From a bacterium (GTDB taxonomy: Bacteria; SAR324; NAC60-12), in assembly GCA_965205865.1 (NCBI GenBank), contig CBDBHR010000030.1, forward strand, positions 305,465-369,464: a stretch of 64,000 nucleotides of DNA, in the 5' to 3' direction. Position 1 is the first letter of the stretch. Each line of letters starts with the position of its first letter. Under the pieces are notes generated by a model. The model worked only from the letters and a program-made list of their open reading frames with translations, was not told the DNA's origin and did not search any database. A program made the position numbers and the translations under genes. Shown here piece after piece: positions 1 through 64,000 of this stretch.

Positions 1-33
1 TTGGGTTACTGATGTTGTAGTGGCCTCACTCAT
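1..33 (-). CDS. probable 5' end of ABC permease (DppC-like), runs off the window edge
   Basis: ATG at 33 (MSEATTTSVTQ) directly after dppB, in the position dppC occupies in the other copies. Confidence 0.5.
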   Translation of the reverse strand, partial: MSEATTTSVTQ

Positions 34-49
34 GATGTCGCTGACCCCT

Positions 50-1015
50 CTAACGGTACCTGATTCTCGGGTCCAAGTATGCGTAGACCAAATCGATGAA
101 GAGATTGTTCAAGAGTACAACTGTCCCGAACACCAGATTCACCCCGGAAACCACCGTGTAATCACGGTCTGAAAGTGCAATGAGCAGCAGTCGACCGAGC
201 CCGGGTAGGTTGAAGATGTTTTCCATGATCACCGAGCCCCCGACCAAAATCGGCAGCTGCAAGCCAATGAGGGTTACGACGGGGATGAGGGCATTCTTGA
301 TGCTGTGCCTTAGAACGATGACCTTTTCCTCGAGTCCCTTGGACCAGGCGGTCCGGATATAGTCCTGCCGGAGTACCTCCAGCATCATGGTGCGTGTCAT
401 GCGCATGACAGCGGCGGCCCCGGCCGTGCCAAGGATCAGACTGGGAATGAACAAACCCGAGAGGTTCGCTATCGGATCCTCGAAGAAGGGAACCATCTTG
501 AGTGGTGGGGTCCAGCCCCACCAGATCGCAGGGTAGACCATCACCATAATGCCCAACCAGAAGTTGGGCGTCGCCAGTCCGATAATGGCAACCGAGCGTC
601 CGACATAGTCGCCGAGTCTGTCCTGCCGAATTGCCGAGTAGATGCCGACCGGCAGTGCGATGACAAGTCCAATCAAAATCGCGAGGAGTCCGAGTTCAAT
701 CGTCACCGGCAACCGTCCGAGAATCCGCTCTCCTATCTCCCATTCATGCAAAAGCGACTTCCCAAGGCTGCCGCGCAGGAGCATGTCGCCCAGCCAGCGC
801 CCGTACTGGACGTAGACCGGCTGGTCGAGCCCGAGCTTGCGCTCGAGCGCCTCGCGATCTGCGTTGGGATCGATGCCACCGCTCTCCATCATCTGCTCCA
901 TCAGAACGTCGATGATGTCGCCGGGAATGAAGCGAACTGACAGGAAGACCAGGATCGACAGAATGAACAGGGTCGGAATCGTCAGCAGCAGGCGCCTGAT
1001 CATGTAAGCCCTCAT
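50..1015 (-). CDS. dppB: peptide/nickel ABC transporter permease, DppB/OppB type
   Basis: MRAYMIRRLL start, TIELG, DYIRTAWSKGL EAA motif, YAYLDPRIRY end. Confidence 0.9.
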   Translation of the reverse strand: MRAYMIRRLLLTIPTLFILSILVFLSVRFIPGDIIDVLMEQMMESGGIDPNADREALERKLGLDQPVYVQYGRWLGDMLLRGSLGKSLLHEWEIGERILGRLPVTIELGLLAILIGLVIALPVGIYSAIRQDRLGDYVGRSVAIIGLATPNFWLGIMVMVYPAIWWGWTPPLKMVPFFEDPIANLSGLFIPSLILGTAGAAAVMRMTRTMMLEVLRQDYIRTAWSKGLEEKVIVLRHSIKNALIPVVTLIGLQLPILVGGSVIMENIFNLPGLGRLLLIALSDRDYTVVSGVNLVFGTVVLLNNLFIDLVYAYLDPRIRYR

Positions 1016-1121
1016 GGCACCATCCCCATCCTGACAATAAAAGTGGGATGGCGGGCCGATGCCGCCACCCCACGGGTATCAGTGAGAACCCCATCTCCCG
1101 CTAAGGACTCGAAAGGCTCCA

Positions 1122-2894
1122 CTAGAATCCCATCTCCCGCTTCAAATCCTGGTCGATCCACAGGCGCGAATAGACCAGGATACGGTCCATATCGCCGGGG
1201 TCGCTTTCGCCATTGTAGCCCTTCACCCACGGCCAGTGGACCGTGAAGTACGGCACGCGCGCTCCCCAGATGAACCAGTGCTGCCGGTTTATGTAGTCTG
1301 ATGCCTCTCTGGCGAGCCTGTGGCGCTCGTCCATGTCGGCTTCGGCCACCACGCGCGCCACCATTTGTTTGTAGACCTCGTCATTTTTGCCAATGGTGCC
1401 CCATACGCCGGACTGGACGTTAATGAGTTCGCCGACCGGATTCCATTCGTAGCCTGAAATGAAAGATATTACGTCGTAGTCATCCCCTGAGCGGCGAGCG
1501 CCCATCGTGGGGCCGTCTACAACCGTAAGAGTTACATCGATGCCGATCGCCTCCCAAAATGCGGCGATGATCTCTTTCCAACCGCGATCATCCCTTGCGG
1601 TGATCAGAAATTCCAGCTCGAACCGGGTGCCGTCCGAACCCCGAGGCAATCCGGCCTCGTCGAGCAGCTTCTCAGCTCCTTCCGGGTTGTAGGCATAGTA
1701 GCCTTTGACCTCGTCCGACCAGTCCTCGTAGCGATTAATGAAGGGATACAAAGCGTTTCCCAACAACCCCTGCGGTTGGGTACTTGCATAGCCCTTGAAA
1801 TACTTTGAGCCCGCTCCCTCGACGTCGAGTGCCATCTGTAGGGCGCGGCGTACCCGAACGTCATCGAAGGGCGGCCTGGTTGCGTTCACCATGGGAGACG
1901 TCTCGGAGCGAAACGAGGCACCCTGCGCGACGATGTCGGGGTTGGTGCGCTTGAGGCTTTCCACCTGGTCGATTGACGTTATCTGCGAGATCCCATGGAA
2001 GCCGAAGAAATCGACCTTGCCCGAGCGCAGAGCCGCCAGACGCGTCTGCGGCTCCGGCATCACCAGCGCGTTTATAGTGTCGATGTAGGGCAGCCGGTTC
2101 TCTGGAAACTTCTCGTCGAATCCCCAGTAGTTGGGAGCCTTCTCCCACGTCACGGAGCTGCCTTCGACCCAATCGGTAAGCTCGTACGGTCCGGTGCCAA
2201 CGAGGTTGCGCCAGTCGGTGATCTCACCGTGCTCCCGAATCACCTCCGGTGGGTAGATGAACGCGACATTCACCATGAGGAGGGTCTTGAGCGCGTCCAG
2301 GTTTGGCTGCGCCAGCCGGAAGACAACGGTATTCTCCTCGGCAGTTATCGAGGTCAGGCCGATGTTATCCAGCGTAGTTACCGACGCCGCCCCTTCCGGC
2401 GGCTTGGTGTAGCCGCTGCCGAGCCCGGTGAAGCGATGGAAGCTGAACTCCACGTCCTTGGCGGTTAGCGCGCGACTGTTCATAGGCGCTTTATCGTGCC
2501 AGTTCACGCCCTGGCGGATGTGCATGACGATGGTAGTTGGGTCGGGTTGCTCCCAGCGCTCGGCCAGGCGGCCGACGATGATGTCATCGGGCAGGTAGGT
2601 GGAGCGGAAGTCGAACTTGTCGCGACTCACGCCCCAGTCGCCGATACCGAGTTTCTCCAGCACGAGGCCTGTGACGAGGGCCGGGAGGTGGTTGAAGACC
2701 GTGTCAGCAGTCGGCGGGTCGTCGCGCAGCGTGACGTTGAGCGTGCCGCCATACTCCGGAGCGGTCACCATCTTGCCAGTGGACGGGTCTTTGACCATCT
2801 CTTGGGCTATAGTAACCGAGCCCATCCCCAGAGCAATCGCCCCCGACACACCAACCAACATCCATTTTTTCATTTTTTGCTTAATCTTTTTCAT
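1122..2894 (-). CDS. ABC transporter substrate-binding protein, family 5 (SBP1)
   Basis: Signal peptide MKKIKQ..TIA behind GGAAAGGA RBS; VGTGPY, PPFDDVRVRRALQMA and YNPEGAEKLLDEAG motifs; the ORF-track extension to 3104 comes from a duplicated leader. Confidence 0.9.
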   Translation of the reverse strand: MKKIKQKMKKWMLVGVSGAIALGMGSVTIAQEMVKDPSTGKMVTAPEYGGTLNVTLRDDPPTADTVFNHLPALVTGLVLEKLGIGDWGVSRDKFDFRSTYLPDDIIVGRLAERWEQPDPTTIVMHIRQGVNWHDKAPMNSRALTAKDVEFSFHRFTGLGSGYTKPPEGAASVTTLDNIGLTSITAEENTVVFRLAQPNLDALKTLLMVNVAFIYPPEVIREHGEITDWRNLVGTGPYELTDWVEGSSVTWEKAPNYWGFDEKFPENRLPYIDTINALVMPEPQTRLAALRSGKVDFFGFHGISQITSIDQVESLKRTNPDIVAQGASFRSETSPMVNATRPPFDDVRVRRALQMALDVEGAGSKYFKGYASTQPQGLLGNALYPFINRYEDWSDEVKGYYAYNPEGAEKLLDEAGLPRGSDGTRFELEFLITARDDRGWKEIIAAFWEAIGIDVTLTVVDGPTMGARRSGDDYDVISFISGYEWNPVGELINVQSGVWGTIGKNDEVYKQMVARVVAEADMDERHRLAREASDYINRQHWFIWGARVPYFTVHWPWVKGYNGESDPGDMDRILVYSRLWIDQDLKREMGF

Positions 2895-2916
2895 GATAAT
2901 TTCCTTTCCAAATACT

Positions 2917-3090
2917 ATTGAATTAAAAAGGGATTTCCTCCCCATACCATTGCTCCTCTTATTTTTGACAGCATCCATCATTTTTCCTTTCTTGTTATTA
3001 CAAATTGAATTAAAAAGGGATTTCCTCCCCATACCATTGCTCCTCTTATTTTTGACAGCATCCATCATTTTTCCTTTCTTGTTATTACAA
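2917..3090. repeat. exact 87-bp tandem duplication containing RBS-ATG
   Basis: 2917-3003 = 3004-3090. Confidence 0.95.
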
Positions 3091-3409
3091 GTTGAAGGAC
3101 GCACTCAGGCGTCCATGATATTCCAAATTCCCCTTGCCTTTCCGTTCCTGGAGCTTGGAACGTAGGATTTGAGGTTTGGCATTTGAAACGAGAAATCTTA
3201 AGGATCTTTCCCCTTCGGACTGGGCGCCGCTTCCGTGTCGCTTCCGATACGCCGATGCGCCGTATGCGGGGGGCAGCCTCCGGACCAGGCACAACAAAGA
3301 CCCCGTCGAGGGAATATAAGGGGGTAGAACTTGGGATGGGGAACCGGTTGCTTGTTGCTTGGAACTGAGAACTTGAGACTGGGAACTTGGAACTAGGTTC
3401 TTGGTGCGC

Positions 3410-3442
3410 GGGTGCCGGGTGCCGGGTGCCGGGTGCCGGGTG
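3410..3442. repeat. (GGGTGCC)x4.7 heptamer tract, continuous with degenerate GGAACTT heptamers at 3326-3400
   Basis: Direct reading. Confidence 0.9.
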
Positions 3443-3445
3443 GGA

Positions 3446-3474
3446 ATTGTACTATCATTTTAACCTCTTGTCAA
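3446..3474 (-). promoter_or_regulatory. sigma70-type promoter for the SBP1 operon
   Basis: TTGACA-N17-TACAAT on the minus strand. Confidence 0.7.
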
Positions 3475-3720
3475 GTTTTTTTTAAAAAGTGACGCATTGT
3501 TAATTTCGGTATATGATGGCTTTTTACATTATTTTGGCAACTCTTTTCTGCTGATTCCCCTCAAAAACCACCAATTTTCCTTAAATCAATATTGAACGCT
3601 CTCGCTTTCCGTCCTAGGAAAGATAAAAATTTTACTCACGCTGCAAATGAGATTATCACGGCCCTTTCTGAAATTCAACAATAAGTCGGAATCGTCCATA
3701 TATTCTACGGAATTGTCCCC

Positions 3721-4034
3721 TTATTCAGTGTTCACTTGAATGCGAGCGTATAACTTTCTAAACTCTCGTGAGCTCATAATTTCATATCGTTTGAATATTC
3801 GACTGAAATATCCGGGATCCGTGTAACCCACTTCTTCCGAAATTTGATCGATATTGTCAGATCGATCCAAAAGCAGATTACGAGCATACATCAAGCGTGT
3901 GGTGTGGATCGCGTCGGTTATCGTTTTTCCAAAAACCTGCTTAAATATTCATCCTAAATGATCCGGATTACAAAGTAAACTTGCGGCAACGTCAGAGGCA
4001 TTCAGGGTTTTATGAAAATGGGTGTTGATATACT
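3721..4034 (-). pseudogene. AraC-family regulator C-terminal HTH fragment with internal stop
   Basis: Manual translation LNASDVAASLLCNPDHLG*IFKQVFG...ISEEVGYTDPGYFSRIFKR. Confidence 0.75.
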
Positions 4035-4841
4035 TTGGACAAGAAGGAGATCTGCCAGTACACGGAGTTTAAGAGCAAGCAGGGGACATGGAAGAAGGCT
4101 CGTCGCACGATCTACAGCCGCTTGATTGAACACGATAGCCAACTCTCTTTGCCGGGTTTGGATCATGATGGCGTGATCATTACGAACCTTGGTATGGGAG
4201 AGGCCATTGATGGCCAACTCAGCCAAGCCGCTGAAGAAAAGCGCATCGATGCTCATAGCATCCTTGGCTCGTACCACGGACGGGGAAAGGATGAACTGGC
4301 CAACCGGGCGCTGAAAAACTTTGGTCATCAACAACTACCCTTCAAGAACTTCATTTCCAATGCCGCATGGTACTATCTGATGCTGCTTGGCAACAACCTC
4401 TTCGAAGCCTTCAAAGAAGATGTCAGCAAGCCAGTGATTGCGGTAACGATGTATGCTGATACCTTCCGGCGCCAGTTTCTTGATACGGCAGGCAAACTGG
4501 TTCGTCATGCCGGAAAACTGATCTTGAAAATACCCAAAACGACCTTTGAGCGCTTGCAATTGGACCAACTATTTGCCACCTGCCAGCATGCATAGGCGCT
4601 AATCTGATCAACGGGTTTCGCTTCAATTAAAAAACAAAAACATTAAAGTTTAAGGGGATGAGTGCGTCCATGACATGAGAAACGAAGACTTTCCACATCT
4701 GAAAACAGCATATTGATGCTCATTCTCACTCAAACATCCATGGATTTGATGATCAAAATCTGATTTCAGAATGATTGCCTTTCTCAGACAAAAAAATCAT
4801 CTTGAAAATCTGATCCTTTTTTAGAATCGCTCAATTTAGGG
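4035..4841 (+). mobile_element. IS1380-family remnant (3' part of transposase and right end)
   Basis: YHGRGKDELANRALK..LPFKNF..NAAWYYLMLL transposase C-terminus; end sequence TCGCTCAATTTAGGG. Confidence 0.75.
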
Positions 4842-4970
4842 TTTCATAAATTCTGATAAATGCCTCAGAAAAATTGAAGGAGGTATCGGATTTTCAACCC
4901 TTTGGTGAGATGAGTATCGCAGGGATTTACTGGGGGGAAGGACGGCTGTCAGAGAAAAAAAGGGGCGTAT

Positions 4971-5315
4971 TTATGGAGTAAACCATTTTGCAAGCATGTT
5001 GTAGAGACGTTGTAGGCGGTCTTGATCAATATTCCCAAGCTCGGCTTTAAATCGCTGCTGACTGACCGTAAGGAGTCTATCCAGGCGAATGACGCTGGTA
5101 ATCTTTAATCGTGATGTTGGAAAATCGGAGTCATCTTTATTGATTATTTCTCCAAAACCCTCAATATGCTGGTGAATCTGAGAAGACACCATGCATACCA
5201 ACCAATCATCAAATCTGCTTGGGGTTTCTTTCAGTAATAAAACCGGACGGATTGAAAAGGTCTGCAAATCTGCCTGGGGGAAATTGAGGAGGATTATAGT
5301 ACCTGGAGTAATCAT
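4971..5315 (-). CDS. PemK/MazF-family toxin
   Basis: PGTIILLNFPQAD..RPVLLL..VCMVSS..SVIRLDRL. Confidence 0.8.
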   Translation of the reverse strand: MITPGTIILLNFPQADLQTFSIRPVLLLKETPSRFDDWLVCMVSSQIHQHIEGFGEIINKDDSDFPTSRLKITSVIRLDRLLTVSQQRFKAELGNIDQDRLQRLYNMLAKWFTP

Positions 5316-5527
5316 CGGTACACTTCTTTTGCGTCTTCTAAAGTATATTGGATCTCATCCGCTATATCCATTCCCTTTTGTGCCTCAAGCATGGCCAGTT
5401 GTTCAAAATTAGTATCTTCCTCTAATGCTTCTTGTAGTAAGGTGCTGGCGAAATCATCAATATCAGCAACTCTTTCAAGCTGTGGTCTTAACCTATCGTC
5501 GAGTGTTGCAGTAATATGCACTTTCAT
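5312..5527 (-). CDS. putative antitoxin
   Basis: Small acidic ORF overlapping the toxin start by 4 nt. Confidence 0.6.
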   Translation of the reverse strand: MKVHITATLDDRLRPQLERVADIDDFASTLLQEALEEDTNFEQLAMLEAQKGMDIADEIQYTLEDAKEVYR

Positions 5528-5575
5528 GGCATCCCGCTTTCTTGTTAGCTGTATTGATCGGTGGCATATAATAGG

Positions 5576-6145
5576 TCAGTCTTTATTAGTATACCGATTT
5601 GAAGGGAGAGCACAAATCAGAAAGAGGGCTATCTTTTTGAGTGAGGTGCTTTTTATAGGGTCCAATATCGTCAATACCAGGCAGTTTGCAACAACGATGG
5701 TATAATATAAAAATTCCTTTTGCCGTTCTAGGATTCTATTCATCGAGAGGGCTACTTCAACAGAACCAAGCCTCGAAACGAGCATCATTATCGGTTTTTT
5801 GGCAATAATATGAGGTTCTTGGATTTCCTTACCTACAAAGTAGGTTAGATTGGTTTCATCTAAAATGGAAACAGAAACAACATTGAGCCCTTTCTGGTAT
5901 TCCCCTCGGGCCGATCTCATCATTGCAAAGTTTTTATCGATGGAGGCTGGCGCAGCGATTCTAGCCAGATTTTCCGCGGTTTGATCGGCCTCTTCTTGTA
6001 AAATACGGACTTCTCTTTTAGTCATAATTAAAAAATTTATTGACCCCATCCCCAAGGCAACGATGACGACAATCGGCATGAGACCGAGAAGAAAATCTCG
6101 ACCGATGGAGCGCGTTAAAAATATATCGAGGATGGCATTTTTCAT
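5576..6145 (-). pseudogene. N-terminal membrane sensor fragment (histidine kinase or chemoreceptor type), truncated
   Basis: TM-periplasmic domain-LGSVEV-TM layout with no signalling domain. Confidence 0.45.
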
Positions 6146-6407
6146 TTTTTTGCTAGAGTGATCCGCCTTCGCCGAAGAACACGGGCTACCCCGTGGAGGA
6201 GTGCCTAAAATTTTTGTGCGACGGGGGATTGATCCGCATTCCCTTTATTGAGGAAAGAGCGTAGAGAAAACCCCATTGTGTGTCAAGAATAAATAGAGTT
6301 GACCCGCTAGACATTCTTTTCCAGTTATTTGAGATAGTATATATTATTTGCTGCCTCTAAGGTAGGTCACGATCTTTTCTTATTTCACGTTGCCAAATGG
6401 CATCCAG

Positions 6408-6669
6408 TTACAAGCGATTCACAAGCTTGTTATAGGCTTCATGACTGCCAATCCAGAACCATGCCATGTACTCTTCTTTATGTAGGCCGAGTGCACGCCA
6501 ACCTAAACCAACCCGAACTGAATAAATGTTGTTACGGATATTTTTGTACTAGAGAGGGGTGCTGGGAATCCTGTTTCCACAGTTCATAGGTTTTCTTCGC
6601 CTGCTCCTGAATATGCTGGGGAAGGCTGGCATATAGTTTCCGAAAAGCAGGCCTTGTCTTTGATTTCAC
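6408..6669 (-). pseudogene. RelE/ParE-like toxin, frameshifted
   Basis: KSKTRPAFRKLYASLP..HPSL / YSVRVGLGWRALG..WFWIGSHEAYNKL; span is 262 nt (3n+1). Confidence 0.7.
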
Positions 6670-6893
6670 TTCCAGAGGTTTTCAAGAGGTTCAGTCGAGT
6701 CTTCATGTATCGACTGTTCTGCTTCTGCGGCAAGTTGGTCCAACACTTCAGGAGATTCTGCAAAACTCTGAGCCCATTGCACCTCGTCAAGAATATCCGA
6801 GAAATGTTCCAGAAGATTTTGAGCAAGCGATTCCTGCTCGGCTTCTGGCAATTCTGCGACTTTTTTGACGACTTGTTCTAGTGTTTTGGTCAT
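6666..6893 (-). CDS. putative antitoxin
   Basis: VAELPEAEQ..WAQSF..LDQLAAEA pattern; overlaps the toxin start. Confidence 0.65.
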   Translation of the reverse strand: MTKTLEQVVKKVAELPEAEQESLAQNLLEHFSDILDEVQWAQSFAESPEVLDQLAAEAEQSIHEDSTEPLENLWK

Positions 6894-7092
6894 GGTATCC
6901 CTCTTTCTTGTTAGGTGTATTGATCGGTGGCATATAAGGGATCAGTCTTTATTAGCATACTAATTTGAAGATGGTCTCCCTCTTGAGTGTTGTTATCCTG
7001 AAAACCGGGGAAACGCACCGGAAAACGAAGAGTTCATTATTTATTAGAGTTGGTTCGCTATCTTCACCTCAATTGGAAGAGGTAGGAAAAAT

Positions 7093-7563
7093 TTAGACTG
7101 TCCAATATTCGTGTTGGAATTGCTGGTTGATTTCGACAAGTGTTGGATAGATTTGGTCAAGACTGACGAGAATTGCACTTTCAGTGATAGCGGTACTGGC
7201 AAGCATAAGGTCTATGTTATACCGCCGCATGTTTTATGGAGTGATATGACGTGTTTGTTTCAATTTTCCTTTCAATTCTGCGTATAAGGAAGAGGAGTTT
7301 TGACGTAATGGAAAAACAACAAATCCTTGTGAAATTTGATTGATGATATGTCTGATAATGGGCTTTTTTTCGTCAGAAGCAAGAAAATAACTATATTCAA
7401 GCTCATAGAAATTGAGAACTGAAACCGTCAGGACATCTTCTTCTGAGAGTTCAGTGATTTTCTTGAGAATAGATTTTGTTATTGGGTCCTGCGGGTTTCC
7501 ATATAAAAAACTAATGGAATCTGTGGGAACATCGGTGAGTGCTTTGTGGGTGACGGAATTCAT
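7093..7563 (-). pseudogene. PIN-domain (VapC-like) protein with in-frame stop
   Basis: VSVLNFYEL; continues in frame after TAA at 7234 as NIDLMLASTAITESAILVSLD. Confidence 0.7.
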
Positions 7564-7568
7564 GTGCT

Positions 7569-7874
7569 TTATGTCGAAATGGACCAGGTCGAGATGCTCA
7601 AGAATCCCCTAGAAAGCGTAATTGCTTGAGCCTCGCATATTTCAACACAGTCTCCGCTTTGCAGGCATTTATTCTGATCATGAAGAATTTCGAAACCCCT
7701 TAGTTGCGAGTGAGGGGTGGAACACCACAAACACCTTAATGGACATCCCTTCATGTAGACCAGCGTTCGAATTCCTGGACCATCATGCATCGCATATCGT
7801 TGCATGTTGATCACGGTGCCCTTTAACTCTTCGGCCGGCCCACCTTTGGCATAAAAAAACTTGGGGTTCCTCAT
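7569..7874 (-). pseudogene. glycyl-radical enzyme activating enzyme, N-terminal fragment
   Basis: HDGPGIRT..KGCPLRCLWC radical-SAM motif and ferredoxin cysteines; truncated. Confidence 0.85.
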
Positions 7875-7991
7875 AAAGATCTCTCACATCCGTTAAAAAA
7901 TTCTCAATTAAGTACCTAGACAAAATTATTCCATGATTTTGAATGAAGATTTGTAAGTATATCTTACATTCATGATGATTGTGTCATATTG

Positions 7992-8068
7992 TGTCATACT
8001 GGACTTGATCCGGTATCCAGGGGGCTTTAATTGATTCCCTGGATTCCCGGGCAAGCCAGGAATGACAA
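7992..8068. repeat. REP-like palindrome (TGTCAT..ATCCAG / CTGGATT..ATGACA)
   Basis: Inverted repeat; related element at 16357-16431. Confidence 0.6.
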
Positions 8069-8100
8069 AACAAAATACCAGTTTAATTTTGTCCTATTAC

Positions 8101-10021
8101 TTAATGGTCGGTTCGGTCTATAATATCTTGCTGGGTTTTTTCTCCAAGCCCCGTGAAAAAGGCGCTGTAACCTGTAACGCGGACTTCAAGATCCAGGTGT
8201 TCTTCAGGGCTTTCAACGGCTGCCTTGAGGGTATCGAAATCTGTCAGGGAAACACCGAGATGCTGTCCTCCCAGATCGAAGAAGGTTTCTGCCAAAGCCA
8301 TAAACCGTTCCGGGTCCAGCTTTCCCACTAAGCGGAGATTCAAGCCACTTGCCACGGTGCGCCAGTAAGGAATACCGCTTTTCCTCAAAGCCCAGCTGAT
8401 TGATTGCCGTCAGAGAATCGGCAACGGTGGCCATTCCCATAACAAAGATGGATGTTCGTAGGATAGCGCATCCCACCTTGAGAAATATCCAGGCATTTTT
8501 CCAGGGAATCATGCATCAAGACCGAATCAAAATGAAATATTTCCAGGGGCTCCAACTTTATCTGATGCTCTTCGGTCGCGCCGGGATATTTACCTGGAAA
8601 GGGACCTCCCGCTTTACCCGCCAATGTATTCTTGTGCGCATGGGCGACTCCAACCTCGGCCAGAAGACGGAAATTGCTCAGGATGTCCTCCATAGAGCTA
8701 ATCTGATCCAAGGGGATTATTCCTTCGACTGGTTGGACTTTTGAATGGTTGTGACCACTTTCAAAAAGTCCGGTGTAGCTGTCTTCAACCGCTTGGCCGT
8801 CGTTCAAAGCAGCCAGGAGCCATGTTGGCAGGACGTGCCAGTTCTCACCACCAGTTATAAAGACTGACATGAAGCCCGGAAGGTCAATACGGTTACAGGC
8901 GGTAAAGCTGTAATTACAAGCGTCTTCCTTGCTGATCTTGGGAAAAAAGGTCTCAAAAGCATTTAAAATTTGGCTTTCATTCCAAAGCTGAATCTGTTGC
9001 GCGCATGTCTTCATTGCTGTGGCGACGGCTAATTTAAATTCAGCAGGGCTTTGGGAATCTATTCTGATGTTTATTTCCGGCTTGCGCATCTTGACCAAAG
9101 GGGCGGCCTCTAGGAACAAATAGGAAAGCTCATTTTCCATGGAATCCCCATTTTCAGAGCGTCCGCCAAGCGTAATGTATATATGTGACGCTACGCTGGG
9201 AACCGGTTTGATATCACTCTTACCGACGATCTCGTTTGTTTTAATGTAGAGATGCGCCAGCAGCAATTTCACTTCATCCCGATCAAGAACTCCCTGCTTG
9301 AGGTCTGCTTGATAGTAGGGGAAGAGATACTAATCCATGCGGCCAAAGGCAAAATCCCGTGCTCCGAGAATGCAACCGAAAACCAAATTGACCAGACAGA
9401 TCCCTTGCAGGGCCTCGAAAAAGTTCCTTGCGGGACGTCCAGGGACATGCTCCAGCGCATCAGCGATGCGGAGGAGATGCTGCTGATATTGAGGATCATC
9501 GACTGATTCTGATTTCTGTCGGGCCGCTGCGGCGTAACGTTTGGCAAATCTGTCTACGGCCTGACAGCATCGTTCAGCGTTAGCGGCGAAACGAAGGGCC
9601 TGCTCCGTGTCAAGATCGTCTGCATTTTTCTTGACCTCCTCGGCAATGCTCAAAAGGCCTTTCTTCAGCATTAAAGGCCAATCCAAGGTGGTATGTCCCG
9701 CAATGAAAAAAGGCCGCGCTTGACAATAAACCCCTGCGACTTGAAATGCTCGATTTCTGCTTTTGATAATTTGACTTGGTTGGCCCCTTCGAGACGGTCT
9801 TCATAAGGTATGGGTTCATGGGGTGTGAGGGGCGCTTTCTTAAATTTTTAAGTTGTGGATTGGATGAGTTTCAATCTTTCCCCCGTAATCAGCTGGTGGG
9901 GGATCGCTTACTTTTTCTATCACTTCAGCTTGTCCGGAGCGAGTCGTCTCTTGGTAATTGATGGGTGGGTAGGAAAATTTACGGTCTTCCATTGGGTTGT
10001 CTTTGCCTTGAAATCAGTCAT
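8101..10021 (-). pseudogene. glycyl-radical enzyme (PFL2-like), multiply frameshifted
   Basis: VPGRPARNFFEALQ, FGRMD, ITLGG, NELSYLFL, VRVTGYS glycyl loop spread over several frames. Confidence 0.85.
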
Positions 10022-10051
10022 GAGTATCCCTTTCTAATTTTTATGAATTTT

Positions 10052-10984
10052 TTAACCTTTTTTCCCTTTGAATCCTCCATAGCGCCCGCCACCGCCTCTC
10101 AGGCTGGGGTCAAGCAGGTCTCTGAGCGCGTCTCCGAACATGTTGGTGCCCCAGACGACGATGAACAGGGAAAACCCGGGCCAGAGCGCCAGCGCCGGCA
10201 CCCTCTCCATGTAGCGGCGTCCTTCCCAACTGAGCATCCCTCCCCAGCTGGCGACATCAGGGGGCAGCCCAAGACCGAGGAAGCTCAGGGAGGCCTCGGC
10301 AATGATCACGTCGCCAATGGTCACGGTGAAGATGACGATCATGGGCGCCATGATGTTGGGCAGCACATGCCGGAAGAGGATTTGGCGCGTGGGGACGCCC
10401 ACGGCCCTGGCTGCCAGAAAATACACATTTTCCTTGATGCCGATGACAGCGCTTCGCGCGATTCTCGAACCGCTGATGCCGCCGACAATGCCCAGCACCA
10501 GGATGATCTGCAGCTGCCCCTGTCCGACCAGCGACATCACTGTGATCAGAATGAGCAGCCCCGGGAAGGCCATCCAGGCGTCCACAAACCGCTGCACCAC
10601 CATGTCGAACTTGCCGCCGAAGAACCCGGTCGTCGCGCCGATCAGCAGCGCGACCACCAGGTTGATGCTGGTTGCGGAGAGGCCAATGATCACCGAAATG
10701 CGTGCCCCATGGATGATTCGGCTGAGGATGTCTCGCCCCAGCTGGTCGGCACCCAGCGGGTATTGCCAGGAAGGCGGGGCATACCTGTCCAGCAGGTGAA
10801 TCTCGTTCATCCCGTAGGGGGCCAGCATATCGGCGAAGATGCCGCAGAAAAGCAGCAGCAGCACGATGATGCCGCCCACGGTGCCCAGCGGCTGTTCGCG
10901 GACAAGCCTCCGGATGAATTCTACTAAGCGCGAGCGCCTTTTTCGCTCCACCAGGGGAGTTGCTCTCTCTGTTATTTCCGTCAT
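10052..10984 (-). CDS. dppC: ABC permease, DppC/OppC type
   Basis: [38 protein letters not shown]. Confidence 0.9.
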   Translation of the reverse strand: MTEITERATPLVERKRRSRLVEFIRRLVREQPLGTVGGIIVLLLLFCGIFADMLAPYGMNEIHLLDRYAPPSWQYPLGADQLGRDILSRIIHGARISVIIGLSATSINLVVALLIGATTGFFGGKFDMVVQRFVDAWMAFPGLLILITVMSLVGQGQLQIILVLGIVGGISGSRIARSAVIGIKENVYFLAARAVGVPTRQILFRHVLPNIMAPMIVIFTVTIGDVIIAEASLSFLGLGLPPDVASWGGMLSWEGRRYMERVPALALWPGFSLFIVVWGTNMFGDALRDLLDPSLRGGGGRYGGFKGKKG

Positions 10985-10998
10985 GGTTTTTCTGTTTC

Positions 10999-11955
10999 TT
11001 AGCGGTAGCGCACCCTGGGATCAAGGTAGGCGTAGGTCAGGTCGATCAGGAGATTGATGAGCACCACGGCAGTTGCGATAAACAGGTTAATGCCAGAGAC
11101 AATGGGGTAGTCTCGCTTTGAAATGGAGTCCAGCAGGAGACTGCCTAAGCCGGGGAGGACAAAGATCTGCTCGATGATGACCGAACCCCCGATGAGGATG
11201 GGCAGCTGAAAGCCGACGATGGTCACCACCGGAATGAGGGCATTCTTCAAGACATGCCGCATCACGACGATCTTCTCCTCGAGTCCCTTCGACCAGGCAG
11301 TCCGGATGTAGTCCTGCCGCAGCACCTCCAGGGCCATGGTGCGTATCATGCGCATGGTGGTTCCCGAAAGGACCGATCCCAGGATCGCGGCTGGGAGGAG
11401 AAACATTCCCAGATTCCCGAGCGGGTCCTCCGTGAAAGGAATCAGTTCCATCGAGGGGGACCACCCCCACCAGATAGCGGGGTAAAGCATGACCATGGTC
11501 GCTGTCCAGAAGGTCGGGACTGAGATGAAGGTCACGGCGATGCCGCGCCCAGCGTAATCGCTGATGGTATTCTGGCGAATGGCCGAGTAGATGCCGATCG
11601 GCAGCGATATCAGCAGTCCGATCATAACGGCAAACACTCCCAGCTCAAACGTCACCGGCAACCTGGCTAATATCTTCGGGGTAATAGGTAGCTCTCCCCT
11701 GAGTGTCGTCCCCAGGTCGCCTTGAAGGACTCCTCCAATCCAACGAGCATACTGGACATGTACCGGCAGATCCAGCCCGAGCTTATGCCTGATGAGTTCA
11801 CGGTCCACGGAGGTGCTCGACGCCGCGGGCATTTCGGACACCATAGCGTCGATAACATCACCGGGGATCATGCGAACGACAGCAAAGACGATGATAGTCA
11901 CCAGAAACAGGGTGGGGACTAATAGCAGTATTCTTCTGATGATGTAGGTGCGCAT
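10999..11955 (-). CDS. dppB: ABC permease, DppB/OppB type
   Basis: DYIRTAWSKGL, YAYLDPRVRY. Confidence 0.9.
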   Translation of the reverse strand: MRTYIIRRILLLVPTLFLVTIIVFAVVRMIPGDVIDAMVSEMPAASSTSVDRELIRHKLGLDLPVHVQYARWIGGVLQGDLGTTLRGELPITPKILARLPVTFELGVFAVMIGLLISLPIGIYSAIRQNTISDYAGRGIAVTFISVPTFWTATMVMLYPAIWWGWSPSMELIPFTEDPLGNLGMFLLPAAILGSVLSGTTMRMIRTMALEVLRQDYIRTAWSKGLEEKIVVMRHVLKNALIPVVTIVGFQLPILIGGSVIIEQIFVLPGLGSLLLDSISKRDYPIVSGINLFIATAVVLINLLIDLTYAYLDPRVRYR

Positions 11956-13069
11956 ATTATGGATTCATCTGCATCGACAACACCCCCTCGACACGAAGGA
12001 GCTGAGGGACTAAGCCCCCAGCACCCTCTTTGTATCAGGTCAGCTTAAGGCGTGAACCCCTAGTGCCCCATCGATTCCTTCAGCTCCTGGTCAACCCAGA
12101 GCCGGGAATAGATGGTATGGTTCTGGCCGCCTCCTATGGTATACTCACCGTTGTAACCTCCGAGCCACGGCTGGCTAAAGTGATACACAGGCGATCGCGG
12201 ACCCCATACTTCCCACTGCTTCTTTATGTAGTACATATCGGCCTTTCTCACCAGCCTCTGCATCTCCTCGTAGGTGGAGGCGCTTTCGGCGGCTTCCACG
12301 ATGGCGTCATACTCAGGGTCCTGGACCCCGGACAAGTTCCAGTTTTCATTCGAGTAAGCCATGATTCGTATGTATACGAGGGCGTTATAATCGGTGCCCC
12401 TTTCTCCCAGGGCCATACCTTCATAAGTATGGGCATTCCAATGAGAGCTCAGAGTCGGCACGTTGGTCAGGTTAATCTCGACATCGACGCCAATCTTCGC
12501 CCAGTAGTCCTTAGCTACTTGTGTATACTCTGGATCCCCACGAGTGTCATCAATGAGGAGGGTGGTCTTGAATCTAGTGCCGTCAGCGCCGCGCGGATAC
12601 CCAGCCTCATCAAGCAGCTTCTCGGCCCTTTCCGGGTCATAGCCATAGTTTGCCTTGACCTCTTCCGGCCACTCCTCAAATGGGACGTAGAACCCGATGA
12701 CGCCTCTCCCAACCATCCCCATCGGTTTCGTCACTCCCAAACCATCATAGAGGCTCTGGTTGATTGTCTCTATGTCTATTGCCAACTGCATCGCCTGACG
12801 CACCCGGATGTCACTAAAGGGCGGCTTGCGCACATCCATGGCATAAGAAGTTTTCGATTTACCGTATATGCTGTGTGTCATCACGAGTTCAGGGTTGGTC
12901 CGCTGGAGGCTCTCTGCGTCGTCTATGCTTAAATCCCTCACCAGAGTAAGCTTACCGGTCCGTAGTGCCGCCAGTCGTGTCGCTAAATCTGGCATGAATA
13001 ACATCTTGATCTCGTCAGCGTAGGGCAGGCGGTTCCCCGGGAACTTCTCATCGTCTTTCCAGTAGTTAG

Positions 13070-15052
13070 AAAAATACTCCTAAATGACATTTCTTCAATT
13101 TCACAGGAAAATTTGTTTGATACAGTTTCAGATGGCCAGAATCAGCAAAAAAGATTTTTGATAAGTTTTAAAATCTTCCGATAGGTGAATACCATTAAAT
13201 ATCATGAGTTTCTAATTTCAGCCAAGCACTATAGACCCTCTCGAAAATAGTAAATATAACCGATTGGATTCTATTTGATTCTCTATGATTCAATATGACG
13301 AGAAAACGATTTATTTTTGTTTTTTATTCGCCCACAGCACAGTTTTTATAGGGAAAAAATCTTTTTTGGACATACTTTCCTCGCCCCTGCTCATATTTCA
13401 CACTCCCCCATTGAATATTCAGGCCGCTTGTTTGAGTTGTCTTTTTTTCAACTCAATCATTTTGCAAAAATTATAGGTTAATGCTTTTTCCAGCAACTCT
13501 GCCCGAACGTTTTCAATCCCTCTGCGCATAACTTGTCCGAAATGGAAACGATGCTTAAGATGAAACATCAACGACTCTGCAGCAGATCTTCCATTTCGTG
13601 ATTCCAAATAGATTTCACTTTCCCATTCTTCAATCGGGGTCATCTTTTTTCCCTTTGCCCCACTAATACTAAAAACCTTAACGCCTTTGCCCATCCACTT
13701 TTCTCTGATCGCCTGATTGGCATATCCATCATCAAGGCTCACTTCAGAGGGAATGGTGATGGTGCATCTCAAATGTTCAACAAGGGCAGGGTCGAGTTGC
13801 CCTGAATCAGCAGCATTGCCCTCCGGAGTAATTAACACGGAAATAAAACCATTTCCGCTCCTTCCTAATTGAGGCTTATATCCGATAAGCGCTTCTCGAT
13901 CTCCCTTTTGAATATAAGCCGAACTCTGATCGGAAAGACTCAATACTTTCTCAGTAGAAGGAACCTTCTTTTCTTCAAAAACTCTTTGATGACAGTAGAT
14001 GATTACCCGTTGCAAATTAGAAATATCTTCATTCATCATTTCAATGAGGCGAATCAAACGCGTTTTCCGAGAAGGGGGGAGAAGAGCTTTTTGGGCACGG
14101 ATATCCACCTTTGCCATTTCTTTTAAAAATTTCCCATGAGCGCTTTGAGCTTTCTTCAATAGGGTTTTGTAATGTTTTTTTCGCTTCGTTTTACTGTCCT
14201 TTTTACCTGTCTCAAAAGCAATCATCTTAGAGAGCTTATTCATCTCCTTGATGAGGAAATCAAAATTTCTTTCACTGATCTCAGCGATTCCAAATGTATC
14301 AAGGGAACGCCCTCGATGGTAGCTTCGCTCCACGAGACGAGTCAATATCGACGAATCAGTAGGCCAAGCTGTATTTCCTTTTACAGAGGTGCTATCCAGT
14401 TTTAAAATATCAAAATCGTCCAACTCTTCATTGAGAACCATTCGAATTTGAGCATCGAAAATAAACTGTCTGGTCTCGTTGCTGACAGCATTGACATTAT
14501 CAAGGATTGTACTCGCTCCCGGCATTTTCAATCCACGGTTGAGCAGAAGCAGATGCAGTGTGATTGACTCTGAAAGAAATATTTGGGCCGTTTGGGATTT
14601 GATACTTCCTAAGTATCCCCGAATCATCATAAAAAGGTAGACTAAAAAAGCCGACATCCGAGGACACCCTATTTCCAGCCTCAGTTCTTCCGGCTTCAAT
14701 TCCTCATCTTCTACGGGAAGATGAGGAAGCCATGGATTCCGGGCTTCCTGCCATCGTTTATCCTCTAAACGCTCTTTCTTTTTATTTCTTGCGTATTTCT
14801 CCAAATCCTGTTCAATTTTGTCCAATATCTCCGGCTCTCGCTCAGACAATTGATCAAGTTCTGATAAGAAATTTTCAAATTCTGTATCAGGAGCGCTTAA
14901 AAAAAGATGTTTTTCTGCTCGAATGAATGGTTTCATTTTGGGTGCCATAATTCTTAATATTGAAGTTATTCACAGTTATTTCAATGAATTATGGCACTTT
15001 TTAACCTCAAGTTAAAGATATAATTCTAAAAAATACCTTTTCGGCTAGGATC
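13070..15052 (-). mobile_element. IS element, ISNCY/IS5-like
   Basis: Flanked by 7-bp direct repeat TAGTTAG (13063-13069, 15053-15059); AT-rich; encodes a DDE transposase. Confidence 0.8.
13419..14948 (-). CDS. DDE transposase (ISNCY/IS5-like)
   Basis: LDSTSVKGNTAWPTDSSIL, GYK, SLDDGY, RSAAES..HLK. Confidence 0.8.
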   Translation of the reverse strand: MAPKMKPFIRAEKHLFLSAPDTEFENFLSELDQLSEREPEILDKIEQDLEKYARNKKKERLEDKRWQEARNPWLPHLPVEDEELKPEELRLEIGCPRMSAFLVYLFMMIRGYLGSIKSQTAQIFLSESITLHLLLLNRGLKMPGASTILDNVNAVSNETRQFIFDAQIRMVLNEELDDFDILKLDSTSVKGNTAWPTDSSILTRLVERSYHRGRSLDTFGIAEISERNFDFLIKEMNKLSKMIAFETGKKDSKTKRKKHYKTLLKKAQSAHGKFLKEMAKVDIRAQKALLPPSRKTRLIRLIEMMNEDISNLQRVIIYCHQRVFEEKKVPSTEKVLSLSDQSSAYIQKGDREALIGYKPQLGRSGNGFISVLITPEGNAADSGQLDPALVEHLRCTITIPSEVSLDDGYANQAIREKWMGKGVKVFSISGAKGKKMTPIEEWESEIYLESRNGRSAAESLMFHLKHRFHFGQVMRRGIENVRAELLEKALTYNFCKMIELKKRQLKQAA

Positions 15053-16298
15053 TAGTTAGGATTCTTCGTATAGGTGATAGCGCTGCCCCCTACCCAGTCG
15101 GTCAGCTCATAGGGTCCGGTGCCGACCAGGTTCCTCCAATCCTGAGCGTTGCCATGCTCCTTGATTACCTCGGGGGGATATATCCAGCCTGTCGGGTGGC
15201 TATTGTAGTAAATCTGATCCCGCGCATTGAAGTTTACCTGCTTCAGCTTGAAGACAACGGTGTACTTGTCGGGCGCCGTTATCGATTCAATTGGCAAGTT
15301 GGTGATACTGGCGTCGCCCGGGCTCTTCTCGGTGAAACCGCTGCCCAGGCCCGTTACCCGGTGGTAGGTAAACACGACATCATCGGCAACCAGCTCACGC
15401 CCGTTCATCGGCGCCTTATTGTGCCAGTGAATGCCCTTGCGGATTTTGAAGATTATGGTCAGGGGGTCTGGCATTTCGTAACTCTCCGCCAGATGTGGTT
15501 TAACAACCTCGATAGGAGTATGCCACCCCATATAGCCCCATTTGTCCCTGGGTATTGCCCAGTCCACCATGCCCAGCTTATCTAAAACGAGATTAATGGA
15601 TTTATACGGGAGCGTGCCCCACCAGGTGTCAGTGTGCGGCGGCTCGTCAAGGTCTGCGGCGAAAACAATTTGCCCACCGTATTGAGGCGCTTTTATCATC
15701 TTGCTAGTGGATGGGTCTTTGACCATTTCCTGGGCAAAAGCCACCGAGCCCATCGCCAGAGCAATCGCCCCCGACACACCAAACCACATCCATTTTTTTA
15801 TTCTTTGCTTAATCTTTTTCATAATAATTTCTCCAAATACGATTGAATTAAAAAGGGATTTCGAAAGGGATTTCGTACTCCCACCATTGCTTCTTTTTTT
15901 CATTCTATTCCTGATCTTTTTCATGATTATCTCCTTTCAAATACTATTGAATTAACAAGGGATTTCGAAAGTGAATTCGTACTCCCACCATTGCTCCTCT
16001 TATTTTTAGTAGCATCCATCATTTCTCCTTTCTTGTGATTTAGGGTGAAGGACGCACTCAGGCGTCCATGATTTTCCAAATACCCCATTTTCCTTCGGTT
16101 CCTGGAGCTTGGAACGTAGGACTTGGGGCTTGGAATTTGAAACGAGAAATCTTAAGGATCTTTCCCCTTCGGACTGGGCGCCACATCCGCGTCGCTTCCG
16201 GTACGCCGATGCACCGTATGCGGGGGGCCGCCTCCGGACCACCGAGCGCGGATCGCCGTGTGCAGACCAACCGTACCAACGGTCCCGTCGAGATGACA

Positions 16299-16468
16299 CT
16301 AGTATCGTAAGGCAAAAGTTCGTACATGTTTTTCTCCTTCTGGCTATTCGTAGCGTTGTCATTCCGGGCGAAGACCCGGAATCCAGGGTCCGTTTCGATA
16401 CCCTGGATTCCGAGTCTTCGCGGGAATGACACGGAGAGTGTGTACGAACTTTCGCCACAGTGTACTAG
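16299..16468. mobile_element. MITE-like insertion with ~28-bp imperfect TIRs (CTAG ends) enclosing a REP-like hairpin
   Basis: CTAGTATCGTAAGGCAAAAGTTCGTACA / TGTACGAACTTTCGCCACAGTGTACTAG; absent from the paralogous SBP1 leader. Confidence 0.65.
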
Positions 16469-16530
16469 GGATAGAACTTGGGACTGGGAACTTAGAAATT
16501 GGGAACGGGAAACTAGGAACTGATAACTTA

Positions 16531-17456
16531 GAACTTATCCTTAAATAACATTAACTTTCCTGTAAGTTATGATAGCTGCAGCCAATTGAAGCAGTGCGAG
16601 ATAAGTTTGATTATATTTTTCGAATCGGACCATTATCTTGCGAAATCTGTTGAACCATGAATGGCTCACCTCGACGACCCATCTTCTGGGTCTGTATTGG
16701 GGATTTGCTTTTTTTTCTTGAATCTCTTCACCCCGTTTTTTCACATGTGGCACATAATCATTGGATCGAATGATCTGTGATGCTGGCTCACCGTGGTAGC
16801 CTTTGTCTGCGCACAGATGTTGTTCAATGCCCTCAGGCCGCGCAATGACGATTTCCTCCAAGACCAATTCCAACTGTGTCACATCATGCCGGTTCGCCCC
16901 GGTTACGACGAGGGACAGCGGGACACCACGGCCGTCAACCAGCAAATGACGCTTGCTCCCTTTTTTTTCCCCTGTCAGTCGGGTTTCGACCAACGGTTTC
17001 CTGAGCCAGTGGGGCTTTGACAGTCGTGCCGTCTATGCTTTGCCATTTCCAGGAGATCCCTTCCATCTCATCATATTCGGCAAGTCCGGCTTGCCAAAGC
17101 GACAAAAAGAAACCCGCTTCATTCCAACGCATGAAATGAGCATGGATGGCACTAGGACTCCCATATTTTTCCTTGGGAAGGGCTCTCCATTGACAACCGG
17201 TGCGCAAAACATATACAATTCCCTCGAAAATTTGGCGCGCAGGCATTGGCTTTCTACCACCACCGGGTTTGCGCTTGTAGGTCTTGTTCGGGTCACGTTT
17301 GGGTTTTGGTATCAGTGGCTCCACTCTGGCCCAAAATGAATCAGATACTTCCCACGACTGTACTTTTGCCATATAGCCTCCATGCGTTTATGGTTGAACA
17401 TGATGACAAAAATAATGCAGGAAATACCAATTTTCAAGTTATTAAAGGATAAGTTC
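16531..17456 (-). mobile_element. IS5-family element with two-ORF transposase (17372-16935 and 16993-16541)
   Basis: TIR GAACTTATCCTTAAATAAC, TTA target duplication, A8 slippery run at 16961-16968, LRTGCQW, DKGY and RWVVE motifs. Confidence 0.9.
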
Positions 17457-17484
17457 TTAATAATTAATTGGGAATTGGGAATTG

Positions 17485-17596
17485 GGATTTTGGATTTTGG
17501 ATTTTGGATTTTGGATTTTGGATTTTGGATTTTGGATTTTGGATTTTGGATTTTGGATTTTGGATTTTGGATTTTGGATTTTGGATTTTGGATTTT
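17485..17596. repeat. (GGATTTT)x16 heptamer tandem repeat
   Basis: Direct count; preceded by GGGAATT units. Confidence 0.95.
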
Positions 17597-17597
17597 G

Positions 17598-17627
17598 AGT
17601 TTACTCTCATAACTACCTTATTGGCAA
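17598..17627 (-). promoter_or_regulatory. candidate sigma70 promoter for the SBP2 operon
   Basis: TTGCCA-N18-TAAACT immediately upstream of the heptamer tract, as in the SBP1 leader. Confidence 0.45.
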
Positions 17628-18455
17628 TATCTTTAATTTATACTTGAAACGGGTTAATTTCAGACTTTCATGTCATCCTGAGCAATACGAGGGAACGCAT
17701 TTTTGCCTTTTCGTCCCTAGAATAAAATATTATATAAGGCTCTGCAAATGTTTATCAAGCCTTTTTTTATATAAATACCGCGACTCACTGAATTGCCATT
17801 CCGTCTTCGGATATTGGAAAAATATGTTTACTCGATCTGGAAATGTTTGTCAACTTTTTTTAAACGGCGACTATTGCCCTTTCTTTCCTGGAATAAAATA
17901 TTGTATAATCACTCTGCAAATGGTTGTCAAGCATTCAAGGCTATCTGTTCTCAGCTACAGCGGCCCGCGTAGGGTTTTCACTTACAAAAATAACCTGTAT
18001 ATCAATATGATTCAAAAACTGATAGCTGACAGCAGAGGGCTAAAAGCTAATTTCAGATGCAAAAATACAGAGATGAAAATGGAAAGTCAAACATTTTTCT
18101 TAAAAAAATTAAAGGTAACTTTCAGGTCTCTGAAAAACCCGTTTAGTTCAATATCGGTGAAAAAAGATTCCCGAGGAGGATCCATCACTTCACTTCCTCC
18201 CGCACCTATTTTGAATCGAACGGGCGGGAACCCTCCCAAGATTTTGTTCAATCGATCGAGCGGGAACCCTCCCACAGCTAATTTTGAATCAAACAAGCGG
18301 AAATCCTCTCCTTGCCTAAAACAACAAGGCATGATTTCAGCACTACTACGCGGCGCAAAGCCTATAGCAAGTTTGGATCAGGAGAATTGCGCAATAATGG
18401 AGGTCAGCTATAAAAAGATTTATTGCGTCCATCTTCGGCATGAGCCAAAAAGCGA

Positions 18456-18950
18456 ATGAAGGATTATGTTTATTATGGAAAGACGGAATTTCGTGGCATC
18501 CATAGCAATGATCTCTTAAAAATCCGTGAGAAAGTCAAAGGCCCCGATCATCTCACTCACCTTCAAGCAAAAAAGAACATCTTCCCTGAATACTACTTGA
18601 TCCGTGTGGAGAACTTCCAGGATATGATCGAAGCAGACTTGGATGAATGGATCTATCTGTTAAAACACGAATCCATCAAGTCGGAATTTAAATCGAAGCA
18701 CATTCGTGAAGCCGGGAAAAAATTAGACCTTGTGACAATGGGTTCTGAAGAACGCAAACACTATGAAAGGTATCTTATGCATTTGGTTTCGGAACGAGGA
18801 ATCATCGAAACGGCAAAAGCAGAGGGGAGAGAAGAAGGAATCGAAAAAGGAATCACTGACATGGCAAGAGAAATGAAACAAAAAGGGATTGATTTAAAAA
18901 TGATCAGTGAAATTTCCGGATTGTCTCCGGAGAAAATTGAAAAATTATAA
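18456..18950 (+). CDS. Rpn/PD-(D/E)XK nuclease-transposase family, C-terminal part (probably truncated)
   Basis: FPEYYLI, LDEWIYLLK, AEGREEGIEKG, ISEISGLSPEKIEKL. Confidence 0.7.
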   Translation: MKDYVYYGKTEFRGIHSNDLLKIREKVKGPDHLTHLQAKKNIFPEYYLIRVENFQDMIEADLDEWIYLLKHESIKSEFKSKHIREAGKKLDLVTMGSEERKHYERYLMHLVSERGIIETAKAEGREEGIEKGITDMAREMKQKGIDLKMISEISGLSPEKIEKL

Positions 18951-19115
18951 GATCCTCTTATGCTTCCCTGAAACGAGCTGACCAACGGATCAACGTTGAC
19001 TTGTGACCCCGCGCTTTTCTCAAAAGTTTCTGCAAGATTACAAGTCCATCTCATTTTCAAAGTTCAGTGAAATGTCACAAGCATGTTATCCAAGGCGTTA
19101 GAATGACAACATATT

Positions 19116-19309
19116 CTGGACTTTGGACATTCGATTTATTCTTTTAATTTTCATTATTCAATAATATCAGTTGGTTGAAATTCTGTAAAAAATTAATACA
19201 GGTTGCTGTTTTCCGTTTTTGATGATACGACCTGTATTAATTCCAATACAGGTTCGTAAGATGTTGATTTTATTAAACCCAAAAGTTGGATAAAATGTTC
19301 AAAGTCGAG
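19116..19309. mobile_element. 194-bp MITE, copy 1
   Basis: TIR CTGGACTTTGGACATT/AATGTTCAAAGTCGAG; 8-bp TSD AACATATT. Confidence 0.85.
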
Positions 19310-19333
19310 AACATATTGTGAGTAGATCAATTT

Positions 19334-19588
19334 ATGGGAAAATACGATAAGTTGATTCTCCGAATATTGCGGGGAAACTCCGATGAAAACATTGCTTTTG
19401 AAGACTTGTGTGAGTTGTTGAAGCGACTTGAGTTCGAAGAGAGAACAAAAGGCAGTCATCATATTTTTCGAAAGACCGGTGTGGAGGAAAAAATCAATCT
19501 ACAGCGTGATGGTAGTAAGGCAAAATCTTATCAGGTTCGTCAAGTTCGGACTATTATTGCAAAGCATAAGCTTGCTGGAGACGAATAA
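19334..19588 (+). CDS. hicA: HicA-family toxin
   Basis: KGSHHIF, KAKSYQVRQV. Confidence 0.85.
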   Translation: MGKYDKLILRILRGNSDENIAFEDLCELLKRLEFEERTKGSHHIFRKTGVEEKINLQRDGSKAKSYQVRQVRTIIAKHKLAGDE

Positions 19589-19800
19589 TGTTTAAATATG
19601 AAACAATAATTTATTGGAGTGAAGAAGATCAAGTGTACATAGCAGAAGTTCCTGAATTACCGGGATGTATGGCACATGGCAATTCATACGAATTGGCTTT
19701 AAGCAGTGCAAAAGAAGCCATTCAATTGTGGCTCGATACTGCCAATGAGTTTAGTGATCCCATTCCAGTGCCTAAAGGGCATCGGCTCATGTACGCTTAG
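19588..19800 (+). CDS. hicB: HicB-family antitoxin
   Basis: YWSEED..AEVPELPGCMAHG..PIPVPKG. Confidence 0.9.
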   Translation: MFKYETIIYWSEEDQVYIAEVPELPGCMAHGNSYELALSSAKEAIQLWLDTANEFSDPIPVPKGHRLMYA

Positions 19801-19998
19801 GAGCATATTCAAGAAATCGCTCAAAAAGAAGGAGTATCCATCAACCAATTTATCTCTTCGGCAGTCTCTGAGAAAATCTCAGCAATCATGACAGAGGAAT
19901 ATTTGGAGCGAAGAGCTAAGAGAGCGGATAGAAAAGAATTTGGAAAAATTCCAGATCAAGTCCCTCACCGTCCTCCAATAGCAGGAGTTGAGCTGTGA
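19801..19998 (+). pseudogene. 5'-truncated RHH-type antitoxin
   Basis: IAQKEGVSINQFISSAVSEKISA..YLERRA, no start codon. Confidence 0.6.
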
Positions 19999-20181
19999 CC
20001 TGTCCAACAATGGCATCCGGACGGACCTTGACCACAGCGCTTTGATTATGGCAATGTCGGAGGTTACCCCGAGCACAACGATGATCTGCAGACAGATCAT
20101 TTTTGAGGAAGCAAATAACCGGTGGGACGGCAAGCACGCCGCCGTCCCACGGGGTTTAGGGGATTCCTGGAGCAAGGCGAG

Positions 20182-20492
20182 ACTAGTGCCCCATCTCTGG
20201 CTTCACTCTTTGTCGACCCGGAGGTACGCGAAGATGTCACTCCGGTTCATGGGGCCGAGCTCCTCTTCGCTGTTGTAGCCCTTGATCCATGGTTGGGTGA
20301 CACCGAACAGGGGAGTTATTGGCCCCCTGATCGTCCACAGTTGCTCGGCGACGCGCAGGTCGGCCTTCCGCAGCCACTCCTTCTGCTCCTCTATCGTGAT
20401 AGCGGCCCGCGCATTCTCGAAGTACTCGTCAAAAACGGGGTCGCTGTTGTTCGAGGGATGCCAGGAGTTCTTCGAATAGTATGCCGCGATCG
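20182..20492 (-). pseudogene. family-5 SBP C-terminal fragment
   Basis: QPWIKGYNSE..LRVDKE with frameshifted EMGH end; followed by a hairpin like that after SBP1. Confidence 0.8.
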
Positions 20493-20849
20493 ACACCGGG
20501 GCACTTCAAGCGCGCGGATGCCATGGAGTACCTCGCAAATGCGCAGGATGCGTGGTTTCCGCCAGATGAGCCTGACGAGACCGAGTCGATTGAAAGCTTG
20601 ATCGAACGGCTCGACGCAGCGGTCCTCGGGCTAATCGAGGCATTGGACGATGACAGCGCTGATCTGCAGCGGCTACTCGACGAAGCGCGTCGTTCTCATG
20701 ATGACACTCATTGGATGTGAATCTCCCGATCAACATGTACGATTCAATACTGATCTTGAAACCCGCTGGAGTTGAGCGATTACTAATTCGAGACACGCAT
20801 CAGGGTACAGCGAGAACAATAGGGTCACCGAAGTTAGCAGCTGAAAAGG

Positions 20850-20925
<76 letters not shown>

Positions 20926-21078
20926 GTGTCTTGGACAGGTAGATCGCAAGCCTATCGAAAAAATAGATTTATTTCAAGAAAAAACTACGCCTTTTTAACA
21001 GTTCCGTATAAAAGCCATGAAAATTAACCTTGCACGCCTCTTCGGTCTTCTCTTGTATAGGCCGGGTCCACTTGCCAT

Positions 21079-21520
21079 TCAAGAATCATAGCTATTGTCT
21101 TGCAAAAGCCGGATCAATTTCCCATGTGCGGCAGGGAAAGAAAACTGAGCGATTTGATGCAAGGCCACCCATTTGACGGAAACAGATTCATTTTGCGGGT
21201 CATGCTCGTTACAAGAACGTAAAAAGCAGTGCAGGGTCACTTTGAAGGAGGTGTAACCGTGTTTGATGGTCGACAAATGTTGCTTGATCGTAATGCGAAC
21301 ATGGTGCTGCTTTCGCATTCCGGTGACCAATTCCTTCTGCATGTCTCGGTCTCCATTTAAATGGATATTGGGAAATTCCCACAATCCTGCCATCAATCCC
21401 TCTGCAGGACGTTTGCGAATTAAAAACCGGTCCTTCTTTTGAATGACTGCCAGGATGGTGGTGATGGATTGCAAAGGACGACGTTGTACTTTGGCGGAGA
21501 CCTGCTCCGTGGAACCTGCC
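21079..21520 (-). pseudogene. mutY: MutY C-terminal NUDIX-like domain; glycosylase domain absent
   Basis: RKRPAEGLMAGLWEFP, IKHGYTSFKVTL, FPAAH. Confidence 0.75.
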
Positions 21521-21554
21521 TTAAGAAGAATAAAAAATCCATTCGAGTTTCAGG

Positions 21555-21748
21555 CTGGACTTTGGACATTCGATTTATTCTTTTAATTTTCATTATTCAA
21601 TAATATCAGTTGGTTAAAATTCTATAAAAAATTAATACAGGTTGCTGTTTTCCGTTTTTGATGATACGACCTGTATTAATTCCAATACAAATTCGTAAGA
21701 CATTGATTTTATTAAACCCAAAAGTTGGATAAAATGTTCAAAGTCGAG
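21555..21748. mobile_element. 194-bp MITE, copy 2
   Basis: Near-identical to 19116-19309; flanking direct repeat TTTCAGG. Confidence 0.85.
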
Positions 21749-21849
21749 TTTCAGGAAGACGTGAAAAATTTGAATTTACATGAGTTCTGATATCCCGTAG
21801 AATTTGATTCGGGGATTTCACTCAGTATATACGTAGGAGCCTTCAAGTC

Positions 21850-23229
21850 ATGCGTTTGGATGATACAATTGCGGCCATTGCCACGGCAACAGGACCGGCA
21901 GGCATCGGTGTGATTCGGATTAGCGGAAATAGAGCCATTCGTGTTGCCTGCGCAATTTTTTCCCCTTCCCATTCCGAACAGAATTTCGAGGAGGCGCAAT
22001 CGCATCGTCTCTACCATGGCTGGATCCACGATCAAGGGCGATCTCTGGACGAAGTGCTGGTTGCGGTGATGCGAGCTCCGCATTCCTACACCACGGAGGA
22101 CGTCGTAGAAATCCAGTGCCATGGCAGTGTTGCTGTCTTACAAACTATGCTGGAACTGATATTGAAGCATGACGTGCGTTTGGCCGAACCCGGAGAGTTC
22201 ACCCAACGCGCCTTTTTGCACGGAAGACTGGATTTGACGCAGGTTGAAGCCGTATCCGACCTGATTCATGCCCGTTCTCGTCTGGGAATTTATACGGCTG
22301 TCAATCAACTGAAGGGAAAGTTGTATGAGGCGATTGCTGCGATCCGGGAAGACGTAGCCCATGTTGCGGCCTTGATTGAAGCCACTATTGATTTTTCTGA
22401 TGAAGACGAAGAATTCACGCAGCATGAGGAATGCGTGACACGTCTGGAGCAGACCCGTAAGGATTTGGAAGCGCTTCTCTCCTTTGCAGAACAAGGGAAG
22501 ATCCTGCGGTCCGGTTTGGGGGTGGCGCTGATTGGCCGTCCCAATGTTGGAAAATCAAGCTTGCTCAATGCCTTGCTGCAGGAACAGCGCGCGATTGTGA
22601 CGGAAATCCCCGGAACCACCCGAGATGTCATTGAAGAATCCATCCATTTTAAAGGACTGGCCATTCGCTTGATCGATACGGCAGGGATCCGCATGACAAA
22701 AGACATTGTTGAAAGCGAAGGTGTGCAGCGTAGTAGAAATGCCTGGGAAACTGCAGATATGGCGCTCCTGCTCCTCGACAGTTCCACCTCGTTGTTTCCA
22801 GAGGACAAGCAACTCCTGGAGCAAGCAGATCCGGAGGAAACCATAGTGGTGCTGAACAAAAAGGATTTACTCTCTGGTGATCAACCTGCCTGGATCGAGC
22901 AGTGTCATCCGTTCAAGACGGTATTGGTTTCGGCAAAGCATGCGGCGGGACTGCAGGAATTGGAAGAATCCTTGTTTGAAAAAGGGACCCGAGATGGGTT
23001 TTTGATGGAAGAACAAGCCCTCATCACCAACGTACGACAGCAACAATCAGCCAAGAAAGCATTATTCGCCTTGCAGGTTGCTCTGGAAGACTTGCGCAAT
23101 AGGGTGGGAGAAGAATGCCTGGCGGTGGATCTCGCCGGTTGCTTGCGCGCCCTGGGTGAAATCGTCGGAGACACGACGGCGGATGATTTATTGAATCGGA
23201 TTTTTTCGCAGTTTTGTATTGGGAAATGA
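21850..23229 (+). CDS. mnmE: tRNA modification GTPase
   Basis: DTIAAIAT, GRPNVGKSS, GTTRD, DTAG, NKKD, FCIGK. Confidence 0.97.
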   Translation: MRLDDTIAAIATATGPAGIGVIRISGNRAIRVACAIFSPSHSEQNFEEAQSHRLYHGWIHDQGRSLDEVLVAVMRAPHSYTTEDVVEIQCHGSVAVLQTMLELILKHDVRLAEPGEFTQRAFLHGRLDLTQVEAVSDLIHARSRLGIYTAVNQLKGKLYEAIAAIREDVAHVAALIEATIDFSDEDEEFTQHEECVTRLEQTRKDLEALLSFAEQGKILRSGLGVALIGRPNVGKSSLLNALLQEQRAIVTEIPGTTRDVIEESIHFKGLAIRLIDTAGIRMTKDIVESEGVQRSRNAWETADMALLLLDSSTSLFPEDKQLLEQADPEETIVVLNKKDLLSGDQPAWIEQCHPFKTVLVSAKHAAGLQELEESLFEKGTRDGFLMEEQALITNVRQQQSAKKALFALQVALEDLRNRVGEECLAVDLAGCLRALGEIVGDTTADDLLNRIFSQFCIGK

Positions 23230-23253
23230 ACCCCGACTTTCCGGTTTATTCCA

Positions 23254-26200
23254 TTAACTGCATCCGGATGTGGCCCCACACGAGACGCATTTGAGGCAAG
23301 AGCCGTTGCGGACCATGGTCAACTGCCCGCATGTTTCACAATACTCTCCCTCATACCCTTTCATTTTTGCTTCCTGTAGTCGCGATTCCTGCGAACGCTG
23401 CAAAGTCCATGCTTCTTTCTTTCCTGCAGTGTACGCGTCGGAGCGGGAGGCGCTATTGGAATGTCCGCTTCCCGGGGACAATGAAGCACGCTCCGAAAAG
23501 TCAGCAAAAGAATGTTCCACTTCCATGAAACGTCTTTCCGTCTCGGCATTGGGTCGTTGTCCGGTCATTCCATCGCCTTTCGATTCTTCAGCAGGGGTGG
23601 CGAGACTGTCCAAGGTACGCTCCACCACGATTTCTTCCCCTTCGAATTCGGGTTCCGTCTGTTTGCGAGAGTACAGTTCACTGGCTTGCAGATCTTCCTG
23701 ATTGACGTGCGCCAAATCATTCCGTGCCAGATAAGTGATGGCCAATTCCCGGAAAATGTAGTCGATGATCGAAGTGCTCATCTTGATGGCATCGTGTCCG
23801 GCAACCAGACCATTGGGCTCGAAACGCGTGAAGACAAACGCTTCCACGTATTCTTCCAAAGGCACGCCATGTTGCAATCCCAGAGAGATGGCAATGGCGA
23901 AACAGTTCATCATGCTACGAAAAGCGGCGCCCTCCTTGTGCATGTCCAGGAAAATTTCTCCTATGGTGCCATCCGGATATTCGCCGGTTCTCAAATAGAC
24001 TTTATGTCCTCCTACAATTGCTTTTTGAGTGTATCCTGTCCGTCTTTGAGGCAGTCGGCGCCGTTTTGCCAAATAGCGATGGATAATGCGCTCCGCAATG
24101 CGTACTTCCGGTGATTGCGCCTCTTCGACTTCCTCAGAATCTTCCCTCGCCAAGGACCTCCCGTCCTCCTCATCCACATTGGTATTGAGGGGTTGACTCA
24201 ATTTGCTGCCATCTCGATAAAACGCGTTGCATTTCAAACCCAATTCCCAAGAGCGATTGCAGGCGTCTTTGATGTCGGAGATGGAAGCATGTTCAGGCAA
24301 ATTGATAGTTTTGGAAATGGAGCCGGAAATAAAAGGTTGCGCAGCTGCCATCATGTGGATGTGGGCTCGAGGGGCGATGTAACGTTTGCCTTTTTTCCCG
24401 CACTTGTTGGCACAGTCGAAGACGGCATAGTGTTCTTTTTTCAGATGTGGCGCCCCTTCAATCGTCATGGTACCACAAATGTAATCATTGGCGGCTTCAA
24501 TTTCCTTTTCGGAAAACCCCAAGGCTTTGAGGACGTGGCGATCGTCGAGTTGCTCATCACTGAATCCCAGGGTTTGTTTACAAAATTCTTCTCCCAGTAT
24601 CCATTTGTTGAAGACGAAGGTGATATCAAAAGCAGAGGACAACTGAGATTCGACGCCTTCCAGCACGTCTTCGGTGAATCCTTTCAGTTTCAAAGTCTCC
24701 GGGTTGATGCATGGACTCCCCTGCAGGGTGCCCTGACCTTTGACGTAAAAAACGATATCAGCACTTTGCGATTCGTTATATCCCAGTCTCTTCAAAGCAG
24801 GGGGGATGGATTGATTGATGATTTTAAAATAGCCTCCTCCCGCCAACTTCTTGAATTTGACCAGAGAGAAGTCGGGTTCGATCCCGGTCGTGTCACAGTC
24901 CATTACCAGTCCGATGGTCCCGGTGGGCGCAATGACGGTCACCTGCGCATTGCGGAATCCGTGTTTTTCTCCCAATTCCAATGCCTGATCGGAAGCTTGC
25001 CGGGCCGCCTTGAGCAAATCAGGGGGACAGTATTGACTGTCGATGCCCACCGGTTTGATCGTCAGTTCCTCATATTCGGTTTCGGGCACACGGTAAGTTG
25101 CCCGTTGATGGTTGCGCACTACCCGTAAAACGTGTTGCCGGTTGTTTTCATATTCAGGAAAGGGACCCAATTCCCTGGCCATTTCCGCAGAGGCAGTATA
25201 GGCCGTCATGTGCATGATGGCGGTGATGGCGCCACAGATGGCAGTGGCTTTGTTCGAATCATAAGGGATTCCCGAGGTCATCAGGTAAGTGCCCAGATTC
25301 GCATATCCCAATCCCAGCGTGCGGTAATTGTAGGACAGTTCCGCAATCCGTTGACTGGGAAATTGGGCCATCAACACGCTGATTTCCAAAACAACCGTCC
25401 ACAAGCGCACGGCATGACGGAAACTCTTGATATCGAATTCTTTGTTTAGGGAATCCTGAAACTTGATCAGATTGAGGGATGCCAGATTGCAGGCGGTATC
25501 ATCCAGAAACATGTATTCACTGCATGGATTCGAGGCCCGGATTGCGCCACCTTGCGGACAGGTGTGCCATTCATTGATGGTGGTGTCGAATTGAATCCCC
25601 GGATCGGCGGAAGACCAGGCAGTGTAGGCAATTTGTTCCCACAATTCGGAGGCTTTCAGGGTTTTACAGGGTTGAGGAACCCGACCTTCCGCAGCCGCGT
25701 TTACCTTTTCAGTGCGCCAGTATAGATTCCAGTCACCTTCTTGCTGCAGGGTTTGCATGAAATCATTGGCGATACGGACGGAGTTGTTGGCGTTTTGTCC
25801 GGAGACCGTGCCATAGGCTTCCGCATTCCAGTCAGTGTCATATTCTTCAAACTCGATACCCCTGTATCCCTGCCGGGCCAGTTGAATGATCCTTTCTATG
25901 TAATTGGCGGGGACATGAAATTGACGGGCTTTTCGAATGGTTTGGCTTAGCGCGTAATTTTTTTTACGGTCGAATTTTTCTTCCGGGAGTACCTCCCCTT
26001 CTCCCTGCCAACCATGAATGGCATCAAACAATTCATTGAGAATATTTGAAATTGTCATTGAACCGGCAACCATAGCGGCTACCTTTTGTTCTTCCACGAC
26101 CTTCCAATTGATAAAGGATTCGATATCAGGATGATCCATGTCCAGACAGATCATCTTGGCGGCCCGCCGAGTGGTTCCCCCCGACTTGATGGCGCCGGCG

Positions 26201-26985
26201 GCAGTATCTCCTATCTTGAGAAACGACATCAACCCTGAAGAAACACCACCGCCGGATAGTGGTTCCCTACCTCCACGGATATACGAAAAATTGGTGCCGG
26301 TTCCCGAACCATATTTGAACAGGCGCGCCTCCCGCGTCCACAAATCCATGATGCCTCCCTCCTGCACCAGATCATCGGTGACGGACTGGATAAAACACGC
26401 ATGCGGTTGCGGATGAGTGTAGGCGTCTTTGGATTTGGTCATCTGTTTAGTATCGGGATCGATGTAATGGTGCCCCTGCGACGGCCCCGTGATGCCATAA
26501 GCCCAGTTGAGACCCGTATTGAACCATTGAGGTGAATTGGGAGCCGCCATCTGCTTGGCCAGCATGTAGCGCATCTCATCATAAAACGCCCTGGCATCCT
26601 TTTCGCTGTCGAAATAACTATAACCCCAGTAGGTCCAGCACCCTGCCAATCTGCGAAAGAGTTGGCGCGAATCTGTTTCAATGGTGGTTTGTTCTGATTC
26701 AGGCAGGTTGCTCAGTTTTGCTTTGTCTGCCACGGAAGGCTGCAACCAGGAGGGGATGTTTTTTTCTTTTGCAGGTTTCAAATACCGGGGTATACCGGCT
26801 TTACGAAAATACTTCTGGGCGAGGATGTCCGTCGCCACCTGAGACCAGTTCCGGGGGACAATCACTTCCTTCCACTCGAAAACAATGGAACCATCCGGAT
26901 TACGTATCACCGAAGATCTGGTAGTGAACTCTATGGACTCGAAAGGGTCCTGACCTTCCCTGGTGTACAATCGTTCTATTTTCAT
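23254..26985 (-). CDS. nrdJ: B12-dependent class II ribonucleotide reductase
   Basis: [39 protein letters not shown]-like and Zn-ribbon C-terminus. Confidence 0.95.
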
Positions 26986-27297
26986 GAAATCCTCTCTTTC
27001 AGAAGTTGGAATATTCCAAATTTTCTCTAAGGTTACCAGATCATTATCGCATCAAGATTATTTTCACAATATTTTTTACTGACGTTCTTGCCGATCTTGT
27101 GCTACGATTGTTTTTCATGGAAATGGTGATCTCTCAAAATGTTGATTCTGGTGTTAACTATTTGAATATATTACCATTTCCATGTTTGATTGTCATCTAA
27201 TTGCAGGATTCAGGTCTGTTTTAAACACTCATATTGCACCTATTTGTCGGACAAATTCTTTTAAACGCCGGCAAAGCCGTTCAACAAAAAGACATTT

Positions 27298-28731
27298 ATG
27301 GAGTTTGAGCCCGTCATTGGTTTAGAAATTCATGCCCAGTTGGCCACCGAGTCCAAAATTTTCTGCCGTTGTTCTACGGAATACGGGGTGTCTGCGAACA
27401 AAAACACCTGTCCGGTCTGTATGGGATTGCCTGGCGTTTTGCCGGTATTGAATAAAAAAGTACTGGAATTCGCGGTGCGTTTGGGATTGGTAACCCATTG
27501 CGCGATTCGACTCGATTCTCAATTCGCGCGCAAAAATTATTTTTATCCGGATTTGCCCAAAGCCTACCAGATTTCGCAATTTGACCGCCCCATTTGTGAA
27601 AATGGTTGGCTCGACGTCGAAGTCGACGGGCGTGCCAAACGGATCGGCATCACGCGCATCCACATGGAAGAAGATGCCGGCAAACTGCTCCATGAGGAGG
27701 GAAACGGTTCCAGCAGTTATGTCGATTTGAATCGAGCTGGAGTGCCCTTGTTGGAAATCGTCAGCGAACCGGATTTACGTTCTCCGCAGGAAGCAAAAGC
27801 CTACATGGAAAAAATTCACGCCCTGGTGACCTATCTTCAGATTTCCGATGGGGATATGGAAAAAGGCAATCTGCGCTGTGACGCCAATGTTTCCATCCGT
27901 CCGAAAGGACAGCAAAGTTTCGGCACCCGCACTGAAACAAAAAATATCAACTCGTTTCGTTTTGTACAACAAGCCATCGATTATGAAATCGAACGTCAAA
28001 CCTGGGAAATCCTGGATGGACACGAAATCACTCAGGAAACACGTCAGTGGGATGCCGGGAAAAAAGTGACTTATAGCATGCGCAGCAAAGAGGAGGCACA
28101 CGATTATCGCTATTTCCCCGATCCCGATCTGCCAATTGTCCATATTTCTCGAGCATGGATCGATAACATCGCACTGCAGTTACCGGAACTGGCGGATGCT
28201 AAACAAAAACGTTTTGTCGCCGAATATCAATTACGTGAGGAAGACGCAAAACGGTTGGTCGCCGATCGCGCAGTGGCCGATTACTATGAGGCGGTGATGG
28301 CCAACAATACGCATGCCAAACTGGCCTTCAGTTGGGTGATGATGGAGTTGGGACGGGTGATGAACGAAACAAAAACCGGCATTGATGAAATCGGCATTCC
28401 TCCCCGCCAGTTGGCAGAATTGATCAAAATGATTGCAGACAACTCCATCAGTGGAAAAATCGCCAAGAAGGTTTTCGAGGAGATGCTCTGCAGGGATCAA
28501 TCTCCTCGCGCTATCGTGGAAGCCAAAGGCTTGAAACAAATCTCCGATTCCGGCGCACTGGAAAACTTGGTCGTGGAGACCATCCGCAAAAACCCCGTTC
28601 AGGCGCAGCAATACCGGGACGGAAAAACCAAAGTTTTCGGCTTTTTTGTAGGACAAATCATGAAAGCGTCCAAAGAACAAGCCAATCCTCGAATCGTCAA
28701 CCAAATATTGAAAGAAAAACTCGATGGATAA
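27298..28731 (+). CDS. gatB: Asp/Glu-tRNA amidotransferase subunit B
   Basis: IGLEIHAQL, YFYPDLPK, RCDANVS, YRYFPDPDL. Confidence 0.97.
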   Translation: MEFEPVIGLEIHAQLATESKIFCRCSTEYGVSANKNTCPVCMGLPGVLPVLNKKVLEFAVRLGLVTHCAIRLDSQFARKNYFYPDLPKAYQISQFDRPICENGWLDVEVDGRAKRIGITRIHMEEDAGKLLHEEGNGSSSYVDLNRAGVPLLEIVSEPDLRSPQEAKAYMEKIHALVTYLQISDGDMEKGNLRCDANVSIRPKGQQSFGTRTETKNINSFRFVQQAIDYEIERQTWEILDGHEITQETRQWDAGKKVTYSMRSKEEAHDYRYFPDPDLPIVHISRAWIDNIALQLPELADAKQKRFVAEYQLREEDAKRLVADRAVADYYEAVMANNTHAKLAFSWVMMELGRVMNETKTGIDEIGIPPRQLAELIKMIADNSISGKIAKKVFEEMLCRDQSPRAIVEAKGLKQISDSGALENLVVETIRKNPVQAQQYRDGKTKVFGFFVGQIMKASKEQANPRIVNQILKEKLDG

Positions 28732-29464
28732 GCAACGTTTTGAAAATCCATGGATGATGCGTGGAATCAAAATTCTGGAACCCCTTTCCCTCATGTGTCT
28801 TCTTGGATGCGGGATATGGATTTTCTCCGGCACTCCCACAGAAAAAGAAATGGGATTCGTACAAAAAATCATGTACCTTCACGTTCCCACGGTTATCGTG
28901 ACTTATACCGCATTTTTCGTGGTGTTTGCCTTTGGTATCGCTTATTTGTGGAAACAAGACTTGTTTTTTGACCAGGTGGCCAAATCATCTGCTCAAATAG
29001 GGTTGATTTTCTGCGGGCTTGTGTTGATCACCGGGGCTATCTGGGGCAAACCGACTTGGGGAACTTATTGGGTTTGGGATGCCCGCCTGACTACCACTCT
29101 ATTACTCTTTCTCATTTTTGCGGGATATTTTTTGCTGCGCGCCTTTTCGAAAGAAAGAGAAAGGGAAGCGCGATTTGCTTCTGTTTTGGGCATCATTGGA
29201 TTTTTGGACATTCCCATTATCCACAAGTCCGTGGAATGGTGGCGCACGCTTCACCAGCCTACCACTTTGTTGAAAGTGGGGACGGCAGGAGAAGCCAATC
29301 CGGCCATGCCTTCCGAGTTGCTCCTGCCACTGTTGGCCGCCATGGGGGCCATGTTGATTTTTTATCTCTATCTTCTCTTGTTGCGTCTCCACCTGGAACG
29401 TCAACATCACACCTTGCAAGAGAGGATTGTCGAATACGAAGGAGAGTCGCAGCCATGCCAATGA
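28724..29464 (+). CDS. ccmC: heme exporter CcmC
   Basis: YLHVP, WGKPTWGTYWVWDARLT, WWRTLHQ. Confidence 0.95.
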   Translation: MDKQRFENPWMMRGIKILEPLSLMCLLGCGIWIFSGTPTEKEMGFVQKIMYLHVPTVIVTYTAFFVVFAFGIAYLWKQDLFFDQVAKSSAQIGLIFCGLVLITGAIWGKPTWGTYWVWDARLTTTLLLFLIFAGYFLLRAFSKEREREARFASVLGIIGFLDIPIIHKSVEWWRTLHQPTTLLKVGTAGEANPAMPSELLLPLLAAMGAMLIFYLYLLLLRLHLERQHHTLQERIVEYEGESQPCQ

Positions 29465-29595
29465 ATTTGGAATTTGTTATCAGCACCTACGGGATTTGGA
29501 TGGCTACCATGATCATTTATGTTTGGCTCATGAGACGCAAATTGAAAAACTGCAACCATGCTTTGGAAAACCTGGATCAAGAGCAAAAATCGTGA
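29455..29595 (+). CDS. ccmD: heme exporter CcmD
   Basis: Short TM segment plus charged tail between ccmC and ccmE. Confidence 0.7.
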   Translation: MPMNLEFVISTYGIWMATMIIYVWLMRRKLKNCNHALENLDQEQKS

Positions 29596-30029
29596 AAAGC
29601 ACCTATAAATTTTTAATCGGTGGCTTGGTCATTTTTGCCATGCTGGCTGCCATATCGATTCAAGGCTTGCAGGAAATGACCGTGTTTTTTCATACGCCTG
29701 AGGAAATTCTCGCCGCTCCTGCCGATTTCGAAAACAAAACAATTCGCATCGGCGCCCTGGTGCAGCCCGGCAGTGTGGAATGGGATGCCAAAACCCTCAT
29801 CCTTTCCTTCAACGTGACGGAAGATTCCAAGCAATTCATTCCGGTGGTCTATGTAGGGGTGAAACCGGATATGTTTCGTGAAGGACAAGGGGTGGTCGTG
29901 GAGGGAAAAATGCAAGGCCAGGTATTCACAGCGCATCAACTGCTCGTAAAACACAGTGAAGAGTACAAACTGGACCCGGAAACTCATAAAAGTAAAAAAG
30001 ATTATTATAAAACCCTCAGTGAGTCCTGA
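29592..30029 (+). CDS. ccmE: heme chaperone CcmE
   Basis: GTG start; PDMFREGQGVVVEG, KHSEEY. Confidence 0.9.
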   Translation: MKSTYKFLIGGLVIFAMLAAISIQGLQEMTVFFHTPEEILAAPADFENKTIRIGALVQPGSVEWDAKTLILSFNVTEDSKQFIPVVYVGVKPDMFREGQGVVVEGKMQGQVFTAHQLLVKHSEEYKLDPETHKSKKDYYKTLSES

Positions 30030-30436
30030 AACAATCTCGAAATTCCGAATCACTCTTGATTCCTGAAAACAGTTTTCAAAAAAAAGAGCGATTCTCCTGC
30101 AAAAACAGCAAAATCTCTATATTTTCAAACACTCACCGGACTGATGTTCGATCTCTGGAATGGAAACGATTACCTGACCAGTGACGGCACGTATGCATTC
30201 ATGGCAACCAGGGAAGGATCATCCCAGGCAAAAGCTTTTGATTGCATCGGCGTGAGCATGCGGATCTGAATCATATGATCCAGCCTGATCAGACCATTTT
30301 TTGGCTCATGCCGAAGATGGACCGCTAAAGATTTTCTGAAAGCGTATCGTTGCGAAGGATTTAATGGGGTTTGGGAAATTGTCAGTTCTCACCGAACAGA
30401 TACTTACCGGACGGCGTATGCGATCAAACTAGAAAA

Positions 30437-30688
30437 TCATACCAGGTGGTCGGTCCCCAGCAGGTATTTTCCTGACGCTGGGCTCAGCCTGTCTATCAGG
30501 TGAATCTCGCTCACCCCGTAGGGGGCCAGAACCTCGGCAAAGATCGCCACCAGAATCAAGAACAAGGTGACCATCCCGCCAAACGTCCCGAGGGGCTTCT
30601 CCTTGAGAAGCCTGATGAAGAAATCCACAAACCGACCTCGTCGCTTGGGTTCACTGACTTTGGATGGGAATTCTATGGTGTCACTCAT
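30437..30688 (-). pseudogene. dppC 5' fragment
   Basis: EKPLGTFG..LLGTDHL then stop. Confidence 0.85.
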
Positions 30689-30707
30689 GTTCTCGATTTC
30701 TCTATAG

Positions 30708-30792
30708 GTAGGGCCGGTGGTCCGGCATTCCGGTGACGTCCCGGCCTGAAAAACGCATCGCTCGCATTGACCGGGACGTCACCCGGCCCTAC
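30708..30792. repeat. GTAG-type REP-like palindrome between dppB and dppC fragments
   Basis: GTAGGGCCGG..GTGACGTCCCGG..CCGGGACGTCAC..CCGGCCCTAC. Confidence 0.65.
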
Positions 30793-30814
30793 CGTATAGC
30801 TTTCGCGCCAGCGA

Positions 30815-31142
30815 CTATTCATACCGCACCCTCGGGTCCAGATAGGGATAAATCAGGTCGATGAGGAGATTGAGCAGCACCACCCCGGTGGCGAAAAAGA
30901 GGTTGATTCCGGAGACCATCGGGTAGTCTCTCTCATTGAGGGCATTCACCAAGAGACGGCCGATCGCCGGCAGGTTGAAGATGTTTCCCATGATCACCGC
31001 GCCCCCAACCAGGATCGGCAACTGCAGGCCGCAGAGAGGCTGGGCGGCCGCAGCGCGGCCAATAAGCCCAGCTGAACGCGTCACCACCGGGATGAGGGCA
31101 TTTTTGAGGGTGTGCCGGATCACCACGGCCCGCTCCTTCATT
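30815..31142 (-). pseudogene. dppB 3' fragment with hairpin insertion
   Basis: RHTLKNALIP..YPYLDPRVRYE. Confidence 0.85.
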
Positions 31143-31349
31143 TCAATCGAGAAAATAAAAGACAATTTAATATTTGACCCCTTTCCGCCACTCGGTCCTG
31201 ACCGCCTCTTCTTTTTGAAGCTCAAAAGGACACTTTCAGAGACACCGTAAGAGGGCGAGAGCAAAATCTATGAGGAGCAACTATTTCTCATGGCACTTGC
31301 CCCCTTTGAAGATTACACAATAGCAAAGATAAGACGTGGTTTCATGACA

Positions 31350-31557
31350 TGGAAGGAAGCAAACAGGGGACCGCCGCAGTCCCCCATCCCGGAGGCAAGT
31401 ATGCTACGAAAAATAGCGAGTGTTTTGAAGGCGCCGCCCGCTGGTCTTGAGGAAAAGTAAGTTTGAATGACCCCCATATTGGATCGCGCTATTGCAGGAA
31501 AGGAAGAACAGTGGTAAATTGCAAAGAGTTATTTCAGATTGAGGAAAAAAGGAAGTT
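31350..31557 (+). repeat. ~200-bp element X, copy A (two hairpins, sigma70 promoter, RBS)
   Basis: Homologous to 36001-36210, 38070-38270, 40801-41014; TTGCAG-N17-TAAATT at 31492-31520. Confidence 0.85.
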
Positions 31558-32232
31558 ATGAAAAGATTTTGGATCATTTGGTTGATGGGAGGCGTGAGCT
31601 GGTTGCTGAGCCATGGGGCGGTTTATGGGCAACCAACGCTGGGATTTACCCAGGAAGATCGAGAGCGCATCATTCGGCTGGAAACCACCTTAACGCTCTT
31701 TATGGAAGCTACTGATCAGCGGTTTATCGAATTACGGGAAGACATAAACAAACGCTTTGAACAGGTAGATAAACGCTTTGAACAGGTAGATCAGCGGTTT
31801 ATCGAATTACGGGAAGATATGAATATCCGCTTTATCGAATTACGGGAAGACATGAATAAACGCTTTGAACAAGCAGATAAGCGCTTTGCGCAGGTGGATC
31901 AACGCTTTGAAGACATGAACAACCGCTTTGAACAGATGATGAATACCTTGCAGCTGATTGCCGGCATTTTTACCGTCCTGACTCTGGGTGTCATCGGATT
32001 TGCCTATTGGGACCGACGCACTATTATTCGCAAAGCAAAACAAGAGACCCTGGAAACGCTGGAGCGGGACGCCGCTCCTAAAGAAGAAGCGATCATTGAC
32101 CGAGCTGTAGCGCAAGCGGTTCAAGAGATCAAAAAAGACAATCGTCTGCAAGACTTGATCGCTGCCTTACGCATATTGGCCGCCACTGACCCACCTCTGG
32201 CAAACGTTCTCAAAGAATTTCATTTATTATAG
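31558..32232 (+). CDS. membrane-anchored coiled-coil repeat protein, copy 1
   Basis: Signal peptide, RFIELREDMNK/RFEQVDK repeats, TM segment, WDRRT. Confidence 0.8.
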   Translation: MKRFWIIWLMGGVSWLLSHGAVYGQPTLGFTQEDRERIIRLETTLTLFMEATDQRFIELREDINKRFEQVDKRFEQVDQRFIELREDMNIRFIELREDMNKRFEQADKRFAQVDQRFEDMNNRFEQMMNTLQLIAGIFTVLTLGVIGFAYWDRRTIIRKAKQETLETLERDAAPKEEAIIDRAVAQAVQEIKKDNRLQDLIAALRILAATDPPLANVLKEFHLL

Positions 32233-32485
32233 ACTCCCTCACAACCCAGGGCGTTATCCTGGGCTAATATGTTAAGCCTTTTCAGGGCCACTTTGAGCAA
32301 TTTTGCACTTATAATTAAGATAAGTCCCGCATAGGGTGGGGTTGGGGGTGAGATGTCGCGGAAAGGGGTGAAGAAAAGTTTCTGTCCTTTTTCTTTCGCC
32401 CCTTGATATCTACTAGCCCCTTGATATCTACTATGATATAAAAAAAGTAGCGACTTTCCCATTAAGAGTTTCACCGGAGGATAAG

Positions 32486-32760
32486 ATGCCTTTTCCAGAA
32501 TATTTAACCTTAGCAGAGTTCAAAAAACTCCCGGTTGAGCACATTTTACTATCAATATCGTCAGAGCAGCAAAGTGTGACGGTGCAATTGCCGGATGGGA
32601 ATGAAATTATTATACGCCCTGAGTCTCCATTGAAACCTTTACCTGTATTAAAAGGGCATATTCCAAAAGGTTAGAAAGAAGCCATTTATCATGAGTCAGA
32701 GTGATTTGATCTTATTTGATGCAGGAATGTTCATTGGCGCATTATTACAGGAAAGAGATT
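32486..32760 (+). pseudogene. decayed antitoxin plus PIN toxin N-terminus
   Basis: LPVLKGHIPKG*KEAIY overlapping MSQSDLILFDAGMFIGALL. Confidence 0.5.
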
Positions 32761-33212
32761 GGAGTCAATTGCGTCAAAGCCATTTGGCATTTGGTCGTTT
32801 CATTCGGATTTTTCCTCGTCATCGCTTTATCCGTCAAGAGTGGAAAATCTCCGTTGCTCAATTGTGACAACATATTCATCACCTTCGTCCCTTGGCTGAT
32901 ACCATTGAGCGTTTAGCTCCAGCACTTTCCAGAGAAAGACCCAATGTAGAATATCCATGGAAATCTCCAGATAATCAACTCTATATCCTTGTCATTATGA
33001 ATTTAATGAAATACTGGAAGAACTAGAGAGTGTTCGAGGAAGGAATTTGCTAAAATTGATGAACAGGATCATTTCAGATGAGAAATGGTCTGTGGCTTTT
33101 GGAATAGGATAATAATATATTTCATTATAACTGTATTTCAGGAATTCTGAGATGAGGTGTCCCCATTGTGATTATGAGGAAGCTCAAGAAGTTTTCACAA
33201 CAAAAGCTCTTA

Positions 33213-33374
33213 TCCCTGAGCCCCTTGGATCAGGAGGCGCGAATATAGTCCTGCCGGAGAACCTCCAGCATCATGGTGCGCATCATCCGCACGGTGGCGG
33301 CCGCCGAGACCGTTCCTAGAATCACGCTGGGGATGAGGAACGCCGCGAGATTCCCCAGCGGGTCCACGGTGAAA
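33213..33374 (-). pseudogene. dppB internal fragment
   Basis: DPLGNLAAFLIPSVILG..RMMRTMMLEVLRQDYIR. Confidence 0.8.
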
Positions 33375-33498
33375 TTAGTGCTTTAAGATTCACTCCATCG
33401 GCACTAATTCTGCACGTTTCCAAACTAAACCAAATTAGAGTTGAGGAGAGTCCTCACCGTCATTCAGGAAAACCGAGAGGAATTTATCAGGAGATGGG

Positions 33499-33738
33499 AT
33501 GAAATTGTTACGCGGAACGAAAGTTGAACTCGATCAGAAATACCTCCATGTCACGCTAGCGGATGGGCGCATAATTTCGACGCCTCTTTCCTGGTATGAA
33601 GAACTGACTCATGCCACAGAAGACCAGCTCCATCACTATAAATTTCTTGGCAACGGATTGGTCATCGAGTGGCATGATTTGGATTTCCATCTGGATGTTC
33701 AAGAGATGAGTATGGAAATTCAAGAAAAAGCGGCCTGA
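33499..33738 (+). CDS. DUF2442-family antitoxin-like protein, preceded by a DUF4160-like 3' remnant
   Basis: LHVTLADGRIISTPLSWY..IEWHDLD; upstream ..IQENREEFIRRWDE. Confidence 0.75.
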   Translation: MKLLRGTKVELDQKYLHVTLADGRIISTPLSWYEELTHATEDQLHHYKFLGNGLVIEWHDLDFHLDVQEMSMEIQEKAA

Positions 33739-33899
33739 TTGGCAGAAGTAAGGATAGGCGTTTTTGACAAACTTCGGTAGCAGGGTATGCCATGCGGTGG
33801 TCCCCTCGTAGGCTTGGCGGAGCTGGCAAAGGAAGGGTCCCCTGGAGAGGGGCTCCGACTTACCCGGGCGGAGTGCCGCAATATAGGTTTCCTCTTCTT

Positions 33900-34449
33900 T
33901 CCTGGCTGCCAGAAAATAGTCATTCTCTTTAATGCCCACCACAGCGCCACGGATGACTCGGGAGCCGCCGACACCTCCGTCAACCCCCAGGACCACGATG
34001 ATCTGGAGGAGCCCTTGTCACACAATGGACATGATGGTTAACTAGAGCAGCAGCCCCTGGAAGGCCATCCAGGTATCGACAAAGCGCTGCACCGCCAGGT
34101 CCACTTTCCCTCCAAGGTATCCGGAAGTGCCGCCGATCAGGACCGCGATGAGTACGTTGAGCGCCGTCGCAGCCAAACCGACGGATAAGGAAATACGAGC
34201 TCCGTAGAGCAGGCGGTTAAATAAGTCCCCTCCCAAGTGGTTGGTCCCCAACAGATATTGGACGGATGGGGCTTGCAGTATGTCGGCCAGGTGCATTTCC
34301 CGATAGGGATAAGGCGCCAGAACATCGGCAAAAAGCGCCACCACAATAAAGAGCAAGACGATCATCCCGCAGGCCTTCCCCAGGGGCTTCTCCCGCCACA
34401 GCCGGATGAAGAAATCCGCAAACCGGCCCCGTCGCTTGGATTCACTCAT
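33900..34449 (-). pseudogene. dppC 5' half with internal stop
   Basis: EKPLGK..GARISL..VQRFVD; GIKENDYFLAAR. Confidence 0.85.
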
Positions 34450-34945
34450 ACCGTACTCTCGGGTCCAGATAGGGAAAAATCAGGTCGATGAGGAGATTGA
34501 GCAGCGCTACCCCGGTGGCGAAAAACAGATTGATTCCGGAGACCATCAGGTAGTCTCGCTCATTGAGGGCATTCACCAGGAAACGACCGAGCTCCGGCAG
34601 GTTGAAGATGTTCTCCATGATCACCGCGCCCCCGACCAGGATAGGCAACTGCAGGCCGATCGGAGCACCACCGGGATGATGGCATTTTTGAGGGTGTGCC
34701 GGATAATCACGACCCGCTCCCTGTGTCTTTTGGACCAGGCGGTTCGGATATAATCCTGCCGGATCACCTCCAGCATCATGGTCCGGGTCAAGCACATAGT
34801 CGTCTCCGAGACCCACATGCCCAAAATTATGGCGGGAATGGCGAACATTTGAAGGTTCCCCAGGGGGGCATCGGTAAATCGAATCAGTTCCATTGAAGGT
34901 GATCACTACCACCAGACGGAGGGGTAAATGATGACGACAGTCCCG
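34442..34945 (-). pseudogene. dppB 3' half, frameshifted
   Basis: QDYIRTAWSK and LQLPILVGG..LDPRVRYE in different frames. Confidence 0.85.
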
Positions 34946-35156
34946 ATGAACTTTGTCATTCTCTGCCCAATAAGCTAAATGAGGTCCTTTGCTTGACGAA
35001 AAGTTAATCATAAACTGTTACGTGTCCCCAGTTTTCACTTACCTCAGTTAAAAATTGAAATAAATCTGGTCCGTTGAAGTTCGTTGAGCAACTTGTCTCT
35101 CTGCCAAATCTTTGCTACACTTTTATTCAGTGGAATGACTCATCCTGAGAAGAAAG

Positions 35157-35411
35157 ATGGAATCAAAAATGACGATTGAATATCCGGCAAATTTGCCTGA
35201 TATTTTGCAAGCCACTCGTTTGCAGTTTGAGCAGGAAGCACGAATGGCGATGGCTGTGAAACTGTTTGAAATGAAGCGCATCTCTTCAGGAATAGCGGCT
35301 GCTTTGGCTGGGATGGATCGTGTTTCATTTTTACTCCAGTTGCACCGATATGGAACCACAATGATCGATTTAGAAGAAGAAGAGTTGATCTCGGATATGG
35401 AAAATGCCTGA
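35157..35411 (+). CDS. UPF0175-family antitoxin
   Basis: AVKLFEMKRISSGIAAALAGMDRVSFL. Confidence 0.85.
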   Translation: MESKMTIEYPANLPDILQATRLQFEQEARMAMAVKLFEMKRISSGIAAALAGMDRVSFLLQLHRYGTTMIDLEEEELISDMENA

Positions 35412-35904
35412 AGCTGCTAAAATTGTCGTCAATACGGGTCCGATTTTGGCGCTTGTCGCAGCATTAGGTGATTTGAAAGTGTTACGCGCTCTCTACCAAG
35501 AGGTTTGGGTTCCTTTTGAAGTCTGCCAGGAAATAGAAGCAGGAGGTTCTCCAGGTTTTGCAGTCGAGGCATTTTTAGCAGAGCGCTGGTTCACCAAAAC
35601 TTCCACCTCCCTTGAAATACCTTCTTTACTCCTCAATTCTCTGGATCGTGGAGAGGCTTCCGTTATTCAACTGGCCCTGGAAAAAGAGATTCCCACAGTC
35701 TGTATTGATGAAGCAGCGGGTAGGCGTGTTGCCCGGTTAAGCGGATTAAACCTCACAGGATCAATCGGAATTTTACTACGCGCTCATCACGAAGTGTACC
35801 CATTTTCCATAGAAGACGCCATTCAAGGCATGCAGGATAAAGGAGTTTGGCTCAGCCAGAGCATCATTGATTTCGTGCTGACTCAAATACAAGAAAATCA
35901 CTAG
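35404..35904 (+). CDS. DUF3368/PIN-domain toxin
   Basis: VVNTGP, LDRGEASVI, IDEAAGRRVA, GSIGIL. Confidence 0.85.
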   Translation: MPEAAKIVVNTGPILALVAALGDLKVLRALYQEVWVPFEVCQEIEAGGSPGFAVEAFLAERWFTKTSTSLEIPSLLLNSLDRGEASVIQLALEKEIPTVCIDEAAGRRVARLSGLNLTGSIGILLRAHHEVYPFSIEDAIQGMQDKGVWLSQSIIDFVLTQIQENH

Positions 35905-36000
35905 CGTATGCGAATCAAAACCAATTATGGTTGAAGTTCAAGAGCATGCGCAATGACTTCTGTTTCACCACAATCAAAGGTTGAATCATTTTGTTAAGGT

Positions 36001-36210
36001 AGAAGGAAGAAGACAGGAGACCACTAAAGCAGTCCCCCATCCCGGAGAATATTATGTTACAAAAATTGGCGGGTGTTTTGAAGGCGCCGCCCGCTGGTCT
36101 TGAGGAAAAGTGAGCTTGAATGACCCCAATATTGGATCGCACTATTGCAGGAAAGGAAGAACAGTGGTAAACTGCAAATAGTTATTTCAAATTGAGGAAA
36201 AAAGGAAGTT
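36001..36210 (+). repeat. element X, copy B
   Basis: Visual alignment with copy A. Confidence 0.85.
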
Positions 36211-36768
36211 ATGAGAAGATTTTGGATCACTTTGTTTCTGGGAGCAATGAGCTTTTTGCTGAGCCATGTAGTGGTTTATGGGCAACAAACGCTCGGATTT
36301 ACCCAGGATGATCGAGAGCGTATCATTCGGCTGGAAACCACCTTAACGCTCTTTATGGAAGCTACTGATAAGCGGTTTATCGAATTACGGGAAGATATGA
36401 ACAACCGCTCGAAGCAGGTTGACAAGCGCTTTGTCGAATTACGAGAAGACATGAACAAGCGCTTTGAACAAATGATGAATACCTTACAACTGATTGCCGG
36501 CATTTTTACCGTCCTGACTCTGGGTGTCATCGGATTTGCTTATTGGGACCGACGCACCATCATTCGCAAAGCCAAAGAAGAGACTCTGGAAACGCTGGCA
36601 GGGGAGGCCGCCCCTAAAGAACAAGCGACAATCGACCAGGCTGTGGCGCAAGCGGTGCAGGAAATCAAAAAAGACCAGCGTCTGCCAGACTTGCTCTCGG
36701 CTTTACGAAAACTGGCCGCCACCGACCCGCCTCTGGCGAACGTGCTCAAAGAATTTCATTTATTGTAG
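36211..36768 (+). CDS. membrane-anchored coiled-coil repeat protein, copy 2
   Basis: Paralog of 31558-32232 with fewer repeats. Confidence 0.8.
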   Translation: MRRFWITLFLGAMSFLLSHVVVYGQQTLGFTQDDRERIIRLETTLTLFMEATDKRFIELREDMNNRSKQVDKRFVELREDMNKRFEQMMNTLQLIAGIFTVLTLGVIGFAYWDRRTIIRKAKEETLETLAGEAAPKEQATIDQAVAQAVQEIKKDQRLPDLLSALRKLAATDPPLANVLKEFHLL

Positions 36769-36826
36769 CTTCAATCACGCTCCTCACTACTTAGAGGGAG
36801 GGGAAGCGCTTATCCGGAAAACCCCT

Positions 36827-37228
36827 TTATTCATACCGCACTCTCGGGTCCAAATAGGGATAAATCAGGTCGATCATGAGATTGAGCAGCACCACCGCGG
36901 TGGCGAAAAAGAGGTTGACTCCGGAGACCATCGGGTAGTCTCGGTCATTGAGAGCACTCAGCAAGAGACGGCCGAGGCCCGGCAGGTTGAAGATGTTCTC
37001 CATGATCACGGCGCCTCCCACCAGGATCGGCAACTGCAGGCCGCAGAGAAGCTGGGCGGGCGCAGCGCGGCCAATAAGCCCAGCTGAACGCGTCACCACC
37101 GGGATGAGAGCATTTTTGTGGGTGTGCCGGATCACCACGGCCCGCTCCTTGAGCCCCTTACCAGGCGGTGCGGATATAGTCCTGTCTTAAGACCTCCAGC
37201 ATCATGGTGCGCATCATTCGCAGGGTGA
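36827..37228 (-). pseudogene. dppB 3' fragment with hairpin insertion
   Basis: RMMRTMMLEVLRQDYIRTAW..LDPRVRYE. Confidence 0.85.
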
Positions 37229-37304
37229 CTTTACATTCCATGTTCTGGTTCCTTCATAGCAATTTCTTATGATAAAGACCGAAGCTCAATTAAGGGAAGA
37301 AAAG

Positions 37305-37700
37305 TTAGGCAGCTAGGGTTTTTACATGAGAGTATTCCAATATATTTTGATCGACTGTCATTAAAGGATAATCATAAACTCTCGCAGTGGCCACTATGAT
37401 CTGATCGGCTGGGTCCCGATGGAAATCTCCGGGAAGTTGGGTGGATTCTACCACAATCCGTGGCGTGAGTTCTATCGAATGGACACATGGATAGACCAAG
37501 GCTATATTTAACCACTCTTCGAGGGGATCTGACAAATGCAACCGGCCATATTTTACCAGTCTGGCAACCTCCCAACACGAGATTGTGCTGATGGCCAGAC
37601 CTTCTTCGGCTTGTTCACCCAGCCATTTGAGTTTTTCCGGGCTCAGCCGATCACTGCCATGAACCCACCAGACCCAGATATGGGTATCCAGAAGAATCAT
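37305..37700 (-). CDS. VapC-family PIN toxin
   Basis: LLDTHIWVWW, ISCWEVA, HRDPADQIIVATA. Confidence 0.9.
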   Translation of the reverse strand: MILLDTHIWVWWVHGSDRLSPEKLKWLGEQAEEGLAISTISCWEVARLVKYGRLHLSDPLEEWLNIALVYPCVHSIELTPRIVVESTQLPGDFHRDPADQIIVATARVYDYPLMTVDQNILEYSHVKTLAA

Positions 37701-37912
37701 TTCAGCGCCTCCCAGTCTTCCAAAGCAACGGGAGCGGTAGGATCTTCGTAGGAGAAAGGTTTCCCACGTAAAGGATAGCGTGGAGCGGGCTGAGGTTTGG
37801 GAATAGTTTTGAGCACAATGACTTCCACCATTTCTCCTGCTTGAAAGGGTAGATGATTTAGCACCAAAGTGCCATCTTCGGAGAGAGTGGTTTCAATACG
37901 ATGGGCTTGCAT
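37697..37912 (-). CDS. cognate antitoxin
   Basis: DGTLVLNHLPFQAGEMVEVIV..YEDPTAPV..DWEA; overlaps the toxin start. Confidence 0.75.
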   Translation of the reverse strand: MQAHRIETTLSEDGTLVLNHLPFQAGEMVEVIVLKTIPKPQPAPRYPLRGKPFSYEDPTAPVALEDWEALK

Positions 37913-38069
37913 GTTTGCCTTTCCTGAAAATGCAGTTTTTTTTCCAATGCATGGTCTTATTTTGGATTTGTTCAATCGCTTTTATTTTTATACAGCATTC
38001 CCTTGAATTTCTACAGAAAAAAATTTTACATCAGCTCCCCTGTAACGCTCTGATAGGGAATCCAATTGA

Positions 38070-38270
38070 GTAGCACGAAAGGCAGAAGACAGGGGACCCC
38101 TAAAGCAGTCCCCTATCCTGGAGGTAAGTCTGTTATAAAAAAATGGCGGGTGTTATGTAGGCACCCCCCGCTGGCCTTGAGGAAAAGTGAGTTTGAATGA
38201 CCCCCATATTGGATCACACGATTGCATGAAAGGAAAAACAGTGGTAAACCAAGCCGTTATTTCAAATTTC
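38070..38270 (+). repeat. element X, copy C
   Basis: Visual alignment; precedes a TA pair rather than a coiled-coil gene. Confidence 0.8.
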
Positions 38271-38405
38271 CCATCAAGAGATTAACCATCGGACTCACTG
38301 AATAAGGATGGGCGCTCAGTTGGGATGTGTAGGGATCACACACTGAAAAATTCCTCTTCTCTTCCCAATCATTATGGCTCAATGAACCTTAGAAAAAAAA
38401 GCAGC

Positions 38406-38651
38406 ATGAACACAGCAGCAACCCAGAAAGTAGAACTCCATCAAGCAATCAATCGCATCCCTGAGAATAAGCTGGAAGCCGCAAAAGTCTACTTGCATTC
38501 GCTGGCCCAAGAAGGGGCAAGCAACGAAGCTAAAAAAGGGAGCTTAGAAGGGATATGGGAAGGGACAGGACTTGAAAACCTCGACTTTGAAGCTGAATTG
38601 AAAAAACTGAGAAAAGAAATGAGTGAGGCGATCTTATCCAGGAAATTTTAA
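38406..38651 (+). CDS. putative antitoxin
   Basis: INRIPENKL..SLEGIWEG; coupled to the PIN gene. Confidence 0.65.
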   Translation: MNTAATQKVELHQAINRIPENKLEAAKVYLHSLAQEGASNEAKKGSLEGIWEGTGLENLDFEAELKKLRKEMSEAILSRKF

Positions 38652-39034
38652 TGAAATACCTTGTAGATACCGTTGCCCTAAATCGTCATTTCACGAGAAA
38701 TAAAAATATCGGGAAACAAGCCCGTGAGATCCTTTCCAATCCTGACGAAAACGTGTTTTATATCTCCATTGTGAGCCTCATGGAGATTTTGTATTTATCA
38801 GAAAAAAACAGGATAGATATTTCATTGAAAGAAACACTAAGACGGATCAATGCCAAAGAAAGCTATCAGATTGTCGAACTTGATGCAGAAATTCTCCAAG
38901 TAGCCGAAACTGTCCCATTTCCTGAGCTTCATGACCGATTAATACTTGCGACGGCAAAATGGCTTGAGGTTCCCATCATTTCAAGTGATAAGGATTTCCA
39001 AAATGTTGAAGGTATCACGACCATTTGGAAATAA
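38651..39034 (+). CDS. VapC-family PIN toxin
   Basis: YLVDT, SIVSLMEILYL, ELHDRLILATA, SSD. Confidence 0.88.
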   Translation: MKYLVDTVALNRHFTRNKNIGKQAREILSNPDENVFYISIVSLMEILYLSEKNRIDISLKETLRRINAKESYQIVELDAEILQVAETVPFPELHDRLILATAKWLEVPIISSDKDFQNVEGITTIWK

Positions 39035-39229
39035 TCCATCTTATCCTGTTTTGCTCTCCAATGTTCTCATTTCAAGTACCCTTCCCAGGAACAAGAAAGG
39101 CAACGGTTTTCCCAGGAGAGCCTTTCGTAGCACGGAAGGCAGAAGACGGGGGACCACCGCAGTAGTCCCCTATCCTGGAGGTAAAGCAGTGGAAACTCTG
39201 GAATTGTGAGAACAACCCCTTTTGCGTGC

Positions 39230-39533
39230 TTACCCATTGAAAGGATTGATCAGTCTGGCCAGGAGGCTTCTTTTGCGTTTCCCCGTGGTGCCGTAACTAC
39301 CCTCACCTCCGCGCAGTCTGGGATCGAGCAGGTCTTCCATCGCGTCACCGAACATGTTGAGGGAATAGACGGTAATCGTCAGGAAAAGCCCCGGCCAGAG
39401 CGCCAGCCAAGGGGCCGCCTCCATGTACTGACGCCCTTCGCGGCTGAGCAGTCCCCCCCAACTGGGAATCTCGACGGGCAGCCCGAATCCGAGGAAGCTC
39501 AGCGAAGCCTCGGCAATGATGACGCCGCCAATT
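39230..39533 (-). pseudogene. dppC 3' fragment
   Basis: [30 protein letters not shown]. Confidence 0.85.
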
Positions 39534-39641
39534 TCGGGCAGAAGCGTGGGAACGCTTAAGGCTCTTGCCTTTCCTCATCCGTTTCGATATTTTTCCATAT
39601 ATTATTCTATATTGGAAGTTTTCCTGAAACTGGAAGACAGT

Positions 39642-40184
39642 ATGGATAAAAAAAGTAGCGTTCCCATTCAACAGCACATCCACTTGATCCGAGGAAAGGA
39701 GGTGATTATCGATTCAGATTTAGCGGAACTCTATGGCGTACCAACAAAGCGGCTCAATGAACAAGTTAAGCGTAACATAGAACGTTTTCCAGAGGACTTT
39801 ATGTTTCAGATGACGAAAGAGGAGCTAGCTTATTGGAGGTCGCAAATTGCGACCTCCAATCCATCCAAAGCCAAAATGGGTCTACGCAGAAAACCCCACG
39901 TATTTACAGAACAGGGAGTGGCAATGTTATCCAGTGTGCTGAACAGCCCGATAGCAGTCCAGGTTAATATCCAGATCATGCGTGCTTTTGTCCAATTCCG
40001 CAGGATGCTGGCCTCTAATCAAGAACTTCTTGCCAAAATTACGGCAATGGAGGCAAAGTATGATGAGCAGTTCAAGATGATCTTTGAAGCGATCCGCTCC
40101 ATGATCGAACAAAAAACTACAAAACGACAAATAGGATTTGCAGTTCCTTCTAATAACCAAGGAATAATATCAAATGGAGGATAA
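39642..40184 (+). CDS. ORF6N (KilA-N-like) DNA-binding protein
   Basis: [38 protein letters not shown]. Confidence 0.9.
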
Positions 40185-40249
40185 TTTGCCTGTACCTTTT
40201 CTTATATTACATAAAATGGTGGGTGTTTGGAAGGCACCGTCCGCTGGCC

Positions 40250-40576
40250 TTATTCGTACCGCACCCGCGGGTCCAGATAGGGATAAATCAGGTCGATGAG
40301 GAGATTGAGCAGCACCACCCCGCTGGCGAAAAACAGGTTGACTCCGGAGACCATCGGGTAGTCTCTCTCATTGAGGGCATTCACCAAGAGACGACCTATC
40401 CCCGGCAGGTTGAAGATGTTCTCCATGATCACGGCGCCCCCGACCAGGATCGGCAACTGCAGGCCGCAGAGAGGCTAGGCGGCCGCAGCGCGGCCAATAA
40501 GCCCAGCTGAACGCGTGACCACCGGGATGAGGGCATTTTTGAGGGTGTGCCGGATCACCACGATCCGCTCCTTCAT
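40250..40576 (-). pseudogene. dppB 3' fragment; hairpin insertion carries a stop
   Basis: Near-duplicate of 30815-31142. Confidence 0.85.
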
Positions 40577-40800
40577 TTCAATCGAGAAAATAAAAGACAA
40601 TTTAATATTTGACCCCATTCTAATATTTGACCCCTTTCCGCCACTCGGTCCTGACCACCTCTTCTTTTTGAAGCTCAAAAGGACACTTTCAGAGACACCG
40701 TAAGAGGGCGAGAGCAAAATCTATGAGGAGCAACTATTTCTCATGGCACTTGCCCCCTTTGAAGATTACACAATAGCAAAGATAAGACGTGGTTTCATGA

Positions 40801-41014
40801 CACGGAAGGAAGCAAACAGGGGACCACCGCAGTAGTCCCCCATCCTAGAGGACATTATGTTACAAAAAATGGCGGGTGTTTGGAAAGCACCGCCTGCTGG
40901 CCTTGAGGAAAAGGGAGCTTGAATGACCCCCATATTGGATCGCACTATTGCAGGAAAGGAAGAACAGTGGTAAACTGCAAATAGTTATTTCAAATTGAGG
41001 AAAAAAAGGAGGTT
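40801..41014 (+). repeat. element X, copy F
   Basis: Visual alignment. Confidence 0.85.
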
Positions 41015-41626
41015 ATGAGAAGATTTTGGATCACTTTGTTTCTGGGAGCAATGAGCTTTTTGCTGAGCCATGTAGTGGTTTATGGGCAACAAATGCTCGG
41101 ATTTACCCAGGATGATCGAGAGCGTATCATTCGGCTGGAAACCACCTTAACGCTCTTTATGGAAGCTACTGATAAGCGGTTTATCGAATTACGGGAAGAT
41201 ATGAACAACCGCTTTGAACAGGTAGATCAGCGGTTTATCGAATTACGGGAAGATATGAACAACCGCTCGAAGCAGGTTGACAAGCGCTTTGTCGAATTAC
41301 GAGAAGATATGAACAACCGCTTTGAACAGATGATGAATACCTTGCAACTGATTGCCGGCATTTTTACCGTCCTGACTCTGGGTGTCATCGGATTTGCTTA
41401 TTGGGACCGACGCACCATCATTCGCAAAGCCAAAGAAGAGACTCTGGAAACGCTGGCAGGGGAGGCCGCCCCTAAAGAACAAGCGACAATCGACCGGGCT
41501 GTGGCGCAAGCGGTGCAGGAAATCAAAAAAGACCAGCGTCTGCCAGACTTGCTCTCGGCTTTACGAAAACTGGCCGCCAACGACCCGCCTCTGGCGAACG
41601 TGCTCAAAGAATTTCATTTATTGTAG
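41015..41626 (+). CDS. membrane-anchored coiled-coil repeat protein, copy 3
   Basis: Nearly identical to copy 2 plus one 18-aa repeat unit. Confidence 0.8.
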   Translation: MRRFWITLFLGAMSFLLSHVVVYGQQMLGFTQDDRERIIRLETTLTLFMEATDKRFIELREDMNNRFEQVDQRFIELREDMNNRSKQVDKRFVELREDMNNRFEQMMNTLQLIAGIFTVLTLGVIGFAYWDRRTIIRKAKEETLETLAGEAAPKEQATIDRAVAQAVQEIKKDQRLPDLLSALRKLAANDPPLANVLKEFHLL

Positions 41627-41683
41627 CTTCAATCACGCTCCTCACTACTAGAGGGAGGGGAATCGCTTATCCGGAAAACCCCT

Positions 41684-42646
41684 TCACTCATACCGCACTC
41701 TCGGGTCCAGATAGGGATAAATCAGGTCGATGAGGAGATTGAGCAGCACCACCCCGCTGGCGAAAAACAGGTTGACTCCGGAGACCATCGGGTAGTCTCG
41801 GTCATTGAGGGCATTCACCAAGAGACGCCCGATCCCTGGCAGGTTGAAGATGTTCTCCATGATCACCGCGCCCCCGACCAGGATCGGCAACTGCAGGCCG
41901 ATCAGGGTGATAACCGGGATGAGGGCATTTTTGATGGTGTGCCGGATAATCACTACCCGCTCCCTGAGTCCCTTGGACCAGGCGGTCCGGATATAGTCCT
42001 GCCGGAGCACCTCCAGCATCATGGTGCGCATCATCCGCATGGTGGCGGCAGAGGAGGCCGTTCCCAGAATCAGGCTGGGAATGAGGAACACCGCCAGATT
42101 CCCCAGCGGGTCTTCGGTGAAAGAAACCAGCTCCAGCGGCGGCGCCCAACCCCACCAGATGGCCGGGTAGATCATGACCATAATGCCCAGCCAGAAGTTC
42201 GGCGTGGCCAGGCCGATGACGGCGAGGGAGCGCCCCACGTAGTCGGCGGCCGTATCCTGGCGAATCGCCGAGTAGATGCCGATTGGCAGCGCGATCACGA
42301 GCCCGATGAGGATTGCCATCAAACCGAGCTCAATGGTGACCGGCAGTCTCTCTAATATCGCCTCCTCCACCGAGTTTCTCGTAAACAGGGATTCGCCAAG
42401 GCTGCCGTGCAGGAAAATATCTCCTATCCATCGTCCATACTGCACGTAAACAGGCACGTCCAATCCCAGCATACGCTCAAGAGCTTCACGGTCTACATCC
42501 CATTGCACATTGAACATTCCCATCCTGCCCACGATGACGTCTATGACATCGCCGGGGATGAAGCGCACCGAGAGGAAGACCAGGATGCTCAAGATAAACA
42601 GGGTGGGGATTATCAGCAATAACCGCCTGATGATATAGGCTCTCAT
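41684..42646 (-). CDS. dppB: ABC permease, DppB/OppB type (intact)
   Basis: MRAYIIRRLL start at 42646; complete motifs. Confidence 0.9.
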   Translation of the reverse strand: MRAYIIRRLLLIIPTLFILSILVFLSVRFIPGDVIDVIVGRMGMFNVQWDVDREALERMLGLDVPVYVQYGRWIGDIFLHGSLGESLFTRNSVEEAILERLPVTIELGLMAILIGLVIALPIGIYSAIRQDTAADYVGRSLAVIGLATPNFWLGIMVMIYPAIWWGWAPPLELVSFTEDPLGNLAVFLIPSLILGTASSAATMRMMRTMMLEVLRQDYIRTAWSKGLRERVVIIRHTIKNALIPVITLIGLQLPILVGGAVIMENIFNLPGIGRLLVNALNDRDYPMVSGVNLFFASGVVLLNLLIDLIYPYLDPRVRYE

Positions 42647-42775
42647 GTGACACACCTTATCAGTCGTTGGATGAGGACAGAATCTCCTCTTCGATGATTC
42701 AATGAGTAAAGGAGCCGGGAAGCTTGAGCCTCCCAGCTCCCTTTTCCCCGAGCTAAGCCACAAGGGATGAAACCC

Positions 42776-54423: not shown

Positions 54424-56722
54424 ATTTTTTTCTCAAACGTTGACGAATGATTTCCGCAATCGTGTTCAAAATGGAGGTCAATAAAAACAAAACCACTGCG
54501 GACAAAAAGAGAATTCGATACAAGGTGCCATCCACCGGCGCCTCGGGTAGTTCCACGGCAATGTTTGCGGCAAGCGTGCGCATTCCATTCAAGATGCTCC
54601 AGTCGAGAATAGGCGTATTACCTGTTGCCATCAAAACTACCATCGTTTCACCAGCAGCACGCCCGAATCCGATAATGCAAGCGGCGAAGATGCCGGGACT
54701 GGCAGAAGGAATGACGATTCGCCAAACAGTTTGCCATCGACTGGCACCGAGAGCCAGGGAGGCATATTTCAAACTGGCGGGGACATTGGTCAAGGCGTCT
54801 TCCGATATGGTGAAAATTATGGGAATGACCATGAATCCCAATCCAAAGGCGATGATCACGCTATTTCGCTGCTCATAACGAACTCCCAGTTCGTTGAAAA
54901 GCCACTGGTTGAAATCTCCTGCAAAAAAGATCTGCTGGGCTAATTCCTGAAAAGGAAGAGTTGCTAAGCAGGCCACGATTATAACAGGTATCAGTAATAA
55001 AAATTCATATCCTTTTGCCTCGATCCACTTAGCCCAGTTCTGATGGCGTACCAGAAACCACGCAGCCACAAACAATAGCGTGGCCAGGGGAATGAAAAAC
55101 AAAGAGAGAAAAAATGCCAACACGTAATCTTCCACAATTGGCGCTAACCACAATGCGATCATGAATCCAATGATTACGGAAGGCATTGCTGCCATCACTT
55201 CTACACCGGGTTTGATAAAACGGCGAAAGGATTCGTTGGCAAACTGGCTGGTATAAATGGCGCCGAACAGGGCGAGAGGGATGGCCAGAAACATTGCGTA
55301 AAACGTACCTTTGAAGCTTCCGAATATCAGAGGTACCAAACTGAATTTCGGTTCAAAATCATCACTTGCCGAAGACGATTGCCATACATAATCGGGTGCC
55401 GGGTAATCTTCATACAACACTTTACCAAAGAGGGTTTTCCAACTGATTTCCGGATGGGGATTTTCCACTTTCCAAAGAGTAACCAGGTTTCGGGCATCCA
55501 TGGCAAGCAATCCGTTACCGCGGGGGGCGGTGTTAAAAATTTTGATCCTTTGTTCTGTCACGGAATCTTTAGAACGATTGGGTAGGACTTCCGCTTCAAA
55601 TCGTAACAATTGTCGTTCCGTTGTCGTGTGGTCCCAATGAATGATTCCCTCTTCATCGAGACTCAACAATGATTTGTCCACTCGAGATGGGATCAGCTGT
55701 ATCACAGGACTGCTATGGGAAGGCAACGTATGCGCACGTTGGAGAATCTTGCGAGTTTCATTTTGGGGATCGGGCACCAAAAACCAGGTGGTCACCTGAC
55801 CTTTCTTGTCCCCAACTGCCAGGGATATGTCTCCAAAAACCAAATTGAGGGCTGTGATGTTTCGCTTATTGCGGAAGGCAGTAAAATTTTGCAAAAGCAC
55901 CGGTTCTCCTGGTTCCTCCAAAGACCAGTGCCACAATTCTCCCTGATCGGTGGCGGCATAGAGATTCCGGCTCGCGCCATCCATGGTAAAAAAAGTAAAG
56001 TTGCCGGAAGGCGTTTCTTGCAAAGAGGCTGTATAGGATTCTGTTTGCTGATTCCCTAAAAAATCTTCTTCGACGATTCTCTGCGTGATTTCAATACGAT
56101 TTCGAGGAAAGAGCTGGACGAGGGTGTGCCGCGGTTCATCATCTTCGGGAAGCGAGGCGCGCGCGAGTGTTTTTAAGGGGATACCTTTGCCATTTGCCGG
56201 AAACGAGGCGACTTCCAGCAAATCATGAATGGTGTGTCTGCCCTTTTCCGTAAATTGCGGTATGAATTGAACCTGAAGAACGCTGGCGGAATGATCTTGC
56301 CAGACAAGGCTGAAGAGGTTCTGTCCATAAAACTCGACGTTTTGGATTCTGAGTGCCGTATCGGTAGGGGGTTGACTTTGTTTTTGAAGCAGGATGGTTC
56401 CTTCCTTCAAATCATAAAAATGCCAGAGCCCCCTTTTATCCAGGAAAGAACCTGTTTCCAGATACTCGTCCATCGCGGCACTGAGAAATCCATCGGACCC
56501 GTGCTGCTTCACCTGAAACCGGGCCAGGATTTCCTGACCCGGAGGTAGAAAAAGAGGAAGGGATACGGATGCAATCAGAAAAAGAATCCCAATCACGCAG
56601 ATGATGACCAGGATACCTCCTGTTACGATCAAATAGCGGGCTGCGGTGTCCCACGCTTTTGCCCGCTTGAATACGCGTTCATTGATTGAAGTCGAAGGAC
56701 GCCGATACGGGAAGGTGAACAT
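54407..56722 (-). CDS. pstC: phosphate ABC permease with large soluble domain
   Basis: WQSSS..EPKFSLVPL, GRAAGETM, RTLAANIAVE. Confidence 0.92.
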   Translation of the reverse strand: MFTFPYRRPSTSINERVFKRAKAWDTAARYLIVTGGILVIICVIGILFLIASVSLPLFLPPGQEILARFQVKQHGSDGFLSAAMDEYLETGSFLDKRGLWHFYDLKEGTILLQKQSQPPTDTALRIQNVEFYGQNLFSLVWQDHSASVLQVQFIPQFTEKGRHTIHDLLEVASFPANGKGIPLKTLARASLPEDDEPRHTLVQLFPRNRIEITQRIVEEDFLGNQQTESYTASLQETPSGNFTFFTMDGASRNLYAATDQGELWHWSLEEPGEPVLLQNFTAFRNKRNITALNLVFGDISLAVGDKKGQVTTWFLVPDPQNETRKILQRAHTLPSHSSPVIQLIPSRVDKSLLSLDEEGIIHWDHTTTERQLLRFEAEVLPNRSKDSVTEQRIKIFNTAPRGNGLLAMDARNLVTLWKVENPHPEISWKTLFGKVLYEDYPAPDYVWQSSSASDDFEPKFSLVPLIFGSFKGTFYAMFLAIPLALFGAIYTSQFANESFRRFIKPGVEVMAAMPSVIIGFMIALWLAPIVEDYVLAFFLSLFFIPLATLLFVAAWFLVRHQNWAKWIEAKGYEFLLLIPVIIVACLATLPFQELAQQIFFAGDFNQWLFNELGVRYEQRNSVIIAFGLGFMVIPIIFTISEDALTNVPASLKYASLALGASRWQTVWRIVIPSASPGIFAACIIGFGRAAGETMVVLMATGNTPILDWSILNGMRTLAANIAVELPEAPVDGTLYRILFLSAVVLFLLTSILNTIAEIIRQRLRKKYGQFQ

Positions 56723-56741
56723 AAACGGCCTTTCAAACCAA

Positions 56742-57732
56742 TTACATCATTTTCTCTCCAAGGAGTTCCAACTGTTTTTTCACAACCTCTCCGGGAAGTG
56801 GCAGGTAGCCGTCTTTGACTACGATTTCTTGTCCTTGTTTTGACAAGACGAATTTCAGATACTCCAAGGTGCGCTTCGGTAGCGGTTTCCCCGGTTCTTT
56901 CGCCACATAGATATAAAGCATGCGGGCCAGTGGGTATTTACCGGAAAGCACATTGGCATAATTCGGCTCGTAAGCATCTTCGCCTTTTTTCTTGGATAAG
57001 GGCAGGGCGCGGACGCCGGAAGTTTGATAACCAATTCCGGAATATCCGATTCCTCCTAATTCTTCCGTCACGCCCAACACAACGGAGGCTGACCCGGGCT
57101 GTTCTTTCACTGTACTCTTGAAATCACCCTTGAACAACGCATTGGATTTGAAATATCCATAGGTTCCGGATGCGGAATTACGACCGTAGAGACTGATGGC
57201 GCGATTTGTCCAATACCCTGAAAGTCCTAATTGGTCCCAGGTCGTCACATCCAGGTGTCCCCCTTTGCGGGTACTGGAGAAAATAGCATCCACTTCTTCC
57301 AACGACAATGCTTCGATGGGATTGTCTTTGTTAACAAAAACAGCCAGAGAGTCCAGTGCCACTCCAATTGCTGTCGGCTTGAAACCATACTTATTCTCGA
57401 AGGAGTTGACTTCTTTTCTCTTCATTTTGCGTGACATCGGCCCTAATTGCGAAACACCTTCGATCAATGCAGGTGGCGCGGTACTGGAGCCTTTCCCTTC
57501 TATTTGCGCATTCACGCCAGGATATTCTTTCCGAAATGATTCGGCCCATAGGGTCATCAGGTTGTTCAGACGTATCTGAACCAACGCTGCTCAAATTTCC
57601 GGCAACACCTGATGTTTTTGAATAATCCAACAATCTATCATCCACCTTTGCCTGTCCCCACACGACAGAGGCGCCAAACAAAATTCCTCCTGTCAACAAT
57701 ACGCTTGCTGAATTTCTCAGAAAATTCTTCAT
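56742..57732 (-). pseudogene. pstS: phosphate-binding protein, +1 frameshift at ~57570
   Basis: SVGSDT|LNNLM split by one extra base; GSSTAPPAL, SASGT, YPLAR. Confidence 0.85.
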
Positions 57733-57839
57733 CTAATACTCCTTTCGATTCAAATCGGATTCAATCATGATGGAACAACAAAATGATGCCCCACATTCCA
57801 AACTTCCTGGTTGGAACAAGCGTATTTTAGGAACTGATT

Positions 57840-57878
57840 GTTACTTGATTATTAGCAAATGATTAAATTCAAATTAAA
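57840..57878 (-). promoter_or_regulatory. Pho-box-like 11-bp periodic repeats
   Basis: TTTAAT/TTTAAT/GCTAAT/AGTAAC at exact 11-bp spacing upstream of pstS. Confidence 0.55.
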
Positions 57879-58071
57879 CATTAATTCGATGCTGTTTCAA
57901 ATGAGAGGTCGAAAAAGTTGTGTTTTTGATTATTTTATAACCCTTGTGCTTTTTATTTAATCATTCCTACGCCCCACCAACATCGCCTTTTTTACTCAAT
58001 GAAAAATTATTTTTATGAAATGATAAATAATATCAGTTTGTTGAAATTTAATTATTTGAAGGGCGGTATCT

Positions 58072-58087
58072 TGGCCGACTTTTTGTA
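58072..58087 (+). promoter_or_regulatory. possible sigma54 promoter of the urt operon
   Basis: TGGC-N7-TTGTA, correct -24/-12 spacing but GT instead of GC. Confidence 0.35.
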
Positions 58088-58143
58088 ACAGACCCTACTA
58101 TGCCAAGCCTGAGAAATACAAAATTGTATGCAAGGAGTAATTT

Positions 58144-59439
58144 ATGTTAGCAAAACTGTTAAAGAGAATCTGTCTTTATTTATCGGTTTCATGGTTCCTG
58201 TTTTTTGCTTTCAGCGCGCAGGCGGCTGAGACTATCAAAGTGGGAATTTTGCATTCGCTGAGTGGGACAATGGCCATCAGCGAAACCTCCCTCAAAGACG
58301 TGGCCCTCATGGCAATTGAGGAGATCAATGCCAGTGGGGGATTGTTAGGAAAGCAAATAGAACCCATTGTTGTAGATCCGGCTTCCAACTGGCCCTTGTT
58401 TGCCGAAAAAGCGCGAGAATTGATTCAAAAACATGAAGTTGCCGTGACTTTTGGTTGTTGGACTTCTGTCTCCAGAAAATCCGTATTGCCAGTTTTTGAA
58501 GAATTAAACGGTCTGCTTTTTTATCCCGTGCAATATGAAGGTGAAGAATCTTCATACAATGTTTTTTATACGGGAGCCGCGCCAAACCAACAAGCGATTC
58601 CTGCCGTTGAATACCTCATGAGTGAAGATGGTGGAGAGGCAAAACGTTGGATGCTCATAGGGACTGATTATGTCTATCCTCGCACCACGAACAAAATCCT
58701 TCGCGCTTTCTTGAATTCAAAGGGGGTGGCCGAGGAAGATATTTATGAAACCTACACGCCCTTCGGTCATAGTGACTGGCAAACCATTGTATCGGATATC
58801 AGAACCTGGTCTGCTGAAGGTCCCACGGCTGTCGTTTCTACGATCAATGGGGACGCCAATGTTCCTTTCTACAAAGAGTTGGCAAATCAAGGTGTAATGG
58901 CGGAAGATGTGCCTGTGGTCGCGTTTTCGGTAGGAGAGGAAGAATTACGTGGGATCGATACCTCCGCACTGGTCGGACACTTGGCTGCCTGGAATTATTT
59001 CATGTCGATTGAGAATCCTGTCAATGAAGAATTCATTGCCAAATGGAGAGCTTATGTGGAAGAAAACAATCTTCCCGGAGGCGACAAACGGGTGACCAAT
59101 GATCCCATGGAAGCGACCTACATCGGGATTCGTATGTGGGCGCAAGCGGTGATTCAGGCGGGAACGACTAATGTGGACGCGGTTCGGCAGGCAGTCGGTT
59201 TCCAAAGCGTCATGGCTCCTTCCGGATATGAAATCACTATGGATGCCAAAAACCACCACCTGCGCAAGCCTGTGTTGATTGGAGAAATCCAGGAAGATGG
59301 ACAATTCGAGGTTGTCTGGCAAACAAACGGTCCCATTCGTGCGCAAGCCTGGAGTCCTCATATTCCGGAAAGCGCCATTAAAATTGCTGATTGGACCTAT
59401 CCCTGGGTTTGTGGCAACTGTACCGAGTCCCGATTCTGA
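58144..59439 (+). CDS. urtA: urea ABC substrate-binding protein
   Basis: HSLSGTMAISE, FGCWTSVSRK, YPVQYEG, DYVYPR. Confidence 0.95.
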   Translation: MLAKLLKRICLYLSVSWFLFFAFSAQAAETIKVGILHSLSGTMAISETSLKDVALMAIEEINASGGLLGKQIEPIVVDPASNWPLFAEKARELIQKHEVAVTFGCWTSVSRKSVLPVFEELNGLLFYPVQYEGEESSYNVFYTGAAPNQQAIPAVEYLMSEDGGEAKRWMLIGTDYVYPRTTNKILRAFLNSKGVAEEDIYETYTPFGHSDWQTIVSDIRTWSAEGPTAVVSTINGDANVPFYKELANQGVMAEDVPVVAFSVGEEELRGIDTSALVGHLAAWNYFMSIENPVNEEFIAKWRAYVEENNLPGGDKRVTNDPMEATYIGIRMWAQAVIQAGTTNVDAVRQAVGFQSVMAPSGYEITMDAKNHHLRKPVLIGEIQEDGQFEVVWQTNGPIRAQAWSPHIPESAIKIADWTYPWVCGNCTESRF

Positions 59440-59809
59440 AGAATTTTACGCCAACTGATTTTAGTGGAGGGCACCGTCCAGCCCCCGTTTTTAAGGAAGA
59501 AACCCACTAACACAAAATGAATTTTATTCAGAAGTCCGAAGAAACTCGAGAGTATGGGAATTTGTTCTCATTCAGGCATCCCAGGGGACCCTACATTTCT
59601 CGTGGCTTGGCAGTTACTTGAATTGTGTCCCTTGGGGCTTGAACACATTTATCCGGACACGAATGCTCAATAATATAAAGTCGTTCACTCGACGGTTCCT
59701 CACCCCAAATCACATCTCAGGTGACTTCGACTTCAAAAAAGAGCAAAATCGAAGGTATTTCTCCATTGAGTTCATTGACATTGAAGTTCTCATCTCCACT
59801 TTCTTCCGT

Positions 59810-61463
59810 CATGCTTATCATAGCATTCTTGTTTTCTCGTAGCGTAAAAAAGTCAATCCTGGGACTGATGCCGCTGTTCTTGGTTTTGTTTCTACTCCCA
59901 GTCACCGGATTTGCTGACGAACGAGAAGAGGCGCTACGGGGTTTGGGATCTGAAAATCGTAAGGTTCTGATTGCATCGATCAAGGTTTTTGGGAAATTGA
60001 ATGACCCTTCTCTTTTGCCGATTTTAAAGGCATTGAAGGAAAAGAAGATCCGCATCACTCCTGGTGGAAATGTCGTTATTTTAGAGAATATAACTAGTGG
60101 TATGGATGTCATCACCGGGGAAACGATCTCATTAGAAGGTCTCAAACTCAATACCCCAAAAGTCAATAATGCCGTTCGTCGCGTGCTCAATCCGGTGATT
60201 GGGCAATTACAACTGGCCTCACCGAATCCCAAAGATCGCCTGAAAGCAGCCCAAGAGTTGACCAAAAGGTCCACTGACGAAGCCATTGAACCCATCCGAC
60301 ATGCGTTGAGCAAAGAAACTGAAGACGTTGTGCGTGAAGCCTTGACGGTAGCATTGGCAGTTATTGGAATTCAAAGTGAAGAGAAAAAGCTGAGATTAGG
60401 CGCAATCCGCACTTTCGGTGATTCAGGAAATATTCGATTCAAAAGTATCCTTCAAAAATTACTGACCCGCAATGAAGATGGTTCTTTTCAAGAGCCGGAC
60501 CCGGAAATCAGAGAAGCCGCTTCTGGGGCGATAAAGGATATCGAAAGTGCGATTGCGGTGATTGAACTGGTGGGGGACGTGTTTCGTGGTATCAGTTTGG
60601 GCAGTGTTTTGTTGCTGGCCGCCTTGGGTTTAGCGATCACTTTTGGACTGATGAAGGTCATCAATATGGCTCATGGCGAAATGCTCATGCTGGGGGCTTA
60701 TTCCACCTATATTGTTCAGAATATCTTCCAAACTCATCTCAACCAATTCTTTTCTTTTTATCTGCTCCTCGCTCTACCCGTCGCTTTCTTGATTCCAGCG
60801 TTGGTCGGTATGGTAATAGAACGCAGCGTGATTCGTTTTTTATATGGACGCCCTTTGGAAACTTTACTGGCTACCTGGGGTATCAGTCTATTACTGATTC
60901 AAACCGTTCGCCTTATTTTTGGCGCACAGAATGTTGAAGTCGCCAATCCTAAATGGTTGGCGGGAGGGGTCCAAATTGCGCAAGGACTGGTATTCCCTTT
61001 CAGTCGAATAACCATAATCTTCTTCACCCTATTGGTCGTGATTTTTGTGGGACTCCTCTTACAAAAAACATCGCTCGGCTTACAAGTAAGAGCGGTTACC
61101 CAAAATCGGAAAATGGCCTCCTGTATGGGAATCTCTTCCTCACGTACAGACATGTGGACATTTGGTTTGGGATCGGGAATCGCCGGTTTGGGGGGGCTCG
61201 CATTGTCTCAATTGGGGAATGTCGGGCCTGAGTTGGGACAGCTTTATATCGTGGACTCTTTCATGGTGGTGGTTTTTGGAGGTGTTGGAAAAATATTGGG
61301 AACCGTGGCCAGCGCCATGGGACTGGGCGTTATTAATAAATTTCTGGAACCCTATGCAGGCGCCGTTTTTGGAAAGATCGTCATTTTGGTTTTTATAATC
61401 GTCGTTCTGCAAATGCGTCCTCGAGGATTGTTTGCTCCCAAAGGACGATTGCTCGAAAATTAA
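59810..61463 (+). CDS. urtB: urea ABC permease with HEAT-like N-terminus (start uncertain)
   Basis: FGLMKVINMAHGE, RPLETLLATWG. Confidence 0.9.
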
Positions 61464-61488
61464 ATGGAATGATAGACCAAGGCTCGAG

Positions 61489-62571
61489 ATGAGAGGGATG
61501 ATTTTACAGATACATTCGAAAAGAGGTTGGCTGGTGACATGTTTACTCGCCTCAATCATGATGATTGTGATTCCCCTCATGAATTTGTTTTTGGCAGTGG
61601 ATTCTTTTTTTCATATTCCGGATTATGTCATCAACATTATGGGGAAGTTCTTATGTTATGGTATGGTCGCCTTGGCAATGGATATGATCTGGGGGTATAC
61701 GGGGATCTTGAGTTTGGGACATGGAGTCTATTTTGCATTGGGAGGCTATGCCATGGGGATGCATTTGATGCGCGCCATGGAAGGCATGGGCGTGTACCGT
61801 AGCAAACTGCCGGATTTCATGGTGTTTCTGGATTGGAAAGAACTTCCCTGGTTTTGGTATGGCTTTGACATGTTCTGGTTTTCATTGGTAATTGTGGTGC
61901 TTGCCCCCGGATTACTGGCTTATATTTTCGGATACTTTGCATTTCGTTCCCGTGTGCGCGGAGTTTATTTTTCCATTATTACTCAAGCCATGACCTATGC
62001 CAGCATGTTGTTGTTTTTTCGAAATGATACGGGATTTGGAGGAAACAACGGTCTCACTGACTTTAAGCATATCCTGGGATTTTCTCTGCGTGAACCAAAT
62101 ACCAGATTAGGCCTTTATGTTTTGTCCGCCTTCTTTTTACTGACTGGATACCTGCTGTGTCGGTTCGTCGTGCAATCGAAATTGGGCCGGGTGCTCAGAG
62201 CCATCCGTGATGAAGAAGATCGCGTGCGATTCTCCGGATATGATCCCAAACAATACAAACTTTTTGTTTGGACTCTTTCCGCCGTCATGTGTGGTATCGC
62301 AGGGGCTTTGTACGTACCTCAAGTGGGAATCATCAATCCCAGCGAAATGCAACCATCGAACTCTATTGAAATGGCAATCTGGGTTGCTATTGGGGGGCGA
62401 GGGTCGTTGGTAGGGGCACTGCTGGGAGCGGGGTTGGTCAATAGCGCCAAAAGCATTTTCACTGTTGTTTTCCCCGAGTTGTGGCTGTATGTTTTAGGCA
62501 TCTTGTTCATCGTAGTGACCCTCTTCCTGCCACGGGGTATAATCGGACTGTTTCAAAAAACAAAGGATTGA
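61489..62571 (+). CDS. urtC: urea ABC permease (start uncertain)
   Basis: WGYTGILSLGHG, LPDFM, GGNNGLTDF. Confidence 0.92.
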   Translation: MRGMILQIHSKRGWLVTCLLASIMMIVIPLMNLFLAVDSFFHIPDYVINIMGKFLCYGMVALAMDMIWGYTGILSLGHGVYFALGGYAMGMHLMRAMEGMGVYRSKLPDFMVFLDWKELPWFWYGFDMFWFSLVIVVLAPGLLAYIFGYFAFRSRVRGVYFSIITQAMTYASMLLFFRNDTGFGGNNGLTDFKHILGFSLREPNTRLGLYVLSAFFLLTGYLLCRFVVQSKLGRVLRAIRDEEDRVRFSGYDPKQYKLFVWTLSAVMCGIAGALYVPQVGIINPSEMQPSNSIEMAIWVAIGGRGSLVGALLGAGLVNSAKSIFTVVFPELWLYVLGILFIVVTLFLPRGIIGLFQKTKD

Positions 62572-62577
62572 AAACAA

Positions 62578-63354
62578 ATGGACCGGCTCAAAGTCAGTAA
62601 TCAGGTCGACACCACCCATGGAGTGATTCTCTATATGGAAGATGTGTCGGTTAGTTTTGATGGTTTTAAAGCCTTGGATCGACTCGATTTGTATATCAAC
62701 GAAGGTGAACTGCGCAGTGTCATTGGACCCAATGGAGCAGGGAAAACAACCATGATGGATGTGATCACCGGAAAAACACGTCCCGAGCAAGGACGAGTTT
62801 ATTTTGGGCAACGAATTGAATTGACCCAACTCTCGGAAAACGAAATCGCGCATATCGGCATTGGACGAAAATTCCAGAAACCAACAGTCTTTTTGGAACA
62901 TACGGCGTTTGAGAATCTGGAGTTGGCAATGCATCATGATAAGGGAGTTTGGACCAGTCTGTACGCCAAATTGACCGCAGGGCAATGTGACCGGATCGAC
63001 AACGTTCTCGAAACGATCGGCTTGCAGGAACAAAAAACCGTCAAGGCGGGATTGCTTTCCCATGGTCAAAAACAGTGGCTGGAAATTGGCATGCTTCTGA
63101 TGCAGGACCCACTATTGTTGTTGGTGGATGAACCGGTGGCGGGAATGACTCCATCAGAAATGGACCGCACTGCCGAATTGTTGCAGTCGCTGGCAGGACA
63201 ACGTTCGGTGGTCGTGGTGGAACATGATATGGAGTTTATCCGTTCGATTGCCCAACAGGTGACCGTATTGCACGAGGGACGAGTACTGGCGGAAGGAACC
63301 ATGGAGCAGGTTCAAAACAATCAAAAAGTCATCGAAGTGTATCTGGGAGCCTAG
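62578..63354 (+). CDS. urtD: urea ABC ATPase
   Basis: GPNGAGKTT, GRKFQKP, LSHGQKQWLEIGM. Confidence 0.93.
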   Translation: MDRLKVSNQVDTTHGVILYMEDVSVSFDGFKALDRLDLYINEGELRSVIGPNGAGKTTMMDVITGKTRPEQGRVYFGQRIELTQLSENEIAHIGIGRKFQKPTVFLEHTAFENLELAMHHDKGVWTSLYAKLTAGQCDRIDNVLETIGLQEQKTVKAGLLSHGQKQWLEIGMLLMQDPLLLLVDEPVAGMTPSEMDRTAELLQSLAGQRSVVVVEHDMEFIRSIAQQVTVLHEGRVLAEGTMEQVQNNQKVIEVYLGA

Positions 63355-63355
63355 T

Positions 63356-64000
63356 GTGTTGGAAATCCACGATCTCAATCAGTTTTACCAGGAAAGTCAC
63401 ACTCTATGGGACGTGAATTTGTGCGTTCCTCAAGGAGCATGCCTTTGCCTGATGGGACGAAATGGGGTGGGCAAAACAACTCTGCTCAATGCCATCATGG
63501 GAATTTTACCGATTCAATCCGGTAGTATCCAAATGGAGGGACAGGATTTGACGGGGAAACCCATTGATTTGAGAGCGCGTGTCGGTATCGGATATATTCC
63601 CCAAGGGAGAGAGATTTTTTCTCAATTGACAGTTGAAGAAAATCTTAAAATAGGGTTGACGGCCCGCCGTGAAAAAATCAGAGAAATTCCAGAAAAAATA
63701 TTCTATTTGTTTCCTGTGTTGAAAGAAATGCTCAATCGTCGAGGTGGAGATTTATCCGGTGGCCAGCAGCAGCAACTCGCTATTGGCCGGGCCTTGGCGC
63801 TCAATCCAAAATTGTTGATCCTGGATGAGCCTACCGAGGGAATTCAACCCAATATCGTCCGTGAGATAGGTTCGATTCTGATGCGATTGAATCGCGAAGA
63901 AAACCTAACGGTCCTGCTCGTTGAGCAAAAGCTGCCCTTTGCCCGCAGAGTCTCTAGAGATTTCTGTATCATGGAAAAAGGTCGAATTGTTACCAAGGGG
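63356..64000 (+). CDS. urtE: urea ABC ATPase, runs off the window edge
   Basis: GRNGVGKTT, PQGREIF, LSGGQQQQLAI, LDEPTEGIQP. Confidence 0.92.
   Translation, partial: MLEIHDLNQFYQESHTLWDVNLCVPQGACLCLMGRNGVGKTTLLNAIMGILPIQSGSIQMEGQDLTGKPIDLRARVGIGYIPQGREIFSQLTVEENLKIGLTARREKIREIPEKIFYLFPVLKEMLNRRGGDLSGGQQQQLAIGRALALNPKLLILDEPTEGIQPNIVREIGSILMRLNREENLTVLLVEQKLPFARRVSRDFCIMEKGRIVTKG

Follow-up and report, generated by a model that had tools for sequence, protein, structure and literature searches.

The window, a 64,000-nt stretch of the genome under study (G000), carries one of three dpp operons of the BlaI / BlaR1::SBP type. This operon is headed by a BlaI-type repressor gene (45617..46033, minus strand; Penicillinase_R, E 1e-33), followed on the same strand by a gene that fuses BlaR1 (peptidase M56) to a family-5 solute-binding protein (42776..45596; Peptidase_M56 and SBP_bac_5). 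The assembly splits the fusion gene into two frames near 44020-44045; in the sister species genome (G001) it is a single uninterrupted ORF of 936 aa, and the read contigs of runs X1 and X5 have one base fewer at 44045 than the assembly. An intact dppB-type permease gene comes next, also on the minus strand (41684..42646; 320 aa; BPD_transp_1, E 1e-33), with no dppC behind it. Compared with its G001 orthologue it has a dN/dS of 0.27.

A 12-kb array of permease pieces and cargo lies 3' of this operon. Its four dppB 3' fragments, all on the minus strand, have stop codons at 40250, 36827, 34442 and 30815, and we name them f40, f36, f34 and f30. Fragment f40 (40250..40571) carries a 42-nt insertion with a TAG in it (~40467-40514), f36 (36827..37227) carries the insertion (~37044-37097) and a 2-nt frameshift, f34 (34442 to ~34971, in the unit 33901..34971) is frameshifted and has no insertion, and f30 (30815-31136, in the unit 30437..31264) again has the insertion (~31032-31085). 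Listed in ascending order and not by fragment, homology to dppB begins at gene nt ~455, 603, 684 and 684 in the four fragments, whose lengths range from ~320 to ~530 nt. There is also an internal dppB piece (33213..33374, ~aa 174-236). Two dppC N-terminal pieces with an OppC_N domain lie in the f30 unit (30437-30822) and at the end of f34, where the native overlapping start is kept (33901-34449); a dppC 3' piece encodes aa 192-309 (39272..39568). All of these are on the minus strand as well. The original prediction thus describes a real array, and its list of co-oriented pieces (four 3' ends and one internal piece of dppB, three pieces of dppC) is correct. Its statement that the dppB fragments are non-identical also holds: compared over the final 213 nt, among themselves and with the intact gene, they are 88-96% identical. 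The 5' breakpoints, said to vary, do so among some fragments, but f30 and f40 have one in common.

The cargo consists of three toxin-antitoxin pairs, an ORF6N gene, a DUF2442 gene and three paralogous coiled-coil (cc) genes. Going away from the intact dppB, the first cc gene (41015..41626, plus strand) encodes a signal peptide, coiled-coil repeats and a TM segment, and upstream of it lies an S region together with a sequence X and an element D (40572..41014). Then come the anti-repressor-like ORF6N gene (39516..40184, plus strand), which is unique in the genome and was not found in G001; a PIN toxin-antitoxin pair (38325-39034, in the plus-strand block 38074..39184) between an S-like piece (38074-38268) and a 58-nt repeat of that piece (39127-39184); and a VapBC-like pair (37305..37975, minus strand; PIN toxin 37305-37700), again unique in the genome. 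The remaining units are a partial S region with the second cc gene (36002..36768, plus strand; gene 36211-36768), a UPF0175 antitoxin / DUF3368 (PIN-like) pair (35157..35904, plus strand) with a 93% identical partial copy at C23:100334-100581, the DUF2442 gene (33499..33738, plus strand), and an S region with the third cc gene (31265..32232, plus strand; gene 31558-32232). The X sequence recurs 5' of f30 (31137-31264), in common with f40. Element D is terminator-like, ~105 nt long (40798-40906), and directly follows dppB stop codons at C23:105501, C23:111309, C26:220106 and window position 40251. Pfam identified the ORF6N, UPF0175/DUF3368 and DUF2442 genes and both PIN pairs (the VapBC-like one included) and confirmed the predicted cargo of toxin-antitoxin pairs, ORF6N and coiled-coil genes. 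A single gene, however, underlies all three coiled-coil copies (84-98% nucleotide identity), so that not every cargo item is distinct.

No recombinase or transposase family was detected by Pfam in the 26 main ORFs or in 77 further stop-to-stop frames of at least 55 aa in 30050-41700, as had been predicted, and the 36 ORFs of the remaining window likewise contain no recombinase or integrase, IntI included. Among inverted repeats that might resemble attC, ten pairs of 16-19 nt were found, none bracketing cargo units; Rfam gave no match. The hallmarks of a diversity-generating retroelement are absent as well: there is no reverse transcriptase domain among the main ORFs, the further frames or the ORFs of the rest of the window, and mismatches are distributed over all bases rather than being specific for adenine.

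In short-read contigs from three DNA runs of three studies no unique cargo stretch is missing, and the contigs extend into the adjoining repeats, where they break. The order of the units across the repeats is that of the assembly alone. The repeats are 91-96% identical and the assembly contains small indel errors relative to the read contigs (1 nt at 44045 and 18 nt at 32398), as would be expected if paralogous dpp copies from elsewhere had been collapsed into one locus. Such a misassembly is nevertheless scarcely credible. Independent contigs from the three studies join every unique piece of cargo to its flanking repeat at single-copy depth (9.2-14.6 for cargo in run X1, against 10.7 for the single-copy ccmE flank), the fragments differ from every other genomic dppB copy, the contig is 1.38 Mb long, and the closed genome of the sister species contains the same kind of array. 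No convincing structural variant was seen among the three studies. With all cargo stretches present in each, this leans toward a static array, the outcome that the original prediction had named as speaking against itself.

Several stretches of the array are copies of one composite module, consisting of the dppB 3' part, a convergent cc gene, the upstream S region and then a 5'-truncated dppB with the 42-nt insertion. Positions 30816-31770 match 40251-41227 (91.3% over 977 nt), 36367-37043 match 41225-41900 (96.0% over 677 nt), and 36002-36463 match 40805-41267 (92.9%). Fragments f30 and f40 have in common their 5' breakpoint and ~650 nt of upstream X-S-cc 5' sequence, and their junction is also present at C30:877579; the junction of the dppB end with the cc 3' end is common to the intact gene and f36. 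Because at least three stretches are copies of this module with common breakpoints, segmental duplication has clearly taken place. As judged from these alignments, the module was copied at least twice with its breakpoints kept, and the array does not consist of captures that took place independently.

An intact gene with a train of co-oriented 3' repeats and intervening cargo behind it is also the textbook signature of tandem site-specific integration. In that case an integrase, since lost or encoded elsewhere, would have inserted genomic islets at an att site in the 3' end of dppB, in the way known from tRNA and tmRNA genes. In the accessible part of their description, the Dehalococcoides ssrA islands exemplify such integrase-borne tandem accretion at a tmRNA gene, with an intact target and repeated 3' copies with cargo (PMC3146451). 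The present array resembles them in these respects but has no integrase or integrase remnant and no constant repeat of att length. Its repeats (~320 to ~530 nt) lack a common 5' edge save where a junction was copied; from the stop codon onward they run into three different contexts (dppC, the cc 3' end and element D); and the cargo includes copies of the same cc gene. We consider this origin very improbable. The serial capture that was originally proposed finds no support in an integron-like, polar form, given the copied module, the three end contexts, the lack of attC-like repeats, and the absence of an identity gradient, the fragments being 95.8, 92.5, 92.6 and 94.4% identical to the intact gene with no fall with distance.

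Could the fragments be silent cassettes from which the intact permease receives sequence through gene conversion, in the manner of pilS, vls or msp2 pseudogenes? They lack promoters, are only partial copies and lie beside an intact gene in its own orientation, and recombination among the paralogs is pervasive. Moreover, the last 71 codons are open in all four, and 32 of 53 codons that differ from the intact gene are synonymous; between f30 and f40, which are truncated at the same point, 7 codon differences are synonymous and 4 non-synonymous. Open 3' ends and a synonymous bias are also what is expected if functional paralogs donate sequence to the fragments. Rather than a variable region, the fragments span the 3' third of the gene, its best-conserved part (94-97% among many paralogs, against 87-92% at the 5' end); they have no array-specific variants in common with the intact gene, and the ~100 intact paralogs would be far better donors. 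The disabling 42-nt hairpin insertion of f30, f36 and f40, which in f40 includes a stop, occurs only in defective dppB copies and in no uninterrupted copy of G000 or G001, so that transfer from fragment to intact gene across the insertion is not seen. A silent-allele reservoir, also part of the original prediction, is therefore highly unlikely. The confinement of the hairpin insertion to dead copies is a separate small puzzle; under the tentative displacement proposal set out below, the insertion would mark the displaced copies, either as a site-specific element or as a "poison" segment spread by conversion.

The 4.7-Mb genome contains ~100-120 dppABC operons and dozens of remnants. Matches at E <= 1e-60 number 107 in G000 and 90 in G001; 19 other relatives have 0-6 apiece. 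The 161 merged dppB loci of G000 comprise 119 full-length genes, 26 3' pieces, 8 5' pieces and 8 internal pieces; after filters, 132 remain (99, 22, 5 and 6, respectively). Pieces from the 3' end also exceed those from the 5' end in dppA (23 versus 11) and dppC (21 versus 14). For dppB the 22:5 excess has a two-sided binomial probability of 0.0015, in which copies within an array are not independent. For 21 of the 3' fragments from across the genome, the DNA just beyond the 5' breakpoint differs in kind, being made up of multi-copy IS/MITE-like repeats, pieces of dpp genes or unique sequence. The permease genes of these operons are mosaic: among 26 close full-length copies, four-gamete incompatibility was 30% for sites less than 10 nt apart and ~46% beyond, and none of 500 permutations gave a value as low. 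No signal was obtained in a PHI-type test whose window was 100 nt (p 0.48), which counts against the recombination-based reading that we favor below.

A second array was found 3' of a BlaR1-type operon on contig C23. The orthologous locus of G001 contains a single fragment, a single cc gene, a piece of a PPDK_N pseudogene and a transposase of the IS256 family; the orthologous arrays of the two species hold different units. Another G001 array, at 4.03 Mb, is a mosaic of pieces found in the G000 window, C23, C26 and C30, at 88-98.75% identity compared with 79-83% for the backbone. G001:4039711-4041146 matches the block 38077-39511 at 93% identity; between the species the PIN block reaches 96% over 1047 nt and one dppA gene 98.75% over 1680 nt. 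By alignment, some blocks occur in non-orthologous arrays of the two species at 93-94% identity (93-96% for one block), compared with ~80% for the backbone, with their edges inside repeats (element D, dppC, dppB). The proposal that permease sequence acts as a homology anchor for serial capture is partly supported by these data: there is no recombinase, repeated dpp sequence is the only plausible substrate, the species differ in their units, and non-orthologous arrays have blocks in common at identities above the backbone.

These observations bear on serial polar accretion by homology-anchored integration of incoming dpp-linked DNA, akin to the C-terminal displacement of Rhs and T6SS loci. An incoming piece would pair with dppA or dppB and bring a new dppB 3' end with trailing DNA; an illegitimate join inside the resident dppB would then displace the resident 3' end downstream as a 5'-truncated orphan. 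This would account for an intact gene trailed by 3' fragments that have lost their 5' parts at different breakpoints and all point the same way, for the genome-wide excess of 3' over 5' pieces, and for the homology of the sequence upstream of f30 and f40 to DNA after a full-length dppB (C23 105501-105763), as expected for an incoming tail. The high-identity dppA gene and PIN block point to recent movement of dpp-linked DNA between species, and, in the accessible part of the paper, an integrase-free, homology-anchored route to orphan arrays is already in print for other gene families, namely Rhs and T6SS loci (Kirchberger et al. 2017, PMC5361080). On the other hand, at least two of the four fragments come from copying an existing junction and not from separate displacements, identity shows no gradient with distance from the intact gene, and the three studies yielded no structural variants. 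Of the 22 3' fragments in the whole genome, only 12 lie within 12 kb of a full dppB that is upstream and in the same orientation (8 have one downstream). Over its last 413 nt the intact G000 gene is about as close to the intact G001 gene (~90%) as to the G001 fragment (~91.5%). We regard this origin as unlikely, though deserving attention. Equally tentative is the broader proposal that the dppB 3' end, the cc gene and element D form portable homology by which BlaR1::SBP-type loci of two co-resident, sponge-associated species stack or swap blocks, toxin-antitoxin pairs included, without a recombinase, a Rhs-style displacement working on a nutrient-transporter family. If so, the "orphan array" principle of Rhs and T6SS would extend from polymorphic toxins to transporters, and co-resident symbionts would have a route to trade uptake modules and toxin-antitoxin pairs.

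The reading that we think probable is a scrapyard formed without a recombinase: the cell's general recombination machinery, with repeated dpp-family sequence as the only plausible substrate, would have both assembled and rearranged the array. Copies would be made by unequal crossing-over or tandem duplication, blocks would pass from array to array, and probably also between the two co-resident species, through homologous recombination within the repeats (dppB 3' end, dppC, cc and D), and units would later be trimmed by deletions and insertions. Rhs-like C-terminal displacement could be an additional mechanism. Toxin-antitoxin pairs would be kept because they resist loss, and promoterless 5'-truncated permease pieces because they are harmless, while expressed 3'-truncated membrane proteins would be selected against. 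Only through this assumed selection does the scrapyard reading explain the excess of 3' pieces, which counts against it. So do two further observations. The third cc copy is 86.4% identical to C26:21646-22062 and 85.0% to the cc gene at 41015-41626; the third module copy is not clearly closest to its neighbors, and the copies must therefore be either old or in part derived from outside. In their final 213 nt the fragments resemble unlinked paralogs about as closely as they do one another, and local duplication alone would thus be insufficient. The array itself would have no dedicated function. With ~100 dppABC operons in 4.7 Mb, ordinary homologous recombination could generate modular arrays that resemble integrase-made islands, a caution for island and integron callers.

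Orphan arrays of 3' fragments formed by C-terminal displacement have reportedly been described at Rhs, CDI and T6SS loci by Jackson et al. 2009 and Koskiniemi et al. 2014. As far as the accessible part of the literature on such loci goes, they likewise have a full gene, co-oriented 5'-truncated 3' pieces, small genes and no dedicated recombinase, with homology to the main gene proposed as the anchor and a horizontal origin proposed for the modules. Their 3' tips, however, are the variable toxic part, each with a cognate immunity gene, whereas here the tips are 91-96% alike and form the best-conserved stretch of a nutrient permease, the small genes belong to unrelated toxin-antitoxin pairs, the tips are followed by dppC pieces, cc copies or unrelated cargo, and the array is partly duplicated rather than serially acquired. 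Chromosomal integrons also hold strings of small, mostly unrelated genes, toxin-antitoxin pairs among them, but the present array has no IntI, attI or attC, has genes in both orientations and uses gene fragments as spacers. In the minimal mobile elements of Neisseria, cargo is exchanged between genomes by homologous recombination in conserved flanking genes, without mobility genes, as is proposed here; those flanks are single-copy core genes and the cargo is replaced, whereas here it is stacked. With segmental duplication or NAHR among paralogs followed by pseudogene decay, the array has in common its repeated breakpoints with flanking junk, the very large gene family, the mosaic paralogs and the heterogeneous decay breakpoints. 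What sets it apart is its unusual density (seven dpp pieces and three cc genes within 12 kb) and the occurrence of blocks in both species at identities above that of the backbone.

Domain search assigns, all on the minus strand, a BlaI-type repressor (45617-46033), a fusion of BlaR1 (peptidase M56) to a family-5 solute-binding protein (BlaR1::SBP, 42776-45596) and an intact dppB-type permease gene (41684-42646). In this pairing the sensor domain of the M56 protease BlaR1 is replaced by the solute-binding protein, and the pair heads dpp operons at three loci in each of two genomes: the source genome (window 42776-46033; C23:101711-104527 and C26:24948-27791, on two other contigs) and the closed genome of its sister species, G001 (190340-193150 and two more).

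No dppC lies behind the intact dppB; the next 11 kb, in descending coordinates, are pieces of the array. A coiled-coil (cc) gene on the plus strand (41015-41626), with its upstream S region (40718-41014), is followed by f40 (40250-40571), the first of four dppB 3' fragments that we name by window position in kb. Next come an ORF6N gene (39516-40184), a dppC 3' piece (39272-39568), a PIN toxin-antitoxin pair (38325-39034) with S pieces on both sides, a VapBC-like pair (37305-37975) and f36 (36827-37227). A second cc gene (36211-36768) with partial S and a UPF0175/DUF3368 pair (35157-35904) precede f34 (34442 to ~34971), which is overlapped by the native start of a dppC N-terminal piece (33901-34449). 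The remainder comprises a DUF2442 gene (33499-33738), an internal dppB piece (33213-33374), a third cc gene (31558-32232) with S, and f30 (30815-31136) with another dppC N-terminal piece (30437-30822), beyond which ccmE is next. The pieces and coordinates listed in the original prediction were right, and its description of the array as recombinase-free holds: neither the 26 main ORFs nor 77 further frames (stop-to-stop, >=55 aa) gave a match to a recombinase or transposase domain. An Rfam search of 29500-46500 at E <= 1 gave a sole match, a chance one of snoRNA type (E 0.14).

Between the last dppC piece and ccmE (30126-30500) lies a short repeat of 41 nt, with 22-23 genomic copies elsewhere at up to 97.6% identity. 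Farther away in the window, insertion of a DDE transposase gene (13419-14948) interrupts the neighbouring dppA (12060-15924), and pieces similar to pyruvate formate-lyase at 8385-9686 seem to belong to a broken gene. Self-comparison also revealed a tandem array of 7-nt period (17468-17597), a ~150-nt tandem duplication after blaI (46014-46372) and a 194-nt direct repeat (19116-19309 versus 21555-21748, 96.9%) that flanks a NUDIX gene region.

Contigs from three DNA sequencing runs, of three studies, were aligned to window 29000-44500. Every unique cargo stretch was recovered, each extending into adjoining repeat. Contigs of run X1 cross between cargo and repeat at, for example, 32128-33930, 35258-36047, 37193-38895 and 39451-40265, and X1 depth over cargo is 9.2-14.6 versus 10.7 at the ccmE flank. 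Run X5, from a slightly different strain, has the identical set of cargo stretches. Because the read contigs end at repeats, the order of the units is taken from the 1.38-Mb assembly contig. No well-supported joint indicative of missing or added units was present in the read contigs of the three runs; joints that might be taken for structural variants (such as 34400>36829 in X1, with a side of 21 and 37 letters between) are short-sided and probably paralog-derived, and were not counted. We consider misassembly of the array unlikely. The assembly has one base at 44045 and 18 at 32398 that the read contigs lack, which suggests long-read indel errors. Without base 44045 the BlaR1::SBP gene, whose G001 counterpart is one 936-aa ORF, would lose its apparent frameshift; since the read contigs lack that base, the frameshift is probably an assembly error. 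The other difference is a small one of tandem-repeat length, an 18-nt unit (32355-32420) being absent from the X1 read contig. Contigs of RNA library X17 cover several cargo genes, but as contigs carry no transcription level or strand.

Self-comparison and alignment give f30 and f40 the same 5' breakpoint. They also have in common a non-dpp sequence (X) of ~130 nt, all of S and the first 210 nt of cc, and 30816-31770 and 40251-41227 are 91.3% identical. A second junction, consisting of the dppB stop, a 57-nt spacer and the cc 3' end, is common to the intact gene and f36 (36367-37043 versus 41225-41900, 96.0%), and a third copy of S and cc lies at 36002-36463 (92.9% to 40805-41267). As judged from these alignments, the shared breakpoints and junctions, together with the third S-cc copy, show that a composite module (dppB 3' part, cc, S, X and truncated dppB) was copied at least twice. 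Genome-unique cargo is confined to the toxin-antitoxin pairs, ORF6N, DUF2442 and two spacer stretches. The cc proteins, of 185-224 aa, have a predicted signal peptide and transmembrane segment, with coiled-coil repeats of ~11 residues that vary in number. Six more cc genes are present in the source genome, and in this genus they are convergent to dpp operons. In a metagenome collection without this genus the cc protein matched 13 loci, none of them close in sequence (33-46% identity) or adjoining dpp genes; Protein Atlas, NCBIfam and PHROGs returned unnamed or chance-level matches only.

Exactly past the stop codon, the four fragment ends and the intact gene meet three downstream contexts: f34 and f30 run into dppC, the intact gene and f36 into the cc 3' end, and f40 into element D. 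Site-specific integration would be expected to leave a single attachment site, which these different contexts contradict, and is an unlikely origin of the fragments. D is ~105 nt long, with a terminator-like hairpin for the minus strand and ~15-20 genomic copies, several directly after dppB stops (among them C23:105501, C23:111309 and C26:220106); it occurs at 40798-40906, 38074-38180, 39127-39184, 40202-40251, 36002-36110 and 31350-31455.

The reading that we prefer, with some reserve, is that a recombinase-free scrapyard made the array. Its first step, segmental duplication or unequal crossing-over of the composite module, is shown by the copies; the second would be homologous block exchange between arrays, probably also between both species, a route that we infer from the blocks they are shown to share; and units would then be trimmed by deletions and insertions. 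Upstream of 21 fragment breakpoints genome-wide, the sequence varies in kind, from IS/MITE-like repeats and dpp pieces to unique DNA, and this heterogeneity points to many unrelated truncation events. Searched with the intact protein, the 4.74-Mb source genome has 161 merged dppB loci (119 full-length, 26 3' pieces, 8 5' pieces and 8 internal), of which 132 remain when contig ends and distant family members are dropped (99, 22, 5 and 6, respectively). G001, with 4.26 Mb, has 90 dppB matches at E <= 1e-60 and the 19 other relatives have 0-6 each. The excess of dppB 3' pieces is real (22:5), but copies within arrays are non-independent; the corresponding counts are 23 and 11 for dppA and 21 and 14 for dppC. 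The scrapyard reading accounts for it only on the assumption that expressed 3'-truncated permeases would be harmful and promoterless 3' pieces would not.

Among 26 close full-length copies, four-gamete failure at biallelic sites is 30% for pairs <10 nt apart and ~46% beyond, and none of 500 permutations gave a value as low. Given this distance-dependent incompatibility, the permease genes are mosaic throughout. The distance-resolved count was used in place of a coarser test of PHI type, which gave no recombination signal in a 100-nt window (p 0.48). In the last 213 nt, the most conserved part of dppB, the array fragments resemble unlinked paralogs about as closely as they resemble each other, and they form no supported clade. 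The last 71 codons are open in all four, and 32 of the 53 codons that differ from the intact gene are synonymous. Of the codon differences between f30 and f40, which share their truncation and so diverged after it, 7 are synonymous and 4 non-synonymous. Most simply, the fragments would be overwritten again and again by functional paralogs, and would not just be decaying copies of their neighbour. The intact dppB has a dN/dS of 0.27 against its G001 orthologue, and its 3' end is about equally identical to the intact gene and to the fragment of G001, which speaks neither for nor against displacement. That the fragments act as a silent-cassette reservoir for the transporter is unlikely. A DGR reading was rejected, there being no reverse transcriptase and no adenine bias in the mismatches.

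Three of the four array fragments carry an in-frame 42-nt insertion (~31032-31085, 37044-37097 and 40467-40514) with a possible hairpin (predicted -17.3 kcal/mol, z -2.1). The source genome has 12 copies, at one fixed dppB position, plus one ~100-nt mini-fragment in unrelated AT-rich DNA; locations outside the array are C30:78732-78806, on the contig of the window, and 9 other dppB loci. G001 has 4 copies, at 4 loci, and the 19 other relatives have none. In the assembly, all carriers have a truncation, a frameshift or a stop, although assembly indels could explain some frameshifts. Over 66 pairs, mean identity is 93.6% for the insertion versus 78-79% for the flanks, and the insertion is the more similar part in 60. 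On the 3' 213 nt the carriers do not group as a single clade, and starred branches force at least three changes; in a tree on the 132 nt preceding the insertion, only 4 of 103 branches are starred. With a conserved insertion in diverged flanks and carriers outside any one clade, the insertion has spread between copies that had diverged before, either through short-tract conversion or through site-specific insertion. An exact search for the hairpin in the genome contig collection gave 0 matches.

Backbone identity between the two species is 79-83%. The orthologous locus in G001 (187-200 kb) has PEPCK, BlaI, the BlaR1::SBP gene and the intact dppB (86-87%), beyond which there is no more than a piece of a PPDK_N pseudogene, two small ORFs, a single dppB fragment, an IS256-family transposase and a single cc gene; the ccmE side is located elsewhere. 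A search of G001 for the UPF0175/DUF3368 and ORF6N stretches found nothing. The C23 array, which sits behind another BlaR1-type operon, has its G001 orthologue at 0.25 Mb (87.8% over 7 kb), where the units differ again. Unit content changes between species. A candidate dppB crossover between these last two arrays was discarded, as the G001 fragment is simply collinear with the first C23 fragment (84%) and there is no clean joint.

Non-orthologous arrays share blocks above backbone identity, with block edges in repeated sequence (D, dppC, dppB). The PIN block (38077-39511; S piece, pair, 58-nt repeat and dppC piece) matches G001:4039711-4041146, the site of a different array with three cc genes, at 93% identity, rising to 96% in the first 1047 nt. 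This 4.03-Mb array is a mosaic, and its pieces match the C23 array (94%, 1618 nt), C26 and two C30 dppA genes (98.75% over 1680 nt; 97% over 796 nt). The former dppA, a solute-binding-protein gene (C30:885615-887294 versus G001:4043328-4045007), stands against a backbone of ~80%, and its identity points to a recent transfer between species. The 'unique' spacer 32409-32751 is another block above backbone identity (94% to G001:2369403-2369743, adjoining dppA there).

Polymorphic toxin genes are known to have recombinase-free orphan arrays of 3' fragments, and paralogs commonly undergo segmental duplication; unusual here are the nutrient-permease family, the scale of the paralog pool and the block exchange between arrays and species. 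A literature search of incomplete coverage, confined to main texts, found no published account of this dpp expansion or of such permease arrays. The main rival reading is serial displacement, a principle that PMC5361080 proposes for the orphan arrays of Rhs and T6SS loci. It would produce the 3' bias without further assumptions and is in keeping with the recent transfers between species; we nevertheless regard it as a doubtful account of this locus. It does not fit the copied junctions, the absence of an identity gradient along the array or the weak genome-wide polarity, a co-oriented full gene lying within 12 kb upstream of 12 of the 22 3' fragments and downstream of 8.
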